From: a virus
Taxonomy: Duplodnaviria; Caudoviricetes
Length of the DNA stretch: 64,000 nucleotides
Strand: one strand, 5' to 3'
IMG/VR virus record: IMGVR_UViG_3300031993_000016
Shown: positions 1 to 64,000 of the stretch, in pieces
Numbering within the stretch: position 1 is the first letter of the stretch
How the letters are laid out: every line of letters starts with the position of its first letter
Position numbers and translations under genes: made by a program
The notes under the pieces: model-generated
The model's input: the letters and a program-made list of their open reading frames with translations, nothing else
Databases searched by the model: none
Told to the model about the DNA's origin: nothing

Positions 1-429
1 TGAATCTTGCCAGAAGTTTGCTGTACCATCATCAAAGAATACATGAGCAGCTATGCCTTCATCCTCATAGTACTCTGGATAAGTTTCTGCTACATCAATA
101 TACATTGCAGTAGCAGTATCTGGCGGAAGTATCTCTACAACATCTCTTTCACCATATCTACTATTTAATGCGGTTGCAGATTCAACTTCATCATAGTCAT
201 CCAGCACCTCATTGAGTGTACGCTGACCCATTCGATGGTATCTACCACGATTAGTTTTGGATCCATTATAATTTTTCACTTCACCTTCCGGTGTATCCCA
301 TTTCATATATTGACGAGCAACAGTATGTCCATCATCATACTTTTTCATTTCAATGAATTTATTCGGATTACGCTTATTCTGATAAGTTTTATCGGGAGCA
401 ACTGCATTACTCTTGATATACTTTTTCAT
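1..429 (-). CDS. Partial CDS running off the window; hypothetical protein starting MKKYIKSNAV
   Basis: Open frame from ATG at 429 to position 1, AGGAGG RBS upstream, class L promoter motif at about 466-477. Missing from the ORF track. Confidence 0.8.
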   Translation of the reverse strand, partial: MKKYIKSNAVAPDKTYQNKRNPNKFIEMKKYDDGHTVARQYMKWDTPEGEVKNYNGSKTNRGRYHRMGQRTLNEVLDDYDEVESATALNSRYGERDVVEILPPDTATAMYIDVAETYPEYYEDEGIAAHVFFDDGTANFWQDS

Positions 430-475
430 GTATATACCTCCTATATGTAGTATTGAGTTCTACTAATATAGAAGG

Positions 476-703
476 TTATTTCAAATCGATGAAATTTTTT
501 AAATAAGATAGGAACCAGCTAGTTCTTTTTAATACGTTGTATTTGAGTGCTTGTGAGTAATCACCAGCTTCAACTACAGCAGTTATCTGCTCTAAAACTG
601 TACCATAGTCAAGTCCCACATCAGCAATTATCATATTGAGCATACTATCTAATGTTTCTTTATCCTTTGCTATCATATTTGGGCCATATTTATTTCTTAT
701 CAT
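476..703 (-). CDS. Hypothetical protein
   Basis: ORF with AAGGAG RBS and ACCTT-type motif upstream. Confidence 0.6.
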   Translation of the reverse strand: MIRNKYGPNMIAKDKETLDSMLNMIIADVGLDYGTVLEQITAVVEAGDYSQALKYNVLKRTSWFLSYLKNFIDLK

Positions 704-745
704 GATATTAACTCCTTGACTTACTATGAAATTACAAGGTCTAAT

Positions 746-985
746 TTAGCGCTCCCACCATTCCTCAACTTCGCCGTCAAGCCAATAAGTGTGATGGCAC
801 ATCCAACCTCTGCTGTCAATCACAGCTACATCTACGTTATCTTCAACCGCAGCTACAAGAATATCATTCCCGTTTCCATCGTTACCTGACAAAGGAAACT
901 TATCATTCTTGTGTGTTGCAATATAGGACTTCAAGTAAGAACGATTTCTGAAATCCAAGTCTATCGATTTTGATTCTACATACAT
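746..985 (-). CDS. Hypothetical protein
   Basis: ORF with GGAGG RBS and AAATTCGTTA motif at 1021-1030. Confidence 0.7.
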   Translation of the reverse strand: MYVESKSIDLDFRNRSYLKSYIATHKNDKFPLSGNDGNGNDILVAAVEDNVDVAVIDSRGWMCHHTYWLDGEVEEWWER

Positions 986-1077
986 GTTATTATCCTCCTA
1001 GATTTTTGATATGTGTAATATAACGAATTTCGGCTATCACAACGTGTAATCAGAATTCATGTATTATTTCATTGAAC

Positions 1078-1629
1078 TTATCTCCATTGCATTGCATCTG
1101 AATTGGTAACCCGATTCGGATGTTTTCCAGCTGTCTCATTATGCTTCCGACACTTTCTATATGCTGTAGCGTAATGCTGAAGTAGTTCACAGTAGTCTAG
1201 AATTGCATTGCCATACGCATCAGATGCACAGCTCACGTTTTCCATGATATCTACGATCTCATCCTCATCAAAGTTATCTGATACAAGTATGACATACAAA
1301 TCAACATCACGCTCGCATGCATCATACAAGCCTTCTTCTGTATATAGGCCTTTATGCCATTTAGCTACAGCTCGAAGTAACTTGTGCTTTTTAAGATAAT
1401 CAGCATAATCAAAGTTCTTATATGCATTGTAGAGATCTTTTAAATCATTGTAATCATTTCTATCTTCAACATGCACCGTAACAACTCCAGAATCTGCATG
1501 ATAATTTCGCATTTCATCATCTAGTAAGATTAGAAATCTATCTATCATATTCTTTTCAGATTTATTATGAGTTATGATAGCTGATCTATGATTAACATCC
1601 TTTGAATCTCCTTTATACTTTATATTCAT
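1078..1629 (-). CDS. Hypothetical protein
   Basis: 183-aa ORF, ATGA overlap with the upstream gene. Confidence 0.7.
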   Translation of the reverse strand: MNIKYKGDSKDVNHRSAIITHNKSEKNMIDRFLILLDDEMRNYHADSGVVTVHVEDRNDYNDLKDLYNAYKNFDYADYLKKHKLLRAVAKWHKGLYTEEGLYDACERDVDLYVILVSDNFDEDEIVDIMENVSCASDAYGNAILDYCELLQHYATAYRKCRKHNETAGKHPNRVTNSDAMQWR

Positions 1630-2129
1630 GCAGATTCTTCCTCCTTTTCATTTTTGATCTTTTCTATTTCTTTGATTAATTTCTTGCGAAATGCATCAAA
1701 TGTCATTGGTACGAATGTACCTTTGGTGTTTTCATATCCCATATATGATTTATCTCCATAATCTCTATAGAAAACCGGATCATAATTATGTTCATAACAC
1801 CAACCATTGAATACCTCTTCACCAATATTTATGTCAGCATTGTCAGGTGAATATATGTATGCCTGATATCTTATAATATCTCGCCAACTGATATCATGAA
1901 AATAATCATCTGCAAACTTATCATCATCAAATAGATAATATTTATAGCCATCTGGTACCTTATCCATCGGCACATTGTCAGCTACATATCTAGTGATTTT
2001 ACCGCCACAACTAGGGCAGTATCTTGTAGGTCTGCTCTGAAATTTGAATCTAACACCGCAGTCACAAGTCACAGTAAACTGATCTTTAAATAACCCGTCA
2101 TAGTGTATTGTAACATTTTCTCTATCCAT
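1626..2129 (-). CDS. Hypothetical protein with N-terminal zinc ribbon
   Basis: CDCG...CPSCGG motif. Confidence 0.7.
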   Translation of the reverse strand: MDRENVTIHYDGLFKDQFTVTCDCGVRFKFQSRPTRYCPSCGGKITRYVADNVPMDKVPDGYKYYLFDDDKFADDYFHDISWRDIIRYQAYIYSPDNADINIGEEVFNGWCYEHNYDPVFYRDYGDKSYMGYENTKGTFVPMTFDAFRKKLIKEIEKIKNEKEEESA

Positions 2130-2163
2130 ATACCTGACCCCCTATCTTGTTTGTATCAATGTA

Positions 2164-2373
2164 TTAATCTAGTCGACGTATTGTTGTTTTCTCATGCATC
2201 AAAGTGAATTTATAATTATCATCATAGTTTGATTCTAACAATTGTTTGATTTTTGTGTATTCTGTTATTGCAGATTCTTCTGAATTTACTACATCATCAG
2301 AAAACCTAATAGTTGCAAACACGGCGTAATCGATATCATCACTAAGATGTGGGCAGATTTCTTGTTTCTTCAT
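2164..2373 (-). CDS. Hypothetical protein
   Basis: Small ORF within the operon-like array. Confidence 0.5.
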   Translation of the reverse strand: MKKQEICPHLSDDIDYAVFATIRFSDDVVNSEESAITEYTKIKQLLESNYDDNYKFTLMHEKTTIRRLD

Positions 2374-2415
2374 AACTGTAATATAGTAACTTATGATTCA
2401 CATCCCCTATTAGTA

Positions 2416-2760
2416 TTAAAATGATGTTATGACGTGTTTTCCACCAACTTCACACCAGATTACATTACTGTTGTTAATTGTCTCAAGCCGCTTAGTAAGC
2501 TTATTTTTTAGATCATTGCGAAAATCATCCATCAACTGCTGTGCCGTAGACGCATCTGATGTGTAATATACATAGATTTCATCACCGATTTCTAGGAGTC
2601 TATTTTGTTGACCTATAGTAACTCGTGGTGTCGATGTACTTCGACTTGTAAATAGTGGAAAAGGTACGCCAACAGTACCGTCTAACAGCATAGTTGCTTC
2701 ATACATATTCACCTTGTATTTACCTTTATTTACATCTATGAATCCTGCATACAGTATCAT
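2416..2760 (-). CDS. Hypothetical protein (likely start MILYAGF)
   Basis: ORF; G-tract RBS at 2769-2777. Confidence 0.6.
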   Translation of the reverse strand: MILYAGFIDVNKGKYKVNMYEATMLLDGTVGVPFPLFTSRSTSTPRVTIGQQNRLLEIGDEIYVYYTSDASTAQQLMDDFRNDLKNKLTKRLETINNSNVIWCEVGGKHVITSF

Positions 2761-2801
2761 ATTAATCACCCCCCCCCTTTTTTTTTATACTATCTGTTCA
2801 C

Positions 2802-2870
2802 TCAGCACTCGTATATGCTGATTTCATATGTATTTTTGGTTATATTGACAAAGCCTGCGTACATTTTCAT
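2802..2870 (-). pseudogene. Truncated 22-codon paralog of the adjacent 2416-2760 gene
   Basis: MKMYAGFVNITKNTYEISIYEC* aligns with MILYAGFIDVNKGKYKVNMYEA and has its own AAGGAG RBS. Confidence 0.6.
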
Positions 2871-2907
2871 ATTCTGTATCTCCTTGCATTAATTTCTAAT
2901 ATTTATA

Positions 2908-3135
2908 TCAACTTCGTATACAATCATTTAACTGGAGTTCTTCAACCCATAGCCCATATTGTCGATCCATATCATGTATATCATGATAAAATGTAGGTTT
3001 AAATGTAGGATCAGCATACATCACCCGAACTTGAAATGCGTTCCACTTTCTACGTAATGCCTCTTCAGCCTGAGCTTTTGTAGAACCTGTAGCCATCCAG
3101 TTAAAATGTTCGCTCCGCATGAATATTACAAACAT
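2908..3135 (-). CDS. Hypothetical protein
   Basis: ORF with AGGAGG RBS. Confidence 0.7.
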   Translation of the reverse strand: MFVIFMRSEHFNWMATGSTKAQAEEALRRKWNAFQVRVMYADPTFKPTFYHDIHDMDRQYGLWVEELQLNDCIRS

Positions 3136-3146
3136 ATAACTACCTC

Positions 3147-3383
3147 CTACACAATACTTGCAAGTAACTTGCGAACTTTATCTTTGTCTACTGATTCCTG
3201 TGCTATACTATCTGAATACTGTTTATTTAATTTAGCTACTGCATCTCGACATGCATGCCAAGCATCATCCCAATCGGCTCCTACTGGTTCTTCTAAATCA
3301 GCTAGATCCCAAGATAAACTAGAAAGTACAATCACAATAGCTGTAAGCATTTCATCAGTATTAAATGTAATATCATCTTCCAT
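3147..3383 (-). CDS. Hypothetical protein
   Basis: ATG at 3383 follows AGGAGGTGTTAGTT. Confidence 0.7.
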   Translation of the reverse strand: MEDDITFNTDEMLTAIVIVLSSLSWDLADLEEPVGADWDDAWHACRDAVAKLNKQYSDSIAQESVDKDKVRKLLASIV

Positions 3384-3425
3384 AACTAACACCTCCTATG
3401 TGTACGTGCTATAACGAGTTTATGT

Positions 3426-3659
3426 TTAATTCAAGTCGAAGTATGTAATGTTGTCTATCAACGTACCGTCGGACAATTCAACATCTATGAACACTTCTAC
3501 ACCTTCTCGCATACCAAAATCTATGAAATGTTCTCGCACAATACGGCATCGTGTACCAGCTAAGTAAGTACGACCATATTTGGTGATATCACGCTTAAGT
3601 GTACGATTATATCTTTCATCACCCTGTATAATTAAATCATCATACATTTGACTCCACAT
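3426..3659 (-). CDS. Hypothetical protein
   Basis: ATG at 3659 follows the same AGGAGGTGTTAGTT; class M motif at 3691-3700. Confidence 0.7.
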   Translation of the reverse strand: MWSQMYDDLIIQGDERYNRTLKRDITKYGRTYLAGTRCRIVREHFIDFGMREGVEVFIDVELSDGTLIDNITYFDLN

Positions 3660-3705
3660 AACTAACACCTCCTGTTTATTTTATCACATATAACGAATTT
3701 TACAT

Positions 3706-3732
3706 AAAAAGAGGTGCATTTCTGCACCTCTG
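3706..3732 (-). terminator. Intrinsic terminator
   Basis: AGAGGTGCA/TGCACCTCT hairpin followed by a T-run on the minus strand. Confidence 0.75.
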
Positions 3733-3758
3733 CAATAACACTTATTCAGTTGTAGAAA

Positions 3759-5576
3759 CTATACACGGAATTCATCAGGTCTATCTATCACTACAACATA
3801 TTCAGAAGACTTTCTAAAATGCGATTTCGACTTCAATTCTTCTACCACATTATCTTTATACTTCTCAGTTTTATCTACAACAAATACATATCGCTTACAC
3901 TTATAATGCTCTAATACAATATCAATCCATTCGTCACAAGTGTGAAATTCAGTTTCATTGTTATAGATTTCTTTTTTGTTATATGGTGGGCAGGTAAGTA
4001 GGCACGAGTATTCATAGTAGCTATCTAAAATGTTTTCAACAGTGACAGAAGCATTTGTTAAGCTGAAAAATTTTAATATCTCATGACTTTCAGATACTGC
4101 AGTTGAATTTAAATCTCGGCCTACATATTGTTTACCTGTAGAGCATACACCTAACAACCGTCCAGAAAATCCGGAAAACGGATCACAGATACAATCAAAA
4201 TCATTTAAGTATTTCAATGTTAAGTATTTAGCTAATATAGGATTAAACACAGACACTTTAGGTGCAATCTTAGATATGTTGAAACCGCTAAGTACTTTAG
4301 ATGGATCAACATCATTTTGATATATTAATCGGTTAGCTATACACTTCTTAAGCAATTCATCAGATTGCCATGCTTCATATGGAGATACATGACCATCGAC
4401 TTTACAGTGATAAATTGACGGATGAAACTTACGAATAACCGATATCCCCAGTTTGCAATACGGATTGTAAGATGTTGATGTATAGTCACACAGATGTGCA
4501 TAATCATAATAGAGTCGATCATCTGTGTAATTAGGGTACGGAAATTCAACAGACCTACACCAACTAAATATATGAGAATCATAATCAAATAAGTTATTAT
4601 CTATTTGCTTCAACATGTAAATCAAGTTAGATAATCCAGATTCAAAATCAGATTCTATTAACAACACAAATATATGATCATCTGGCACAAGTGAAACGCG
4701 AACATCATCATAATCATCTCGAACCTTCTCGCCACCAGGATCACTTATGTAAGAATGCCAATATATTCCATCACAGTCTATGAGCATCTTATATTTTGGT
4801 AAATACACATCAAATTCGTGCGAGCATGTACCATCGGTTAGCACATGATGCTCAACACAGTCAATGTTGAACTCTTGTAATATTGAATGTAATCGAGATT
4901 CCAGTTTGCTTAAGTTTTTAGAATTCCGTGATTGTTTAGCACGAAGCTCAGGGCACTGCATAGCATAAGGATAACCTGTGCGACTTATATTAGTTTGCAT
5001 AGTTTGCGCAATACATGCTGAACTTGTAACTGTATCGCGTATCTTGTCTCGTACTTCTGGTACCTGAGCAATATTAGTATATTTCGTCCCGTATTTCATT
5101 TGGATTGTTTTTATTTTAGCTGGTTCATTAGATATCGCTTTATCATGCAATAGCTGTCGAACAGAACTAGCTTGTGAAGCAACTTTAACACCATATTTTG
5201 CTAAACAGGTTTGTTCTCGGAGCTTATTTGAACATGCTTGAGAACAACATCTAATAGGGTCATATTCTAATTTTATTTCAACAGGAGTGCCGCATATAGG
5301 ACACGGATTAAAATGTTTATTGTCACAATAGCGTTGCATGCTACTTCTAGGTGCAAATAATTTACCGCATAGTTCACATTTCTTTAAAGTTTTAGCAATA
5401 GTTTGTTTACGAAGCTGTGCTGCACATTTTTTAGAACAGCATTGTTTAGGATGTTTATAATTCCATATGAAGCTAGATTGACATACAATACATCTTCGAT
5501 AATGAACATTGTTGCAATAAGCAGCAGTACCAACTCCTTCAAATGGTTGACCGCATTCTTTACAATATTTTATCAC
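3759..5576 (-). CDS. Zn-ribbon/KYGV-repeat protein with a Vsr-like (EDxHD/DUF559-type) endonuclease fused to a C-terminal DNA methyltransferase-like domain
   Basis: Several CxxC pairs; TCLAKYGV repeat; HEFDVYLPKYKMLIDCDGIYWH nuclease motif; DPFSGFSG (SAM-binding motif I) and TCPPY (motif IV variant). Confidence 0.75.
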   Translation of the reverse strand: MIKYCKECGQPFEGVGTAAYCNNVHYRRCIVCQSSFIWNYKHPKQCCSKKCAAQLRKQTIAKTLKKCELCGKLFAPRSSMQRYCDNKHFNPCPICGTPVEIKLEYDPIRCCSQACSNKLREQTCLAKYGVKVASQASSVRQLLHDKAISNEPAKIKTIQMKYGTKYTNIAQVPEVRDKIRDTVTSSACIAQTMQTNISRTGYPYAMQCPELRAKQSRNSKNLSKLESRLHSILQEFNIDCVEHHVLTDGTCSHEFDVYLPKYKMLIDCDGIYWHSYISDPGGEKVRDDYDDVRVSLVPDDHIFVLLIESDFESGLSNLIYMLKQIDNNLFDYDSHIFSWCRSVEFPYPNYTDDRLYYDYAHLCDYTSTSYNPYCKLGISVIRKFHPSIYHCKVDGHVSPYEAWQSDELLKKCIANRLIYQNDVDPSKVLSGFNISKIAPKVSVFNPILAKYLTLKYLNDFDCICDPFSGFSGRLLGVCSTGKQYVGRDLNSTAVSESHEILKFFSLTNASVTVENILDSYYEYSCLLTCPPYNKKEIYNNETEFHTCDEWIDIVLEHYKCKRYVFVVDKTEKYKDNVVEELKSKSHFRKSSEYVVVIDRPDEFRV

Positions 5577-5642
5577 TATAAATACCTCCTAACTAGACAC
5601 AAAATTATGTCACTAACTTTACATATATTTAACGATTTTATA

Positions 5643-5678
5643 GAAAAATGTCGACCACAATTGACTGCGGTCGACATA
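5643..5678 (-). terminator. Intrinsic terminator after the tail tube gene
   Basis: ATGTCGACC...GGTCGACAT hairpin followed by a T-run on the minus strand. Confidence 0.8.
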
Positions 5679-5707
5679 TAATGAATCAACAACTTACTTT
5701 AAGAATT

Positions 5708-6936
5708 TTAGACTCTGAATTCATCTGGTCGCATGTAAATCGCTCTTGAAATTACAAGTGTTGTCTGGACTTTTACAAGGCCGCCTTCCTGATTCATGGT
5801 ACCGTTACTAAGACCTTGAATCCAGACACCTGGACACTTTATTACATCTCTTGCATTACCTTGACCATCATATTTGATAAAATACGCCTGCCTCATGTAC
5901 TCAGACGGCAGACCCATTTTTTCTGTCACCGGATTGTATACCTGCTTGCGCCATGCACGTAAACTCTCAAGAACGTTTGGCTCACAATAGCAGTTAAGTG
6001 TCCAATCAACATCTGCAAATGAAACTTTTCCAGGGAACTTGATGATTCCATTTCCATAATGTACTGTGATTGAGTCTTGGTCTTCTTTGATCTCACCTAC
6101 TTCGTCTGTTGAGAGTGTAAGTAGGTCACTGAATTCTGTTGGGGAACTTCCGTCCATATTGTATCTAATATCTTCAAATAGATTCGTGACATCTATCCGG
6201 CCTGTTACGGCTCCTCTTATTTTCATAAGATGTAGAGACTATATCATCACCTCATGTTGTTATGGGGGCTCGGCGCTACCACACGATTTTGTGGACTATA
6301 GTCGTTGAACCTTCCTCAGATCTTAAGGCTTGGCTGCTGATTGTCTAATCCAACTACTTTTTAAGCATTCACATCTATCTTTCTAGATTATGTTGTAGCA
6401 AGTTGGCTCTAAAGATTTTCCAGCAATTCACCGAGTTATTCGAAACATATTACTATGTTAAGGGACTAGATAAGTTAATCCTGATCTCGAAGTTATTTTG
6501 TGTCAATGGGACGAAGTTGTCGATACCTAACCAAGTTTGTTACGATGGCTCGCTACACCATCTCTCTTGCTTTCACAAGACGTTCAGACTATATTATCAT
6601 CTTAATATTAAGATGCTCACCCCTTCGAAGACGCTTGTCCTCTACTCCTTTCGGATAGTCGTTGAACCTTCCCTTACAGGCTTGGCTGCTGATTGCCTAT
6701 TGTATACGTGTTTAGGATTTAACCTTGCACTATCTAGATAAATTTTTTCTACTTTCGTCACCATCACGTTTACATCTAAATTAGATATTGCGTTGTGGTT
6801 TATCTAGCTTTAAGGTGTTCCAGCAATTCGATGAGTCTTTTATCATACAGATTTCTCTATACGCATACCTTAGATCACTTTAGCACTTTAAAGTGTTAAA
6901 AATATGGTTTGTGCCCATATAAAGTGGACTAAACAT
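5708..6936 (-). CDS. Tail tube protein (T4 gp19-like), spliced from exons 6936-6902, 6531-6478 and 6164-5708; 181 aa
   Basis: The joined exons give 546 nt in frame (MFSPLYMGTNHMLGIDNFVPLTQNNFEIRIYNMDG...). AGGAGG RBS; tube-like segments KFPGKVSFADVDWTL and LRAWRKQVYNP. Confidence 0.85.
6165..6477 (-). ncRNA. Group I intron 2 of the tail tube gene (313 nt, no ORF)
   Basis: Core elements GAATTGCTGGAA, AATCAGCAGCC, GTTCAACGACTA and GATATAGTC; 5' exon ends in U (GGAU pairs with GUCC, giving the U-G pair); intron ends in G; splicing restores the frame. Confidence 0.9.
6532..6901 (-). ncRNA. Group I intron 1 of the tail tube gene (370 nt, no ORF)
   Basis: Same P/Q/R/S elements. Internal guide AUCUAAGGUAUG pairs with 5' exon CAUAU (U-G at the splice site) and 3' exon UUAGGU; terminal G. 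Confidence 0.9.
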
Positions 6937-7049
6937 ATTTTTTACCTCCTTGTGTATGTTTTATTTATACAAACATATATAAGGATGATGATAAAAATTT
7001 AATTTTGCATCGGTCATATATTTATTTACAAAGAAAAATTAAATATCAC

Positions 7050-7078
7050 TTGACAGTTTTAGAAAACAGCCATATAAT
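7050..7078 (+). promoter_or_regulatory. Consensus sigma70/sigmaA promoter
   Basis: TTGACA-N17-TATAAT exactly, upstream of a GGAGG RBS and ATG at 7104. Confidence 0.9.
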
Positions 7079-7103
7079 TATTATAGAGAGGAGGTGTAGT
7101 TAC

Positions 7104-8509
7104 ATGAAGTTTTGCACAAATTGCGGCGCACAGCTACCTGAATCAAATCGTCAGGACGATGTCGATCGTGTGCACAGAAAGCAGCAGTATCTAAACGAGA
7201 AGCTACATGTTTAGCACGATATGGTGCTAGAAATGTGATGCATATTGATAGGTTTGTTAAGAAAATCCAGCATACATTCTTAGAACGATACAATACAAAA
7301 TGTGCTATGGATGTACCTGAATTCAAACAAAAACAAGAAGATACTATGATAAAACTATATGATGTAAAATCGTATGTGCTTACAGATGAATATATGCAAA
7401 ATGCACATTTTAGAGAATCTAATACGCAGAAAGCTATAGCATCTAAATTGAATCAGATAAATATTCAAACAGGGTCAGAACTTTTGCTAGATGATAAAAA
7501 ATTTGATATCCCTATCTTAGGCACAAACATATTACTGGAAATAGATCCGTCGTACACGCATAACATAATCGGGAATCACTGGAATAAGAAAGGGTTAGAG
7601 GAAACCTATCATCTAAATAAAACAGCAATTGCAGCATCGCATGGCTATCACTGTTTACACGTATTTGATTGGGATAACATAGACGAAATAACTAGTAGAT
7701 TATGCATAACACAGAAAATAGCAGCAAGAAAATGTAAGGTGATCTTCCACAATGAACCAACTCCTACAGTCAATTTAATATATGAAGATAAAGTCATTCT
7801 ATCTGTACAAGCTCAGTTATCAAATATAGCAGCATACGAATATGAATTAACAATGATGTTTAAACCAAACATACAAGTGGTTGGTGGTGTAAGTCGAGCT
7901 ATCAAGCATATCATGCAACATCTACACACAAATAAAATATTTATAAAGTGTGATTTGTCAAAATTTTCTGGTGAATGCTATGAGAAAGCTGGTATGAAAG
8001 CAGTTGCAATAATACCTCCACAAGAACATTGGTCTAAGAGCATGTATGAAATGCAAATAGATGATAAAATAAATGCTGAAAAACTAATACAAGATCATTG
8101 GTTACCGGTTTACGACTGCGGATATGTAATATATAGTTATGTTGATGGTTATCCTACACAAACATCTCAACCTTCATTAAAAGAATACTATCAAACTATT
8201 GCGAACAGCATATCTAAATCAAAAGAAAGATTATGTGACTTTTGTCATCAGCCATTTATACCAGCATCTAACAGACAACGATACTGTAAACGTGTGCATA
8301 AGAGAATATGCCCTGTATGCGGAAAAGAATATGTAGAAGATAATGTTGAAAATTTGAAACGACCTCCAGTTGCGTGTTCATATGCATGCAGGGTGAAGAA
8401 AACTCAATCCACTAGTCTTGAACGATATGGATGCACCGCACCTGGTAATTCTACGCAAGCCAGAGAAAAAGCTAGAGAAACACGGCGAAACAAGCACATC
8501 TACAACTAG
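7104..8509 (+). pseudogene. Frameshifted Zn-finger/KYG-repeat Vsr-like endonuclease with a degenerate GNAT-like domain
   Basis: MKFCTNCG... continues as GRCRSCAQKAAVSKREATCLARYGARNV into ORF 7235-8509 only after a 1-nt shift near 7150; EIDPSYTHN and WLPVYDCG motifs. Confidence 0.7.
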
Positions 8510-8531
8510 TCTATGTGATATAACACAAAAT

Positions 8532-8572
8532 CACCTCATATGTAGTCTTGTTATAAGATTACATATGAGGTA
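8532..8572. terminator. Hairpin between convergent genes
   Basis: ACCTCATATGTAGTCTT...AAGATTACATATGAGGT inverted repeat. Confidence 0.65.
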
Positions 8573-8615
8573 ATATGTTAATGTTATGTGTTATATTTAT
8601 TTACGATGAGTTTTG

Positions 8616-9185
8616 TTATCTACGATGTAATGACTGCTGATATTTTTCAGCGCATTCACCTATGTAAGCAACTGCATCATCATAGTTAGTGAATATTTCA
8701 TCATTTATTCGTATATCTCTAACTTTCCATTTAACTCCAAGCTTTCTTGTAGTTGATTCACGGCGTTTTCGAATCCATTGTAATACATCTTCATCTTCAG
8801 TAGGTGAATGATTTGATATACGCAGGAATATCACGAATTTCATTGTACCTAGTACGTTTTGTTCTAGATCAGCTAATGTAAAGTATTTTGAAGTTTCGCT
8901 TGTCTTGCTTTCTGACTTTTCTAGAATAATTAGATTGTGATCTTCTAACTCTAAAATAGCTTCCGCAATGAATGCATGATAGTCTGCAAGTGTTTGAGCA
9001 TCTATTTTATCTCTATCGGCAGATATCATAGACGCAGCAACCTGTTCAACATCACGATCTAGTTCAACAATTATATCCATATTTAATTCATCGCTACGTA
9101 ACAATTTCTTCACAATCCTCCACCTCGCATCATATTTATCTTGAATACTATCAGTTTTGACTGATGGGTGTGTTATTGCATACAC
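8616..9185 (-). CDS. Hypothetical protein
   Basis: 189-aa ORF; start codon uncertain. Confidence 0.65.
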   Translation of the reverse strand: MYAITHPSVKTDSIQDKYDARWRIVKKLLRSDELNMDIIVELDRDVEQVAASMISADRDKIDAQTLADYHAFIAEAILELEDHNLIILEKSESKTSETSKYFTLADLEQNVLGTMKFVIFLRISNHSPTEDEDVLQWIRKRRESTTRKLGVKWKVRDIRINDEIFTNYDDAVAYIGECAEKYQQSLHRR

Positions 9186-9195
9186 TATAACGATA

Positions 9196-9342
9196 TTACT
9201 TCTCAGATTTCTTAGCTTGTTGCTGTGATATCTTTATAGCTTGTCCTTGTTTAGTAGCTTTCTTTTTAGCATCTTTACCGTAATAGATTTTACCAGTTTT
9301 GCCGTATTGATAACCGCCTGATTTTGTTTCATGTACTGGCAT
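9196..9342 (-). CDS. Small basic hypothetical protein (MPVHETKSGGYQYG...)
   Basis: GGAGGTG RBS before ATG at 9342. Confidence 0.65.
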   Translation of the reverse strand: MPVHETKSGGYQYGKTGKIYYGKDAKKKATKQGQAIKISQQQAKKSEK

Positions 9343-9347
9343 ATGAA

Positions 9348-9710
9348 TCACCTCCAAGCTACATTGAAATTCTTCTCTATGCCATTCCATAGATATGTGA
9401 GATGGCCATCTGGATATAAGCTGATATATGTAGAAGTAATCGGATTATTATCTTCTTGTGTTTGATAATAGCATCCATCGCCTTCATGTTCATACATCTT
9501 TGTGTATTCAACCCAAGTATTTGGATAGAGTTCGATTTCTATTGTTTGTGGATATTCTGCGTAATCGCAAAAGATATCATCAGTAGCTTCGATAGAATAA
9601 TTAGTTGCAGATTTGAAAGCATTAATCAAGTTCTTGGCTGCGATGCTACCATTTTGTATATTGTTCCTAGACTCATATAGAGCTTCAGGAACGTCTATGA
9701 TTACTTTCAT
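9348..9710 (-). CDS. Hypothetical protein
   Basis: GGAGGT RBS before ATG at 9710. Confidence 0.65.
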   Translation of the reverse strand: MKVIIDVPEALYESRNNIQNGSIAAKNLINAFKSATNYSIEATDDIFCDYAEYPQTIEIELYPNTWVEYTKMYEHEGDGCYYQTQEDNNPITSTYISLYPDGHLTYLWNGIEKNFNVAWR

Positions 9711-9739
9711 ATAATTACCTCCGTTTTTATGATTCCTTT

Positions 9740-9795
9740 TTGACGCACCCATCGGCTAAAGCCAATGGGATTCTTGCTTCACCGTGCGGTTGCAC
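9740..9795 (-). mobile_element. Orphan IS200/IS605-family right-end remnant
   Basis: GAAGCAAGAATCCCATTGGCTTTAGCCGATGGGTGCGTCAA: a subterminal hairpin ending in TCAA, typical of tnpB-element right ends. Confidence 0.65.
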
Positions 9796-10205
9796 TATTC
9801 AGTAATTACTTTTGTAATTGCTTCTTCATATGAAATATTGTCCCAATATATTTTACCTGATTTATTTTCTACAGTTATTTTTGTGTTTCTAACAAATGGA
9901 CAAGTAAGTAAGAAATCTATGATTGGTTTGTACCAATTGAAATCTGCTGAAGTGATTCTGAATGTAAGCTTATTGTCCCACCATAATCTCACTTTGCACC
10001 AGTTTTGATTATATGTGTATAATATAGCTTGTTTTAATTCTTCAGCAGGGTTAGCTCGATATTGTTTGCAATTCCACTTGTCTAAATTAGAACCATATTC
10101 TGAAACTATATCTACAACGCTATCAAATTCAAATGATTCAGACGGATGCGCATATACATCTATGCAGTTGCCGGATCTATCTAATAACCATGCTCTGCTG
10201 AACAT
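9795..10205 (-). CDS. Hypothetical protein
   Basis: AGGAGG RBS; class M motif at 10231-10240. Confidence 0.75.
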   Translation of the reverse strand: MFSRAWLLDRSGNCIDVYAHPSESFEFDSVVDIVSEYGSNLDKWNCKQYRANPAEELKQAILYTYNQNWCKVRLWWDNKLTFRITSADFNWYKPIIDFLLTCPFVRNTKITVENKSGKIYWDNISYEEAITKVITE

Positions 10206-10258
10206 ATTCTGTTACCTCCTTCATTATCTATAACGAATTTGATGTTGTAAAGTAGCTA

Positions 10259-10804
10259 TTAGAAAACTCCACCTTTATCAAAATAATCGTATTGACCTTC
10301 TTGAATACTTGTGCTATATATACGACATACACCTGGGTCACCAACTTGTAAGCAAGTGTTATATATGTACCAAGATTCAGCTAGCGGGTCAACATCTACT
10401 TCTTCAAAAGTTTCTTGGCTCCTTGGATCATCAACATATTTCATAAACGCATCGTTAACTGCATTTATAATCTGCATATCAGAACTGTATTGAGATGCAT
10501 CTATACCAAAAACTTCCTCTATATTCCAAGCCCACGCACCAAAATTGTTTATACTCCCGTTTCTAGGAGCTTCACCTACATAATAACCTTGATATGTAGG
10601 CCTATTACCGTTAGGAAATACTTCAACATAGAAAACATCCATATTACCTATTGATTTTCCTAAGACTTCAACTATAGCTTCGCTAGGATTATCACCACCA
10701 TACCACGTACTATATCCACTTTCATATCGTTCTCGATCGCATGTTACATAATCTTTGTTATCATCTGTATCTGTTACAGCAGATGATTTGATGTATCTTT
10801 TCAT
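10259..10804 (-). CDS. Hypothetical protein with MKRYIKSS N-terminus
   Basis: ORF with RBS and the shared N-terminal motif. Confidence 0.75.
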   Translation of the reverse strand: MKRYIKSSAVTDTDDNKDYVTCDRERYESGYSTWYGGDNPSEAIVEVLGKSIGNMDVFYVEVFPNGNRPTYQGYYVGEAPRNGSINNFGAWAWNIEEVFGIDASQYSSDMQIINAVNDAFMKYVDDPRSQETFEEVDVDPLAESWYIYNTCLQVGDPGVCRIYSTSIQEGQYDYFDKGGVF

Positions 10805-10819
10805 ACATATGTCTCCTTT

Positions 10820-11149
10820 CTATATCATATAATGACCACGTCTCTGCAAACTAGCTTTAGCTGCACGTTTTACACGACCCCAATCATGTGCTGCAAGATC
10901 TTCAAGAACTTCTACAGGTGTATTTGGATTATCAGCAACGCTGCGTCGCACATCTGGATAGTAATCATTTGCAAGTTTACTAAGGACGTCTGCAGGTGTA
11001 CCTGGATTTTGTGCAACCATTTGTCTTACAGCTACATGTTCATGACGTGCAAGTTGTGCAAGAATATCTGGAGCAGTTGTTTCATCTCTTGCCAGGTCAC
11101 GTATCTTATCTATACCTGTTAGGGTAGAAGATCTAATGTATCGTTTCAT
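10820..11149 (-). CDS. LRV/HEAT-like repeat protein with MKRYIRSS N-terminus
   Basis: About 24-aa repeats of the form VRxxVAxNPxTPxxVLxxLA. Confidence 0.8.
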   Translation of the reverse strand: MKRYIRSSTLTGIDKIRDLARDETTAPDILAQLARHEHVAVRQMVAQNPGTPADVLSKLANDYYPDVRRSVADNPNTPVEVLEDLAAHDWGRVKRAAKASLQRRGHYMI

Positions 11150-11372
11150 GCACTACCTCCTTGGACTGAGCTAATCTATCTACTATTGCATCATATGCTC
11201 TTCTTAAATCATCTTCAGACATTGTTACATAATATCTTACATAATATCCTTCATCTGGATCACTGTCGTCTTCAGAAGCACCATACTGGTCTAGAATAGA
11301 TTCTATAAGTTCATATTCATGAGATTCTTCAATCAACATATCTATCGCATCCATGTATTCTTCACGTGTCAT
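11133..11372 (-). CDS. Acidic hypothetical protein
   Basis: AGGAGG RBS. Confidence 0.7.
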   Translation of the reverse strand: MTREEYMDAIDMLIEESHEYELIESILDQYGASEDDSDPDEGYYVRYYVTMSEDDLRRAYDAIVDRLAQSKEVVHETIH

Positions 11373-11382
11373 ATTACACCTC

Positions 11383-11592
11383 CTACAAATATATTCGCTT
11401 ATCTCTACGAAGAGTACTTGTCATCTTCTCTACATCTTCGAGTACAGATGCAAGTCCCATATCAGTTAAATCATTTGCATGATTTGCAAACTCAGTTGCA
11501 TACTCTATAAGTTCTTGAAGTTCAATATCTAGATCATCTGCCATTCTAGATCTTGATCTAGCATCATTTGATGCTGTGATTATCTTTTTCAT
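11383..11592 (-). CDS. Hypothetical protein with MKKIITAS N-terminus
   Basis: AAGGAG RBS; class L motif at about 11625-11636. Confidence 0.7.
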   Translation of the reverse strand: MKKIITASNDARSRSRMADDLDIELQELIEYATEFANHANDLTDMGLASVLEDVEKMTSTLRRDKRIYL

Positions 11593-11646
11593 AAACTATC
11601 TCCTTATCTATCACCTTATATTTATTTACAAAGGTGGTGATTATTA

Positions 11647-12291
11647 TTGTACAATAACGAAAAACGCATTGAAACTAATCTACTTAAATATAAGGTTCAA
11701 AATGTAGCCCAGCTTCCAGAAATTCAAGAGAAGCGACGAAAGACATTTGAGACAAAGAGAACTACTATTCTATTCTATCAAGAGCCTCGTGTTAATGTGA
11801 TTGATGGACATGATTTAACTGTATATCGTCTCAATAAAGATGTAGCAGACTGTTGGCTCAATAAGTATCATCCATTTAAAGCTCCAAAAGGTAATGTGTT
11901 ATGTTTAGGGTTAGTTAAAGATGACATTATATATTGTATAATGACATTTAAGAAATCACGTGATTCTCAATATGTAGCAGAGTTATCTCGCCTTTGGATG
12001 CTTCCAACCTATCAAATTATAGGTGGATACGATATTCTTTCAAATGAAGCGTCTCAATTAGGCCTGTACAATATTGTTGCTTATGTCAATATGTCATTTG
12101 AGAATTATAAAGATTATGAGTCGATTGGTATGAAGTATGTTAGAGATGTGCAGAGAACGAAGTGGTGGGTTAGAGGTGATGCGAAGATATCAGATGCTTC
12201 TCGTCGTCAATCAAAATTAAAACAGGAAGATATGACCGCTTCTGGATATCTTCCTGTATATGATTGTGGTATTAGGGTTTATGTGGTGTGA
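11647..12291 (+). CDS. Stand-alone Mom-like GNAT-domain paralog lacking the nuclease domain
   Basis: One KY(K/G)V repeat, then AELSRLW...IIGG...IVAYVN...GYLPVYDCG as in the C-termini of 13419-14942 and 14954-16852. Confidence 0.65.
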   Translation: MYNNEKRIETNLLKYKVQNVAQLPEIQEKRRKTFETKRTTILFYQEPRVNVIDGHDLTVYRLNKDVADCWLNKYHPFKAPKGNVLCLGLVKDDIIYCIMTFKKSRDSQYVAELSRLWMLPTYQIIGGYDILSNEASQLGLYNIVAYVNMSFENYKDYESIGMKYVRDVQRTKWWVRGDAKISDASRRQSKLKQEDMTASGYLPVYDCGIRVYVV

Positions 12292-12312
12292 TCATTGATT
12301 CAAAGGCTGTGT

Positions 12313-12636
12313 TTACCTAACGAATCCAATCTCAAGTTCTCTGCATTTCTGCAGGAAAAGATCACGAAGTTCTTCAGTACCTTCATAATATTGAGCGATT
12401 TCAATTAATTCATCATCACCCCAATCATCAATATTGAATGTTATATTATTGACCATATGCTCAAATGTTTCATTATCTAAAGGTCCACCAATATCAAACT
12501 TATACCCCTCAAGAATGTCAGTAACTACATCTTCAAGTTCATTGACATTATAAACAGCATCCTCGCCTTTCACATACTTCTTATTTGTTCCGCATGATGC
12601 CTTTACACTCTGTGGATATACTTTAAATCTTTTCAT
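12313..12636 (-). CDS. Hypothetical protein (MKRFKVYPQSVKAS)
   Basis: GAGGA RBS. Confidence 0.7.
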   Translation of the reverse strand: MKRFKVYPQSVKASCGTNKKYVKGEDAVYNVNELEDVVTDILEGYKFDIGGPLDNETFEHMVNNITFNIDDWGDDELIEIAQYYEGTEELRDLFLQKCRELEIGFVR

Positions 12637-12720
12637 TGTTTGCGTTCCTCCTATATAATAATATGTAATATACCATGATCAACAGCTTCATTGATCTATA
12701 AATATAAGTTGAGCTAGAAT

Positions 12721-13014
12721 TTAAACTAACTCCATTATTTGCATCATTGTATGGGCCATCCTCTGATGTTTAGCTGAAACTTTTTCAGGTACTTTATCTT
12801 CAGGATATGCAGTGTTTAATGCATAAGTTATATCGTCTTCATCAATCGAACGAGCGTATTTTAAAGATGACTCTACAAGATCACATTTATAATAGCTCCA
12901 ATGATATTTGTCTCGGAGTATCATATATATTGCGCCGCGAATTTCAGCAACATTACTTGGGTCGTCTACTTTGTAGATGTTATTGTCTATTGTTGATTTG
13001 ATAAATCTTTTCAT
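12721..13014 (-). CDS. Hypothetical protein with MKRFIKST N-terminus
   Basis: AAGGAG RBS; class L motif at 13103-13114. Confidence 0.7.
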   Translation of the reverse strand: MKRFIKSTIDNNIYKVDDPSNVAEIRGAIYMILRDKYHWSYYKCDLVESSLKYARSIDEDDITYALNTAYPEDKVPEKVSAKHQRMAHTMMQIMELV

Positions 13015-13105
13015 TGTGCGTTTACTCTCCTTGTCTATTAGATTCTTCTACTTATATGATCTCTGTATCTTCTCTTTATACATCTGACGAACTTAATCAT
13101 TTATA

Positions 13106-13313
13106 TTAAAGGTTGTTATTAAGTTGATATTCCCATCTTATTACTCCGGAATCAAATACTTGAACATATCCGTGAGACTCCATGACTCCTCGCTCTGTAT
13201 AGTTAGCGTCATGTAAATCATCAAATAAGTTTGGTAAATTAGATTTTTGACATTAATCTACGTGATGATTTAGTTTCAAATTCATCACCGCATATTGCAC
13301 AGATTCGTTTCAT
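13106..13313 (-). pseudogene. Internally deleted third tandem paralog of the nuclease-GNAT genes
   Basis: N-terminal MKRICAICGDEFETKSSRR is joined out of frame to CQKSNLPNLF...HGYVQVFDSGVIRWEY, which matches the C-terminus of the 632-aa ORF. Confidence 0.8.
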
Positions 13314-13321
13314 TATAGATA

Positions 13322-13400
13322 CCTCCATGAAAGTTTATATTGAAAGGAAGTAATCTAGAATTCATGGCTTCTAGAAACACTGGCCGGTGCTGTCCTTCCT
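13322..13400 (-). promoter_or_regulatory. Structured leader element, copy A (SD-masking pseudoknot)
   Basis: ACCGGCCAGTGTT-TCTAGAA-GCCATGAA-TTCTAGA-TTAC; loop CCATGAA is complementary to TTCATGG overlapping GGAGG. Confidence 0.7.
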
Positions 13401-13418
13401 ACAATATCTGTAACGATT

Positions 13419-14942
13419 TTAGGTTAAACTACCATATACATACACCGCTTGTCCGCAATCATAAACTGGTAACCACCCGTTATCTAACATGAGCTGCTCA
13501 TTAGAAGTACCTTTACCATAATTGGCACCAAATAACTGATCATAACCACGCTGATTAAGCAGATTCTGTGTGATCTTTTTATCATCTTTTGACCATATTT
13601 TATTAGGTTCAGCAATGTATGTCAATTGCATACCAATTGCTTCATATACATCCCCACGAAACTTTGCTAAATCGCAATATGATATAACAGAATCATTCAG
13701 ATGATCTGATCGAAAATGTTTGAATAGTTTAGACGCGCCTCCTATGATTCTATACCTTGAACGCGTACATAATCTAAGTAATTCAAAATTATACTTATTA
13801 TTATATCTAGGTTTTCCAAATGTCATCAATTGCATAAGCTGATTGTCATAATATAACCCATAACAAATCTCTTGCCCTTTACAACTACCCTGAATATGAA
13901 ATTGCGCTGTAAATTTATTAGCATCAGATTTAGATACCTGTCGAATTTCACAATTTCTTGCATAAATAGATGTCTTAGGTATTAGCATATTAAGAATATC
14001 ATCCCAATTATCCCAATCAAATACATGAATACATCTGTACCCATTATCTAAAGCAAGTTTAGTCTTAGTTAAATGATAATTAGGATCTAATCCATCAGAA
14101 TCCCAATGATTACCAAAAGAATTATGCGTATATGTAGGATCAATTTCAATGAGTATGTCACCTGATTTAAGATCATAAGAACATTTATCTATGTGAAATT
14201 CAAATTCAAATTCAATGTTATTCGCTTCAAGCACGTCTCCGAAGCGTTTATTTATATTAGAAATAACAGATGAAGCATTTCGGCATTCGTCTCGCATACA
14301 ATTATAAGGTACACCATATTTATCTAAGCAAACTTGGGTAATCTTTTGCTTTACAATAGGATTTTGCGATGGATTAGAATAACCCGTTTCACGTAGCCGA
14401 TTTGATACAATCTTTGAGCGAATTTCAGGTACAGCTAACACGTTTTCGTAGCCGTATCTTTCTAAATTGGTTTGTTTGGCCTTTTCATGTATTGTATCAC
14501 ATTGAAGCGGGACTCTTACACCATAATGAGATTCAACCGAATCCTGTTGTTTAGAATGAATTTCAGATACTTGCATTGGGTTATCTACACCATACGTATC
14601 TTGAAAATGTTGTTTTATTTTTGATTGAATCAAGACAGATTTACTAGGATTATCAACACCATAGCGTTCTATACAAGTAGCTCTTATCCTTGCTTTAACT
14701 TCTTGCAACTGATTTGGATTATCTACACCATATTTCAATTGCATAGTTTTCTTACGAGATAGATTACCTAATTGTTGCCCACATTTCAATGAACAAGTTT
14801 TAGATGTGTATGGAGGTTTTCGTATAAAAGTTTCTCCACATACACAACAAACAGAAGTGTGCTCAGATTTACACACTTCTGCTCGTTTACTTTTAGCAAC
14901 AAATTGTTTACCACACAATTTACATATCTTAATATATTCCAT
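13419..14942 (-). CDS. Zn-finger/KYGV-repeat Vsr-like endonuclease with C-terminal Mom-like GNAT domain (507 aa)
   Basis: Start MEYIKICKLCGK after AGGAGG; about 7 YG(V/Y)xN repeats; EIDPTYTHN; ELLRLC, IIGGASKLF, ISYCD, VYDCG. Confidence 0.8.
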   Translation of the reverse strand: MEYIKICKLCGKQFVAKSKRAEVCKSEHTSVCCVCGETFIRKPPYTSKTCSLKCGQQLGNLSRKKTMQLKYGVDNPNQLQEVKARIRATCIERYGVDNPSKSVLIQSKIKQHFQDTYGVDNPMQVSEIHSKQQDSVESHYGVRVPLQCDTIHEKAKQTNLERYGYENVLAVPEIRSKIVSNRLRETGYSNPSQNPIVKQKITQVCLDKYGVPYNCMRDECRNASSVISNINKRFGDVLEANNIEFEFEFHIDKCSYDLKSGDILIEIDPTYTHNSFGNHWDSDGLDPNYHLTKTKLALDNGYRCIHVFDWDNWDDILNMLIPKTSIYARNCEIRQVSKSDANKFTAQFHIQGSCKGQEICYGLYYDNQLMQLMTFGKPRYNNKYNFELLRLCTRSRYRIIGGASKLFKHFRSDHLNDSVISYCDLAKFRGDVYEAIGMQLTYIAEPNKIWSKDDKKITQNLLNQRGYDQLFGANYGKGTSNEQLMLDNGWLPVYDCGQAVYVYGSLT

Positions 14943-14949
14943 ATTGATA

Positions 14950-15014
14950 CCTCCTACATAGGTATAATAAGAGAGTAATCTAGATGATGTAGGCATCTAG
15001 AAACACTGGCCGGT
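14950..15014 (-). promoter_or_regulatory. Structured leader element, copy B (SD-masking pseudoknot)
   Basis: ACCGGCCAGTGTT-TCTAGAT-GCCTACATC-ATCTAGA-TTAC; loop CCTACAT is complementary to ATGTAGG overlapping GGAGG. Confidence 0.7.
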
Positions 15015-16852
15015 TGATTAGAGGAAGGCGTGTATTCCCATCGGATAACTCCTGAGTCAAATACACGACCATATCCATGAGCTGTCATTATTTCAACTTC
15101 AGTATTGTGTTCGACATCAATAGTATCATCGCGAAGCAGCTTCTTAAGATTAGATTTCTGACATGTTACTCGATTATAATAGCATTCAGAATTCGGATCA
15201 ACCCATACGTATCCCGGATCTGATCGATGTATTTCAACAAAGCCTAAAATCTTGTAAAGATTTCCAGAAGTAGTGGCAATATCGGAAAAAGAAACGATTT
15301 TATCAGGATACCAATGTCTACAGAAGTAGCTGAATAGTTTGCTTGCACCTCCTACAACATTGTAATTTAACTTAGAACAAAATCTAGACAACTCCCAGCT
15401 ATCTTCATTGTTGATCCGACCACTTAAATTTCGCATTTTACCAAATGTCATGAGAGAAACTAATTCATCGTTATCATAAAGACCTAACCGTATGGAACAC
15501 GTAGTAGGACCTTGTCTATGATTGATGCGAAGAAACTCTCGAGCATCTGACCAACTAACTTCTCTTAGGTGCAAGTTCCGTGCAAATAGTTTACGAGTTG
15601 TGTTACCTAATGCATTTCGTAACATGGAAACCATGATATCTTTATGATTAACCCAATCGTATCCAAATACATGTATAAGTCGAATACCTGCTTGCTGTGC
15701 CAAATCTGACTTATCCTTATGATAAGATTTAGGTACAATATTACCTTCATGCATGAATGCAATATCGGAATTGTGCGTCCATGTAGGATTACACTCAATT
15801 CCAAGCTTATAATCCGGCAAGTAAATATCAATTTCATAAGGGCTTATGATAGATCTAGAATGCGGTATAATAACTGCATCAGGTACGGTTGTATGTATGA
15901 TGTTGGTGATATCTTGCTCCATATTAGATATGTTACATTGTACCAAATCATGTAAACAGTATTTTACTATGTAATATGATATAGTTGTGTCACAGACTCC
16001 AGTAGATTCGGATAGTTCCTTATAAGTTGGTTTATGATCAAATTGAGTTAGTATGTAATTTTTAGGATCTGATTTAAATTGTTCGTAGTAGTTATATCTA
16101 TCGGGATTTACTACAGTTGTTTTCAGATACTCCGGTGAAAATATATAAGCAGGGCCTCCATATTTTTTAAAGTTAGTTTCAGTGCGTTGTTTGATGATTT
16201 CATCAGCTTGTGCTGCATATTCTACACCATAACGCTTTAAGCATGTAGCTTTCACTTTAGCTTGAATATCTTCATTGGATAGCGCATTCTCATGACCATA
16301 ACGTTCTAAATTAGTGGATTGTATATGTTGTCGTAACTCCTCAGATTGCATAGGTGATGCAACTCCATATTTATCTAGCATACCTTGCACCATTCGAGCC
16401 CGTATTTCCGGATCTTTAGAATAATGATCTACACCATAAAGTTCTAAACTATGTTGTTTTATTCTTTCTTGAATCTCAGCACTTTGAGATAAATTATCTA
16501 CACCATATCGAGATTTTACAGTCTGATGAACCTTTTCTTTAATATCACTGCGCTGTAGTGGATTAGCTGCTCCATATCGTTCTAAATTAGTAGCTTCTCG
16601 TTTCTGTTGAGCTTGTAATTTAGCTTCAGCAGATCTATTTTGATGTCCCTCGGAAATAACAATCTTTCGGCATTCTGAACATGTTCGAGGCCCATATTTC
16701 ATATAATTTACATAAGATTCTTTTACTAACAACGGTTGGCCGCATCGAGCGCATGGTCTATAATGATCATCTCCACAAGACTGTGCTTTTGCAGAATGCG
16801 CCATAAAAACTTTACCACACCATACACATTTTCTTTCACCATAGTTTCGCAT
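14954..16852 (-). CDS. Zn-finger/KYGV-repeat Vsr-like endonuclease with C-terminal Mom-like GNAT domain
   Basis: CxxC pairs; about 7 (R/K)YG repeats; YEIDIYLPDYKLGIECNPTWTHN; WELSRFC, VVGGASKLF, VSFSD, VFDSG. Confidence 0.8.
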   Translation of the reverse strand: MRNYGERKCVWCGKVFMAHSAKAQSCGDDHYRPCARCGQPLLVKESYVNYMKYGPRTCSECRKIVISEGHQNRSAEAKLQAQQKREATNLERYGAANPLQRSDIKEKVHQTVKSRYGVDNLSQSAEIQERIKQHSLELYGVDHYSKDPEIRARMVQGMLDKYGVASPMQSEELRQHIQSTNLERYGHENALSNEDIQAKVKATCLKRYGVEYAAQADEIIKQRTETNFKKYGGPAYIFSPEYLKTTVVNPDRYNYYEQFKSDPKNYILTQFDHKPTYKELSESTGVCDTTISYYIVKYCLHDLVQCNISNMEQDITNIIHTTVPDAVIIPHSRSIISPYEIDIYLPDYKLGIECNPTWTHNSDIAFMHEGNIVPKSYHKDKSDLAQQAGIRLIHVFGYDWVNHKDIMVSMLRNALGNTTRKLFARNLHLREVSWSDAREFLRINHRQGPTTCSIRLGLYDNDELVSLMTFGKMRNLSGRINNEDSWELSRFCSKLNYNVVGGASKLFSYFCRHWYPDKIVSFSDIATTSGNLYKILGFVEIHRSDPGYVWVDPNSECYYNRVTCQKSNLKKLLRDDTIDVEHNTEVEIMTAHGYGRVFDSGVIRWEYTPSSNQPASVSRCLHHLDYSLIIPM

Positions 16853-16911
16853 AGATAACCTCCTTTAATAAATAAAAGGTTTGTTGATTTGATTACTATA
16901 ACGAATTTAAC

Positions 16912-16944
16912 AAAAAACAAGACCCAGATTGCTCTGAGTCTTGT
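16912..16944 (-). terminator. Intrinsic terminator after the sheath gene
   Basis: CAAGACTCAGA/TCTGGGTCTTG hairpin plus T-run. Confidence 0.75.
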
Positions 16945-16970
16945 GTTGAAACAAATTGTATCAAGTATGA

Positions 16971-19151
16971 TTAGCTTAATGAACTAAGATCAATACCTGC
17001 ACCGGCAGGTAATGCAATAAGATCTACGTAAATATCGTTTATAACTCCATTTACTAGGAGCCAAATTTTTCCAATAACAGTGTTAGCATTAACATGATCT
17101 AATTCATCAATGTCCGCTGACATCTGAACACGATAGCCATCGATTGCACCAACATTCTTCATTGTATCAAGAAGTGGTGTCACACCTGCATAAAACTTAT
17201 TATAAGCCTGACCATTATTATATTGGAATGTGATGCTTATTCCGCATTTGTAAACTACATCTTCTACTGCATTTACTAAGAAACGAGTTGAAAGATTTGC
17301 AAGTGCCTGATAAGTTGCAGGAGGTACTTCAAATAATGTTGAGTTACCCCAGATGTTTGTGCCGAGGTCTGGGATTGTTGTAAGTACGTTTACAGATACT
17401 CCGTCAAGTTTCTGCCATTTATCAAGTAATTTCTTTGGTACTGTGTAATCAAGTTTTCCAATTCTTACATTGTGTTGTCTATTTGTTGGAAGTGCCCATT
17501 CATACTGTGTAGGCTGATTGAGGATCTGTGCTCTTTGTATCATAAGTGCTGCGAATGAAGGAGATGCTTCACTCATTCTGCTTGTACCTACATACTGGAA
17601 TTGTGTCCATGGTGCAAAGAATCCACAATGTGTGTGGAAGAGTGATCCATTTACATCAAGTGCTGCGTTTACAGGTGTTACACGAGCTAACATCTGTACA
17701 TAACCTGCACGATCTGGATTAGCTTCATCCTCAATGTGAACGAACTTTCTTTCTACCATATGCGGTACATCAATGTAACCTGTTGCACATCTGCTGTAGT
17801 ATGCTACGTCCATTATCTTAAGGTTAAGCGGAGAGACTGGAATTGGACAAGATCCTGATGATGGTGTAGGATAATATGTACTGATGATTGTAGAATTATC
17901 TGTATACATGAAATAATCTTGATCATCCCAACCTGGGCTTATTACACGATTCGGGTTGTAAGAAAGTTTGTCTTTGAGAAGATCAAATACACCACCTACA
18001 GGCTGTCCATTTGAATCAACATAAGTACCGCCTACAAGATGTGTAAATAACCATTCTCTATAGTATAATGAACATTTTGTATCGTCATCAAGTGCAGCTT
18101 GTACAGTTGAATCAGCAACAGCGGTTGGATACGTATAAGTAGCTGAATTTGCAGCTACTTGGTAAGCTTCTGCCCAATCATATCTAGGTTTTGCAATGTT
18201 TTCAAATGACATTGTTCCGCTAGTATATGTTGTGATATAATCTGTACCAGCAGTAGCTGTTGTACTTCCAAGTATAGCAGCTGTACCAGTTGATGGAACT
18301 TCATCCCACTTTGTAGCGTCCCAGGCACCTGTTGTATCATCAGCCTTGCATTTATATACGTTACATTCATGATATACAAGTGCATCTTTTGCATATGTAG
18401 CAGTTGCATCAAATGCTGTAACCCCTGCAGTAGATACTACAATGTCCGCAGAAGTTGAAGACTCATCAACTGTACCAGTGATATTTGTAATATCCCAGAA
18501 CTTAGATTCAACTTCTTTGTAGTAAAGAATACTGTCTGTTGAATTAGCAGCATTGAATACAAGTGTCTTTGACTCAGCTGCAGTTTTTACACCACTAGAA
18601 TCTACAATATAAGTAATAATGTTCCAATAGAACTTAGTTGTTTGTGACTCCCTATCATAATAAGCAACTTTGCTAACTACAATCTGGAGATTATTTCCAA
18701 ATGTTCCAGGATACTTTGCTCTGAAACTGATAGTAGCTGCACTATCTGTATTATTCTTATACTGATACTGCGTAAAGCTGCCCTGTGCATAAGTTCCAGG
18801 GCACAGACGACATACAAGTATATCATAACCAGCAGTGAGTAATGTAGTTGCTATCTGATATGAATAATCTTTTGCAAGTCTATAACCTGCAGCAGGTCCA
18901 CGATAAGTAGATACAAATGCATCAAGTCCTGCCTGTGTAGCAGGAAATCGCTGCCAAGCGGTTTGCTCAAGCATATCGCTTACAGCATCACCATATCCAG
19001 CCCCACTTGGCTGAATACCAGAAGCAGCAGTTGGATCAAAGTATCCAGGACCCCAGCAAGATGTAATTGGAAGTGCTACGGTAGCATATCCACCATCTCC
19101 AACAGCCCAAGAATAATTTGTGCTGATTTCATTTATGACAATTTTAGCCAT
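16971..19151 (-). CDS. Tail sheath protein
   Basis: MAKIVINEI N-terminus; WGP; AKYPGTFGNNL; C-terminal IWGNSTL...LSTRFLVNAVEDVV sheath domain. Confidence 0.9.
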   Translation of the reverse strand: MAKIVINEISTNYSWAVGDGGYATVALPITSCWGPGYFDPTAASGIQPSGAGYGDAVSDMLEQTAWQRFPATQAGLDAFVSTYRGPAAGYRLAKDYSYQIATTLLTAGYDILVCRLCPGTYAQGSFTQYQYKNNTDSAATISFRAKYPGTFGNNLQIVVSKVAYYDRESQTTKFYWNIITYIVDSSGVKTAAESKTLVFNAANSTDSILYYKEVESKFWDITNITGTVDESSTSADIVVSTAGVTAFDATATYAKDALVYHECNVYKCKADDTTGAWDATKWDEVPSTGTAAILGSTTATAGTDYITTYTSGTMSFENIAKPRYDWAEAYQVAANSATYTYPTAVADSTVQAALDDDTKCSLYYREWLFTHLVGGTYVDSNGQPVGGVFDLLKDKLSYNPNRVISPGWDDQDYFMYTDNSTIISTYYPTPSSGSCPIPVSPLNLKIMDVAYYSRCATGYIDVPHMVERKFVHIEDEANPDRAGYVQMLARVTPVNAALDVNGSLFHTHCGFFAPWTQFQYVGTSRMSEASPSFAALMIQRAQILNQPTQYEWALPTNRQHNVRIGKLDYTVPKKLLDKWQKLDGVSVNVLTTIPDLGTNIWGNSTLFEVPPATYQALANLSTRFLVNAVEDVVYKCGISITFQYNNGQAYNKFYAGVTPLLDTMKNVGAIDGYRVQMSADIDELDHVNANTVIGKIWLLVNGVINDIYVDLIALPAGAGIDLSSLS

Positions 19152-19407
19152 TTACGGATTCCTCCTTTTCTTCATTTTTTGTTGATTTATTTTGAGACTC
19201 TGATTCAGATTTCTTAGATTCAACTGAAGGTTTAGTTGATGATTTTGTAGTAGACTTAGGCGCTTGCTTAGGAGCAGGTGCAATAGGTCTTTCGCAACGT
19301 TGGAAATCCTTATCATTTATGTATCCAGGTACTTCTTTGATTTCACCTGGATTGAAGGTTACGCCGTAAAAGGTTTTTGTGGCTATTGACATGTTTTTAT
19401 AAAACAT
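19144..19407 (-). CDS. Small hypothetical protein with low-complexity K/S/E tail
   Basis: AGGAGG RBS; class L motif at about 19436-19449; overlaps the sheath start. Confidence 0.7.
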   Translation of the reverse strand: MFYKNMSIATKTFYGVTFNPGEIKEVPGYINDKDFQRCERPIAPAPKQAPKSTTKSSTKPSVESKKSESESQNKSTKNEEKEESVNG

Positions 19408-19448
19408 ATTTGTACTCTACCTCCTCATTTGATAACATTATTAAAGGT

Positions 19449-20051
19449 TCATTCTTGTATATCTACTTCGTGCGCCATTCGTTTTAATTTAGCTGGTGTA
19501 TAAGTTACTAAAACGGCACCATCAATATGTAGTTGAATTGTAGCTGAATAGAGCTTGCCCTCTTGTAGATAATTAGATGAAGTAGTTTGACGTTCTATAT
19601 TTGTAGATGGATCAATTCTAACACCAAATCGAATCTTACGCTTAGATTCATAAGGTATTTTAAATGTTATGAAATACTGACTTGTGTATTTAAATAATAA
19701 TTCACGAATCAATTCATCAATATCTGCAGTATTTGTAGCCATACATACAAGATCATAATCTAGTTTAATTGGAAGTACTTTCTCATAGTATAATTCATTA
19801 GTTTTCTTGTCAAATACAGTGGCAACACCTTCATGTAACCTAGTGTAGTTTAGTCGATCGTTATCAACAGGTGTATCGTCATGTCGGTTAACTGCAATCA
19901 CAGGAAACTTGATTTTGTCTTCTTGTACCTGTGCTGCAATAGTTAACACACTATCAGGTGATACTATATACACTGCAGGCTCTTGTCCAGGTTCTACTGC
20001 AAAAGATTGTCGTAAATCTGCAACTATTGCGTTATCGTATGCCCAAAGCAT
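19449..20051 (-). CDS. Putative tail terminator/completion protein
   Basis: Position before the sheath; KFPVIAVNR and PIKLDYDL segments resemble gp15-like proteins. Confidence 0.55.
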   Translation of the reverse strand: MLWAYDNAIVADLRQSFAVEPGQEPAVYIVSPDSVLTIAAQVQEDKIKFPVIAVNRHDDTPVDNDRLNYTRLHEGVATVFDKKTNELYYEKVLPIKLDYDLVCMATNTADIDELIRELLFKYTSQYFITFKIPYESKRKIRFGVRIDPSTNIERQTTSSNYLQEGKLYSATIQLHIDGAVLVTYTPAKLKRMAHEVDIQE

Positions 20052-20623
20052 TAATTATCACCTCGCTTCTGTCCAGTGAAATTAGGATCTTGATCTTCTG
20101 CAGCTGTATGATAATTCCCTCGATAATCTACATTTGGTTTTAAGAAATTGTTAGATTTATCGAATTTCTTCTCAACTTCTTTCTTAGTATATCCTGTAGG
20201 TTGTTTCTCATCATATACAGGAATAACCTGAGCCACGAGGTGATCTGGTGCGGCAATATCATATGTAATTTCTGTAACACGAAACAATCTATCAGGTAAT
20301 TCACTGTATTGACCAGATATTCTAAACAGACAATCCTTTTGCATATGTGGCAGATGAAAACTGCAATGAATTAAGAATGGGAGGTTCTGATCATTTTCAA
20401 CTACCCAACCATATCGCTTAAATGTTTTCACTTTCGGATTACCTTCAAAGAATATGTGAGTGTTGATATATTCTGAATAAGAATCTATTACAGTTTCACC
20501 TTGAGCATTGGGCTCAGGTTTAAGTGGATACTGATAGATAGCTGATATACCTTGAAGCTGCAATGCTTCATCATACCTGTTTCGCATTAATTTTATGTCA
20601 GGACCGATAAGATTAACTGCCAT
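20051..20623 (-). CDS. Putative neck/head-closure protein
   Basis: Position between portal and sheath; inferred only. Confidence 0.45.
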   Translation of the reverse strand: MAVNLIGPDIKLMRNRYDEALQLQGISAIYQYPLKPEPNAQGETVIDSYSEYINTHIFFEGNPKVKTFKRYGWVVENDQNLPFLIHCSFHLPHMQKDCLFRISGQYSELPDRLFRVTEITYDIAAPDHLVAQVIPVYDEKQPTGYTKKEVEKKFDKSNNFLKPNVDYRGNYHTAAEDQDPNFTGQKRGDN

Positions 20624-21254
20624 CACTATCACCACTTTCAGCTGCATTTTGAGCAATGATATCATCTATGCTATCAACTTCATCCATAAGCCAATCCCAT
20701 CTATACTGCTTGGTTTCACTCATATTAGTTAAATTAATTGCAGTACCTTCGATGAGAGCATCAGTGAATTCCTTTTCGCTAGGACTGTATCCGTTATTCA
20801 ACCAATCACCTAATGGATTAGATTGAAATGCTACAATTTTTGGCTCCCATTGTTGTACATGATTTTTATAATGCCATGTATTGATTATGCGAATTTTGTC
20901 ATAGCCTAATCCTCGAAGTGTCATCAGATATTCAATCTGAGGTCCGCTGATTCCTAATTTCTGTGCAAATTCAATTATGAATCCATATCTGCGAAGTTCA
21001 TTGAGAATAGCTTCTGCAGATAACTCTTCAGGACTATACTCATCTACATCAGATACAAGTACACCATCTGCTTCTAATACACATGCAAACAATGTACCAA
21101 TTACTGGGTGATCTACGCTTATGCGAAATCCTGTAAGTAAATCATTATTGAATAAATCCGCTATATGTATTCGTAATTCTCTGCTGTTATTAGATAAACA
21201 CTTTGGAAGATCTCTCCAATTAGTTATTCTATACTGCAGAGGCGGTTGATTCAT
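20613..21254 (-). CDS. Hypothetical protein
   Basis: ORF in the structural block; likely start MNQPPLQY. Confidence 0.65.
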   Translation of the reverse strand: MNQPPLQYRITNWRDLPKCLSNNSRELRIHIADLFNNDLLTGFRISVDHPVIGTLFACVLEADGVLVSDVDEYSPEELSAEAILNELRRYGFIIEFAQKLGISGPQIEYLMTLRGLGYDKIRIINTWHYKNHVQQWEPKIVAFQSNPLGDWLNNGYSPSEKEFTDALIEGTAINLTNMSETKQYRWDWLMDEVDSIDDIIAQNAAESGDSDGS

Positions 21255-21588
21255 CGTCACTATTACCACCTCTCATTTCTCTTACATGTCGTTTCAATTC
21301 AATCTGAAAAGGTTTCAATAAATCAAGATTGACACTTGGATATTCACTGAAGTAGGTAGCGATCATATCAATCTTGAGTTTGAAGTATAATACTCGTTTA
21401 TCTTCGGCACTGATTTCAGGATGCCGTTCAGCGAATATGAAATATCGAGTCACTACACTAGAAAATGCCTTATGTACTGTCGGATCATCTTGATCAAGCG
21501 TAGCTCGTTCAATAGTCCGGAAGTTACTTGAATTAAAATTTTTTAAATCCTTAAAGAAGAGTTGGGTTAACTCTAAACTAGAAAGCAT
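21229..21588 (-). CDS. Hypothetical protein
   Basis: ORF overlapping the portal stop, GGAGG RBS. Confidence 0.65.
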   Translation of the reverse strand: MLSSLELTQLFFKDLKNFNSSNFRTIERATLDQDDPTVHKAFSSVVTRYFIFAERHPEISAEDKRVLYFKLKIDMIATYFSEYPSVNLDLLKPFQIELKRHVREMRGGNSDDESTASAV

Positions 21589-23098
21589 TTGCCGGTCCTC
21601 CTTGTTCTGCAGATTCAGTTACGTCTACATTCCATTCTATTGCATTAGCACCAAGTTGTGGGAATACTTCAGAAAGAATTTCTACTAAAGCTGTTTGATA
21701 GTCTTTCTTATCAGATACACCTAAATTCTTAAGTAAATCTACAAGTGTTTGTGCTTGACTTAATGCGGAATCACGTTTTTCAAACTGTACAGTGGATTGT
21801 GTAGTGATAATTGGATTCATATGTAATTTGAACATATTAACAAATCCACTCATATTCCGTGCAATGAAATACTTGTTAATTGCGTCAGTCCAGCCCTGTA
21901 TGTATGCATTCTCAAGACGTTGTAAAGAATTAGCGTATAGTGCAGATCTTTGTGACAGTACAGAACCCGCACCACCTAAACCTTCATTAGATGAAAAGTT
22001 CATTGCTTCTTTCGGTACACCTAAAACTGATAACTTCTTATCCTGATAGTAATTAAGTAAATTATTATCAGCTTCGCTAGATTCTGCCATGTTTAAATCT
22101 GTAATAGATATTGCATCATTTCCATTTATCCTTGGAAGGTAAATGAGATTATTAGGGGATTGTGGGTTTACAAAACTCTGAGCATCTCCAGAAGCTGTAT
22201 TCAATGCTAACTGTTGCTCAATAGCATCTTTAATCTGCTGAAGAGCATCTCGAATCTCCTCCTCTTGCGTACCACATTCAACATTTAAAAATTTAATAGT
22301 TCTAGATAATGATGATAATACTACCGCATCTTCAAGTAACCCCAATGTTTGTGTAGGCTGTACAGCTCTAGACATAAGAGGTTCTGCAAACTGTATGTCA
22401 TAAGTTATAGGATCACCTTCAGAATCTACACTGTCAATCGTATAATCACCTAATAATCCACCTAATGTAAAATGTATACAAGCAGTTTCTGGAAGTATGA
22501 GTATCTCAGATTGTATAGCTTTATCATCCGGATCCATCAGATATCCAGTAGGCTCACCACGATGCCAAAGATGTATGATAGTTTCAGGTGGTATTTTATA
22601 CGATGGGATTATATCAAAATCTTCCTCTGGAATAGTATTATTATCAAGTGCAACATGCTTGTGTGTATACATTGAAGCACTGTCTTTGTATAAATAAGTT
22701 GTAGGTATGTAGAGATTACCAATGGTTGCTAATTCAAGTATATGATCTCTAGCATACTTATCAACTGCCCAACGTTTAAATAATGCGTTTACTATCTCAG
22801 CAGCTTGCTTACATTGTTTTGTATTATCTGCAGCTGTTGCCCATATGATCTCACCTGCAGTATTCGTTGTAGTAGCATCTGTTGCATAGTATGAAAGCGC
22901 TGTGCTGATCTGTGAATCATTTGCAAGTGCTCTCATAGTATCAATTTGAGTTTTAATATCTGCAAAACTTGTGTTACCGCGTATATCAGATATTCTATAT
23001 AAGGAACCTGTTATGACTGTTCTGAGCCAGGATTTCGGTCTATCTAGAAGCTTAGAACGTCTGGGCACTAATTTATCAAGCCATCGATTTTTCGCCAA
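21578..23098 (-). CDS. Portal protein (T4 gp20-like)
   Basis: 506 aa; ISTALSYYATDAT, LLEDAVVLSSLSR and YYQDKKLSVLGVPK portal-like segments; near the terminase. Confidence 0.8.
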   Translation of the reverse strand: MAKNRWLDKLVPRRSKLLDRPKSWLRTVITGSLYRISDIRGNTSFADIKTQIDTMRALANDSQISTALSYYATDATTTNTAGEIIWATAADNTKQCKQAAEIVNALFKRWAVDKYARDHILELATIGNLYIPTTYLYKDSASMYTHKHVALDNNTIPEEDFDIIPSYKIPPETIIHLWHRGEPTGYLMDPDDKAIQSEILILPETACIHFTLGGLLGDYTIDSVDSEGDPITYDIQFAEPLMSRAVQPTQTLGLLEDAVVLSSLSRTIKFLNVECGTQEEEIRDALQQIKDAIEQQLALNTASGDAQSFVNPQSPNNLIYLPRINGNDAISITDLNMAESSEADNNLLNYYQDKKLSVLGVPKEAMNFSSNEGLGGAGSVLSQRSALYANSLQRLENAYIQGWTDAINKYFIARNMSGFVNMFKLHMNPIITTQSTVQFEKRDSALSQAQTLVDLLKNLGVSDKKDYQTALVEILSEVFPQLGANAIEWNVDVTESAEQGGPANAF

Positions 23099-23124
23099 TG
23101 TTCAATACCTCCTCTATAGAAATA

Positions 23125-24720
23125 TTAAAGGTTCTCAGCCAGATCTTTGTCGATATCATACTGTGTGAAGAATTCAGATTCAGACATGATAGGTACACGA
23201 CGCTTTCTAGCTTCAATAACAGCATGGCCATTGATGTTTTCTTGAGCATCACCAATAAGTACACAGTTAACATCATCAACTAATTCTGTTACAACATCTG
23301 CAGAATAACTACGCAGAATGTTGCTGATTTCATCAATGCTGCCATGCAAAAATGTTCCGGTAAGCATGATAAGTTTATCTCTAAATATTGGATCACCTTC
23401 AAACTTCTTAGTTTGTTTAACAAGATGAATGTTGCTAAGTTTGAAAAATTCTATGACATCCGAACAATTTTCATTATCAGATATCCAAGTGAAGAATCTA
23501 TTGAATGCACCGAGCTCTAATTCTAAATCTACTTTCATTCTATCAGGATGCTGCAGATAGTATTGTAAAGTCTGCATAGAATTGCTGCAAGCATCGCATA
23601 ACTGATTAATTTGAACCATGCTCGGAAGGATTGACTTCGGAATGATTGCCCTAAGCCCTTCAGATAATGTGACATCAACTTCACGATCTTTGTATGTAGC
23701 TTTATCAAATGTATCAAGTACAGAAAATATAGTACCAATTTCATCTGAATATACTCTATAGTCTTCAAATGACATAAGTGGAAGATGCAAACATTTACAT
23801 AACTGCAATACTCTAGGATATAATACAGAATTGCACTGAGGATCTGAGCATCTAACATTACCAGATGGTGGTACTACAATCTGTTTACCGCAGCATTCGC
23901 ATTGTATCTTATTAGATAACACAGAATCTCGCTTATTAGTAGATGCAGAAATACTATGGATTATAGCACTTTCAGAATTTCGAACTACTAAGCTGTCAAC
24001 TTGTACGTTGAATCTAACAATTGTAGAATATGGTACAGTCTGAATTTCATTAGTATCATAAGTTATGATACCAATAATATCACCAAATTCTGTGTATGTA
24101 CGAAGTACATCTACAACTATATCTTGTTTGAGTTGTATCTTTGGATAAGATATAGAATGGTCTCTGTGAAATACAATGTAGCTATCAATTAATGGGTAAG
24201 TAAATGGGTAGTTCTGTGTAACCATGTATCTGAATTTATCTTCAGTTATCTCACTAGGCATAACATATCCAGGAAGTAATGTAAATTTCGATGTAGATAA
24301 CCATTGTCTAGTAGCTACTGCACCCTTGAACTTAACTGATAAACTCTGGATGTCACCTGCATAGAACGTGAATGAATTTGGATCAGCTAAGTACAGCTGT
24401 TTGAATTCTGCTTGAATGGATTCTGGATGTTTTCGTAAAGACGACGCTACATCATTTGTTACAAATACACCACGAACATAAGACGTACCACCTGTAACCG
24501 ATATCTTATTAGGTATCTGCTTGTTTTTAAGAACAAGTGGTAGGATGGATTCAGTCTCATCTACCCATTCATCTTGTTCATGATTGAGCATAACTTTCTG
24601 GATCAATCCTTTATCACTATATTGAATAGTGACTGCTAATCCAAATGGTACAAGTGCTACATATTCACCTGACTGTAGTGACACCTCTCGACCTGATTGT
24701 AGAAGGTTTCTTACAAACAT
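23125..24720 (-). CDS. NAD-dependent DNA ligase-like protein, apparently catalytically degenerate
   Basis: LigA layout (GLAVTIQY, VRG, CxxC...C...C Zn finger, C-terminal BRCT IMLTG...LIGD), but KxDG reads VPFG. Confidence 0.7.
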   Translation of the reverse strand: MFVRNLLQSGREVSLQSGEYVALVPFGLAVTIQYSDKGLIQKVMLNHEQDEWVDETESILPLVLKNKQIPNKISVTGGTSYVRGVFVTNDVASSLRKHPESIQAEFKQLYLADPNSFTFYAGDIQSLSVKFKGAVATRQWLSTSKFTLLPGYVMPSEITEDKFRYMVTQNYPFTYPLIDSYIVFHRDHSISYPKIQLKQDIVVDVLRTYTEFGDIIGIITYDTNEIQTVPYSTIVRFNVQVDSLVVRNSESAIIHSISASTNKRDSVLSNKIQCECCGKQIVVPPSGNVRCSDPQCNSVLYPRVLQLCKCLHLPLMSFEDYRVYSDEIGTIFSVLDTFDKATYKDREVDVTLSEGLRAIIPKSILPSMVQINQLCDACSNSMQTLQYYLQHPDRMKVDLELELGAFNRFFTWISDNENCSDVIEFFKLSNIHLVKQTKKFEGDPIFRDKLIMLTGTFLHGSIDEISNILRSYSADVVTELVDDVNCVLIGDAQENINGHAVIEARKRRVPIMSESEFFTQYDIDKDLAENL

Positions 24721-24735
24721 TTAATTACCTCTCTT

Positions 24736-26646
24736 TCATCTTTTATATTTTGTATATGGGCCGGAAAACATTGACAAACCTTTGTATGCTGCATTCCGGT
24801 TATTAACAGATGCAATTGCAGAAGCTACATGACTTGGTTGCGGAGTTGGTTGTGAATGCTCAAGTGTGAGTGTGTAGCATGCTCCGCATACACAATCTGC
24901 TACGTCCTTTGACCCATTTGCAGGGTGATCTATTTTATTATTTACACGTTGCAAGTGAATTAATTCGTTATCACGTAATTCATTAGCAACTAATTCTATA
25001 CGTTGATCATATAATATGTTTTTCAAACCGATATATGGCTCTTCGGACCTATCAACTGAGATTTTAGCTGTTTTGAACCCTTGACCACTGAGTACTTCTC
25101 TCATATAACTAGACTGATACTGGTCAGTTGAAATTGTTCCTATGTTGAACCCGTTTCGTCGTAACCAAAGTATGAAATTAACTACTTTCTGAAAGGATAA
25201 TCTATCCCCTGTCGGTCGTTGTATACCTACAGAAAATATCTCTTTGAAGTATGGCATACTGATTTTTCTACCTTCAAAATCAGTCACTACCTTACTGCCG
25301 TCTACGCATACACCTGCCATACCTGTTCTGTCACCAGTTTCAGATAAGTCAAGATGTATATTTAGTAAACAACTTTTCAATCGACTAGGTACTGCTTCAA
25401 GATGAAAAAATTCTTCTATTGTATTTTTATCTTGAGTTCCTACTTCTATAACATCAGTATAAAACGGGTTATGCCGAGTATCTGTAATATTAGGGGTAAT
25501 AGCTGCTTGCGTGATAAATCCCATAGCACCTATGATAGAAATACCTGCGACATCTCTTAAAGATATGTCATAATCTGCAAGAAATCGAGTTCGCAGATCT
25601 GCAGGAGCTTCGATAACTTGATAACCTTGACGAATGTATTCTTGCCGATGTTCTTCGTCATCATTTTCTTCTGGTATAACAAACCCTTTCTTGTATCGAT
25701 CTCCTACCGTAAAATGAAATACTTCTTTGCTGAATCGTTCTTTAGGTAATACCTTCCATTGAGGTTGATCTACTAAATAAAGATGAGAATTACCTGCATT
25801 CATCTGCGTTTCGATATGATCAGACAAGAAATCCGAATCTGTATTTTTTGACGAAGCTGCTACAATCTTTCCATAAACTTCTCCGTTCAAAGAAAACGTA
25901 CCAGCAATACGTGCATTAATAGTGTCATATAAACTTTTCATATGTTGCTTTGCTAACGATATGTCTTTTATACCAGATTTAGCAAAGTTGCATTCGTCAA
26001 TAACGCAACAAAATGTAGTTTTTCCTAAGAAATTTGTTGCAGATGATCCAGCAACAATTTCTATATCGCCGCTATCTGGAACATATATCTGGTTTACAGT
26101 GCCTCGATTCATTGCACCATGATCCATGAACCAAGGTGAATGTTTCATTGTTTGATTAAAATCTGCAAATGCTACCCCCTCAGCTAAATCTTTTGTAAGA
26201 TTAGCAAATGCTATTGTCATCTTAGCAGTAGGCTGCAGATGAAAATACTTTTGCGGCTGTCGATACAACATCAATTTATATAACATATATGCAACGATTT
26301 TGACAGCAGTTGCACTTTTGCCCAAACGCGTAGCTCCTGACAAAATTATCTCATTATACTGATTGCCATGGTTGAATATATCTGTTAAAGTTTTTCGCCA
26401 AAACGGATAAACTTGTGCGCCATTATCAGTACTTTGACCTAAATAGTAAGGATCACTTATAAAACGGTCAATAGAAACTGGCACTTCTGTAAAATCCGCA
26501 AGCCATATATCTCGATATGTTTGAGATTCTCCATGTGTTGCAACTTCTTCAAGTATTTGGCGTAATATAACCTGTTCTGCAGGGGGTGAAGATGCATATA
26601 TGCTTTGGATACGTTCAATTACATTTTCATCAATTAAATCTGCCAT
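24736..26646 (-). CDS. terL: Terminase large subunit
   Basis: Walker A GATRLGKS, Walker B CVIDE, nuclease HLDLS and IDHP..GSKDVAD. Confidence 0.92.
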   Translation of the reverse strand: MADLIDENVIERIQSIYASSPPAEQVILRQILEEVATHGESQTYRDIWLADFTEVPVSIDRFISDPYYLGQSTDNGAQVYPFWRKTLTDIFNHGNQYNEIILSGATRLGKSATAVKIVAYMLYKLMLYRQPQKYFHLQPTAKMTIAFANLTKDLAEGVAFADFNQTMKHSPWFMDHGAMNRGTVNQIYVPDSGDIEIVAGSSATNFLGKTTFCCVIDECNFAKSGIKDISLAKQHMKSLYDTINARIAGTFSLNGEVYGKIVAASSKNTDSDFLSDHIETQMNAGNSHLYLVDQPQWKVLPKERFSKEVFHFTVGDRYKKGFVIPEENDDEEHRQEYIRQGYQVIEAPADLRTRFLADYDISLRDVAGISIIGAMGFITQAAITPNITDTRHNPFYTDVIEVGTQDKNTIEEFFHLEAVPSRLKSCLLNIHLDLSETGDRTGMAGVCVDGSKVVTDFEGRKISMPYFKEIFSVGIQRPTGDRLSFQKVVNFILWLRRNGFNIGTISTDQYQSSYMREVLSGQGFKTAKISVDRSEEPYIGLKNILYDQRIELVANELRDNELIHLQRVNNKIDHPANGSKDVADCVCGACYTLTLEHSQPTPQPSHVASAIASVNNRNAAYKGLSMFSGPYTKYKR

Positions 26647-26654
26647 ATTATCAC

Positions 26655-27170
26655 CTAACTTGCACTATCAACGGTTTCAAGTGCTCGGAGTACTTGTTGT
26701 GCACTAGTTCTAAGTGTTTCTCTAGACTCTTTTGTAAGTACACCAGCTGCATTTGTTTCTGATTGCTCTATAACTGCAGGAGAGAGTGTTTCGATATTAA
26801 ATAACTCGCTGTTTAAATATGGTTCAAGTAACTTATGAGACTCAATCATATTTTTCTGTAGTTTCTCTTGTATAGTTAAAAGTGACATCCATGTAGTTGG
26901 GTTATCATCATCCATCATATCAATAGATGCATCAATTGCTTTATACAATTTGTCTTCAATCTTATCCATCATCTCAATATATTTAATAATTCTAGATACT
27001 TGATGATATACTCGAAGTATTGTTATATTTTTGATAGCTTGTCCTGCTGAATATATGTCTTCATTACAACACAATAAGGACGCACGCATCTTTGCGACGT
27101 CCTCTTTTTGTTTATGTATTAATGGATCGGTTGATATGATGCTTTGATTGACGGTTTCAATATTCGGCAT
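26655..27170 (-). CDS. Putative terminase small subunit
   Basis: Helical 171-aa ORF directly upstream of terL; positional inference. Confidence 0.45.
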   Translation of the reverse strand: MPNIETVNQSIISTDPLIHKQKEDVAKMRASLLCCNEDIYSAGQAIKNITILRVYHQVSRIIKYIEMMDKIEDKLYKAIDASIDMMDDDNPTTWMSLLTIQEKLQKNMIESHKLLEPYLNSELFNIETLSPAVIEQSETNAAGVLTKESRETLRTSAQQVLRALETVDSAS

Positions 27171-27208
27171 ATTCGTTCTCCTAATTATTCAGATTTAAGA
27201 TGAAAAAT

Positions 27209-27466
27209 TTACTCAGATTGAAGATCGAGTAATACTACACTGAGGTTTGCAATAGCTTCTTTAGCCTTTGAGTCACCAGTTTCGTTTGCACAAACTGCTA
27301 AACAATCAATTGCTTGATGGATATGCTCAATGCAATCACTATAGCAAGGTGCAGCTGTCGGAGCTTCTTCGATCACCTCTAATTCAGTTACCGGAGCTTC
27401 ATCGACGGTTTCAAGTGTCTCATCAATGAACTCATCTGCTTTAATATTCTTCTTTGATATCTTCAC
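27209..27466 (-). CDS. Hypothetical acidic protein
   Basis: ORF overlapping its neighbour. Confidence 0.6.
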   Translation of the reverse strand: MKISKKNIKADEFIDETLETVDEAPVTELEVIEEAPTAAPCYSDCIEHIHQAIDCLAVCANETGDSKAKEAIANLSVVLLDLQSE

Positions 27467-27761
27467 TACTAATCACCTCATTTACTTTATTTAACTTCAC
27501 ATAAGTTGTATCATCGCTGTTAATTAGTTTTTGGAAGTTTATAACAGCTTTATCTAGATCTTCATCTTCAACTTGTATATCATGAGCATATAGAAGGAAT
27601 TTATCTAATGCTTGTGATATTTCTGGAAGATCTTGACAAGTACGATAACACGCAATCTCCAGATCTGCTAAAGCTTCAACTGCAGGAAAATCCCACAGAT
27701 ACTTGCGAACTTCCTTATATAATTTATTATAAGAATTTTGTATATCTGCGTAACTAATCAT
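27441..27761 (-). CDS. Hypothetical protein
   Basis: ORF with ATGA coupling. Confidence 0.65.
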   Translation of the reverse strand: MISYADIQNSYNKLYKEVRKYLWDFPAVEALADLEIACYRTCQDLPEISQALDKFLLYAHDIQVEDEDLDKAVINFQKLINSDDTTYVKLNKVNEVISSEDIKEEY

Positions 27762-27952
27762 ATCTGCAAATTCCTCAATTCATTAGATGTAAGTTTATCT
27801 ATATCAAGAGATGAAAGAAAATTGTTTCTGAGAAGAAAACTCACCTCGTTGTCAATATTAGTATCCTGTATCTGCATAACATATTCAGTAAAGTATTGTT
27901 CAAATGTTATAGAAGGTAAATTAATTATTGTCTGCTTCATCGTTTCTAGCAT
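27758..27952 (-). CDS. Hypothetical protein
   Basis: Likely start MLETMKQ after GAGGTG. Confidence 0.5.
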   Translation of the reverse strand: MLETMKQTIINLPSITFEQYFTEYVMQIQDTNIDNEVSFLLRNNFLSSLDIDKLTSNELRNLQI

Positions 27953-28259
27953 CGAACACCTCTGAAATCTTACGAACAAGTCGACGTAGATTAAATGGTA
28001 TATCTTCAGGTGACTTTGTATGTTTCATATTAACATCATAGAACCATTGTAATGCGTCTATACTCTCAACAAGTTGATCCAAGGTAGGTATCTGAATAGT
28101 TTCTCCACCAGCATATTTACATAACAATATGAGTTTTTCATGTCCGATGATAGAGAATAATTCAGGTAACCAACTGAATTCCGCTATGTTATGTAGCGGA
28201 GGCATGAGTTCTAGTAAGCAAGCAAAATCTAATTCCTCTGTAGTAGGAAGTTTACTCAT
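27921..28259 (-). CDS. Mor-like transcription regulator domain protein
   Basis: IIGHEKLILLCKYAGGETIQIP resembles the Mor-family IG.E....L...GG..IYIP motif. Confidence 0.5.
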   Translation of the reverse strand: MSKLPTTEELDFACLLELMPPLHNIAEFSWLPELFSIIGHEKLILLCKYAGGETIQIPTLDQLVESIDALQWFYDVNMKHTKSPEDIPFNLRRLVRKISEVFDARNDEADNN

Positions 28260-29019
28260 TTATATGACCTTTCAAAGGCTGTGTTTGTTTAAACACAGGT
28301 GAAATTGTAAATACAATTGCATTTTCTGTTCTAGCTAATCTATTGAAATCTAAATTGCCGTATCCTGCAGCATTAAGGAGTGCAATTGCAGGTTCCATAA
28401 CATTGTTAAGATTTATGTTATCGTTATAATGAATCCAAATCTCAGAATCTTTAATAATAGCTCTACATACACCTTTTGTATCATCTCTAGCATTAAGCGC
28501 ACCAATAATGGAATCTACGGATAAAGATGTGTTAATTGCAGGAATTACTACAATTGAATCGGAAGCAGTTACAGGAGTAGCTGATATATCCAATCGTACA
28601 CTTTCTTCAACATCTTTCGATTCTGATTCAGGTGCTGATTCAGGTGCTGATTGAACTTCAAATGTTTTCTTTTCTGGATTAAGCGCTTCATCACGTTCTT
28701 TATCGACTTCTGCAGCAGCTTCGCTCAAATGATGATCAGGTGCCGATTTAGGCGGTGCAGGTTTACTAGAAGTTGTACTAGGACGAATAACTTCTTTTTC
28801 AGACTCCTCAGCGTCTTCAGCAAGTGCAGATTCATCTGATATAGTATCTTCAACCTCATCAACTTGTTCTTGTAAAGTATCTAAATCATTTTCATTGAGA
28901 TACTCTTTAAGCTGTGTAACAAGTTCTGTATTGATAGGATTAGCTAATGCAGCTTTTATCTTATCTTTATGCTTACTTGCTCTATAAAGTTTAGATGCAA
29001 ATATTGCATTCATGCTCAT
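28252..29019 (-). CDS. Hypothetical protein with acidic low-complexity centre
   Basis: 255-aa ORF with AAGGAG RBS. Confidence 0.7.
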   Translation of the reverse strand: MSMNAIFASKLYRASKHKDKIKAALANPINTELVTQLKEYLNENDLDTLQEQVDEVEDTISDESALAEDAEESEKEVIRPSTTSSKPAPPKSAPDHHLSEAAAEVDKERDEALNPEKKTFEVQSAPESAPESESKDVEESVRLDISATPVTASDSIVVIPAINTSLSVDSIIGALNARDDTKGVCRAIIKDSEIWIHYNDNINLNNVMEPAIALLNAAGYGNLDFNRLARTENAIVFTISPVFKQTQPLKGHINE

Positions 29020-29042
29020 AATCTATTACTCCTTCTATACTA

Positions 29043-30116
29043 CTAATAATCCCAACCAGGTCTAGAAAAATCTTCTTTGTACATTTCAAACTGATTTCTC
29101 AGATCCTTCAATGAGTCAGCTTCAAACGTTACTGCATTGTTGTATCGATCTGTGCGAGGGTCATCCGGTAATGGAACCATGTTAATTTCATATCGTGGCC
29201 AATAGTTATATGACTCTTGACTCATCACAGAACCACGATCATGTGCATATGTAATAAGTGGACGAGCCCACTCCGGACATTGAATCAACAGCTTTTTATC
29301 TCCATAGAATCCAGAACGTGCTTCTGCAGCTTCAGCTTTTGCCGATTTAGTTATATCATCCTTAATATTATATAACCAATCATAAGCTTTCTGTTTACAC
29401 TTCTTTGTAAGTGATTGAGTATTCTCCTCTTCAGAAAGCCTTGGATTCATTTTCAGGATTATAAAGTTACCATAAGTTCGATTACTCCAATATTTACTAC
29501 TTCTAGGAACATCACCAAGTTTGCAGGTCATATATATTTTATAAGTGTGAATATTACCGCCGTATCTAGCTATAGATTCACATTCAACATCCATACAGTC
29601 AAGCTGCTTAGGTTTAAGTATATTCATAACATATGTATATACACTGTTTGCAACATCAGCAGCAACTGCTTTCCAATCAGCTTCGTAAACTTCAGATCGT
29701 CCTGTAGATACAGTTGCATAATTCTTGACATAATATTCAAGCGAATTCCAGCTATCATATATGTCGCCATTTACAACAGCAATCATATGAGTTGTGTCTC
29801 TGTTATTAGGATTCTTACCTGCTAGTAACAAGTATACACCATTTGGATGAGTCTCTCCAAATTCCTCTACCGTTACATAATTATTAGGATGAACTGAATT
29901 GAAGGCATCACCACGTAGTTTCATAAATAAATTAAATACACGCGGTTCGTTAAACTCGTCACAACCTAAGTTTCGTTTGATTCGATTCAATTCTGTGCTT
30001 ACTGCATCGTAGTCCATACTGTATGCAACAGATAAACTTCGCTTTACACAATCACCTACATGATTATTACGAGAATTTGCATTATATCTAATTAAAGCCG
30101 CTTTTATATCATCCAT
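29043..30116 (-). CDS. Hypothetical protein with N-terminal papain-like (C-H-D) domain
   Basis: GDCVKRSL...HMIAVVNGDIYDSW. Confidence 0.5.
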   Translation of the reverse strand: MDDIKAALIRYNANSRNNHVGDCVKRSLSVAYSMDYDAVSTELNRIKRNLGCDEFNEPRVFNLFMKLRGDAFNSVHPNNYVTVEEFGETHPNGVYLLLAGKNPNNRDTTHMIAVVNGDIYDSWNSLEYYVKNYATVSTGRSEVYEADWKAVAADVANSVYTYVMNILKPKQLDCMDVECESIARYGGNIHTYKIYMTCKLGDVPRSSKYWSNRTYGNFIILKMNPRLSEEENTQSLTKKCKQKAYDWLYNIKDDITKSAKAEAAEARSGFYGDKKLLIQCPEWARPLITYAHDRGSVMSQESYNYWPRYEINMVPLPDDPRTDRYNNAVTFEADSLKDLRNQFEMYKEDFSRPGWDY

Positions 30117-30516
30117 CGCAATTACACTCCCGATTATACTTATCCATGTAGTTGTAAGGTTGTTCCGGTTTGTTGTTTTGAATCACATATGAAATATATA
30201 ATGTGCATGTATCATCTGCGTGACGACTCATGAAAAGAAGTCGATACATATGATAACCAGTATCTAGATTGAGCTTATCTGTGCGAAATTTATACCATTT
30301 ACGGAATGGGTCGTGCTCCCATAAATCTTCATCACTGATAGCTACTACTTCATCACTGACCTCACTTACTTGACAGAGTTCAAATCTCTTAGCAACGTCT
30401 ACAGGTACTTCTACAAATAGAAAATATTCTACTTCAGAAATACTAAATACTCTGCTAAAAGAACTTGCATGCTTATAAGGTACGGCATCAAGTTTAAATA
30501 CTGGGGCAGGAAATTT
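30109..30516 (-). CDS. Hypothetical protein (start uncertain; ORF track gives 30561)
   Basis: Open frame between coupled neighbours. Confidence 0.5.
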   Translation of the reverse strand, partial: KFPAPVFKLDAVPYKHASSFSRVFSISEVEYFLFVEVPVDVAKRFELCQVSEVSDEVVAISDEDLWEHDPFRKWYKFRTDKLNLDTGYHMYRLLFMSRHADDTCTLYISYVIQNNKPEQPYNYMDKYNRECNCDG

Positions 30517-30517
30517 T

Positions 30518-30787
30518 CTAAAATCCTCCAATAGTCCAAGAGAAATCGGGATCAGCTGCACGAGTGTTACGCGTTACTGTGTAACCCTGACCCTTAAGGA
30601 CAACTTGTATAGCATCGCTTAGAGATTTACTCCAAGTAATTGAGTGCTGACCTGTATTTGCAGCACTGTTGATCGCAGCCGCTACGGCTTGTTCTTCTAA
30701 TATCTTAACAGCTTCGTCTGCTACAGCTTTAACATCAGTAGCAGGCTTAAGGTCTGTTAATTCATCAATAGGAATTAATGTTGCCAC
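30518..30787 (-). CDS. Hypothetical protein
   Basis: GGAGG RBS; class L motif at about 30869-30880. Confidence 0.7.
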   Translation of the reverse strand: MATLIPIDELTDLKPATDVKAVADEAVKILEEQAVAAAINSAANTGQHSITWSKSLSDAIQVVLKGQGYTVTRNTRAADPDFSWTIGGF

Positions 30788-30918
30788 AGATATGACCTCC
30801 TATTCAGTATTTTTTGTGTATTCATCCAAGAAACTGAAGTTTCTTGGTTTTCTACCTGCCTTCCATATAAATAAAAGGTTGACCTCAATGATCAACCTTT
30901 CATAGTAAATTTGTGTAA

Positions 30919-31401
30919 TTAATTGACGCTACGAAGCTTATTTGTAGTGTTGTGGTAGTTCTGTTTACGCTTCTCTTGTGTCTGTAAAATTTCTAAACTT
31001 GCTTTAGAATGTCCATTGCCTGTAAGTATCGCGTTCTGGATTTCGCCTAAAGTAAATTGGTTTGATTTTTCTTGAGCAAGTATCTCACGAAGCGATTTGT
31101 CGATAGATGCAAGTAATGTCAAAATATTCTCATAATTGAGATTGTCTACCTGCTTAATGATTGCAGCTTTTTCAGCTTCTTCGGTTATGACATAATCTAT
31201 TTTATCTAAGTCGTAAAATGTGCATAGCTTATCTAGTACGTTTTCTTCCATGCTATTCTTACATATACATTGTGCATAGTATGATTTAGCACGACCCATG
31301 ATGATTGTACTTATATTACTTTGATTATATCTATTGCCTTCAGCTTTCCTGATGTCTGTATCTAAAGCTTCGCCATTGATCTTAATATTTGGTTTTCTCA
31401 T
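30919..31401 (-). CDS. Hypothetical protein, possible N-terminal HTH
   Basis: XRE-like helical pattern; weak. Confidence 0.5.
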   Translation of the reverse strand: MRKPNIKINGEALDTDIRKAEGNRYNQSNISTIIMGRAKSYYAQCICKNSMEENVLDKLCTFYDLDKIDYVITEEAEKAAIIKQVDNLNYENILTLLASIDKSLREILAQEKSNQFTLGEIQNAILTGNGHSKASLEILQTQEKRKQNYHNTTNKLRSVN

Positions 31402-31443
31402 ATTATATCCTCCGCACCGAACATTACTAAATTGTTTGTGGTG

Positions 31444-31662
31444 TTATGCATTTGGTGTTAATTGTCTGAACCACTTTTCTGTCTTGCATACAACACCTGT
31501 GTCATCCATCAATACACATACAGCAATTTTGCACTTATCATTAGCTACTGCGCTGGCCATAGTGGAATACATTGCAGAAGTAGCTTCTTCAGTTGTATGA
31601 TATGCAAGTAACTGACGTGCTACAGTGTCATCTACAAGTGTCATGAGTGATATTAGATTCAT
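31444..31662 (-). CDS. Hypothetical protein
   Basis: GGAGG RBS; class L motif at about 31699-31710. Confidence 0.65.
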   Translation of the reverse strand: MNLISLMTLVDDTVARQLLAYHTTEEATSAMYSTMASAVANDKCKIAVCVLMDDTGVVCKTEKWFRQLTPNA

Positions 31663-31711
31663 ATTATGTGCCCTCCTAAATATATTTAGATTCTGTAAAT
31701 ATATAAGGTGT

Positions 31712-32623
31712 TCAATCCTCTATTACATATACTTCAGCAGTCTGCCTACCAAATTGGTAGCAAGCCTCGACATCACCCATGTAGATATCTATGACGTTAT
31801 TGCTCATTCCTCCTGTGTCTGTTACAACTCTTTCACCTAAGCCTTCAATGTAAAGCCTAGTACCAATAGGATAGTAGTTACTAGCACATGTATAGCCTAC
31901 TACAGGATATTCGCCATTAGCACATGTATTACCTGTCCATTCATAAGCGGTAAGTTCAAATACACCGCCAGCTAATGTTTGTGCATAATCACCAATAGCA
32001 CTAAATGTATTAGAACTTCCACCATAATTACGGGCATACATCATCGCTGCTTCAATCTGCTGACGACGCAATTCAAGACCTCTTTCAAGATCTTCACGAA
32101 GCTGATCCATTTCTTTGCGTAAACGTGTAATAGCTCCGTTACTGTTATGCTGAATCTGTTGCAAGTTAGAAATTTGATCTTGCTGCTGTGCAAAACCATC
32201 TTCCATATCATCGCGTACAATTTCAATAGAATTAGACAAGCTATCTAATTGACGCTGTTGATCTGTTGCAATATCTTTTGTTGTTTGATCCAAAGTTACT
32301 ACAGATGCATCTAATGCAGTTAATTTGTGAAATAAACTGATTACTACTGCACTTAAACCAATTATTGCAACAAACATGATTGCAGCTACTGCCGATATAA
32401 GGCGCAGCAATCTTTCAGATTTGAGTTTTGCATCAGCTACATCGTGAACACGAGCTGCTGTTTCGGTAGCTAACTTACCACTTTCTGCAGCTAATGCAGT
32501 TTCACGAGCTGCTATTTCGATAGCTAACTCATCCTTAGATGCTACTGGAATAGGCTCAGCGATATGATCAACTGGTGTGAGCGTAACAGTAGAATCAGTT
32601 ACTAAATTATCTGGTTCTGTCAT
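31712..32623 (-). CDS. Membrane-anchored coiled-coil protein with C-terminal 3D (MltA-like) domain
   Basis: TM segment LISAVAAIMFVAIIGLSAVVISLF; LTAY...PIGTRLYIEG...DTGG...IDIYM. Confidence 0.8.
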   Translation of the reverse strand: MTEPDNLVTDSTVTLTPVDHIAEPIPVASKDELAIEIAARETALAAESGKLATETAARVHDVADAKLKSERLLRLISAVAAIMFVAIIGLSAVVISLFHKLTALDASVVTLDQTTKDIATDQQRQLDSLSNSIEIVRDDMEDGFAQQQDQISNLQQIQHNSNGAITRLRKEMDQLREDLERGLELRRQQIEAAMMYARNYGGSSNTFSAIGDYAQTLAGGVFELTAYEWTGNTCANGEYPVVGYTCASNYYPIGTRLYIEGLGERVVTDTGGMSNNVIDIYMGDVEACYQFGRQTAEVYVIED

Positions 32624-32684
32624 CTAATTACCTCCATTTTCTTTCATCATTAGGTTACAAAACATTTAACGAATTTAGTACTAC

Positions 32685-33194
32685 TTAGATGTCTGTGGTT
32701 TGATACGTTGTTATGAAAGGTAGATCTATTAATTCTGGGTGATTAACTTGTGTCCAAGCTGCACCTAACATGTTCCAAACAAATGCACGATCATGAGGTT
32801 CATCGTTGTCGCCACGGAAAAACTTTAATAAATGTCGTATACCACTATCCATATAACAATGGAGCGGAATACCTTTCTCCCAGTTCCTCTCGCCATACTT
32901 ATTACAACCTTGTTCATAGTGCTTTGCAACTTCAAGCACTGTGCTGATTGCATCTTGCTCTAAATAATTTGAAAATCTATCTATAGCGTTATAAAGCTGT
33001 TTGCATGACCCTGTTTGCATATATAAATAAATGAGCTGTAGTATGTCAGCACATACAGGTTCTTTAAAACTCAAAAGTTCTGCAATCTCAAATAAAGGTA
33101 GAAGATCACATCTACCTTTACCATCTACAATATCACGAACTGCTCCGCTATCAAATTGCCTACGTTCTCCAGAATCTAGTATCTCTTTACCCAC
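32685..33194 (-). CDS. dATP/dGTP diphosphohydrolase-domain protein (DUF5664-like)
   Basis: GAVRD..GKGRCDLLP and KYGERNWEKGIP...SGIRHL motifs. Confidence 0.8.
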   Translation of the reverse strand: MGKEILDSGERRQFDSGAVRDIVDGKGRCDLLPLFEIAELLSFKEPVCADILQLIYLYMQTGSCKQLYNAIDRFSNYLEQDAISTVLEVAKHYEQGCNKYGERNWEKGIPLHCYMDSGIRHLLKFFRGDNDEPHDRAFVWNMLGAAWTQVNHPELIDLPFITTYQTTDI

Positions 33195-33210
33195 ATCTAC
33201 TTCCTCCTCA

Positions 33211-33453
33211 TTAAAATAATCTCTTAGGTTTCTTCGGTGTAGCTGCTGAATCGGTTACAACACTATTAGTAGTTGTAGAAAACAGCTTCTCAAGTAACTC
33301 TGCAACTGTATATTGTTTTCCGTGAATACTTACAGTTGCAGGCGTATTTGGTTTTGTCTCTATTTTCAAAAAAGACCCATTTTGAATGTTTCTAACACGA
33401 CCTAAATTAGATACTTCATAATTAGGCCCAAATCGTTTCCAAATCTCTTCCAT
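33211..33453 (-). CDS. NUMOD4-only truncated HNH-family gene
   Basis: EEIWK...YEVSNLGRVR; no HNH motif. Confidence 0.7.
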   Translation of the reverse strand: MEEIWKRFGPNYEVSNLGRVRNIQNGSFLKIETKPNTPATVSIHGKQYTVAELLEKLFSTTTNSVVTDSAATPKKPKRLF

Positions 33454-33470
33454 ATGTTTATCACCTGATC

Positions 33471-34460
33471 TTAGAATAACTTCTTAGGTTTCTTAAGCTT
33501 AGTTGCATCAAACGCATAAGTAGTTTTAATAAGTTTCTGAATACTTCTAATAGTAAATGCTACTCGTGCTGAAGATGACTCTCTAAGCTGTTCCAATGTA
33601 AAACCGGAAGATGTTATTTCATCCATTAATAATTTTCTGTTGTAATCATCACAAGTGTCTATGAAACTCATATTTGATTTTGTGTTTGAAGTTCTTGCTT
33701 TCTGTGTTAGTGAAATAACTCCGAAATTGATAGACAGTATTTTGTTGTATGCACTTATATGTCTATGTGATATAGAATCTGCACTATAGCAAGCCAGTTT
33801 ACTTAGACCTTCTAACGATGTATATCCATATAAATGTGTTTTAACATTAGGGTTAGATGATGATTCAATGACACCATTGCATTCATTTATGTAGATATTG
33901 CGGACCGTCGTTACGCAGTCGTTCGCTGGCGATAAGCCGACATACTCCAAATGCTTACCATTTTCGTCCTTCCATTCAAGCATATTTCTAAGAGCATCAA
34001 ATGACTCGTTGTGATGGAATACAGGCATGATCTTATTTGGTGACTTTACTTTGGTACGCATATATAGATAATTATCCCAGCTCTTCTTCACAGACTCAAT
34101 ATAATCCTCAGGAGTTTTAGGCTTTTGGAACTGTCCTGGAATAGTATCAAGCTGTGCGAATACATCTACGTATTCATCAATACTATTGATGTAATTTATA
34201 TAATTATCTTCCCAATCACGAAATGTTGGATTTTTTATCGATTTATCAGGAAATTTAGCATTACCAGTATGCACACTAAATGCTCCCGAATCTACAAATA
34301 AAGTTCTGATGAATCCTTCTTTCTTCCACTCAATTGCTTTTGTAATTGCACTTCTGTCAAGCTGTGTTATAAGTATGTCTAACGGCTCAAAATCTGGCGC
34401 TGACAATAGCATATCATGCATCGATTCTGTTAATGAGCCAGAGAAGTAATATGTGTCCAT
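33471..34460 (-). CDS. TGT-fold base-exchange protein, DpdA-like
   Basis: LFVDSGAFS, LDTIPG, PVFH, HLYG and SADS motifs. Confidence 0.7.
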   Translation of the reverse strand: MDTYYFSGSLTESMHDMLLSAPDFEPLDILITQLDRSAITKAIEWKKEGFIRTLFVDSGAFSVHTGNAKFPDKSIKNPTFRDWEDNYINYINSIDEYVDVFAQLDTIPGQFQKPKTPEDYIESVKKSWDNYLYMRTKVKSPNKIMPVFHHNESFDALRNMLEWKDENGKHLEYVGLSPANDCVTTVRNIYINECNGVIESSSNPNVKTHLYGYTSLEGLSKLACYSADSISHRHISAYNKILSINFGVISLTQKARTSNTKSNMSFIDTCDDYNRKLLMDEITSSGFTLEQLRESSSARVAFTIRSIQKLIKTTYAFDATKLKKPKKLF

Positions 34461-35422
34461 CCAGGTACCTCCTTAATTTTAGCTCTAGGCCATGTAAAAT
34501 ATTTATCTTTTGTTTCCTTTATGTAACTGTTTATATCAATTAACGAATTTATTTGATCTGTATATATGAATGTCCACCCAAAACAGCAGCTACATCTTTC
34601 AATAGATGATGTGATTGCTGCAGGATCACAATTAAGTTCATTTGCAACTTGTCCAATAGAATCAAATATATGTCCAGTATCTAAACAAGTTATCTGTCGA
34701 CCTTGAGTGCGTCGGATTGCAGCTATTGCATTAGCTCGACCTGAACGTGCTATTTGATCATGTACGTTATATTTAGCAGTACACCACTCTAAATTTTCCA
34801 CATGATTATTATTTCGTACACCATCAATATGATTAACTTGAGGTAAATTATTTGGGTTAGGGATGAAAGCTTGAGCTACAAGACGATGAACGGTATAATA
34901 TGCATAGTGTTCATTATGCACCAAATTTACTTGTGCATATCCATCCGAGCTTAATGTCAACTTCATCAATCTATCAGGATATCTGCGGATACATGTTGTA
35001 TGAGTATCCTTACGTGTGTAAGTTTCAACATGTGCTAATCGCTTAACTCGCCCCTTATCAGATACTTGATATATGCCTTCAAATCCTTTGATATCTTTCC
35101 AATGCTCATCTACTAAGCTGTCAGCTGTATCTATTTCAAGATTATCTAATCGAATGTTACTATAATCACCATCTTTGTGACGTATCTTAGGTTTTATATT
35201 GGACGTGATATCTACACCTAAAAATGCACACGCCATGAGATATTTAACAGAAAATACTACGTTGGAATTCTTCATAGCTATGCATACAGAACTTTGTCCA
35301 GAAGTTGGATTTGTAATTTTCAATATATGATTCCGTTTGATGTGACGTACTCGGCCTAGATTACTAACTTCGTACCGGTCTTCCATAGTAGGTATTGGTT
35401 TCCAAACTTCATCCATGTACAT
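34430..35422 (-). CDS. HNH homing endonuclease with tandem NUMOD4 modules
   Basis: Two W....YEVS..GRV motifs; VHRLVA..F...VNHIDG..NN..NLEW. Confidence 0.9.
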   Translation of the reverse strand: MYMDEVWKPIPTMEDRYEVSNLGRVRHIKRNHILKITNPTSGQSSVCIAMKNSNVVFSVKYLMACAFLGVDITSNIKPKIRHKDGDYSNIRLDNLEIDTADSLVDEHWKDIKGFEGIYQVSDKGRVKRLAHVETYTRKDTHTTCIRRYPDRLMKLTLSSDGYAQVNLVHNEHYAYYTVHRLVAQAFIPNPNNLPQVNHIDGVRNNNHVENLEWCTAKYNVHDQIARSGRANAIAAIRRTQGRQITCLDTGHIFDSIGQVANELNCDPAAITSSIERCSCCFGWTFIYTDQINSLIDINSYIKETKDKYFTWPRAKIKEVPGWTHITSLAH

Positions 35423-35457
35423 CGCACCCCCTCATTGATTCCTAGATTCGTTTTCAT

Positions 35458-35889
35458 CTAGAATTCATGATTGCTTAGATAAACATAAATATCTGCATAC
35501 GCAACACGACCTGAAGTTGCTAATTCATTTGCAAGCCATTCGAAATAATCATGTATATCAGATTTTAATGCACCTTTATCAAATATTTCTGAATCGAATC
35601 TATCATTATAATCTACATCTATTATATGAATGTAACGATCTAGTCGACTTTCATGTACATCATATGTGTGCTGTAGTATGAATCGAACAGAAGGTAGCTT
35701 ATGAGAGCCTTTAAATGTATCGGTGCGATGTAGTTTCTCTGCAACCTCTTTACGCCAATGATTAACTTCTGAGGCAGCTGGGTACATCCGTAATTTGATA
35801 AGATGTAGTATCAATTCATCGCAACCTTGTTCTAAATCTGCTGCTACATCAACTCTAGATTTTGACATAGCAAAAATATATCGTTCCAT
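35458..35889 (-). CDS. DUF29-like hypothetical protein
   Basis: LILHLIKL...HWRKEV pattern. Confidence 0.5.
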   Translation of the reverse strand: MERYIFAMSKSRVDVAADLEQGCDELILHLIKLRMYPAASEVNHWRKEVAEKLHRTDTFKGSHKLPSVRFILQHTYDVHESRLDRYIHIIDVDYNDRFDSEIFDKGALKSDIHDYFEWLANELATSGRVAYADIYVYLSNHEF

Positions 35890-35904
35890 AATTACCTCTC
35901 ATGA

Positions 35905-36375
35905 CTAATTCCATAATGTACCGATATCTAATGCTCGATATAAGTAATCTCCGTCTTTATCTGTAACGAAACTACCACCAGTATCGCATACAATACCTTT
36001 GCCTAAGGATGTATCTACAATTGATCCAAAAGGATATATGTCAATGTTTGCTGCTACAATGACATATTCACCAAGCATCTGCACCCCGTCTTCACGAACA
36101 TAATATGGATATTCAGTTTCAGAAAAACCTCTATATCGCATATCACGTACCATACATGGATTACAGTAGTAATAAGATTCTAATCCTGAAGGTCCTTCAT
36201 ACATACCAGTAATTGATGCAGACATAGGGCGTAGCCTATCAGTTGACATATGCTGTATGTAGTATGTTGTTCGCAATTCACGATGCATTTGTATGAACTC
36301 ATGCTCAATACATGAACCTGTAGCATTGATGCTGATAATCAGCAAAATTATTAGTACATTACACATCTGCATCAC
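35905..36375 (-). CDS. 3D/RlpA-like domain protein with hydrophobic N-terminus
   Basis: VIVAA...PFGSIVDT..G.GIVCDTGG...LDI. Confidence 0.6.
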   Translation of the reverse strand: MMQMCNVLIILLIISINATGSCIEHEFIQMHRELRTTYYIQHMSTDRLRPMSASITGMYEGPSGLESYYYCNPCMVRDMRYRGFSETEYPYYVREDGVQMLGEYVIVAANIDIYPFGSIVDTSLGKGIVCDTGGSFVTDKDGDYLYRALDIGTLWN

Positions 36376-36919
36376 CTCGTTTTGCTATTTTGAATTGCTT
36401 CTTATTCTTATCTTCAAGCCGAAATCCTCGTAGATCAAAGTAGAAATCTTCAAATGTGTTATTTTTAATTGCAGTTTCAGCTAACTCACGACATCTGATA
36501 GCATCTTCTAAGAATTCAAAATAACCAAGTGTAGCTCGATAATTTTGATATCCAATATAACAATGCCATCTATTAGCACTATTACTCCAACTTACACCTT
36601 GATGCCCTGATGTATTAGTAGCAATAGTACCAGGTCGTAGTGTCATCTGTATGTTGCAGCCATTTACAAATGCATCTTTCCTATGCTTACCTGCATCACG
36701 ACACCTTTCAGAATCGCCGCTAGTTAAAAATTGTGTATGATAACAACCACAACTAGATATTCTACCTGCTCTACGCGATGCTTTTAAAGATATTTCATTA
36801 TGTATACATGTATTGCCACAATCACAAATACACTTATATGCTCGCTTAGTATAAGGTTTTGCAACTACAAGTTCTATGACCTGTAATCTACCAAATCGTT
36901 CACCTACTAGATTCATCAT
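36359..36919 (-). CDS. AP2-domain protein (homing-endonuclease-associated type)
   Basis: GERFGRLQV, CICDCG, SCGC; NTSGHQGVSW...W..YI...LGYF...EDAI. Confidence 0.75.
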   Translation of the reverse strand: MMNLVGERFGRLQVIELVVAKPYTKRAYKCICDCGNTCIHNEISLKASRRAGRISSCGCYHTQFLTSGDSERCRDAGKHRKDAFVNGCNIQMTLRPGTIATNTSGHQGVSWSNSANRWHCYIGYQNYRATLGYFEFLEDAIRCRELAETAIKNNTFEDFYFDLRGFRLEDKNKKQFKIAKRGDADV

Positions 36920-36958
36920 AGCACCTCCTTCATACATGCTATAACGATTTTAGCAAGT

Positions 36959-37357
36959 TCAAGAACCTCGTACACACTTCGTAGTAGAAGCTTTCAGAGC
37001 ATATGTCAGATACAGATTTGAGGCAGCACACCCACCGCATGGATCATAGAATCGAATAGTGTTAGTAGATTTATTTGGATCAAATCCTGCTAAGAATGCT
37101 TCTGCAACTAATCGTTTGATAGCTACATTACGTCGTGGCTCACCTTCTTTATGAAGGTGCACATAAGCTGTTGATGTACCTGTATATATCGGAGTTAATA
37201 GTTTCCCCAATCGCTGCCAAGATTCGTTACGAAGCGAACCGTCTTTTCGAGTAACACCGATAACATGTGTAAGCCTAGGAAGAGATCTAACTCGACCTAA
37301 ATTACTAACTTGATAGTAACCCTCATACCCCATTATATCTTTCCACACCTCATTCAT
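36959..37357 (-). CDS. NUMOD4 protein with degenerate HNH
   Basis: EVWKDIMGYEGYYQVSNLGRVRS; RLVAEAF. Confidence 0.75.
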   Translation of the reverse strand: MNEVWKDIMGYEGYYQVSNLGRVRSLPRLTHVIGVTRKDGSLRNESWQRLGKLLTPIYTGTSTAYVHLHKEGEPRRNVAIKRLVAEAFLAGFDPNKSTNTIRFYDPCGGCAASNLYLTYALKASTTKCVRGS

Positions 37358-37372
37358 ACCATAAAGTACCTC

Positions 37373-37849
37373 CTATGTGTCGTTACTATGACGCTGCTGA
37401 TATGCTTGAATTAATTCATCTAAGTTATACTGCATTGTTTGAATTTCGATTTTATGTTTCACATCAGCTCGTATTCCTTGTATATCCTCTAGATATCTAT
37501 CTTTAGCATGCATCCATGCTCTATAATCTTTGTCTATCTGTGTTTCCTTATAACGCTGTTCCAATTTCTCTACCCACTGATCTTTTAAATCTTCATTAGG
37601 GTAGATTCCAACTATGTGTTGGAATGACTCTCTCAGAAGCTGCCGAACTTCTTTATGGCTGCTTACAAATACATCGTAACCTTGCCTAGACAGACCTACA
37701 GCTATTCCACAATAAGGCTTATACCATTCAGTAATGTATATATCAGGTTTCGGTGCATAATAGAAGTCAGATGAGTCTAGGTCAATGAATTTGAAATTCT
37801 TTGCAGATAATGACGATTTACCAATACCTGCATATCCTATAAAAATCAT
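37373..37849 (-). CDS. P-loop NTPase/kinase-like protein
   Basis: GYAGIGKS Walker A at the N-terminus. Confidence 0.65.
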   Translation of the reverse strand: MIFIGYAGIGKSSLSAKNFKFIDLDSSDFYYAPKPDIYITEWYKPYCGIAVGLSRQGYDVFVSSHKEVRQLLRESFQHIVGIYPNEDLKDQWVEKLEQRYKETQIDKDYRAWMHAKDRYLEDIQGIRADVKHKIEIQTMQYNLDELIQAYQQRHSNDT

Positions 37850-38091
37850 TCATTATCACCTCGCCGGCTTTCTAATATATTATCTATGTACATCTGTAGC
37901 TCGATGAGCTCTTCTGTAGATATTTTGCGAAGCTGCATAGTATTGGGCAATATAATTAATCTATCATGACCATCAATGGCATTTTCCAATGAATGTGCTA
38001 GTGCGTGCAGATCATCACCAGATACTTCACCTAATTCATAGTTCAACACATATAAATTACCAGAATCTTGTAATACATTATTGTTTTTCAT
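37846..38091 (-). CDS. Hypothetical protein
   Basis: Translationally coupled ORF. Confidence 0.6.
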   Translation of the reverse strand: MKNNNVLQDSGNLYVLNYELGEVSGDDLHALAHSLENAIDGHDRLIILPNTMQLRKISTEELIELQMYIDNILESRRGDNE

Positions 38092-38094
38092 ATG

Positions 38095-38877
38095 CTACTC
38101 TCCATATTTACATTCTAACACAAACTTTGCAAGTACTGCATGCGCAGCTATTCTAGATCTAACAAGATCGTCAACAGCTTGTATAGCATAATGACGCACA
38201 CGAATTGAATCACTTGCACCTATTATGAAATTAAATACAAACTGTATGTTAGTTTCGGTATTATCCTCATAATGACCTAGCTGCCACACTATATTAGATG
38301 TAGTATCCTTAAACTGTAACAATGGTATAAGTGTCTGATAATATGCAAGTTGATCGGAAGTCAACTTATACACATATTCAACGTCATTTAATGTTTTAAC
38401 ACCTTTCCAAGCAAGCTGCTGAGATAGTCGATTATATTTTACAGTATCAATTAACTGTGCATAGTCGATAACATCGCGATCTATAGGTGTTGAAACGGTG
38501 ACGCAAGTACTTCTACTTATAATAGTATCAGGTACTTTGTATCTGTTACGACATGTCACTACAATATAAACGTTAGATGTAGGCTCCTCTAAAAACTTAA
38601 GTAATGTATAGGAAGCAGCAGGTACACCGGTATCTAAGTTTTCAATACAAAACAGTACCGGCGAAGTTAAATCATAACTAGCATCAAGCGTGCTACGTAT
38701 GTCCTGTACTGTTGGGGATATAGATGCAAAATCCATGATATCGAGCATCTTACCATATTCTTTTGCTAACATAGATTTACCACAACCTACATTGCCTTCA
38801 ATCAACACACTATGCCTGTCTGCAGCTGCAAGCAGCTGTAATTCTTTTATTGCAGATTCTTGAAATGTTAAATTCAT
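38095..38877 (-). CDS. Clamp loader delta-prime-like subunit (HolB-like)
   Basis: GNVGCGKS; LLKFLEEP; TIISRS. Confidence 0.75.
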   Translation of the reverse strand: MNLTFQESAIKELQLLAAADRHSVLIEGNVGCGKSMLAKEYGKMLDIMDFASISPTVQDIRSTLDASYDLTSPVLFCIENLDTGVPAASYTLLKFLEEPTSNVYIVVTCRNRYKVPDTIISRSTCVTVSTPIDRDVIDYAQLIDTVKYNRLSQQLAWKGVKTLNDVEYVYKLTSDQLAYYQTLIPLLQFKDTTSNIVWQLGHYEDNTETNIQFVFNFIIGASDSIRVRHYAIQAVDDLVRSRIAAHAVLAKFVLECKYGE

Positions 38878-39806
38878 GTTGCTGCCTCCATAGCTTCTAC
38901 ACTCGGGACTGTCTGAAATTTGAGTAAGCTAAATAAGTATATCAAACTGTTTGATATATCTGTAGAATATGTTCTAGACTTCTTAAGTTCTTCATAAGTA
39001 TTCATAAACATGTTGTAGATATCTTCTTTAGTCCACCGTTTCGCATACTCTCGAAGATTAGACGATGCTTGAGTATTGGAAGTTATTTTATCTAGCTCTA
39101 GCATAGTTGAAAGTATTGTATAATAGACTCCATCAACTTCTGTATAGTTCTGAATCAATTGATTGAGGTATGTAAAATTTCGACTAGCTATGCCTACCTT
39201 AATTTGATCTTCTGTAGATATATCCAATTTACCGAACAGCTTCATAATGGCCTTATCTGGTAAAGCAAATAGCTCTTCTGGAGCTACAGCAGACATGCAT
39301 GCACACATGTTCTGCGCATCATTATAATCATTTGCATACTGTGCAGCTAGGTTTATTAACTTATCAGGTAAATGTGGAAAATCTGTATGCAAGTATTTTA
39401 CTTTAAATTGTAAACTAACTGCATCAATTCGAACAGTGTAATTAGGTAAGAATTTATCTAACTTAGCAAGATGCTTTTCATTTTCATATAAGCATACTGC
39501 AGTACCTATTATCTTTAATGACTTGATCTTAGACGCAACAACTTCTGTCAACGTTGATACCAGATTCTCGTCATATCTACATATGTACAATGCAGGCTTC
39601 AGGGGTATGATATGTTTAGTAGACATAGTGTTAATTAATTCAGCAAAGCTTTGAATCTCTATAACATTATCATTGTAATGTTGTGCAAGCATTGAAAGAT
39701 ACTTCTTCTTAATACCATATTCGGTACCACCAAATATATAAAAGGATTTTGGATTATTGTTTAGAATTTCACTACCAACTTCTTGTATTGTCCTCAAGAT
39801 TATCAC
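38874..39806 (-). CDS. Clamp loader delta-like subunit (HolA-like)
   Basis: KSFYIFGGTEYGI N-terminus resembles the HolA P.YLL.G.E motif; adjacent to the HolB-like gene. Confidence 0.6.
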   Translation of the reverse strand: MIILRTIQEVGSEILNNNPKSFYIFGGTEYGIKKKYLSMLAQHYNDNVIEIQSFAELINTMSTKHIIPLKPALYICRYDENLVSTLTEVVASKIKSLKIIGTAVCLYENEKHLAKLDKFLPNYTVRIDAVSLQFKVKYLHTDFPHLPDKLINLAAQYANDYNDAQNMCACMSAVAPEELFALPDKAIMKLFGKLDISTEDQIKVGIASRNFTYLNQLIQNYTEVDGVYYTILSTMLELDKITSNTQASSNLREYAKRWTKEDIYNMFMNTYEELKKSRTYSTDISNSLIYLFSLLKFQTVPSVEAMEAAT

Positions 39807-39807
39807 C

Positions 39808-40278
39808 TCAATCTATCAGTGCGTAGAATGTATCTATTGGAGTTAATAATACTTTATAATTTCCTAGATCTAAAGAATATAATGTGTGCGGAGGTGTTTG
39901 CATCATCAACTCCACATGAGAAAATGAAATTGTATTACCAACCCTATAAGGATATGGTTTAATAACGAAGTTAGATGACACATCACGAGTTAGTATCATG
40001 ACCCAAGTGTGGGCTATTTTCTGTGAACCATCATCTACAAAATATGCAGGTTGTTTGAATTTAGCAGAAGCTTCACCTACAATCTTATTAAGTATCTTAG
40101 AATCAAACATAATTGGCTGATAAGGCTTAGTATGTGTTTTACACTCACCTAACCATTTGTCAGATTCAACATCGCCTGTAACTAGTGGTCTAGCCCCACT
40201 ACCTGTTACTTGATGCCAATCTAAATAATTAGCAATTGTCTTTTCTTGTTTATCACTGTATTCTTTATTATTCGTCAT
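39808..40278 (-). CDS. Holliday junction resolvase-like PD-(D/E)XK nuclease
   Basis: E..IA..L....GSGA....GDV.....ECK. Confidence 0.7.
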   Translation of the reverse strand: MTNNKEYSDKQEKTIANYLDWHQVTGSGARPLVTGDVESDKWLGECKTHTKPYQPIMFDSKILNKIVGEASAKFKQPAYFVDDGSQKIAHTWVMILTRDVSSNFVIKPYPYRVGNTISFSHVELMMQTPPHTLYSLDLGNYKVLLTPIDTFYALID

Positions 40279-41437
40279 ATTCATCAGCCTCATCGACAAC
40301 AGGATTGCCTTCAATATCTGCCATGATTACATCCTGTAACTTCTTGAAATAATCTGGATTAAGCTGTAAATAATCGAGTACTTTAGCCATGCCTTGTACT
40401 CTAATAGCTTTTCCAGTTTCATCTACGATTGCTTCCTTAGTTGACGGATCTAATATAGAATACCAAGCCCCAGATTTTGTAATTATTTGATATTTATTAA
40501 CTGCAAGATCTGCAAAATCCATATCAATACGAATACCAGACTGCGCCATCAAGTGATATGAAGCATTTTTTCTGTCAAATGATGCAGATTTCTGCTTAGT
40601 AAGTCTCACATTTATAATATATCCTGCAGGATTTTCTGCGCTCTGTGGAAGCTCATTACCTAAGAAATCTACCGGAGAACCTATTCTGAATCGCATTATT
40701 AATGAAGCATAGAATTTAAGTGCTCTACCGCCTGGCATGTTTTCTATATACGGATTGTCTAGATTATCACGATTCTGATTAATCATAAGAAGCGTGCAAT
40801 TGTAACGAGTAAGTATAGGTATAATCTTCCTACAGAATACTGTCATCAATCCTGCTAATGCTGCTACAGTACGCTCTCCAAGTTTTTTCTCTAACTCAGC
40901 TTTAGGCACAAGTGATGGTATACTGTCTAAAACAGCTAAACCTATTTCGCCTGTTTCAATCAGAGATTTAAGTGCTTCTAGTTCCTCTTCAGCGTGCACA
41001 TCAGGGGGTTGCATAATATCAATGGAACCTTCATCAATGCCTAGCACAGATGCCCAAAATGCATCAAAAGTATGCTCAAGGTCTAGATAAAATACCTTTT
41101 TCGGACCGCGTTCTTCGAGATCTTCAATTTCAGCAGCTAACTGTTTCTGACCATTTGCATACTTAGTCCTAAGATCACTGAGCTGCGCATCAAATTCTTC
41201 ATCAAATATCTTTTTAGCATTTTTGCAAATATCGGCAGCACTGGTACTCTTACCTCCGCCTGGATCTCCGAAGAATACTGTGAGTTTGTTCCTAGGTATT
41301 CCGCCATATGTTGCATAATTCAAAAGAGGACTGGAAAAAGGGATTTTAGGCCCCCGTTCTGCCTTAGCACCGTCCATCAAACCAGGGCAGTTCCAGTCCT
41401 TTTTAAGCTTATTAATAATACTTTCATAAGATGACAT
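40268..41437 (-). CDS. recA: RecA/UvsX-family recombinase
   Basis: GGIPR, GDPGGGKS, VLDSIPSLVPKAE, INQ.R, PGGRALKFYAS. Confidence 0.93.
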   Translation of the reverse strand: MSSYESIINKLKKDWNCPGLMDGAKAERGPKIPFSSPLLNYATYGGIPRNKLTVFFGDPGGGKSTSAADICKNAKKIFDEEFDAQLSDLRTKYANGQKQLAAEIEDLEERGPKKVFYLDLEHTFDAFWASVLGIDEGSIDIMQPPDVHAEEELEALKSLIETGEIGLAVLDSIPSLVPKAELEKKLGERTVAALAGLMTVFCRKIIPILTRYNCTLLMINQNRDNLDNPYIENMPGGRALKFYASLIMRFRIGSPVDFLGNELPQSAENPAGYIINVRLTKQKSASFDRKNASYHLMAQSGIRIDMDFADLAVNKYQIITKSGAWYSILDPSTKEAIVDETGKAIRVQGMAKVLDYLQLNPDYFKKLQDVIMADIEGNPVVDEADEYDE

Positions 41438-41478
41438 AGTCTATCTCCTTTCAACAGGTCTCTGTATATATAACGATT

Positions 41479-42048
41479 TTACTTGACATACTGTTGTCGA
41501 TTATATTCAGGTAGTTCAGGTGTAACCGGTTCAACTGGATTAACTGCTTCACCTGCTCTACGAGAATCCCATATCTTCTTAGACCCCATTATAAGTTCTT
41601 TAGAAAATGTTTGCTCATTCTCTACTCGAGTAATTACAGAAGTGTATGCTGCTAAAAGTATCTCATATTCGATTAAGCTTTCACTTATTTTATGAGATAC
41701 ATGTTCTTGTGTTTCTACTTTATTCATAGCTAGTGCAGCTGCTTCAGCAACAGCTTGAGTACGAATTGCCTCTACCTTCTCCTTGTTCTTGAGCTTCACA
41801 ACTTGTGCATCAAGTCGAAGCTTATTTAAATTTTCAGCTACACTTATGAGCTCCATAGGGAATAATGTAAGTATATATTCAAGTTCTTCATCAGTAATAG
41901 GCTGTATTTCAGATTTTAATCTAGTATACAAGTACTTAACTTGAGTAAAGTGTTCAGCAAACAAGTTATCATATAGTTCATCACAGAAGTTTTTGATAAC
42001 AGCGGAATCACTTTCGTATTCTTCAATTACTTTATATAGATCAGACAT
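41479..42048 (-). CDS. Hypothetical helical protein
   Basis: Start MSDLYK after AGGAG. Confidence 0.65.
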   Translation of the reverse strand: MSDLYKVIEEYESDSAVIKNFCDELYDNLFAEHFTQVKYLYTRLKSEIQPITDEELEYILTLFPMELISVAENLNKLRLDAQVVKLKNKEKVEAIRTQAVAEAAALAMNKVETQEHVSHKISESLIEYEILLAAYTSVITRVENEQTFSKELIMGSKKIWDSRRAGEAVNPVEPVTPELPEYNRQQYVK

Positions 42049-42049
42049 A

Positions 42050-43531
42050 TCAACTCTCCTTTTTAGGTACGCATAAATAAGTAATTGCAATCTCTTGCAG
42101 ATATTGAGTAGTCTTCAATTCAGCATTGAGTTTAAGTAACTTATTAGCAAGCTTTAAGCATATCAAGCTGTGTTTAGGTCCATAAGGGGCAACCTTCTCT
42201 GCGTAATGTGCTGGTATCATAGTTGCTTCAATATCTTGCATGAATATGTATTTCACTATGTTTATTACAAATGCGTGGAAGCCTTCAAACCACTTGACAA
42301 AATTAACCCCAGAATTGTAGACGGTATGGATTATTTTAGCAATCGCTTCATTATCGTGTTTGGCATATGCAGATAATAATGTAAAATAATCATCATATTG
42401 AGGTAAATTAAGTGCTTCTACTAATCCTTCTGAAGTTATATGTGTGCTGTATGCAAGTGCTTTATCTAAAAGTGTAAGGGCGTCACGCATACCACCATTT
42501 GCTAGCTTCGCAATGTAACTGATTGCAGAATCTTCATAAGTAATATCACGACCTTCTTTATTCTCGCAATCAATAACATATTTAAGTCGATTAATGATAC
42601 CGTCTAGGCTGATCTTAGATAGCTGAAATGTTTGAACTCTTGAAGTGATTGTTGCAGGTATTTTTTCAGGATTTGTAGTAGCAAAAAGAAATATAGATTT
42701 AGCAGGGCTTTCTTCCAATACCTTCAAAGCAGACTGCCATGCCGCAGATGATAGTGCATGCGATTCATCAATTATAAATATCTTATAATTCATACCAATT
42801 GGATATGTCTGTGCCTGCTCAACAATACTTCGCATCTTGTCTACACCGCTGTTTGACGCTGCATCAATTTCAATCGGCTCACCTTTACCTTCATTCAATA
42901 CATTAGCAATTATACGACAAGTAGTTGTATTATGCGTCGGTATAAATCCATCAGAAACATAAGTATGATCAGGATGGTCGATGTAGATACACTGACAAGA
43001 TTCGTTACCAACATATCTTATATCAACAATATGTCGTTGTTCTAAACACGAAGGAGCATCAAAATGCCACTTAGTTAAGTTTGCATTAGGTATAGTTATT
43101 GTGTGTCCGCGATCAAACTGAGCTATTAAGCAATCAGTAGTAATAACATGCTCTACACCATCAATGCAAACTAAATTTAAATGATTATCTGCAACTCGAA
43201 TCACACACTCATCATGTAGCGTAATTGCATAAATGGGCCGTTCACCTTGCGGAAATACACCACTGACCTTGCCTGTATCGCCGGAATGCGTAATTACTTC
43301 TGTACCTATCTTTACATCTTGCATTTCAATGAACCCTGACGGTGTAAGTACTTTACTATCTAGAGGCTGAGCTTTACCGGTCCCCGCAGGTCCAATAAAT
43401 AAAAAGTTTCTACAATTAAGATTTTTATCTTCGCATAACTTTCTAACCATGTTGACTACCAACTTCTGTTCTACCATATCATCGAAAGTTGCAGGACGAT
43501 ATTTGTTTGCTAAATTGCCTAGATTTGCCAT
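42050..43531 (-). CDS. dnaX: Clamp loader ATPase (DnaX gamma/tau-like) with intein
   Basis: LANKYRP..F, GPAGTGK|TT, EIDAASNSG, IIDESH, ATTNPEKIP.TI.SR, GGMRDAL. Confidence 0.9.
   Translation of the reverse strand: MANLGNLANKYRPATFDDMVEQKLVVNMVRKLCEDKNLNCRNFLFIGPAGTGKAQPLDSKVLTPSGFIEMQDVKIGTEVITHSGDTGKVSGVFPQGERPIYAITLHDECVIRVADNHLNLVCIDGVEHVITTDCLIAQFDRGHTITIPNANLTKWHFDAPSCLEQRHIVDIRYVGNESCQCIYIDHPDHTYVSDGFIPTHNTTTCRIIANVLNEGKGEPIEIDAASNSGVDKMRSIVEQAQTYPIGMNYKIFIIDESHALSSAAWQSALKVLEESPAKSIFLFATTNPEKIPATITSRVQTFQLSKISLDGIINRLKYVIDCENKEGRDITYEDSAISYIAKLANGGMRDALTLLDKALAYSTHITSEGLVEALNLPQYDDYFTLLSAYAKHDNEAIAKIIHTVYNSGVNFVKWFEGFHAFVINIVKYIFMQDIEATMIPAHYAEKVAPYGPKHSLICLKLANKLLKLNAELKTTQYLQEIAITYLCVPKKES
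42929..43372 (-). mobile_element. Mini-intein (148 aa) starting with Ala, inserted in the DnaX Walker A motif
   Basis: GK|AQPLDSKVLTPSG...CQCIYID...IPTHN|TT; no endonuclease domain. Confidence 0.9.
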
Positions 43532-43543
43532 ATATTATAGCTC

Positions 43544-44329
43544 CTATCTGCCATATTCGGCACATTTATTGTAATATGGACACATTGAAATCGTACACCA
43601 TGGATCACCTTTAGGTAATGGATCTGGTGCTAGATTTTTATCAACCATATCTATTACATACTTAAAACGATTTTTCACTTCCAACATATCTTGATCAGTT
43701 ACATGTACTTCATAACATTTAAATCCACCATATTGCCTATCTTGGTACATGAATAGTACGTCATGTATGTTAAGCAGGGTTGCATAACATTTTATTTGGT
43801 CTATATGTTGCAGTTTTGGATCTGTTAAATCGTTCCAGGAACTAAATTCAGATGTTTTGATTTCTAACAAGTAAATCTTATTATTCCATCGTACTAGTCC
43901 ATCACATGCAAACATTATTGGTGGATCTATTATATGTATCTGACATTCTAAGTCGTCAGCAGTTGAATCAATTATATATTCATACTCAGGTTTTAGATCT
44001 TCTAGATAATCTGATACAGACAACCAATCATCTTTAAGCATTGATTTAAGATTAGTTTGGATTATTCTATGACATGCTGTGCCGATTTCAGCACTGAAGT
44101 TAAGCACCAAATCAGGTTCTTTTACAATATCAGGTTGAACTCCACGTAATCTAAACCAGGATTTTCGATTACAACGAAATGCAGACCCTGCAAAGGTTTG
44201 ATGTGAGGGCTCAGAGAGATCTTCACGAATCTGATCTTTGATATAGTTTTCGTAGTTATCTAAAAATTCTGAGCTTATCGCAGAGTTAAATCTTGCAAGA
44301 TGGTCTGCGTTCCATTGTTTAAATGCCAT
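43544..44329 (-). CDS. Cas4-like PD-(D/E)XK exonuclease
   Basis: C.RK.W, GTACH, DG...EIKT, Q...Y and C-terminal C...CPY...C. Confidence 0.8.
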   Translation of the reverse strand: MAFKQWNADHLARFNSAISSEFLDNYENYIKDQIREDLSEPSHQTFAGSAFRCNRKSWFRLRGVQPDIVKEPDLVLNFSAEIGTACHRIIQTNLKSMLKDDWLSVSDYLEDLKPEYEYIIDSTADDLECQIHIIDPPIMFACDGLVRWNNKIYLLEIKTSEFSSWNDLTDPKLQHIDQIKCYATLLNIHDVLFMYQDRQYGGFKCYEVHVTDQDMLEVKNRFKYVIDMVDKNLAPDPLPKGDPWCTISMCPYYNKCAEYGR

Positions 44330-44330
44330 G

Positions 44331-45461
44331 TTATTCTACTCCTGCTACAACTGTAGTCAAATCGTTGTTCCATACAATGATACCTGTAATCTCTGTTTCA
44401 CCAGTATCTTCATCAAAACGCGATGACGAGCAGATCTGTATAGTATCATCAGTATAGTTGCTAAGTACCTGTTTAAGCAGATCTAGCTTGAAATCAAGTG
44501 AAAACTGAATATTATTATCACCATCACCGGCAATCTGACCATCTACATTCTTATCTCTGAGATATACAGTACGATTATCTACAGATAATTTGATAGTATC
44601 ATCAGAAGATGTTGAAAGCAACAGTGCCTGATTAAGTAACTTAGTAATAGCAGCTGTTGAAATCTTAATGCTGTTTGCAGGTCGCTGCATAGCTTCAAGT
44701 ATCATACTAGAACTATAATCCCCTACACCATCATCTGATTCGTAGAATGGACTAAACTGTGTTATGTAAGAATAGCTATCAGCCGATATCTGAATTACAT
44801 AATCCTTATCAACTTTAGATAATTTAGCACCGTCAGGTAAGGAATTGAATAAGTTAATAATTGTATCAGATACTAAACAAGTACTTCCAAGCTTGTTCTT
44901 ATTAGAATGTGTGAATAATCCGATATCAATATTACCTACAAGTACATCACCTGATTCACCGAGCCATACCTTTGTATACACTGGATGAACAAATGCCATT
45001 GAGATTGCATACATCTGATTATCTTTGATGAACTTCCAATCAGCTTTATCAATATCAATAGCAGTAGCCGAAGCATCCGGTACTACCGGTGATTTGAGCT
45101 CAAATTCTGTACTGTCAATCATCTTCGGCAAAGTAAATTTGGATTTACCAGAATGAATAGTTAGACCACTTTCTGAAAACTCTAAAGTTACCGTTGAGGA
45201 GTCTAAAGTGCTTATTAACTGCTTCAAGAGCAAACTATCTACAAATATTGTAGCAGAATTACTCTCACCAGAACCTTCACCAGAACCTTTGAGCTGAATC
45301 TCAGTACAGATATTAGCAGCTTCTATGTTTATTTTAAGTGTAGTAGAATCTGCACTAACCTGTACTACGCAACTTTTCTTATGAAAATTGGAAACATTAG
45401 AATTAACAATTCCAAGATTCAAAGAATCTGAAAGCGGTTTTGTGTTTGTTGTAAATTTCAT
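44331..45461 (-). CDS. Sliding clamp (DnaN beta-clamp-like)
   Basis: About 376 aa; MKFTTN..PL..SL start; three-domain alpha/beta pattern; lies between the polymerase and the clamp loader. Confidence 0.65.
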   Translation of the reverse strand: MKFTTNTKPLSDSLNLGIVNSNVSNFHKKSCVVQVSADSTTLKINIEAANICTEIQLKGSGEGSGESNSATIFVDSLLLKQLISTLDSSTVTLEFSESGLTIHSGKSKFTLPKMIDSTEFELKSPVVPDASATAIDIDKADWKFIKDNQMYAISMAFVHPVYTKVWLGESGDVLVGNIDIGLFTHSNKNKLGSTCLVSDTIINLFNSLPDGAKLSKVDKDYVIQISADSYSYITQFSPFYESDDGVGDYSSSMILEAMQRPANSIKISTAAITKLLNQALLLSTSSDDTIKLSVDNRTVYLRDKNVDGQIAGDGDNNIQFSLDFKLDLLKQVLSNYTDDTIQICSSSRFDEDTGETEITGIIVWNNDLTTVVAGVE

Positions 45462-45494
45462 ATGCTTATCTCCTTTATGGATATATTTCACTTA

Positions 45495-48400
45495 CTATAA
45501 CGATTCTCCATAGATTACTTTATGTTCTATATGCTCAATAAACTGAATATCTGATTCAATGTGATAGCGTCGTTTATAGTCTTCAATAGCTGCAAAATAC
45601 TCATCACTTTCAATACCATTAACACCTAATGCTGCATCACCCCTAGGCTTCTCACCATTTTCATCTTTATATACAGGCAATATGTATTCATTCTCGTACA
45701 GCTGATATTGAACCCATTTAATCTCTTCTGGACTTAAATTTTCTAGAGATTCAGGTTTTGGATATTTACAAGGATATTCTAATCCATACCATCTAAGTGT
45801 TGTTGTTACGTCGCACGTCATGTTAAATGGCAAGAAAGAAGCAGCTTCAATCATACATCTACTTAGTATCTCTCCACCTTCTTTCCAATGTTCTATAGGA
45901 ACTTCACAGCATAACTCATCGTGAATTGGTGTAAGCAAACGCCCCCCAATACGTAACCAATCAGGGTCGTTACATAAGTTTAGTATGGCAAGTTTTGACA
46001 TATCAGCTGCACTGCCCTGGATAATCGAATTCAATATCTGTCTAGTAGCGTCTTGTATTTTAGATCGATTGTTAATAACTTTAATATGTTCGCCATCATG
46101 TAATTGCTTCATTCTATTAGCAACTTGACCAAAGTACTTGTATCCTTTAAACTCCTTTAATAAGGATGCTTTTATTCTTTCAGGTATGTCTGATTTGTTT
46201 TTGAGTGTTTCTGGATCTAACGGATCTATATCAGGGTTTACATATCCTGCAAGCGGTTTGAATTCGTATTCCGGCAATTGCATATCCGGAAGATGACGAC
46301 GTCTGCCAAGTATTGTTTCCGTATATCCATGAGTTACTACAAATTTTTGAGATGCTAACATTATTTTACGAAGACCTGGAAATGCATTCATAACAGAATC
46401 ATATACTTTTTGAGCACCTTTGATCTTCTCTTCATCTGTCATATCATCTCTAGAATTATATAACTGTTCTGCAATTGACGGGATTGCACGCCCGTATGAA
46501 ATTCCAAGCAAAATTGTTTTAGCTTCACCCCTTCGTGCCTTACCATCCGGTTGATATTCATGAGTATCTGGATGAAATTCGAGACATTTTTCATAAGGTA
46601 CGTTAAATGCAAGGCTTGCAATACTTGCGTATATATCACGATTCTGGATAAAAGAATCAAGCATACCTTTATCCCCTGACACAAATGCAGTTATTGCAGG
46701 TTCCTGTCGACTATAATCTGATGACAGCATAACATATCCAGGTGTTGCTCTAAACATATGTCGTATATCATGAGCATTAGATGGAATATTCATTACGTTC
46801 GGTTCACTCGAACTAAGACGACCTGTATTATGTGATATCATACCATTACTTATGAAAGAATGAGTTTCCGGTACAACAAAATCATAAACATCATTAACAG
46901 AATGTTCAATCTTCTTGACCTTAACATAGAATGAATCACCTACACGGCGATGCCAGTATTGATTTTTTACGCAAGGCTTTGTATCCTTTATCTTCTTAGT
47001 TTCTATAAAACCTATATGATCTCTAAAAAGCAGATAATTATCTGCATTGAATACTAAGCAAAGAAACATATCCGTAACACCTTTAACATTATAAGAAATG
47101 TGCGAATATATACCTTGTGATATGAGATACTGCTGTACAAACCTAGCATCCTGTTCATTCAAAATAGACAATTCAAATGCTACACGCTCATTTTCATCTA
47201 CATACACAGTTGAATCTAAGGTCATACCTTTGATGTATGCATTGATTACTGAAGACGGAGATTTATATATAGCATCAGGTATTTTTTTGTTTCTTGTACC
47301 GTGACATAATATGTGATCAAGATCTCGTAGTTGCATACAATCTATGTAAGTTTCTACTTCGTGATTTTCACGTTGTTTTGCACATTGACATGTAGTAACA
47401 TTAAATAAAGATTTTGCTAACTCGCTGTATCTAGTATATACATCAGGATCATCATTGGATAATGCTATAGTATATGTACCTTCTCTGCAAGCTGCGGAAC
47501 CATCCGCATGATACATACCTAAAAATTCTGCAAATTCTTCATTAAAAATATCCGGTAACTGAGCTTCAACAGAAGTGTGGTTTCTTACAGCTGTTAGAAC
47601 TAAGTTTGTCTGTTGGTAGGATCCAGTAACTTTAAAATTGCATGGAATTTCGATAAGATCATTAATCTTTAACTCGTCTAACTGTTTAAATCTTCGATCT
47701 TCCCATAGCGAATGCAATCTAGGATATTCACCTTTATAATTATACATCAAATAAGATGAACGCTCACTTGCAGTGTATTTACTAACCATAATTGGGTGAT
47801 TAGGTGTACCTTCTAAAACTAAGCCAAGTTCTGTAGTAACTTTAATTGTAGATACATTATGATAGCACACGCAGTGCGATGCACTCTCTAAAGACTGATC
47901 TTTATTTATTATTTGTATGCCATGCACTTCTGCAAACTCACCATCTGGTAAATCTATAACATTAGACTTATTTGTTAACTCTTCTATAGTATAGTATCCA
48001 GAATCGGTAGGTATAAGAGAATCCCCTGTAATGCAAGCTGCCCCAACGGAAGAGAATCTAGCATGAATTCGACTATCAGCTGTAGTTGCATTTGGCATCT
48101 TCTCTACAAATGTACTTATCAATACACCTAAACTTCGCACTTTAAGTATCTGATTTGTGATTGGAAGATTCATCTCAGCTAATACAGTTTTATCTGTACT
48201 ACCACCATTTTTACCTTGTGGTAAATTCATAACTGTATATAAAAGATACTTAACGTGTGGGGGAGATTTTGGATTGAAAGTTGATCCGCTTGTAAACGGC
48301 TTTTTAGAAAATGCGGGAATTGTTGTAGATTTTGCTAATTCATCATCTACCATAGCAGATAATATGTCCATTTCTGCTGCACGCTTCTTAGTGTAACGCT

Positions 48401-49289
48401 CAAGTAAAACCGGTGTGGTAGTCTTATCTACATACATGCCTAATCTGTGCATATTCTGACATACAGAAATGAGAGGAAATTCAACATTCCAAACAAGATC
48501 TGCAATCTTTTCAAGATGCGCTTTTTTGCATTTAGGGTGATCTTTAGTTACATAAGGAAGTTGCCATTTGAATAAATCATAAGTAATTTTAGCATCGTTA
48601 GCTGCATATAATTTAGCTACTTCTGGTTTACAATATGGAAACATCTGAGGTGTAAAGAAATCGCTGAATTTCTTTGGATCACCGGCGCCCTTTAATACAT
48701 ACTTATTATAAAGACCTTTCAGTGTATTATCTAATTCGTTCTCCTTAAGGCATCTCCATGCAAGGATCACGTCATAGTAACATCTATCATTGAAATCTAC
48801 TTTGAGGTCTTTGTATATCATAGCTAAGTCGAAATCTGCGTTTGCAAAAATCAACTTAATATTAGAATCTGCAAGTCGTTGGAACTCTATAGTGACGTCC
48901 TCATAAGATAATTGATTCTTATAAGGTTCGTCAAATATAGGTACAAGATGTTTCATCGGTATATAACATTCTACACCACCTGGGTAGTATAATGATGCAC
49001 CTACAATAGTATCATGAATTCTGTCAAGGCCTGTAGTCTCTGTATCAATACCCGCATAGCCTGATTCTATAGCTTCATCAATATACTCGTGCAATTGATC
49101 TCGGCTTTCAATGAGAATAGCAAGGGAATCTTGGAAATAATCTAGCACAGCTTGTGACATTTCATTTAGATCTGCGGTGATATTCTTACGTGTGGTTGAC
49201 TTAGTAGGTGTATTAAGCTCTTTACTCTTTGCAGCTATTTGATTAATTTGTTCTAGTTGAGATTTGCTAAATAATCCCAAATATACCAC
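45495..49289 (-). CDS. polA: Family A DNA polymerase with intein
   Basis: 3'-5' exonuclease DTETTG and YAANDA; TGRLSSSEPN; SDYSRQEP; K..LLGISYG; IQGSAAD; IHDEL. Confidence 0.95.
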   Translation of the reverse strand: MVYLGLFSKSQLEQINQIAAKSKELNTPTKSTTRKNITADLNEMSQAVLDYFQDSLAILIESRDQLHEYIDEAIESGYAGIDTETTGLDRIHDTIVGASLYYPGGVECYIPMKHLVPIFDEPYKNQLSYEDVTIEFQRLADSNIKLIFANADFDLAMIYKDLKVDFNDRCYYDVILAWRCLKENELDNTLKGLYNKYVLKGAGDPKKFSDFFTPQMFPYCKPEVAKLYAANDAKITYDLFKWQLPYVTKDHPKCKKAHLEKIADLVWNVEFPLISVCQNMHRLGMYVDKTTTPVLLERYTKKRAAEMDILSAMVDDELAKSTTIPAFSKKPFTSGSTFNPKSPPHVKYLLYTVMNLPQGKNGGSTDKTVLAEMNLPITNQILKVRSLGVLISTFVEKMPNATTADSRIHARFSSVGAACITGDSLIPTDSGYYTIEELTNKSNVIDLPDGEFAEVHGIQIINKDQSLESASHCVCYHNVSTIKVTTELGLVLEGTPNHPIMVSKYTASERSSYLMYNYKGEYPRLHSLWEDRRFKQLDELKINDLIEIPCNFKVTGSYQQTNLVLTAVRNHTSVEAQLPDIFNEEFAEFLGMYHADGSAACREGTYTIALSNDDPDVYTRYSELAKSLFNVTTCQCAKQRENHEVETYIDCMQLRDLDHILCHGTRNKKIPDAIYKSPSSVINAYIKGMTLDSTVYVDENERVAFELSILNEQDARFVQQYLISQGIYSHISYNVKGVTDMFLCLVFNADNYLLFRDHIGFIETKKIKDTKPCVKNQYWHRRVGDSFYVKVKKIEHSVNDVYDFVVPETHSFISNGMISHNTGRLSSSEPNVMNIPSNAHDIRHMFRATPGYVMLSSDYSRQEPAITAFVSGDKGMLDSFIQNRDIYASIASLAFNVPYEKCLEFHPDTHEYQPDGKARRGEAKTILLGISYGRAIPSIAEQLYNSRDDMTDEEKIKGAQKVYDSVMNAFPGLRKIMLASQKFVVTHGYTETILGRRRHLPDMQLPEYEFKPLAGYVNPDIDPLDPETLKNKSDIPERIKASLLKEFKGYKYFGQVANRMKQLHDGEHIKVINNRSKIQDATRQILNSIIQGSAADMSKLAILNLCNDPDWLRIGGRLLTPIHDELCCEVPIEHWKEGGEILSRCMIEAASFLPFNMTCDVTTTLRWYGLEYPCKYPKPESLENLSPEEIKWVQYQLYENEYILPVYKDENGEKPRGDAALGVNGIESDEYFAAIEDYKRRYHIESDIQFIEHIEHKVIYGESL
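46827..48035 (-). mobile_element. Intein with LAGLIDADG homing endonuclease (403 aa)
   Basis: GAA|CITGDS...TPNHP...FLGMYHADG...VYDF.V...ISHN|TGRLSS. Confidence 0.93.
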
Positions 49290-49312
49290 CTCGTTCCGAT
49301 TAAAAATAGAAG

Positions 49313-49349
49313 TAAGTACGCAGAATACTGGAACTATCCTGCGTACTTA
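49313..49349 (-). terminator. Hairpin after the SSB gene
   Basis: TAAGTACGCAG...CTGCGTACTTA inverted repeat. Confidence 0.6.
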
Positions 49350-49379
49350 TATGGAGGAAAAGATGTAAGTATATGATCA

Positions 49380-50111
49380 TTAGAATGATACATCATCTAC
49401 ATCATCACCTTCGTCATTACCTTCTGCAAAATCTTCCGGAGGTAACATAGTATCCTGCGGTACAGCTTCGTATACCGGCGGAATCATATCAGACGAGGTA
49501 GATGTTGCAGAAATGTTTCTTGGAGTTACAGAATAATCTGGAAGATCATCACTGTAGTTTGATGTGTCAGGTTTAGCTAGCAGATCACTAAGTTTAGCTG
49601 CATCAAATTCTTTACAGATTGTATCATAGTGGTCTGGCATCTTAATACCAAATCTACTAAGGATCTGATCATAAGACTCCTGAGAATTCTTTCCAATGAC
49701 TGTAATTTCATACGTGGTATTTATATCACCTGCAACCCCATGACGAGTTATGCGGAATACATATTCACTCGGGTTTGGAAACTTGCTGAATACATCAGAA
49801 CTAAGCTGATTTTCAAACTTAACCGATCTGTCCCAGAACTGAATCTCATTTTCTGTAAGATTGTACACAGGTACAAACAGCTTTGTCTGCACCCTAATAC
49901 CCTTACCGCATGCTGGGCAACCTCTGCCAGTACAATGAACATATCCAGAATATTCGGCTGACTTGATATAATGTGTATCACCGACTAATACGTCTTCAAC
50001 ACCTCTATACAGAAATATTACATCTGCAGAATCATTGTCGTTGACTAATCTGAATAGTCCACCATACCTCTCTTCATTATACTGCTTTACACTTTTAAAT
50101 GCCATGTTCAT
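49380..50111 (-). CDS. Putative ssDNA-binding protein
   Basis: H...C...CPAC Zn motif, OB-like core, acidic tail ending DDVSF, next to the polymerase. Confidence 0.7.
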   Translation of the reverse strand: MNMAFKSVKQYNEERYGGLFRLVNDNDSADVIFLYRGVEDVLVGDTHYIKSAEYSGYVHCTGRGCPACGKGIRVQTKLFVPVYNLTENEIQFWDRSVKFENQLSSDVFSKFPNPSEYVFRITRHGVAGDINTTYEITVIGKNSQESYDQILSRFGIKMPDHYDTICKEFDAAKLSDLLAKPDTSNYSDDLPDYSVTPRNISATSTSSDMIPPVYEAVPQDTMLPPEDFAEGNDEGDDVDDVSF

Positions 50112-50164
50112 ATTCTCCTTTCATTGACATTTATTGATACATATATCATAACGATTTTACTCTG

Positions 50165-50578
50165 TTACAACGACCATGTTGCAAGAGAATCGTTAGTTTC
50201 GCGTAGTTTAACTTCAATAACACGAACGCATGGCTCATGTCTATTAAGCAAATCTTGTAACTCACAAGCAAGACTCTCGCACAAACTTTCAATAGTAAGT
50301 CTGTGTGATCTATAAGTTACAGGTATACCACATACTTTCATACACTCAGCTACTGCATGTTCTTCTTGTATGGAATCTGTACCAATTAAAAATGATTTAT
50401 CTGGGCAGATACTTTTCACATGTTTTGCTAAAACTTTGTAGTCTATGACCTGACCTTCATTCTTATATCGTTCAGGGCCATCAACGGTAACTTCTAATTT
50501 ATATCTGTGTGCGTGTAACTCTGAATTCTGTATATAACATGATTCAAATTCACATCTATATGAAACTGTTGCTCCCAT
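50165..50578 (-). CDS. QueD/PTPS-like protein (divergent)
   Basis: LHAHRYKLEVTV, IDY..L, T.E.L and VKLRET T-fold motifs. Confidence 0.65.
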   Translation of the reverse strand: MGATVSYRCEFESCYIQNSELHAHRYKLEVTVDGPERYKNEGQVIDYKVLAKHVKSICPDKSFLIGTDSIQEEHAVAECMKVCGIPVTYRSHRLTIESLCESLACELQDLLNRHEPCVRVIEVKLRETNDSLATWSL

Positions 50579-50587
50579 ATATCCTCC

Positions 50588-50980
50588 TTATTCTGCATAT
50601 ACTCTAGCTTCATCTCCACCATACTCATACATGACGAAATATTCATCACCTACAGCATCTTTGACGATTTTCTTGCAACGCTTGTGCTCGTATTCACCAT
50701 CAATCTCACGACGACGTTCAAGATATGTAACTGTATCATCAGTACGTGCAACTACAATCAACGTAGCTACACCACCTGTGAACCAATCTGTAAATTCGTA
50801 TGTATCATCAATTTTGAATACTTTAGGTACATCTCTAATCTCTTCAACATCGTCTATGAAATTATGAATATCATAGAATTCATCATATTCACCCTGACCA
50901 GGTGAAAAATATGAATCCGTCATATCGACTCCACCAAAACCTTCAGGAAACTGCTCAGTTAAATCGGGTATGTAGCTCAT
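50588..50980 (-). CDS. Hypothetical protein
   Basis: Start MSYIPD after GGAGGTG. Confidence 0.65.
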   Translation of the reverse strand: MSYIPDLTEQFPEGFGGVDMTDSYFSPGQGEYDEFYDIHNFIDDVEEIRDVPKVFKIDDTYEFTDWFTGGVATLIVVARTDDTVTYLERRREIDGEYEHKRCKKIVKDAVGDEYFVMYEYGGDEARVYAE

Positions 50981-50996
50981 ATTTACACCTCCATCA

Positions 50997-51869
50997 TCAT
51001 GCAAAAGACTCTCTATACTCACCGAAAAGATCTCTAAGGAAATTTATGATTTCGGCTCTCTCATCTGGACTGATACTCTCATGATCTTCCTTTGAAAACT
51101 TCTTAGCACCTTTGTATGTATCCTTAACATATTCACGATACTCGATCTTATATGTGTCATCACCTAAATAAGTTTCTGAAATGATTTCAGTAGCGCCTTC
51201 AGTACCAGAAGGATACTTTGTATGAGAATGTATAGCATTTCGTGCATACTTGTCAACCTTACACTTATGCTTCTTCCACTTCATCCTCCACGGTTCATTA
51301 GCCTTTGGGAGATCTGCTTCTTCATCTGTCCAATCATACTCTTCACCAATAAGTTCAGCTACTACTATGATGGTCTTACGTCCACGAGATTCAATAGCTC
51401 GCCAGATCCTTGCTTCTGCTTCAGCAGCAATGTGTGCTTCGATGGTGTGATTAGTATCTGCAAAAGTATCGAATAAATCAAACTCACCATCTGAAGAATT
51501 CTGAATGTTGCTGCATTCGTTCTCATAAGCCTTCTTGTAGCGATTAGGATCTCTACAGAGGCAGTAAAGGCAGTTATAAACTACCTTATAGATGTATCCT
51601 GGTGTAAACTTCTTACTATCGGCCTTTATAAGCTCTACATTCTTCTGCAGGTACTGGAGCACTTCCGCTACACCATCGGCTTCTGTTGAGTAGACACTCT
51701 TAAGCTTATACCAAGCAAGTGTAATCTGTTCGAAAAACTGGCAATATAAAACCGCTGCCTTAAGGTCGTCAGCTACTTCGAGCCACGCTTCATAAGACAA
51801 CGGTGCGTTGTAATTTACATACTGGGAAAAAAGTTCACGAGTTGTATAAAGATCAGACTTTGTAGACAT
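50997..51869 (-). CDS. Putative phage sigma factor (ECF-like region 2)
   Basis: LY.QF..QI..AW...ADGVAEVL..L......F..YIYKVVYN.L...R pattern; preceded by a host-type promoter. Confidence 0.5.
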   Translation of the reverse strand: MSTKSDLYTTRELFSQYVNYNAPLSYEAWLEVADDLKAAVLYCQFFEQITLAWYKLKSVYSTEADGVAEVLQYLQKNVELIKADSKKFTPGYIYKVVYNCLYCLCRDPNRYKKAYENECSNIQNSSDGEFDLFDTFADTNHTIEAHIAAEAEARIWRAIESRGRKTIIVVAELIGEEYDWTDEEADLPKANEPWRMKWKKHKCKVDKYARNAIHSHTKYPSGTEGATEIISETYLGDDTYKIEYREYVKDTYKGAKKFSKEDHESISPDERAEIINFLRDLFGEYRESFA

Positions 51870-51952
51870 ATGAAATACCTCCAATTTTGAAATTTGTTGA
51901 CGTCTTCGATAAGTATTGATATATTATTTCGTATGACGTTGCTATGTATATT

Positions 51953-51981
51953 ATTATAGACGGATTTTGACCAAAAATCAA
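51953..51981 (-). promoter_or_regulatory. Sigma70-type promoter
   Basis: TTGATT-N17-TATAAT. Confidence 0.75.
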
Positions 51982-51998
51982 GCCCAATTTTAAATATT

Positions 51999-52349
51999 TT
52001 AACGATTTTCTTCTAACTTGTTGTATTCTGCCGTGAAGTCTGTTTCAAATATCTCCATCCACTTCTTCAACCCATGTTCATACGTTTTAACATCACTTTT
52101 CTTCAACTTACGAGCTATCCAAGCTTCTTGTGCTGCAGATTTAAGTTGAAGATCCTTGTATTGACCTAGTTTACTATGAACACCTTCTGGGCCTCGATGA
52201 CAGCTAGAGCATAAACCTACAAGTAGATGATACTGTGTAGCTAGACTTCGCTTCTCTTTACTACCATGAATGCAATGATGTAATTCAACATTGTCCATGC
52301 TCCCGCACAAACAGCAAACTTCTAAGTTACCTGTTACTATACTTCGCAT
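51999..52349 (-). CDS. HNH-like (Ref-like) nuclease
   Basis: C.LCG...ELHH...LC..CH...VH. Confidence 0.65.
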   Translation of the reverse strand: MRSIVTGNLEVCCLCGSMDNVELHHCIHGSKEKRSLATQYHLLVGLCSSCHRGPEGVHSKLGQYKDLQLKSAAQEAWIARKLKKSDVKTYEHGLKKWMEIFETDFTAEYNKLEENR

Positions 52350-52363
52350 TAAGCATCACCCTT

Positions 52364-52594
52364 TCAAGAATTTGATTCTTTGCGTAATTTATATATATGT
52401 AAGATTAAGCATGCTCCGTTCAGTAACCATACGCTAAATGCACCGATCAACAACCCATATGTTACAAACAGTATACACCCAACTATGTTGATATAGCGTA
52501 TCTTCTTAACATCCGATTGAGTGAAGCTGATAAGTACTAAAATTGTAGCTAATATGCCTATGATTTCTTTCCAACTGTTTATCATGAAAATCAC
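52364..52594 (-). CDS. Small membrane protein (YgjV-like)
   Basis: Hydrophobic segments; IG.LA..LVLISF...IR.IN..G...F..YG. Confidence 0.6.
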   Translation of the reverse strand: MIFMINSWKEIIGILATILVLISFTQSDVKKIRYINIVGCILFVTYGLLIGAFSVWLLNGACLILHIYKLRKESNS

Positions 52595-53589
52595 TCCCTT
52601 TCAGCATACAGCTGATCAAATTCTTCTTTAGTTAAATCGTTCAGGTCTTTACCATCAGGCATTGGGATGACCCATACAAACGCAACAGATTGTAACTGCT
52701 TTTTTAATTTCTGTGCAGCATGTCTACCAGCATCATCTCCATCAGTACAAATTACAAACTCATCCATACCTAATTGCTTAAGTTGTTGTATTTGATATGA
52801 ATTACCGGTACCTAGTAAGCCAACTGCAGGTTTTCCATATATTACGCTTGTAAGCGTATTGATGCAACTTTCACAAATCACTAATGAATGAGTGCCTTCT
52901 GGGATCATATCAATGCCATATACAGGTTTAGTTACGCCTTGTGGGTAATTGTATAGTTTTCCTTGTATACTACGTCGACATAGAAACAATGTATTACCTG
53001 AAGCATCCCGTATAGGGAATGTGATGCAAGGCACAGGTTTAACTCTACCTGGAGGTACCCACTTAGCATCATATCCTACATCATATTTCTCAATGATTTC
53101 ATCTGTGAGTTTTCGCTCATACATGTAAGGTACAATAAATCTATAAGATGCTAATTCTCCCTCACTAATGTAATCAGGCTGTGGTTGTGTTATCTTCTGG
53201 ATATAATCAATCGCATACTTGTTGTTTATTGCATCCATCATGGATTCTGGTATGAGATAATCAAAATCAGCTTCCGGATCATATCCAGGCACATTTGCAA
53301 TAAGCCATTCTTGCCCCGTCATTTTGATATCATGAAGCTTAAGTATCTCAGTAACAAGTTTAACTAAATTGCCAGAAGCACCACATGCAAAGCAATGATA
53401 CATACCTGCAGGATAACTCTGACCGCCTCGATATTGATCATGTAAGCTTATACCAAACGATGGTTTCTTTTCGTTACCACCACCATGAAATGGACATTTG
53501 CATTGATACCAATCTTGCATCTGCTTAGTAGGATGTAACAATCCATGAGCTTCAAGTATATTTACAATCTGAATTATATCTACTGCCAT
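52591..53589 (-). CDS. dnaG: DNA primase (CHC2 Zn finger plus TOPRIM)
   Basis: CPFH...PSF...HCFACG; ICES; DGDDAG; KDLND. Confidence 0.9.
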   Translation of the reverse strand: MAVDIIQIVNILEAHGLLHPTKQMQDWYQCKCPFHGGGNEKKPSFGISLHDQYRGGQSYPAGMYHCFACGASGNLVKLVTEILKLHDIKMTGQEWLIANVPGYDPEADFDYLIPESMMDAINNKYAIDYIQKITQPQPDYISEGELASYRFIVPYMYERKLTDEIIEKYDVGYDAKWVPPGRVKPVPCITFPIRDASGNTLFLCRRSIQGKLYNYPQGVTKPVYGIDMIPEGTHSLVICESCINTLTSVIYGKPAVGLLGTGNSYQIQQLKQLGMDEFVICTDGDDAGRHAAQKLKKQLQSVAFVWVIPMPDGKDLNDLTKEEFDQLYAERE

Positions 53590-53607
53590 TCAGATCACCT
53601 CGCGTAA

Positions 53608-53829
53608 TTATTCAGATTCAATTGGGCGATTATAGTAATCCCAGGACATACTACTACCATTAGACTCATGGCAATAAGGGCAAATATCTTCGGATCTATC
53701 TCGAAATCCTGCTATCTGTTCCTCACTTACTTGTCTGTACTTCTTACCACAATGCGAACACGTTACAATCTCTTCATAAGTTTCAAGTTCTCGATCTTCC
53801 CAATCGCCATCTTCATTAAAAAATCCCAT
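53608..53829 (-). CDS. Zn-ribbon hypothetical protein
   Basis: CSHC...CPYC. Confidence 0.65.
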   Translation of the reverse strand: MGFFNEDGDWEDRELETYEEIVTCSHCGKKYRQVSEEQIAGFRDRSEDICPYCHESNGSSMSWDYYNRPIESE

Positions 53830-53832
53830 GAT

Positions 53833-54699
53833 TCAATCTCTCCCTTCTATTAATTCGAACTGTAATCCTTTAACATCTACACCTTCACTAGCAGACCGCT
53901 TGATAGTGCTACTATCTAAATTATATCGAAGTGCAGCTTCGGCTAAACTTCGATATTCAGTACCGTCAGTGACGCACCTTACAGGTATCCCACATATCTG
54001 TTTTGAAAGTTCTCCGCAAACTTTTGGATTTCTCAAACCTAATTCTATTGAATGTTGAAGGTTCTCTATGTTAGTGACCCATTCTAGATTTTCAACATTG
54101 TTGTTGATCTTATTCCCGTCTCTGTGATTAACCTGAGGCAAATTTCCTGGATTTGGTATGAAAGCTGATGCTACTAATCTATGTACGCTACACAATTTTG
54201 ATTCACCTCTCACTGACAGCATACAATGTTCATATCCGTCAGCACCTACATGAAGCTTTAGCTCATGCACATCTCTAAACACAACTCCGCCGTTGTAACT
54301 AACTAAGCGGCCGACACTTCGTATCTTGCCATACCTACTCGCCTGATAGCTGCCTTCATAGCCTGGTATAGATTTCCAAATCTCATCATCCACAACTTCT
54401 GGAGATACTATAGAAAGATTACTCACTGCATCGGAATTACCAGATAGATGAAATACTGGTGTATCGGGCGTATATCCTTCTAGAAATGCTTCTGCTACAA
54501 GCTTACTTACACGAATTGTAGACACGTTACCGTCTTTGGACAAGTACACTTGACCCCGATATGGCTTCAGTACATTTTGACCTATGCGCCTCACTTCTCC
54601 TAAAGAGCTGACCTCATACAGACCTTCATAACCTTTGACAGATCTCCATCTGCATTCGCCAGTAGATGCACTTTCAGGAATGTTGAAAAGCTTTCGCAT
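53833..54699 (-). CDS. HNH homing endonuclease with tandem NUMOD4 modules
   Basis: GYEGLYEVSSLG; VHRLVA..F; VNHRDGNK.NN..NLEW. Confidence 0.9.
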   Translation of the reverse strand: MRKLFNIPESASTGECRWRSVKGYEGLYEVSSLGEVRRIGQNVLKPYRGQVYLSKDGNVSTIRVSKLVAEAFLEGYTPDTPVFHLSGNSDAVSNLSIVSPEVVDDEIWKSIPGYEGSYQASRYGKIRSVGRLVSYNGGVVFRDVHELKLHVGADGYEHCMLSVRGESKLCSVHRLVASAFIPNPGNLPQVNHRDGNKINNNVENLEWVTNIENLQHSIELGLRNPKVCGELSKQICGIPVRCVTDGTEYRSLAEAALRYNLDSSTIKRSASEGVDVKGLQFELIEGRD

Positions 54700-54709
54700 C
54701 AGCTACCTC

Positions 54710-56071
54710 CTAGAACTCAACATCTTCATCATCCCAATCATCACCTAAATCATCATCCAACACCGCACTATCTGAAGTAGATGTATGCGTAGAAACTGTA
54801 GGCATTGATGGAACTACTGAGTTATTTATCATTGGATCTTCATCACCACCTGGCAAGTACTGCATGTTTCCTGTATTAACATCCCAAGCGTAGCTGAGAA
54901 TAGGTTTTTGATTGTTTGCATTTCTTGCTTTTTCAAGCCTGACGTCTAATACGTGTTTATCAAATATCTGACGAAGTGACCAAGCTTGAGTACATATGCG
55001 TGCTGGGTGATCGCTTCCCTCGCAATTGTATAGATCAGGGAATGCGACGCCCTTATCATCTAAGTTCAGCTTAGTTTCTCTATTAGCCTGCATCGCTACA
55101 ACCATTGCACAACCATACTGTTTGCTTAATTTGAATAAGCCGTTACAGATGTTTTTGTACTTGATATGATCTGTAGGAGCTTTCTGTACATCAGCCATGT
55201 AAGACAAACCGTCAACAATCACAAGCTGTAAATTAAATCGCTTAATGAGATTTTCTATGTTAGCTACATTTACCTCACCTTCTGACATATCTTTATCTTC
55301 TATGACATACAGTGAAGCACTATCTTTATCAGCTTGCAATTCTTTGATATATGTTTCATACTGTTCTGTATATTTACCTTGGAACAGCTGGCTATTTTGG
55401 AAATGACCTCTCCAAGTATCAAATCGAGTTCCGATATATGATGATTGCATCTCAGGAGAATAATATCCAACATTAAATCCATGTTTCTGTGCAGATTCTG
55501 CTATTCTAGTTAATGTCCACGATTTTCCAATACCAGTACGGCCTATGATGAGTAGCAACTCTTCTACCGTAGATAATCCACCATACATGAGTTTGTCTAT
55601 TTCAGCAAAGCCTGTTGGTATTCTACGTTGCTTGGCAAATTCTTTGACTTGATCAGCACGTGTTTGTGCTTCATGGATGATATCCATTGGTTTATTTTCG
55701 TCAAGTTGTGCAACTCTGTCACATTGTCTATTCAAATACTCCCAAGCTTCTGTAACATCTTCTGAACCTAAATCTTTGATCTTGTTAAATGTCTCTCGTA
55801 TCAGAATTCGTTGCTTATTTTTACGAATTTCACGGGTCAAATAAGTAAGTGGTTCATTGACTGTGATTAAGTTGATATCTGGAAATTCAGCTTGGAATGT
55901 AAAAGCATCAGGAACAACTCCGTATTGGGATAGATGATCAAATATGAATTTAATCTGATTATGAAACACGGAATAATAAGACGGGTCATAGTTGCATAAT
56001 GTATCTATTTCTTGTTGATTTTCACTAGTTATAAGTTTTGAAATTATCTGAAGTTCAATTGACGCAATCAA
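54710..56071 (-). CDS. dnaB: Replicative helicase (DnaB-like)
   Basis: IPTGF..ID, GRTGIGKS, SPEM, VIVDG, QANR. Confidence 0.88.
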   Translation of the reverse strand: MIASIELQIISKLITSENQQEIDTLCNYDPSYYSVFHNQIKFIFDHLSQYGVVPDAFTFQAEFPDINLITVNEPLTYLTREIRKNKQRILIRETFNKIKDLGSEDVTEAWEYLNRQCDRVAQLDENKPMDIIHEAQTRADQVKEFAKQRRIPTGFAEIDKLMYGGLSTVEELLLIIGRTGIGKSWTLTRIAESAQKHGFNVGYYSPEMQSSYIGTRFDTWRGHFQNSQLFQGKYTEQYETYIKELQADKDSASLYVIEDKDMSEGEVNVANIENLIKRFNLQLVIVDGLSYMADVQKAPTDHIKYKNICNGLFKLSKQYGCAMVVAMQANRETKLNLDDKGVAFPDLYNCEGSDHPARICTQAWSLRQIFDKHVLDVRLEKARNANNQKPILSYAWDVNTGNMQYLPGGDEDPMINNSVVPSMPTVSTHTSTSDSAVLDDDLGDDWDDEDVEF

Positions 56072-56688
56072 GAATTATCACCCCCTATTCGAGAGGCTCT
56101 ATTCAATAATTCTTGAAGCAATGTGGTGAACACATATTTGTTAGAATTAGTTGCACGAATGCCACCACCATAAGGTCTCACTACTATAGTAGTTAATCCT
56201 TCAGATTGTCGCTGCTGAATCAGATTCAATAAAGTTTGTGACTCAAAATCTGTAAAGCTTACATAATCTGTATTAGATATAATTAATATCTTTGCAGTAT
56301 CGTGCCATATTCGCATGTACTGTAGCTCTTCGGATTCGGCACCTTTCCAGGACTTCTTTATCTCATCAATGTATTTAGAATATCTGAGATTGTATACAGT
56401 ACAATGTAGTCGACTGCCTTTCCAATTTTGGCAAATTGCGCAATATGTAAGCAAATCGGCTTCATAAATTGTATTATCTTTAGCACCTACTTCATAACTG
56501 ACTAACTGACCCTCACTAGCATCAAGTAACTGTAAAGTTTTTTGAATTTTATCAGGACTTGCTTTGAATACAGCATTAGTAGATTGTATACTGTTTCGCT
56601 CTAATAAATATGAAGTCTCTGCAAGTATTGGGCATGATTTATCACAAAAGTTTTCAATACAATGTGCTGTGAAGATACAATTATACAT
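56068..56688 (-). CDS. Helicase loader-like protein (degenerate DnaC/IstB type)
   Basis: N-terminal Cys cluster; ILIIS..D and LL.LI..R....L.TIV segments; coupled to the helicase; no clear Walker A. Confidence 0.5.
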   Translation of the reverse strand: MYNCIFTAHCIENFCDKSCPILAETSYLLERNSIQSTNAVFKASPDKIQKTLQLLDASEGQLVSYEVGAKDNTIYEADLLTYCAICQNWKGSRLHCTVYNLRYSKYIDEIKKSWKGAESEELQYMRIWHDTAKILIISNTDYVSFTDFESQTLLNLIQQRQSEGLTTIVVRPYGGGIRATNSNKYVFTTLLQELLNRASRIGGDNS

Positions 56689-57889
56689 TTTCTGATAACC
56701 TCCTCAACACAGGATTCCTAGTTCGCTTATAATTAACACGAGCAGCTACACAAGATCTAGCTAGCTCAACTGCATCTGTATAACCCATTTTATTGTAATC
56801 AGCTGCTGTAGTAAATAGTGTTAAGAATGGGTCAAGTGAACCATATATATTATAACGATGCTGTATATGTTTGATATCTCGCTCTAATAAGTATCTACGC
56901 ACTACATATTCTTTGATAAATTCTTTTGTGTAAGGAATTGAAGAAGATTCAGGCAGTTGTTTCCATACATCTGAAATCTTATGCAACTCGCCATCAATTT
57001 CAATTGTACTGTAGAAACTTTCTATGTTACCGTCTACGTCTTTCTGAAGTTTAAAAAGATGTGGATATCTAATAACATTATCAATTAACTGCTTTCGAGT
57101 GAATCCATGAACAGGTAATATGAGGCCTAGCTGTGGATGCAATTCGATATCTTCACAAAGTTGATACATACATTCTGCACGTGTACGAATGAACGTGTTA
57201 GGAAATAACTTAATCAGATCTTTATCTGTCATCCGATTTACATCCGTAGTAGCCGAAATCTCATTCTGCTTTGTAGGGATTTCGGGATAGCTGATGTATA
57301 CAGTAAATACAGTACCATCAATTGCCCCAGATGCATATGCCCTAGATGAATCAAATCTAGGCACAGTAGGCGGCTGTATGTATAAATCACTTTTATCTGT
57401 TTCTTTGAATATTGTAGCAGGCTGATCAAGCGGTGTAACTTTAATTGGATCGGTATTTGGTACATGCTTAAATCCTTTCTTCTCAGGCGAGCTAGCAGGC
57501 TCAGATGAAAGCTTTTCACTGGCTACAGCGTTTACTGCTGAATCAGATGCTTGAATTGGGACATCTACCCAATCTATATCCTTCATGTTGATATAAAAAT
57601 CTTTCAGATTATCTTCAAGTATGTCTTCATCATAGTTGGTAAAAGTATTCCATGGATCTTTTGCATCCCAAGTAAGTGGTTTACTGTCTTTAGAAATATA
57701 CATCCAACTGATGCAGTTAAATGCATGAATTATCTTATTCTTACAAGCATTTGTATTATCAAATATATCTATCACCTGATCTATGAATGTAGAATGCACT
57801 GTAGATAATTCACCTTTTACAGATGGTGGATATTTAATTGTACTAGTAAGCTGCAGAAATTCAAGCGGCTTCTTACGTTTACTTCCCAT
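56681..57889 (-). CDS. Hypothetical protein
   Basis: 402-aa ORF in the replication operon. Confidence 0.75.
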   Translation of the reverse strand: MGSKRKKPLEFLQLTSTIKYPPSVKGELSTVHSTFIDQVIDIFDNTNACKNKIIHAFNCISWMYISKDSKPLTWDAKDPWNTFTNYDEDILEDNLKDFYINMKDIDWVDVPIQASDSAVNAVASEKLSSEPASSPEKKGFKHVPNTDPIKVTPLDQPATIFKETDKSDLYIQPPTVPRFDSSRAYASGAIDGTVFTVYISYPEIPTKQNEISATTDVNRMTDKDLIKLFPNTFIRTRAECMYQLCEDIELHPQLGLILPVHGFTRKQLIDNVIRYPHLFKLQKDVDGNIESFYSTIEIDGELHKISDVWKQLPESSSIPYTKEFIKEYVVRRYLLERDIKHIQHRYNIYGSLDPFLTLFTTAADYNKMGYTDAVELARSCVAARVNYKRTRNPVLRRLSENV

Positions 57890-57892
57890 AGC

Positions 57893-58810
57893 TTACACCT
57901 CCCATCCTAATGTAGTAAATATTTCAGGGTGATTAGCATAGTCCTGATAGTTATCAAGTAACACAGGATTTAACGAATTGCACAGATTGTAGATGCTATA
58001 CTGATCAAGATAGAGATCTTGTTTGTTATCTGTGCATAATTTGTCTAAACCTTTGTCTAATAAGATATCCCACAGCACTACTGCATCTAGCGTCATATCT
58101 TGTGGACTATGATTCTTGCAGAATTGATACACCGGATAAGGTACTACATATTTGTTCTTAGCATCAGTAGTCGCAAGCGAATCAATCCAATTTTGAAACT
58201 CAAACTCAAATGATGCTACACTGTTATCGTGGATCGCTTTACCATACATGACCACCACACCTTGCACCCATTCTGGAAACTTTCGCATACTATACTTGAA
58301 CGTGCTACCTGTGATAGTTTTATGAAATCTAGTTTCAAACCAAGTCCACAATAGACTTGCACATCTCTGTGCATATATAGGACCTGATTTTGATGCGGCA
58401 GGTAACTGAGCTAAACATTCAGTATAGTTTGCAAACACTTTGCGTCGTAGATTGATTGAAAGTGCTGTTTGAGACGCTGTAGTTTCGGATGCTTGAAGTA
58501 ATGCAGACGTTTCGGATCTTTGTGACTCTGCAGACCCTCTAGTGAAATCTTGTACTTTAGTTATCTGATACTCCATGTCATCTAATACATCAGATATAGT
58601 TGATGAACTTTCCCCGAATTCATCGCTATCATCTTTTAGTATCTCTTCCTGCAATATATCAGATATGAGTGCAACAACTTGATTACAGTTATCTGCAATT
58701 TCTCTCAACCTATCACGAGACTTAGTATAGAGCTTAGACTCATTTGAAGATACTTCTTCAACATATGCAAGTAATTTTTCAACACTCTTTTTGGCACTAT
58801 GAACATCCAC
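57893..58810 (-). CDS. Hypothetical protein
   Basis: 305-aa ORF; AGGAGG RBS; class M motif at 58863-58872. Confidence 0.75.
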   Translation of the reverse strand: MDVHSAKKSVEKLLAYVEEVSSNESKLYTKSRDRLREIADNCNQVVALISDILQEEILKDDSDEFGESSSTISDVLDDMEYQITKVQDFTRGSAESQRSETSALLQASETTASQTALSINLRRKVFANYTECLAQLPAASKSGPIYAQRCASLLWTWFETRFHKTITGSTFKYSMRKFPEWVQGVVVMYGKAIHDNSVASFEFEFQNWIDSLATTDAKNKYVVPYPVYQFCKNHSPQDMTLDAVVLWDILLDKGLDKLCTDNKQDLYLDQYSIYNLCNSLNPVLLDNYQDYANHPEIFTTLGWEV

Positions 58811-58884
58811 TGTTCTGTACCTCCTAACTAAGCAACTGGAACAATTAGTTCCGCATAACCTATAACGAATTTAGTACAACAAAA

Positions 58885-59046
58885 CGGGTGCGGCGTTAGA
58901 ATGTGAGATTGTCCTCTTTCCACAGCTAGTGACTCACGACGTAGTGTCTAGAACACTACCGGCTACTATAAAACTGGAACTGTGCGGAGGCGACAGGTGC
59001 GGCCGCCGTCTCCACCAGACAATCTCACATTCTAACGCCGCACCCG
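58885..59046. repeat. Perfect 29-bp inverted repeat enclosing a 104-nt structured core
   Basis: CGGGTGCGGCGTTAGAATGTGAGATTGTC at 58885-58913 and its exact reverse complement at 59018-59046. Confidence 0.95.
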
Positions 59047-59144
59047 CTAGAAGTAATTTCTACGTGGACATGATAAACAGCAAGAATAAGTAAATGACAG
59101 ATGATATCATGACCGAAATCTATTCTATTTAACCCTACACCAAT

Positions 59145-59173
59145 AGTATATTATAACTTGACCAAGAAGTCAA
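59145..59173 (-). promoter_or_regulatory. Sigma70-type promoter facing the inverted-repeat element
   Basis: TTGACT-N17-TATACT. Confidence 0.7.
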
Positions 59174-59299
59174 TAGCTGATTTTAAGATTCTTTTAAAAA
59201 GTTTGACCTTACCCCATAGATTGATCTGTCGATTGTGCGTAGCGGTAAAATCTCAGTTTCAAAGAATGTCAATGCGTAGATCTTAAATTTTTACTATTG

Positions 59300-59560
59300 A
59301 GTGATTTTTTAGTGAGGCGAACGAAGTGAGCTAGCGAGCTTTGCGAGCTATTTTTTAGTGAGGTTTGGAGGGCGCTTGCGAGCCACTACTGTGTGGCGAG
59401 CTTAATTAATATTAATTAATATTATTATTATTAAATTAATATTAAAAGAATTAATATTATTAATATTGCGGCCTTAGATTTTTGGAGTAAAACGGGAAAT
59501 ATTCTGTATCACTTTTGCAACTTTTTGTCACTTTTTCTACATCACTTTTGCAATTTTCTA
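59300..59560. other. Putative replication origin region
   Basis: Four GCGAGC copies, two TTTTTTAGTGAGG, an almost pure A/T tract at about 59402-59467 and three TCACTTTT; non-coding; strand switch next to the replication operon. Confidence 0.5.
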
Positions 59561-59743
59561 CCTAATTTTATATAAGTACTTTTGATATTAATCACTCACT
59601 TTATTAAACTTAAAAATTCCGGAGAAAATAAGTGTAAAATATCAAATTGATATTATAAAATTTAACATAAATTATCAAAAGTTATTTAGAAAATCTAGCA
59701 GAACTTATCAGATTTTCACATGTAAAATCATCCGTTTTGCATC

Positions 59744-59772
59744 TTGAATTCAAGTATCAAATTTGCTATAAT
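59744..59772 (+). promoter_or_regulatory. Sigma70-type promoter with extended -10
   Basis: TTGAAT-N17-TATAAT with TGn before the -10. Confidence 0.7.
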
Positions 59773-59878
59773 ACATGTACATATTCTATATGAAATCATA
59801 AAATCGTTATAGAAAATACGCATAATTGTGTAGTATAACATGTAGGTTAGATTGAATAATTCAAAGGAGGTCAATGAT

Positions 59879-60463
59879 ATGAATGAAACTTGGAAACACA
59901 TTGATGGATTACCACTAGGATATGAAATATCCGATGCAGGTAACATAAGAGAGAATTATGGTGATCATTATGAAATAATGAGATTGTCTAAATCGGGCAA
60001 GTATTTGACGTTTTGTATACGAGGTAAACAGTTGTTAGTACATAGACTAGTTGCTGATGCATTCTTGCCTAAACCAAACATACAGATAGGTAGGTGGGTA
60101 ATACTACACTTAGATGGAGACACGCATAATAATGCAGTAACTAATTTGCAGTGGATCAATGCTGTAGATCTATATTTTACAAAGGCTCATAATGAATGTA
60201 TTATAAGATGTATAGAAGATCAGCTCACATTCAATTCAATACAGACTGCAAGTGCATTTTATGGTATTCCTACATATACTTTGACAGCATGTATAGATGC
60301 AGATACAAGCATATGCGGATTACATTTTCAGCGTATGCCGTCTATAGAAGTTAAGGACTGCGATATTATAGCATCCGGATCGCAAATCACACACATCTTA
60401 GCAAATATGTCATATGTCGATCTTGCAGAACTGCAAACAGCGATGAAACAGTTGAACAAATAA
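59879..60463 (+). CDS. NUMOD4/HNH endonuclease
   Basis: ETWK...YEISDAG; VHRLVADAF; HLDGD.HNN...NLQW. Confidence 0.85.
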   Translation: MNETWKHIDGLPLGYEISDAGNIRENYGDHYEIMRLSKSGKYLTFCIRGKQLLVHRLVADAFLPKPNIQIGRWVILHLDGDTHNNAVTNLQWINAVDLYFTKAHNECIIRCIEDQLTFNSIQTASAFYGIPTYTLTACIDADTSICGLHFQRMPSIEVKDCDIIASGSQITHILANMSYVDLAELQTAMKQLNK

Positions 60464-60760
60464 TCTAAGAATCTGTTCAAGCCTGCCATTAACTTGGTGG
60501 GCTCATTTTTATGAAAAAAAATTCGTTAAATTTAATAAGAAACCAGTTGATTTTTGTCTATTTTTATTATATATTAATAATGTAGACAGTTTTACATATT
60601 TCTACTATTCTATGATCTATACCCACAACCCTACAATTCAAAAAAAATATTTTTCCCACAATTTTTAACAGTTCATGTGCGAGTGAGCACCTGCTGTAAA
60701 GTTAATCTGTGTACTTCACGGAAATAATATGTAAAGTTTTGAGTAAAGGAAGTAACCGAG

Positions 60761-61552
60761 ATGGCAACAAATGTGGCGAACAACAATGCGTATATTAAGC
60801 AGCGTACTTTAGAAATCTATGAATCTATGCCCCAAGATAAAGCACTTCGTATGAATTGTCTTAAGGAGCGAGATGAGATCATAGAACTAAATTACGCGTT
60901 TTTTGGTTTTATAGCAACACATACATTTATCAACAATACCACAGTAACTTATGAAGATAAGCTACAATCAGCACTTTTACACTTCTGTGAATGTTTCTGG
61001 TGGTATAAATGGAAGGGTGACGAAACGCACAAAGCATATAGAGATGACCTCGCATTTACTGTGTTTTTCAAACCCCGTATAGGTGAAATGATAGAGCGAG
61101 AGTTGAATGAAGTTAAATATTCAATTCGTCGCTCTTTATGTATGGAAGTTGGTGATATGATAGGTAAACATTGGGGCAAAGTAACTTATGAAGATTTATC
61201 TGACCCTCGTGTTAATTTATCTGCTGAAAAAATGACATCATTGAAAGCAATATTCGGTGTATTATACACAGCAGATCTAGACGAGCATGCATTATTTATT
61301 TCATCACCAAATGTTAATAACTGCTCAGGATTGATTACAGATAAGTATAACACCATACAAGAACTGCTTATACAAGAAATGATCGCAGAAGAATCTAAAT
61401 TAGATGATAAGCACCTTAAAGAGATGTCAGAAATCTATGATGTAGATATGTATATACTTAAAGCAAATTTACCGCAAGCTGAAAACACGCTTTATTGCAG
61501 ATTAAAAGCACAGCGTGATTTGCGAGATGCTTTTGAAGGTGATATTGAGTAA
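60761..61552 (+). CDS. Putative phage sigma factor (sigma70 family)
   Basis: RDEIIELNY.F..FIA...YEDKLQSA......F..FFKPRI...I.REL region-2 pattern. Confidence 0.7.
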   Translation: MATNVANNNAYIKQRTLEIYESMPQDKALRMNCLKERDEIIELNYAFFGFIATHTFINNTTVTYEDKLQSALLHFCECFWWYKWKGDETHKAYRDDLAFTVFFKPRIGEMIERELNEVKYSIRRSLCMEVGDMIGKHWGKVTYEDLSDPRVNLSAEKMTSLKAIFGVLYTADLDEHALFISSPNVNNCSGLITDKYNTIQELLIQEMIAEESKLDDKHLKEMSEIYDVDMYILKANLPQAENTLYCRLKAQRDLRDAFEGDIE

Positions 61553-61559
61553 CAATGCA

Positions 61560-61598
61560 AAAGCGACGAATACTTTCGCCCTAGTATTCGCCGCTTTC
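61560..61598. terminator. Hairpin between convergent genes
   Basis: AAAGCGACGAATACT...AGTATTCGCCGCTTT. Confidence 0.65.
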
Positions 61599-61628
61599 GT
61601 ATATCTCAAATATGGCAATTAAGATCGT

Positions 61629-62090
61629 TTAGAGTAGATCAAGTTCTTGCGCATCTTCTACTATCTGATAAAGATGATGACCGGCATTAAGTAATTCAAT
61701 AGCTGCATCATCAATGTCTACCGAAGGTGAGATCTCATATTTGCTGAGATATCTTTTTATGATAGTATCATCAGCCTCAACTACGTAACCTGCTTCATAT
61801 AGTGTGTTGAATCCAAAATCCTCTAATGCAAGTTCTGGATCAACTTCTTCGCCTAATATGTTAATTCCATATCCATCAGTTACACATAAGACGAAGTCAT
61901 CGCCTATCATCTCAGACCCATACAGATGACTTAAATCAAATGCATTGAATCCACCTTCGTTTACAAGATATTTCATAACAATATTACTATCATTTTCATA
62001 TACTGACTTAAGAGCATCTTCAGTTATAATGTAAAAGGTTGTACCTATCTGCTCTGCTTCTTGTATATCTGCACCAAGTACTGTTCTCAT
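61629..62090 (-). CDS. Acidic hypothetical protein
   Basis: GAGGT RBS. Confidence 0.7.
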   Translation of the reverse strand: MRTVLGADIQEAEQIGTTFYIITEDALKSVYENDSNIVMKYLVNEGGFNAFDLSHLYGSEMIGDDFVLCVTDGYGINILGEEVDPELALEDFGFNTLYEAGYVVEADDTIIKRYLSKYEISPSVDIDDAAIELLNAGHHLYQIVEDAQELDLL

Positions 62091-62105
62091 ATTTATTACC
62101 TCACT

Positions 62106-62492
62106 TTATGAATTAACTCCGCCTTTTTGTTTTGTTCGCTTATCTCCAGTGAGTTTAGCGAATGGATATTTACCTCTAATGTACTGCCAAAACGAATGAC
62201 CCTTTGAAGGAGCGCTTATTAACTTTCTATATATGATAATTGGAACATCGAAGTATACGTATACATCACCAGCCCCACCATTGTTACCTTTAAACTGAAT
62301 ATACAAATTGCAGGTTTTGTCTTCAGCACGTTTTATATCTACACAATATGACCAGATGTTAGATGAATTAACACGGATCATATTCTTTGTAATTTCACGA
62401 GAAGACATACCAGCTTTAATAACTTGTTTATCTATGATATCACAAGTAGCAATCTTCAATATTTCTACTTTCGGGTTTCGGGTTATCTGCAT
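62106..62492 (-). CDS. KTSC-domain protein
   Basis: VNSSNI..Y......L.IQF....Y.YFDVP...Y..L..APSKG..F...IR.KY. Confidence 0.8.
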   Translation of the reverse strand: MQITRNPKVEILKIATCDIIDKQVIKAGMSSREITKNMIRVNSSNIWSYCVDIKRAEDKTCNLYIQFKGNNGGAGDVYVYFDVPIIIYRKLISAPSKGHSFWQYIRGKYPFAKLTGDKRTKQKGGVNS

Positions 62493-62501
62493 AACAGCTC
62501 C

Positions 62502-62921
62502 TTATCTCGATAACATATCATATAATTCATCTGTATCACTTCTGTCAGCTACACGATATGTAACACCATCCTTAACATGAGTACTGCGTTCACAGGACGG
62601 AGAATAAATAGTATAGCCCATTTTCTTGAATCTCTTATAAATATCGCTATTCCACCAATCCGGTATTACATATTTTGGAGAATAGATAGTATTTGGTTCA
62701 ATAGCTTTTACAAACGTTGCAGGAACTTTTACAACTCTGTCAGATAATCCATATATGTATAATGTACCTTCAAATGAATCATCATATACATATAATGTCT
62801 CATAGTTTCTAGCTTTCCAATCAGTGTTGTTCCAGATTTCAATATCAGCATCTGACCACTCACTAAGGTCTGCACGTTCCCATGGATCATATGTATATGT
62901 TGATTTTATATATCGTTTCAT
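62502..62921 (-). CDS. Hypothetical protein with MKRYIKST N-terminus
   Basis: ATG at 62921 after AGGAGG; class L motif at about 63020-63030. Confidence 0.75.
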   Translation of the reverse strand: MKRYIKSTYTYDPWERADLSEWSDADIEIWNNTDWKARNYETLYVYDDSFEGTLYIYGLSDRVVKVPATFVKAIEPNTIYSPKYVIPDWWNSDIYKRFKKMGYTIYSPSCERSTHVKDGVTYRVADRSDTDELYDMLSR

Positions 62922-63170
62922 TCTGTACCTCCTACTTATCAATTATCATGTTCATCACAGTTGTGAAATGATAATGCTGCATATCTTCATCGTTCTTGTT
63001 ATCTACATCTATCATAATTAAATAAGGTTCTTTTACAAAGAAATAGCAGGTAAACTTTATATTATTATTTCAAAAATATAAATAATTATAAATTTTTATA
63101 AATATTTAACCTTTTATTTTTATGAACTCATCAAAATATATATGTATCTACAAATGAAAGGAATGATATA

Positions 63171-63788
63171 ATGCGAGCAAAAGAAGCATTAGAACTTTTA
63201 CAAGTTCATCGTGTTACTCTTAATAGATATGTACGTGAAGGCGTTATTAGAGTAACAAAATTATCAAATGGTAGATATGAATATAATGATGAAGATGTGC
63301 TTAGATTCATAGGTAAGAAGCAAAAAACACATAGTACTAAAGTAATTTCATATTCAAGAGTATCTACACAATCACAAAAATCACAATTAAAAGAACAAAC
63401 ACAAAGAATTTATGATAGTTGTACTTCAAGAGGTCTTACCTTAGATGAACAATATGAAGATATCGGTTCTGGTATGTCATCTGACAGAAAAAACTTTAAT
63501 AAAATCTGCCAAATGATATTTCACGGTGATGTTGAATTGTTAATTATTGAAAATAAAGACCGTCTTGTTCGTTTTGGTTTCGATATGCTTGAAAAGTTTT
63601 TTAGTTATTTTGGTTGTAAGATACTTGTTTTAAATGACTCAATAGAAAATAAATCTTATGAACAAGAACTTACAGATGACCTTATATCTGTTATTCATTA
63701 TTTTACAATGAAATCCTATTCACACAGGCGTAAATTAAATAAACTAAGAAGGGAACTAGAGAATGAAACAAAATCTAATAACTCTTAA
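63171..63788 (+). CDS. tnpA: IS607-family serine transposase
   Basis: N-terminal MerR-like HTH; YSRVST; DIGSG; ENKDRLVRFGF; ELTDDL. Confidence 0.92.
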   Translation: MRAKEALELLQVHRVTLNRYVREGVIRVTKLSNGRYEYNDEDVLRFIGKKQKTHSTKVISYSRVSTQSQKSQLKEQTQRIYDSCTSRGLTLDEQYEDIGSGMSSDRKNFNKICQMIFHGDVELLIIENKDRLVRFGFDMLEKFFSYFGCKILVLNDSIENKSYEQELTDDLISVIHYFTMKSYSHRRKLNKLRRELENETKSNNS

Positions 63789-64000
63789 AATTAAATATTC
63801 TTGTAATACTTCAATTTTAGATGTTATTAGACAGTATAATTCTGTACTTAAATTCACTTATAATCGATTAGTAGAGAATTCAAAATTAAAAACTTCTGAA
63901 ATTACGCAGTTACAGAAAAATCTTAATAATTGTGATTTAATAGGGTCTCATTTAAGAAATTCAGCTATATATGATGCAAAATCTTTAGTAGAGCATTCTG
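63763..64000 (+). CDS. tnpB: Probable TnpB (partial, runs off the window)
   Basis: Open frame MKQNLITLKIKY...FTYNRL overlapping the tnpA end, the usual IS607 layout; RuvC domain not visible. Confidence 0.6.
   Translation, partial: MKQNLITLKIKYSCNTSILDVIRQYNSVLKFTYNRLVENSKLKTSEITQLQKNLNNCDLIGSHLRNSAIYDAKSLVEHS

Follow-up and report, generated by a model that had tools for sequence, protein, structure and literature searches.

The window that we analyzed, a 64-kb stretch of DNA, belongs to an uncultured, T4-like phage of ~164-176 kb. Its sheath-tube interval contains three intact Hef-type genes and at least four decayed pieces of such genes. From the sheath side to the tube side, the features are the following:

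16971..19151, minus strand: tail sheath gene (phrog_23)
16917-16944: terminator-like hairpin after the tail sheath gene
14954..16852, minus strand: P0004, 632 aa, intact Hef-type gene (phrog_3339, 2.3e-110)
15596-15871: Vsr-type nuclease of P0004, aa 328-419 (domain HMM)
15026-15586: Mom-like GNAT domain of P0004, aa 423-609 (domain HMM)
13419..14942, minus strand: P0003 (also P0277), 507 aa, second intact Hef-type gene (phrog_3339, 1.1e-78)
13977-14171: nuclease of P0003, with the subfamily residues kept (nuclease HMM nucG, 5.8e-21)
13431-13964: predicted Mom-like GNAT domain of P0003 (GNAT HMM, 4.9e-56)
13106..13334, minus strand: decayed, frameshifted stub with its interior deleted
11647..12291, plus strand: P0002, 214 aa (GNAT HMM, 2.7e-11)
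8189-8509: seventh piece, a second Zn-finger and first-repeat fragment (tblastn)
7104..8509, plus strand: P0005, frameshifted relic (frame analysis, tblastn, domain HMMs)
6214..6883, minus strand: two group I introns in the tube gene, 6214-6487 and 6564-6883 (Rfam RF00028)
5708..6226, minus strand: 3' exon of the tail tube gene (phrog_4542)
5648-5677: terminator-like hairpin after the tail tube 3' exon
3759..5576, minus strand: P0001, 605 aa, intact (profile matches, AlphaFold model, domain HMMs)
4611-4913: Vsr-type nuclease of P0001, aa 222-322
3780-4559: amino-methyltransferase-like domain of P0001, aa 340-599
3762-3782, with the stop codon at 3759-3761: last seven codons of P0001, a copy of the tail-tube C-terminus

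The first-pass annotation had described six related pieces clustered at this locus. When each protein was compared with the 64-kb window by tblastn, all six intervals were joined as homologues and a seventh fragment was added, with no further copy found outside the six noted intervals in the 64 kb. P0003 matched P0004 at 6.7e-54, 7190-8140 at 8e-45, and 11800-12297 at 1e-14, and P0001 matched P0003 at 1e-14. The homology of the listed pieces therefore stands, but not all of their boundaries or their intactness, since 7104-8509 is frameshifted and the piece given as 13106-13313 is the frameshifted stub 13106-13334. Because the pairwise identity among the window copies is only 22-30%, we consider them old paralogues or separate invasions rather than recent duplicates.

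The domain order that had been proposed for these proteins (Zn fingers, repeats, a Vsr-type nuclease, and a C-terminal domain) is borne out by profile matches and Vsr spacing. The Zn fingers match profiles of C2H2-type fingers, and the repeats are those of Pfam DUF7487 (PF24308), which P0004 matches at 3.8e-34. P0004, the first gene after the sheath gene with its terminator, consists of Zn fingers, DUF7487 repeats, an HTH-like linker, the Vsr-type nuclease, and the Mom-like GNAT domain; P0001 consists of Zn fingers, degenerate repeats, the Vsr-type nuclease, and the amino-methyltransferase-like domain. Genes of the P0003 type are likewise called at 507 aa in other contigs. The nuclease-containing architecture applies to P0001, P0003, and P0004, but not to 11647-12291 (P0002), in which a single repeat is fused straight to a diverged GNAT domain without any nuclease. 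In P0005, the ATG at 7104 is out of frame with the main frame (7142-8509), and the relic comprises a Zn-finger start, one repeat, a nuclease, and a degenerate GNAT domain; its last ~100 residues, joined in frame, are the seventh piece. A consensus sigma-70-like promoter accompanies P0005 at 7050-7078. The stub at 13106-13334 retains a Zn-finger start and the final 48 GNAT residues in different frames, the latter detected by tblastn with P0004 aa 564-612 (57% identity, 1e-9, at 13112-13252).

Full-length matches were obtained to phrog_3339, labelled "homing endonuclease" (P0004, as listed above), and to phrog_559. The phrog_3339 (Hef/EDxHD) family is represented in 392-432 GenBank phage records, and the matches are annotated as Hef or Hef-like. 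Hef has been linked to Vsr-like nucleases, within the EDxHD family (Taylor et al. 2011). Altogether, the window genes are very probably Hef-family homing endonuclease genes.

The nuclease motif has the Vsr spacing, and Vsr-type catalytic residues are found at matching distances. Residues E340, D342, E353, H360, Y377, H378, K381, H394, and W400 of P0004 are shared by all 120 of 120 relatives, 114 of which have N and 6 have D at the position of N355; the spacings from D342 to N355 and to H360 (13 and 18) equal those of Vsr D51/H64/H69. P0001 contains FD...DCDG..WH, again with Vsr-matching spacing, and hhalign aligned the P0001 family with E. coli Vsr at E = 9e-4, with E25, D51, H64, and H69 in register. 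Some relatives match Pfam Vsr and MTES_1575. The nuclease part is confident in both AlphaFold models, and the fold-search lists are filled by matches of the C-terminal domain. Motif and spacing are shared with I-Bth0305I (PDB 3R3P), the prototype of the Hef-type/EDxHD enzymes, which are encoded, as here, by free-standing genes next to conserved phage genes and have a modular N-terminal DNA-binding region. Whereas I-Bth0305I uses NUMOD/HTH motifs and has its nuclease at the end, the window proteins use Zn fingers together with DUF7487 repeats, and their nuclease is followed by an additional enzyme-like domain of 190-260 residues.

We explain the locus as a hot spot for free-standing homing-endonuclease genes of the Hef type (EDxHD, Vsr-like). 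Family members lie on either side of the group I introns of the tube gene (90.8 and 71.8 bits against Rfam RF00028), and the terminators stand between the Hef-type genes and the structural genes. The genes behave as mobile genes do: relics are present, the related phage L008 carries an orthologue of P0004 as its sole family copy at the equivalent locus, and the end of the tube gene is duplicated at the end of P0001, whose C-terminus (RPDEFRV) is the same seven residues as that of the tail tube, with 5 synonymous differences in 24 nt. The presence of both intact and decayed copies fits repeated invasion followed by decay. Since clear breakage is seen in four of the seven pieces, the C-terminal domains might be evolutionary baggage without a present role and the whole cluster decaying selfish DNA. 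We consider this very improbable, given three long intact ORFs with conserved motifs, a syntenic P0004 orthologue in L008 that is 76% identical (the sheath protein is 73% identical), and more than 1,200 relatives that keep the GNAT domain at 50-60% identity (1,248 matches to that of P0004); purifying selection is already apparent.

The C-terminal motifs quoted in the first-pass annotation are present in P0004 (ELSR, GGASKL, SFSD, and VFDSG), in P0003 (ELLR, GGASKL, SYCD, and VYDCG), and in P0001 (DPFSGFSG and CPPY), and the GNAT-like fold suggested for the main type of domain was recovered by structure prediction. In the AlphaFold model of P0004 (pLDDT 87), the C-terminal domain has a GNAT fold, and phage Mu Mom (PDB 8BV8) is both the top Foldseek hit (8bv8_A, E = 1.2e-6) and the best PDB match, so that the possibility of a domain that is not GNAT-like can be set aside. 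VIA gave Z = 11.9 and an rmsd of 3.0 over 135 residues for the comparison with Mom (model residues 124-312, Mom chain 36-223), with Mom level with other GNATs at Z = 11-13. By homology with P0004, the C-terminal domain of P0003 is predicted to have a Mom-like GNAT fold too. The likeness to Mu Mom comprises the fold and five active-site equivalents, and possibly an insertion at the HTH-like element of Mom: the model has a two-helix insertion of ~43 residues (helices 267-274 and 286-292) between the last strands (249-252 and 296-299), where Mom has an essential HTH-like insertion. On the other side, sequence identity is only 16-18%, Mu Mom stands alone and is regulated by Com whereas the window GNAT domains are fused behind a nuclease, and the Mom dimer residue W48 has no conserved counterpart in the Hef-type GNAT domains. 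Both proteins score below the Pfam Mom (PF25680) gathering cut-off of 27.1 bits (P0004, 19.6; P0003, 15.6); 22 of 33 relatives match Pfam Mom at E values up to 0.05 (best, 9.7e-12), and a match to the "Mom-like" phrog_1384 reached 6e-10.

Mu Mom is a glycyl-tRNA-dependent adenine-N6 modifier, and an assay for its glycyl transfer to dsDNA has been described; its activity needs H58, R111, S124, D149, and Y159, and the R151A mutant is inactive (PMC13219725). Both P0003 and P0004 have equivalents of the first five residues, as do, position by position, 118-120 of 120 relatives (H445, 120; R490, 120; S504, 119; D524, 118; Y533, 120). The higher conservation of the GNAT part is inflated because the relatives were retrieved with the GNAT part as the query. 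At the R151 position there is no such conservation: 62 of the 120 have R and 9 have K, and the intact window copies have hydrophobic residues (P0004, I; P0003, L), with the local alignment uncertain by one residue. Its loss in both intact window copies and in ~40% of relatives favors an alternative in which the C-terminal domains of these homing endonucleases transfer nothing and are base-flipping DNA clamps or cofactor sensors (for SAM or aminoacyl-tRNA), through which the nuclease would be positioned or licensed, much as it is by SAM in Type IIG and Type III enzymes. The conserved residues could serve base flipping or cofactor sensing in this way, and a fixed nuclease-GNAT unit is suggested by the pTM of 0.83 of the two-domain model. 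However, five of the six Mom catalytic positions, as well as the SAM-binding motif I of the methyltransferase-like domain, are near-invariant over hundreds of divergent proteins, which exceeds what pure binding usually preserves. In addition, the decayed copies lose Mom-type active-site residues, with M at the R111 position and T at the H58 position in P0005 and N at the D149 position in P0002. We regard domains that transfer nothing as a possible but rather doubtful explanation, and binding of a cofactor and a flipped base by the C-terminal domains as somewhat more likely than not.

For 3759-5576, the claim of an amino-methyltransferase fold agrees with the AlphaFold model of P0001 (pLDDT 89.5), in which the C-terminal domain adopts a Rossmann (class I) amino-methyltransferase fold that matches PH1948, METTL5, Trm11, and RsmD-type enzymes at E ~1e-6, with BpuSI also among the matches. 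DPFSG(F/Y)SG occurs in 117 of 151 relatives, and D251, P252, G255, G258, and D274 (motif I and the beta-2 acidic residue) vary little or not at all. Motif IV could be located in 97 relatives, of which 96 have CPPY and one has SPPY; it is not the canonical (D/N/S)PP(Y/F/W), in that PPY is kept and the first residue differs. Catalysis by this domain is therefore uncertain, and CPPY in place of the canonical residue is a further point in favor of domains that transfer nothing. P0001 (15.4 to 17 bits) is below the gathering cut-off of Pfam N6_N4_Mtase (PF01555; 26.7 bits), and its relatives P0131 (32.9), P0183 (35.7), and P0235 (30.8) are above it. Members of the family come almost exclusively from metagenomes and lack annotation (phrog_12517, "unknown function"), and we found no published description of this methyltransferase-type sister family of the Hef-type enzymes. 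Type IIG/IIC enzymes (BpuSI, PDB 3S1S; MmeI) have, like P0001, a nuclease followed by an amino-methyltransferase in one chain. Unlike them, P0001 has no target-recognition domain after the methyltransferase core, stopping ~6 residues past it apart from the tube-derived tail; its recognition presumably relies on the N-terminal Zn fingers and repeats, and it has a Vsr-type nuclease, CPPY as motif IV, and the genomic behavior of a homing gene.

The two kinds of C-terminal domain had been called interchangeable. This is true over deep evolutionary time, and the methyltransferase-like module is indeed modular, but the GNAT domain keeps to a single nuclease subtype, as would be expected of a structural partner that transfers nothing. 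Among 120 proteins retrieved with the repeat and nuclease part of P0003, 118 pair the nuclease subtype E-x-(N/D)-P-x-x-T-H with a GNAT domain, and proteins of the P0001 type mostly have a distinct subtype, D-x-D-G-x-x-x-H. Hence the swap of C-terminal domains is ancient rather than frequent. Partners of the methyltransferase-like module are the Vsr-type core, a PD-(D/E)xK-like core (E...PDF...EIK), and, rarely, the GNAT-type core (P0243); the module also occurs by itself. That one module is joined to at least three different nuclease cores argues for functional coupling of nuclease and modifier.

The pairing of a nuclease with a DNA-modifier domain is partly published already (Iyer et al. 2021). 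The jumbo-phage Mom-nuclease fusions, for which the cut-and-protect idea was proposed (Iyer et al. 2021, Viruses 13:63; PMC7824862), are of the same protein family as the window GNAT-type enzymes; they are treated there as restriction-type, the word "homing" has 0 occurrences, and the methyltransferase-type sister family is absent. In that model, the phage genome would be broadly marked by the modifier, as protection from host restriction or from the enzyme's own nuclease, and host or superinfecting DNA would be degraded by the nuclease; the enzyme would be a restriction-modification-like weapon and not a homing element. The long, variable Zn-finger and repeat arrays instead point to long specific targets, and several divergent copies, relics, and presence/absence polymorphism beside conserved structural genes and introns form the pattern of homing genes; Hef was, per the literature, named after a homing-like activity. 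As such, we consider a weapon improbable here, even though PA5oct has five places matching the P0004 GNAT domain, where five "momylating enzymes" were reported (PMC7824862), Mu Mom modifies ~20% of adenines, and the P0004 orthologue in L008 is conserved like the sheath protein.

The best explanation overall, to which we assign a probability of roughly 40%, is that these are homing endonucleases with cutting and self-marking in one chain. The variable N-terminal Zn fingers and the DUF7487 repeats would locate a long target, the Vsr-type domain would cleave it, and the conserved C-terminal domain would act as a base-flipping, exocyclic-amine-directed transferase. In P0003 and P0004 the transferase would be of the Mom type, using glycyl-tRNA to modify adenine N6; in P0001 it would depend on SAM. 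The C-terminal domain would make the carrier immune by marking its genome at the target site or close to it; unmarked co-infecting relatives would be cut and then converted. Such an enzyme would correspond, among homing elements, to the single-chain Type IIG enzymes of restriction-modification. Family membership, the folds of the domains, the conserved active-site residues, and the signs of mobility are results of the analysis, and both the catalysis by the C-terminal domains and their role in self-immunity are what we infer: protection of the carrier through site-directed modification has somewhat less than an even chance, and the specific "cut-and-mark" proposal, in which Mom-type (glycyl-tRNA) and CPPY (SAM) domains mark the enzyme's own target and thereby give self-immunity, is more tentative still. 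Against such a role, homing endonucleases normally have no need of self-protection: the target is lost through an insertion or a polymorphism, and cuts are mended by recombination in the phage.

That free-standing homing endonucleases do not cut their own genome is usually put down to target polymorphism. A built-in modifying domain, if true, would explain it differently and connect homing elements with restriction-modification systems, and thousands of phage genes would encode sequence-targeted DNA hypermodification enzymes. The chemistry of Mom, with its glycyl-tRNA donor, was solved only in 2026, and natural Mom-like domains on programmable DNA-binding arrays number well over a thousand in the Hef family and may yield tools for site-directed adenine hypermodification or methylation. 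If the domains are inert, they would still be an example of enzyme folds reused as nuclease accessories.

The window has a GC content of about 35% and is phage DNA. Its region 13000-20000 gave no megablast match among GenBank phages, and an IMG/VR search from the sheath gene returned short fragments only; contigs 164-176 kb long, bearing a T4-type portal, hold the same genes. Using tblastn with each product against the whole window, we found that all six gene pieces listed by the first-pass annotation, which lie between and just beyond the tail sheath and tail tube genes, are mutually linked (E = 1e-9 to 7e-54) at identities of only 22-30%. The claim of six related pieces is therefore borne out, with a seventh added at 8189-8509, and the same searches found no further family members elsewhere in the 64-kb window. 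Further copies may lie outside it in the same genome. The pieces and their context are as follows.

3759-5576, minus strand: P0001, intact gene, 605 aa
5708-6226, minus strand: tail tube gene, last exon (context gene)
6214-6487, minus strand: group I intron in the tail tube gene (Rfam RF00028, full-length)
6564-6883, minus strand: group I intron in the tail tube gene (Rfam RF00028, full-length)
7104-8509, plus strand: relic with a frameshift near its start and, at its end, the extra Zn-finger/repeat fragment (8189-8509) that forms the seventh piece
11647-12291, plus strand: relic, a single repeat fused to a diverged C-terminal domain, without a nuclease
13106-13334, minus strand: relic, reduced to a Zn-finger start and the final 48 residues
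13419-14942, minus strand: P0003, intact gene, 507 aa in the gene calls of other contigs
14954-16852, minus strand: P0004, intact gene, 632 aa
16971-19151, minus strand: tail sheath gene (context gene)

At its longest, the open reading frame of P0003 begins at 14996 and runs across the end of P0004 (window 14943-14996, minus strand); gene callers place the start at the ATG at 14942. Terminator-like hairpins lie between the sheath gene and P0004, between the tube gene and P0001, and after P0001. A perfect sigma-70-like promoter (12/12; TTGACA, 17-nt spacer, TATAAT) is found at 7050-7078 (plus strand), a short way ahead of the frameshifted relic whose start is at 7104. P0054, a GNAT-type relative of P0004 (714 aa), is recorded on a contig as long as the longest one carrying P0004 (176,439 bases for both).

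The window genes very probably belong to the Hef family of homing endonucleases and have decayed to different degrees, three of them being intact. Full-length matches link P0004 and P0003 to phrog_3339 (“homing endonuclease”) at 2.3e-110 and 1.1e-78, respectively; phrog_559 is matched as well, and the repeats of both proteins correspond to Pfam DUF7487. Relatives were detected by tblastn in 432 GenBank phage records, many of them labelled Hef, Hef-like or homing endonuclease, including Campylobacter CP220-type phages, RaK2/K64-1, ViI-like phages, Acinetobacter phage 133, Bacillus AR9, and Lak megaphages; the repeat and nuclease part is common to more than 6,500 metagenomic proteins. Some 130-kb Campylobacter phages hold 10-12 separate GNAT-domain matches each, an unusually heavy load per genome, and some Acinetobacter phage records carry the annotation “putative nuclease/acetyltransferase”.

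Hef-type enzymes have been assigned to the “EDxHD” family of Vsr-like nucleases, for which I-Bth0305I is the defining member (Taylor et al. 2011). Among 120 relatives of P0004, we found E340, D342, E353, H360, Y377, H378, K381, H394, and W400 to be invariant, and position 355 to carry N in 114 of them and D in the other 6. P0004 shows the spacings of Vsr D51/H64/H69, 13 from D to N and 18 from D to H, and P0001 has the classical FD...DCDG..WH form with equal spacing. In addition, the P0001 family profile aligns with residues 21-71 of E. coli Vsr (E = 9e-4), and some relatives match Pfam Vsr or MTES_1575. The nuclease fold has no direct structural match in our fold-search lists (the wide structural search and both Foldseek searches), because these lists were filled by the C-terminal domains. 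Against PDB sequences, the GNAT-type family profile matched Zn-finger proteins alone at E values up to 1, recovering neither Mom nor Vsr, and single-sequence phmmer returned nothing useful.

For the GNAT-type C-terminal domain, we modelled residues 300-632 of P0004 on 33 relatives (pLDDT 87.1, pTM 0.83). Foldseek ranks phage Mu Mom (8BV8, E = 1.2e-6) first among the PDB matches of this model, with ordinary GNAT acetyltransferases next; an independent aligner gave Mom a Z score of 11.9 over model residues 124-312, inside the GNAT range of 11-13. P0004 and P0003 score under the Pfam Mom threshold, 22 of 33 relatives match this family (best, 9.7e-12), and phrog_1384 (“Mom-like”) is matched at 6e-10. 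Mom moves glycine from Gly-tRNAGly onto the adenine N6 of double-stranded DNA; its active site is lined by H58, Y59, R111, S124, D149, R151, and Y159, and its HTH-like insertion is essential (PMC13219725, 2026). The P0004 model has a two-helix insertion at the place of Mom's own. We mapped the Mom positions onto the family by hhalign and MAFFT; the hhalign comparison of the GNAT family with single-sequence Mu Mom is weak alone (E = 0.13) and served for residue mapping only, alongside the structural match. Between 118 and 120 of the 120 relatives retain equivalents of H58, R111, S124, D149, and Y159, as do both P0003 and P0004. At the R151 position, 71/120 relatives have R or K, but P0004 has I and P0003 has L. 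In the relics, the R111 and H58 positions have become M and T (7104-8509) and the D149 position has become N (11647-12291).

The model of P0001 residues 215-605 (pLDDT 89.5) matches small amino-group methyltransferases in Foldseek at E values of about 1e-6 (PH1948, METTL5, Trm11, and RsmD/YhhF), with the Type IIG enzyme BpuSI also among the matches; the methyltransferase-type family profile weakly matched an N4-cytosine methyltransferase among PDB sequences (4e-4). An exhaustive HMMER search yielded 1,413 cluster representatives with this domain, 271 of them below 1e-30. In nearly all, the domain is C-terminal in proteins of 550-830 residues that also have DUF7487 repeats. Conserved features are motif I (DPFSG(F/Y)SG), the beta-2 aspartate, and motif IV; the last was located in 97 cases and reads CPPY in 96 of them. 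Among GenBank phages, the domain type is essentially confined to Lak megaphages, where it is unannotated, and no function has been assigned to the PHROG to which it belongs (12517). The unusual CPPY motif and the missing equivalent of R151 speak for the main rival reading, in which the C-terminal domain is inert and assists the nuclease by flipping a base or sensing a cofactor, a reading we regard as somewhat less probable than the favoured one given below.

The first-pass annotation had proposed one slot filled by two interchangeable folds, which holds as a description of architecture but not as frequent exchange. Specifically, in 118 of 120 proteins retrieved with the repeat and nuclease part of P0003, an E-x-(N/D)-P-x-x-T-H nuclease subtype is paired with the GNAT domain, and we therefore rejected frequent shuffling for this type. 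The methyltransferase-like module is more promiscuous. A D-x-D-G-type Vsr core is present in 100 of 151 representatives, and about 30 have another nuclease-like module with an E...PDF...E-I-K signature, PD-(D/E)xK-like by motif. In P0234-P0265 and other metagenomic relatives of P0001, this alternative reads FDSSWEL...YYPDF...ELIEIKG...EAKHQC and is joined to the CPPY domain; Pfam does not recognise it, except for a weak TnsA-like match in one member. The relative P0243 combines the methyltransferase-like module with a GNAT-type nuclease core (50.7 bits), and a few proteins of 271-303 residues consist of the module alone. Altogether, the two-fold slot reflects an ancient divergence together with reuse of modules rather than frequent swapping.

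For Mom-nuclease fusions of jumbo phages, Iyer et al. 2021 (PMC7824862) proposed that momylation shields the phage from a nuclease directed at other DNA; five such enzymes were reported in PA5oct. Since exactly five places in PA5oct match the P0004 GNAT domain, annotated there as “putative homing endonuclease”, those fusions and the window genes are one family. In the available literature, we found no explicit link of Mom-nuclease fusions to Hef/EDxHD homing genes, no residue-level agreement of the family with the solved Mom active site, and no methyltransferase-type sister family.

Several features point to mobility. On the related phage contig L008, the sheath protein is 73% identical to that of the window and a syntenic P0004 orthologue (76%) is present, with no other family members within 10 kb downstream; the portal-sheath interval of L008 holds two HNH_3/NUMOD4 endonuclease genes (L008:5034-6821), both absent from the window's phage. 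In close relatives, distinct sites are taken by distinct homing-gene families. P0001 (3759-3782, minus strand) and the tail tube gene (5708-5731, minus strand) both end in RPDEFRV plus stop; the shared ends, 24 nt long, differ at 5 synonymous positions, and the tube protein ends 131 bases upstream of the P0001 start. These shared ends suggest that the P0001 element inserted into the 3' end of the tube gene, the tube gene keeping one copy of this end and the nuclease gene reading through the second, and they make that 3' end a likely candidate target site for P0001. Both tube-gene introns (90.8 and 71.8 bits) lack an open reading frame of their own and have family members on either side; collaborative homing of introns and flanking genes is therefore possible. 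A broad restriction-modification-like role for the family fits this mobile-gene pattern more poorly, and we consider it improbable.

Our favoured reading, to which we give a probability of roughly 35-40%, is that the C-terminal domains are active site-directed transferases that would mark the carrier's own target. We prefer it because the catalytic and cofactor motifs are near-invariant across very divergent proteins, because the relics lose these motifs, and because the methyltransferase-like module has repeatedly been joined to unrelated nuclease cores.

Follow-up and report, generated by a model that had tools for sequence, protein, structure and literature searches.

Two repeats lying on the minus strand of a 64-kb stretch of phage DNA (all 64,000 nucleotides of which are referred to below as the window) raise the question of what kind of element precedes the nuclease-related reading frames at this locus, and of what it does there. 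The repeats share the 19-mer ACCGGCCAGTGTTTCTAGA, which occurs exactly twice in the 64 kb, at 13370-13388 (copy A) and 14996-15014 (copy B), against an expected 0.01 occurrences; none of 100 shuffles gave two. A preliminary description, made from the sequence of the window, regarded them as a two-copy leader RNA in which a pseudoknot masks the Shine-Dalgarno sequence (SD) of the following gene. Both repeats are present, and in both of them a loop is exactly complementary to 7 nt running into the GGAGG of the next gene. The notion of a two-copy element, however, was not borne out: the repeats are local copies of an uncatalogued, widespread phage leader RNA which is carried by homing-endonuclease cassettes.

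Distribution of the leader

A covariance model, R1, was built in this analysis from leader sequences, and the search for relatives recovered the leader from over 60 distinct sequences, belonging to large uncultured phages sampled in IMG/VR, in JGI metagenomes, in Logan/ENA contigs and in a small number of MAGs. Pattern scans contributed 54 genuine loci from IMG/VR, about 40 from metagenomes and 3 from MAGs, all of them confirmed by R1 with E-values between 1e-16 and 1e-5, while about 18 of the 72 IMG/VR pattern matches and about 7 of the 10 genome pattern matches were GC-rich chance occurrences and were discarded after the model search. The exact 19-mer is absent from IMG/VR; a first metagenome pattern with a fixed TCTAGA stem had no match, because the stem covaries; and a search of IMG/VR for loci related to the protein Hef2, encoded downstream of copy B, found no close relative. 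Searches of INPHARED with the region and with single leaders (megablast, blastn) found nothing relevant, a 140-nt BLAST query composed of seven common core variants produced only chance matches in GC-rich actinophages from the same collection, and the covariance model had no match in T4, Aeh1, S-PM2 or Twort.

The preliminary description had not recognized the element as a named class, and no family was found for it. When Rfam 15 was searched by cmscan with positions 12000-17000 of the window (E up to 10) and with 12 leader-bearing loci (E up to 1), no match overlapped a leader, with the exception of one leader situated in the insertion region of a group I intron. In a full-text literature search, a homing-endonuclease leader, pseudoknot or kissing loop of this kind was undescribed, and the search returned only T4 reviews and unrelated work.

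The reading frames which follow the leader encode nucleases of several kinds (15 HNH, 8 DUF7487 and 3 endonuclease VII-like among 35 downstream ORFs, together with GIY-YIG/SegE members), so that the same leader core precedes at least three unrelated nuclease families. The cassettes are free-standing or, in one case (L084), lie within a group I intron, where the leader and its HNH ORF occupy the P8 loop and align as an insertion. Most leaders, both window copies included, have no intron nearby, and the possibility that the element is part of the group I intron core (P3-P9) was rejected on these two grounds. The leader is dispensable, since it is missing at three of the eight loci that encode Hef2 homologs (L151, L152, L154) and since four further Hef-like genes in the window had no leader in the covariance model search.

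Architecture of the leader

The leader is 80-95 nt long, of which the junction domain takes up 60 nt, and its parts follow one another in the order promoter, P0, GAC, P1, P2, UUA, P0', G-poor spacer, P3 hairpin and AUG. The closing helix P0, an invariant G-GAC, P1, P2 and an invariant UUA-C form a three-way junction in which P1 passes into P2 without a linker, the unpaired junction nucleotides numbering 3 + 0 + 3, and in which the base of P1 consists of invariant A-U and G.U pairs. The spacer that follows is a single-stranded, A/U/C-rich segment of 12-25 nt (6% G). P3 carries a loop that is complementary to the P2 loop in Watson-Crick fashion and that is at the same time the 5' half of the SD, the rest of which is the 3' strand of P3; the resulting L2-L3 loop-loop pairing comprises 6-9 bp. 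The SD-pairing loop of the preliminary description is thus supported, in a fold that consists of the three-way junction and P3, and its pseudoknot is better described as an L2-L3 kissing interaction than as a plain H-type knot.

A similar division applies to the 5' segment, which had been taken to be invariant as a whole. The junction nucleotides G-GAC-AG / UU / UUA-C do stay fixed across relatives, and the junction is invariant in 63 distinct sequences among which host GC content and SD type differ widely, but the P1 loop CGGCCA is replaced in relatives by GACG, UGCA, AGCU-type or CCGGCC sequences; the P1 loop was accordingly rejected as a universal recognition element. The invariance of the letters is partly by construction, because the scans of IMG/VR and the other collections required GGACAG, CCGGCCAG and TT, and two of them also TTAC. 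About a dozen sequences found via proteins or the model alone, which are not subject to this bias, all keep the junction core.

Covariation and the pairing of the loop with the SD

In the seed alignment (A2) the paired fraction was 93.9% against 64.0%, and the covariation score 0.778 against 0.189 (0 of 500 shuffles), with slid controls at 0.06-0.14; in an alignment of 63 distinct sequences (A5) the corresponding values were 94.7% against 60.9% in shuffles and 0.815 against 0.181. All of the helices of the junction domain (P0, P1 and P2) covary. MAFFT alignments (A1, A4) were inconsistent in the L2 and L3 columns, and the statistics for the loop-SD pairing and for P3 were computed by a script with cross-partner and slid controls. 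The longest Watson-Crick run between a loop and its own SD partner averaged 6.4 and was at least 6 in 30 of the 36 non-redundant loops, while mismatched partners averaged 3.9 and reached 6 in only 44 of 1260 combinations (3.5%). The four compensatory loop-SD changes which the preliminary description noted between the window copies are therefore matched by dozens of independent loop/SD pairs elsewhere, and the complementarity is kept in homologs. The P3 stem behaves in the same way, with a mean of 3.97 bp for own partners, 2.70 for cross-pairing and 1.90 for slid controls. In at least 30 of the 36 non-redundant leaders the SD is covered by the combination of L2-L3 helix and P3 stem, and the distance from the end of the L3 arm to the start codon has its mode at 9-10 nt.

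The leaders of L001, L002 (three copies), L149, L150 and L153, which were found via protein rather than via motif, keep GGACAG / UU / UUAC, while P0, P1, P2 and the loop/SD pair all change compensatorily. The invariant G.U pair and the scattered G.U pairs are compatible with pairing on the sense strand only, as expected for RNA. At one further locus (L075), the leader has lost its gene and the complementary arm as well, which ties the pairing to the initiation region of the gene.

The two copies in the window

Copy A contains a complete junction domain, which matches R1 over its full length (cmsearch, 69.2 bits, E 3.6e-16) and for which RNAfold predicts P0, P1 and P2. Its features, all on the minus strand, are as follows.

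13406..13416 (-): TCGTTACAGAT, promoter-like, diverged from the TCGTTATAG motif that recurs in this phage
13344..13403 (-): junction domain, complete three-way junction (cmsearch with R1, RNAfold, covariation)
13400-13395 with 13350-13345 (-): P0, AGGAAG/CTTCCT (from the sequence)
13394-13392 (-): junction GAC
13391-13376 (-): P1, with loop CGGCCA
13375-13369 with 13360-13354 (-): P2 stem, TCTAGAA/TTCTAGA
13368-13361 (-): P2 loop, GCCATGAA
13353-13351 (-): junction UUA
13311..13343 (-): expression platform, the G-poor spacer and then the L3 arm (sequence, loop-SD pairing)
13324-13321 (-): remaining SD, AGGT
13313-13311 (-): downstream ATG
13112..13313 (-): relic of a Hef-like gene (translation, tblastn)

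The closing helix AGGAAG/CTTCCT is real, homologs having the covarying helix P0 in the same place, and so is the promoter motif that had been noticed just upstream: TCGTTACAGAT ends about 6 nt before P0, the TCGTTATAG promoter-like motif recurs about 10 times in the window, and the promoter motif also precedes the leaders in L001, L002, L037, L042, L149, L150 and L153. The loop sequence CCATGAA (13367-13361) is the exact complement of the L3 arm TTCATGG (13331-13325), which adjoins AGG. The P3 stem of copy A is weak (3 bp by script, with G-U pairs and a 1-nt offset allowed). The reading frame that follows is reduced to a 24-codon N-terminal stub (13313-13239, including the stop) and then a C-terminal fragment (13252-13112) which is 57% identical to residues 564-612 of the neighbouring nuclease Hef1 by tblastn; judged from its translation, copy A is an intact leader heading a dead nuclease gene.

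Copy B lies wholly within the 3' coding tail of Hef1, the gene upstream of Hef2, and its surroundings are listed in the direction of transcription.

16855..16944 (-): region upstream of Hef1
16944-16917 (-): intrinsic terminator upstream of Hef1
16906-16893 (-): promoter motif ATTCGTTATAGTAA upstream of Hef1
14954..16852 (-): Hef1, a 632-aa Hef-like nuclease, the reading frame of which runs through copy B (Pfam and PHROG matches)
14976..15016 (-): copy B junction domain, 5'-truncated (cmsearch with R1)
15001-14995 with 14985-14979 (-): P2 stem, TCTAGAT/ATCTAGA
14994-14986 (-): P2 loop, GCCTACATC
14940..14975 (-): expression platform (sequence; P3 hairpin predicted by RNAfold)
14965-14960 with 14952-14947 (-): P3, ATACCT/AGGTAT
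14942-14940 (-): start ATG of Hef2
13419..14942 (-): Hef2, a putative 507-aa Hef-like homing endonuclease (DUF7487 and a Mom-like C-terminal region), served by copy B (Pfam PF24308, 2.3e-29; phrog_3339, 6.8e-79)

Copy B retains the P1 loop, the 3' strand of P1, P2 and UUA, and is without promoter, P0, GAC and the 5' strand of P1; its match to R1 covers model positions 12-52 only (cmsearch, 25.4 bits). The L3 arm ATGTAGG (14959-14953), which adjoins AGG, forms the loop of P3 and contains the stop codon TAG of Hef1 (14956-14954), is exactly complementary to the loop sequence CCTACAT (14993-14987). From ACCGGCC onward, copy B is nearly identical to a complete leader at L002 (2912-2994), and in L001 and L002 a sheath-like gene is followed directly by the promoter, the leader and an ortholog of Hef2. 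By comparison, Hef1 separates the ancestral promoter of the Hef2 leader from its P1 loop, so that it is an insertion into that leader, and the 5' truncation of copy B is the result. The arrangement suggests competition between nuclease elements at the site. The region upstream of Hef1 (16855..16944) holds a simple CCTTT/AAAGG hairpin overlapping the SD, and the covariance model search found no three-way-junction leader there. The canonical state is seen in neither window copy.

Both copies precede members of one nuclease family, as the preliminary description had it, both downstream frames belonging to DUF7487 / phrog_3339, although that of copy A is now a relic. The proteins served by the window copies contain DUF7487 repeats and an N-terminal CxxC zinc finger and match phrog_3339, and they are classed here as putative Hef-like homing endonucleases. 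For the Hef-like proteins of the window the match values are 2e-29 to 4e-34 with PF24308, and 7e-79 and 2e-110 with phrog_3339, and tblastn matches annotated as Hef or homing endonuclease, at 24-31% identity, occur in Campylobacter, Klebsiella and Yersinia phages.

Proposed function and alternative explanations

The comparative data demonstrate the fold, its covariation, the partner-specific pairing of loop and SD, and the link to nuclease genes. These features are probably best explained by a conserved, self-contained 5'-leader RNA which places an L2-L3 clamp over the SD, and its most likely role, as modelled from the pairing, is to repress translation of the nuclease in cis. Travelling with the homing-endonuclease cassettes of large uncultured phages, the RNA would begin at the cassette's own promoter or a few nucleotides past it, and the leader folds as a three-way junction, with P3 following after the spacer. 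The L2-L3 pairing (a pseudoknot in the broad sense) and P3 would then bury the whole SD, ending some 9-10 nt before the start codon, and would thereby repress or throttle translation. Packaged in this portable form, the control could act at any site that a cassette reaches, be it as a free-standing unit or within the loop of an intron. Candidates for the relief of repression are a constitutive, leaky attenuation and a factor that binds the invariant junction; the approximately 12 strictly conserved junction nucleotides seem to exceed the needs of a passive clamp, which hints at an additional partner. At copy B, the insertion of Hef1 cost the leader its promoter, P0 and half of P1. Ribosomes that finish Hef1 would stop in the L3 arm, 11 nt before the AUG of Hef2, and could melt what remains of the clamp, so that translation of Hef2 may be coupled to that of Hef1.

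The preliminary description also suggested autoregulation by the downstream protein. Judging from the gene contexts, this is unlikely as a general mechanism: with HNH, DUF7487/Hef-like, GIY-YIG and other proteins following the same core, a shared autoregulator is implausible because the encoded proteins belong to unrelated families, and an autogenous translational operator was rejected.

A broader switch, in which the invariant junction (G-GAC, A-U/G.U, UUA-C), perhaps with the P1 loop, binds a small molecule, a host protein, the ribosome or a phage factor that stabilizes or breaks the clamp and so times translation, is possible but doubtful. The invariance of the junction, which extends to sequences of widely differing host GC content and SD type and to those found without motif bias, argues for it, as does the succession of an aptamer-like conserved domain and a variable SD-covering expression platform, which is the layout of SD-sequestering riboswitches. 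The P0 3' arm and the adjacent spacer also tend to complement the region just past the L3 arm (own duplex -6.1 vs -4.35 kcal/mol, p = 1.4e-4), which allows alternative conformers. The gene context, however, indicates no ligand or protein, there being no metabolic context and the downstream genes being nucleases, and the three unrelated nuclease families argue against autoregulation here too; the junction is of very small size, none of the Rfam riboswitch models gives a match, and recurrent tertiary modules can be equally conserved without a ligand. In its most general form the proposal would be of a riboswitch-like class whose junction, possibly together with the P1 loop, which is frequently self-complementary (RNA-RNA dimerisation), senses a universal cellular or infection-state signal or binds the ribosome, gating homing-endonuclease translation across phages of many bacterial phyla, and this we advance only tentatively.

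Release of the SD by the choice of promoter, as documented for I-TevI, I-TevII, I-TevIII, segB and Aeh1 mobE (PMC2988022), would require that only transcripts containing the junction domain be clamped, and that a late promoter in the spacer give short transcripts which lack L2 and leave the SD free late in infection. TATAAA does occur in 4 of 34 spacers (0.7 expected; 12 of 2000 shuffles reach 4), and in the spacer of copy A a TATAAAC stands 8 nt ahead of the L3 arm, but most spacers, including those of the large marine TGGTAAAAT-promoter group, are without it, the window shows no enrichment of TATAAATA (15 observed vs 12 expected), and the clearly conserved promoter upstream of P0 produces transcripts which carry the whole clamp. 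Judging from these spacers and promoter motifs, the mechanism is unlikely, and as a general means of release it was rejected.

A role in mRNA stability or processing seems slightly less likely again. A paired 5' end, with P0 at about +1, could block 5'-end-dependent decay, or an RNase could cut at the junction and so release the nuclease mRNA from its neighbours, the SD pairing being secondary. It is true that, for several types of promoter, the predicted start site lies within a few nucleotides of the beginning of P0 and that the single-stranded spacer, with its composition of A, U and C, resembles RNase E substrates; what this reading leaves unexplained is the precise tracking of the SD-proximal 6-9 nt by the P2 loop, the anti-SD strand that flanks the L3 arm, and the loss of the complementary arm in the leader that has no gene.

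An element acting as DNA (whether as a target for homing or recognition, as the operator of a dimeric protein or as a hotspot of recombination, with the RNA fold incidental) is very improbable and strongly disfavoured: at the DNA level P2 and many of the P1 loops form palindromes (GGCC, UGCA, AGCU, CCGGCC), I-TevI binds an operator upstream of its own gene (PMC2988022), and the exact insertion of Hef1 in the Hef2 leader means that leader DNA can serve as an insertion site, but four helices and a long-range loop-loop pairing covary with a turnover that a protein-binding DNA site would not tolerate, the invariant and further G.U pairs are strand-specific, and the complementary arm always adjoins the SD of a gene on the same strand; the variant in which the repeats are merely a recent duplication is excluded because the proteins flanking the window copies are only about 30% identical.

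Significance

In large phages the main mobile elements are homing endonuclease genes, the control of which has so far been described case by case, in the T-even phages only. The leader, read as a clamp on nuclease translation, would be the first conserved regulatory RNA family of homing endonuclease elements, a single portable unit that serves HNH, Hef-like and GIY-YIG nucleases, free-standing and within an intron. With simple reporter constructs, the way in which selfish nucleases are kept harmless becomes a testable question. For RNA biology, the leader offers a compact natural module of three-way junction and kissing loop to solve and to engineer, and for annotation it marks nuclease cassettes and their relics.

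Comparison with known systems

SD-sequestering pseudoknots are found in the SAM-II/V, preQ1-II/III and guanidine-III riboswitches, and kissing loops in the guanidine-II/IV and purine (L2-L3) riboswitches. Like these small RNAs, the leader has a conserved, aptamer-like domain, here with covarying P0, P1 and P2, ahead of an expression platform in which a tertiary pseudoknot or a helix between loops takes up the SD. The nucleotides that form riboswitch pseudoknots are usually conserved, whereas the pairing sequence of the leader varies freely and covaries lineage by lineage; unlike those riboswitches, moreover, the leader has no Rfam match, and its context suggests no ligand.

The leader pseudoknot operators of T4 gene 32 and of E. 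coli rpsO/S15 are bound by the protein that they encode. The present leader resembles these operators in placing a pseudoknot beside the initiation region and in having a conserved G.U pair close to where helices join, a feature typical of protein recognition, and differs from them in preceding proteins of unrelated families.

In twin-ribozyme introns, the mRNA of an intron-encoded homing endonuclease is preceded by the GIR1 lariat-capping ribozyme (PMC2219692). In both systems the message for a homing endonuclease begins with a dedicated, structured RNA that contains pseudoknots and a three-way junction, and one leader is likewise inside a group I intron; GIR1, a relative of group I introns, is a large ribozyme of eukaryotes, while the leader is a bacterial-virus RNA with a 60-nt junction domain, no similarity to GIR1 and no sign of catalysis.

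The closest parallel in biological setting is provided by the T4-type phages, in which sequestration of the ribosome binding site is an established form of control of homing-endonuclease genes, those of the T-even genes I-TevI, I-TevII, I-TevIII, segB and Aeh1 mobE having sequestering hairpins with a late promoter inside the structure (PMC2988022). In both cases a cis-acting RNA directly upstream of the homing-endonuclease ORF buries the SD, for free-standing and for intron-encoded genes, and the rationale may be shared, namely to limit or delay translation of the nuclease and to protect intron folding (PMC2988022). The T-even structures, however, are idiosyncratic, simple hairpins without shared sequence, and what relieves them is a late promoter lying within the structure. 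The leader, by contrast, is one conserved family with an invariant three-way-junction core, its fold common to more than 60 sequences, its promoter upstream of the whole structure, its SD held by a long-range loop-loop interaction, and three nuclease families placed behind it.

Conserved fold of the leader

What is established for the leader, a 5' RNA of about 80-95 nt, is a conserved fold, a variable loop (L2, the loop of stem P2) that tracks the nucleotides near the Shine-Dalgarno (SD) sequence of the following gene, and an anti-SD stem. The preliminary description had treated it as a two-copy element of the window, but the same leader stands in front of a gene on many metagenomic and phage loci. 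Its junction domain was derived in three ways: by RNAalifold applied to 25 diverse sequences, by a structure set by hand, and by the covariance model R1.

Elements of the junction domain, 5' to 3'
P0: 5-6 bp with an invariant closing G-C pair
GAC: junction between P0 and P1
P1: invariant A-U and G.U pairs at the base, then covarying pairs
P1/P2 boundary: no linker
P2: 6-9 bp, entirely variable
UUA: junction (UAA in two lineages), then the 3' arm of P0

In the seed alignment 93.9% of the cells are paired, compared with 64.0% in shuffles, and the covariation score is 0.778, compared with 0.189 when shuffled (0/500) and 0.06-0.14 in partner-slid controls; the 63 distinct model hits give 94.7% versus 60.9% paired and a score of 0.815 versus 0.181. 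The segments GGACAG, the P1-closing UU and U(U/A)AC are identical in 63/63 hits, an invariance that is partly built in because GGACAG, CCGGCCAG and TT were fixed letters in the collection scans, as was TTAC in two of these. Leaders that only the model detected, whether in flanks or in whole records (L002b, L003b, L017b/L018b, L075/76 and L126b), keep the junction letters and carry other P1 loops (GACG, UGCA, AGCU-type and CCAAUCAA). As a second check on bias, six more homologs of Hef2, a Hef-like nuclease of the window, were taken purely by protein identity: three (L149, L150 and L153) have the leader, with the same junction and the P1 loops GACG, CGGCCA and CCGGCC, two have the promoter only, and one overlaps an upstream Hef gene, which brings the protein-selected loci with a leader to 5/8 when L001 and L002a are counted. 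The junction is truly conserved, and it is this part, not the "invariant 5' segment" proposed earlier, that is constant, since the P1 loop varies among leaders.

The P1 loop is frequently self-complementary (GGCC within CGGCCA, UGCA in two independent lineages, AGCU, CCGGCC; window 13386-13381, L003:1126-1183(-), L017:5733-5792, L126:8100-8159 and L153:504-566), and could support RNA-RNA dimerisation by loop kissing or represent a DNA palindrome.

Pairing between the P2 loop and the SD region

A G-poor spacer of 12-25 nt (6% G) lies 3' of P0' and is followed by the L2-complementary arm in L3, the loop of hairpin P3, which ends 9-10 nt (mode) 5' of the start codon and gives the first two or three SD nucleotides. 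In the non-redundant set of 36 loops, a loop and the region 3' of it share a Watson-Crick run whose maximum length is 6.4 nt on average and at least 6 in 30/36, whereas against other leaders' downstream regions the mean is 3.9 and 6 is reached in only 44/1260 (3.5%). Close relatives differ by single compensatory steps (for example CTCTAAC/GTTAGAG versus CTCTAAT/ATTAGAG), and the L075 leader, which has lost its gene, has lost the complementary arm too. Hef2 has many metagenomic homologs, and contigs coding for homologs 84% and 70% identical to it carry the same leader ahead of the gene; in these copies P1 changes from CAC/GTG to TGC/GCA, and P2 from TCTAGAA/TTCTAGA to TCTACTT/AAGTAGA or TCGGCAG/CTGCCGA, with complementarity kept, and the loop/SD pair is CCTATAT/ATATAGG or CCTGGAA/TTCCAGG.

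The short stem P3 flanks the L3 arm, its 5' strand being anti-SD and its 3' strand the remaining SD (ACCU/AGGU, UUUCUC/GAGAAA, AACU/AGUU and ACC/GGU are examples); P3 stems average 3.97 bp with their own flanks, compared with 2.70 cross-paired and 1.90 slid. Of the SD-masking pseudoknot described previously, the loop-SD pairing is retained, with the complete SD paired, but because P3 flanks the arm the contact is better called an L2-L3 loop-loop (kissing) interaction.

The two copies in the window

Features around the leader copies
19151-16971, minus: sheath-like gene
16944-16917, minus: terminator between the sheath-like gene and Hef1
16852-14954, minus: Hef1, 632 aa
14942-13419, minus: Hef2, 507 aa
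13313-13112, minus: nuclease-gene relic 3' of Hef2, followed by two small ORFs

Hef1 and Hef2 belong to DUF7487/phrog_3339 ("Hef-like homing endonucleases"), with a weak C-terminal Mom-like match. The repeated segment reported earlier, the 19-mer ACCGGCCAGTGTTTCTAGA, is present exactly twice (13388-13370 and 15014-14996; 0.01 expected), and the reported loop-SD complementarity is borne out in copy A (stem TCTAGAA/TTCTAGA, loop GCCATGAA, with CCATGAA the perfect complement of TTCATGG adjoining AGG) and in copy B (stem TCTAGAT/ATCTAGA, loop GCCTACATC, with CCTACAT the perfect complement of ATGTAGG adjoining AGG). With an identity of just ~30% between Hef1 and Hef2, recent duplication is ruled out as the source of the two perfectly conserved segments.

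In copy A the leader is complete (69 bits) and has its own promoter upstream, yet the gene it precedes is a relic: a stub of 24 codons, and after it a C-terminal fragment that shares 57% identity with the C-terminus of Hef1. Copy B matches model positions 12-52 only and lies wholly within the final ~25 codons of Hef1; the TAG that ends Hef1 falls inside the ATGTAGG arm. Neither the relic state of the gene behind copy A nor the overlap of copy B with Hef1 figures in the preliminary description. This truncation is due to an arrangement that differs from that of loci L001 and L002, where GTTTCAACA, a promoter, the complete leader and the ortholog of Hef2 come in that order after the sheath-like gene; the window has this GTTTCAACA and promoter too, but next to them stand a simple SD hairpin and Hef1, and it is at ACCGGCC that the Hef2 leader resumes. 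Judged by synteny of 14954-16906 (minus) with L001:2040-2140 and L002:2840-2960, Hef1 thus appears to have been inserted exactly in the Hef2 leader, between promoter and P1 loop, taking over Hef2's promoter, and its frame now runs through P2 and P3 to the stop inside L3. Possibly, competing nuclease cassettes use the conserved leader DNA itself as a homing target. The Hef1 stop lies 11 nt 5' of the Hef2 AUG; ribosomes terminating there would unfold the rest of the copy B clamp, and Hef2 is now likely to be expressed by translational coupling.

At least four further Hef-like genes or fragments lie within a 13-kb stretch inside the window (3759-5576(-), 7133-8509(+), 11647-12291(+) and 8228-8482(+)), none with the three-way-junction leader; the C-terminal part of the 605-aa protein among them also matches other PHROG families. 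The small ORFs downstream of the relic (12721-13014(-) and 12313-12636(-)) start MKRFIKST and MKRFKVYP, and no family matched either. The window also encodes portal, terminase, DNA polymerase, UvsX-like recombinase and clamp loader; no close cultured relative of the phage was found.

Distribution and attached genes

The census, whose pattern was built on the conserved core, is skewed toward the CGGCCA-loop subtype; model E-values are rough, calibration having been shortened. Pattern scans yielded 72 loci in IMG/VR (~54 genuine), 48 in metagenomes and 10 in genomes, the genuine ones among the last being three MAG contigs (Lysobacteraceae, Thermoguttaceae and Bacteroidetes bins). Complete phage genomes (134-262 kb) have one or two copies, and in L002 each of three tandem Hef genes has its own. 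In two orphan leaders (L075:2065-2125(-) and L076:1278-1338(-)) an intact junction domain behind a TCGTTATAGTAT promoter is followed by a terminator-like hairpin, with no complementary arm, SD or nuclease gene 3'; they are probably remnants left by cassettes since lost.

By Pfam, the 35 non-redundant downstream ORFs comprise 15 HNH, 8 DUF7487 (Hef-like), 3 endonuclease VII-like and 2 DUF723 members, besides GIY-YIG/SegE-like members and a few others. At L084 a group I intron holds the leader and an HNH gene in its P8 loop, and at L012 the leader lies directly 3' of three tandem group I introns and is followed by a 15-codon GIY-YIG-like stub. Since leaders occur both free-standing and within introns, the unit of promoter, leader and nuclease ORF is a portable cassette. 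Group I introns are densely arrayed at both loci (L084:446-2316, at least three; L012:1640-2767).

Promoter-like motifs 5' of the leader, by phage group
Window group: TCGTTATAG, which recurs across the window
Large marine group: TGGTAAAAT
Elsewhere: TATAAT/TATAAATA-like motifs

Whatever its type, the motif always ends a few nt 5' of P0, so that the leader RNA probably begins at P0.

Proposed function

The L2-L3 clamp and P3 would together block the 30S binding site, so that translation of the nuclease would be repressed or throttled. The simplest reading is that the clamp is a constitutive, leaky attenuator. A responsive switch, in which a factor or ligand opens the clamp, is a tentative and rather improbable alternative, which owes its rating to a junction conserved far more than the helices alone require; excess complementarity of the P0 3' arm and spacer to the post-L3 region also permits alternative conformers. 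In L006/L011-type leaders (the TGGTAAAAT-promoter group, e.g. L011:6310-6391), the P0 3' arm plus three nt reads TGACACC, the perfect complement of a GGTGTCA located 3' of the L3 arm and 5' of the AUG, and the resulting helix may compete with P0 like a riboswitch expression platform. Only for a minority of lineages is an internal late promoter of the T4 kind a plausible explanation, and autoregulation by the encoded nuclease, suggested previously, is unlikely as a general mechanism because the nucleases behind the leaders come from three unrelated families.

Comparison with known systems

The leader had been described as belonging to no recognised class, and indeed no Rfam 15 family matches it; covariance-model searches of T4, Aeh1, S-PM2 and Twort gave no match, BLAST of INPHARED (50,697 genomes) with seven core variants found nothing, and full-text literature searches did not find it described. 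Translation of T-even homing endonuclease genes is limited by hairpins at the ribosome binding site, which for I-TevI protects intron splicing (PMC2988022). The leader would share this SD-sequestering logic and belong functionally among the known SD-sequestering leaders of homing endonuclease genes. Unlike the T-even examples, it forms one conserved family with a three-way junction and a loop-loop clamp that serves several nuclease families, and it constitutes a new RNA family.
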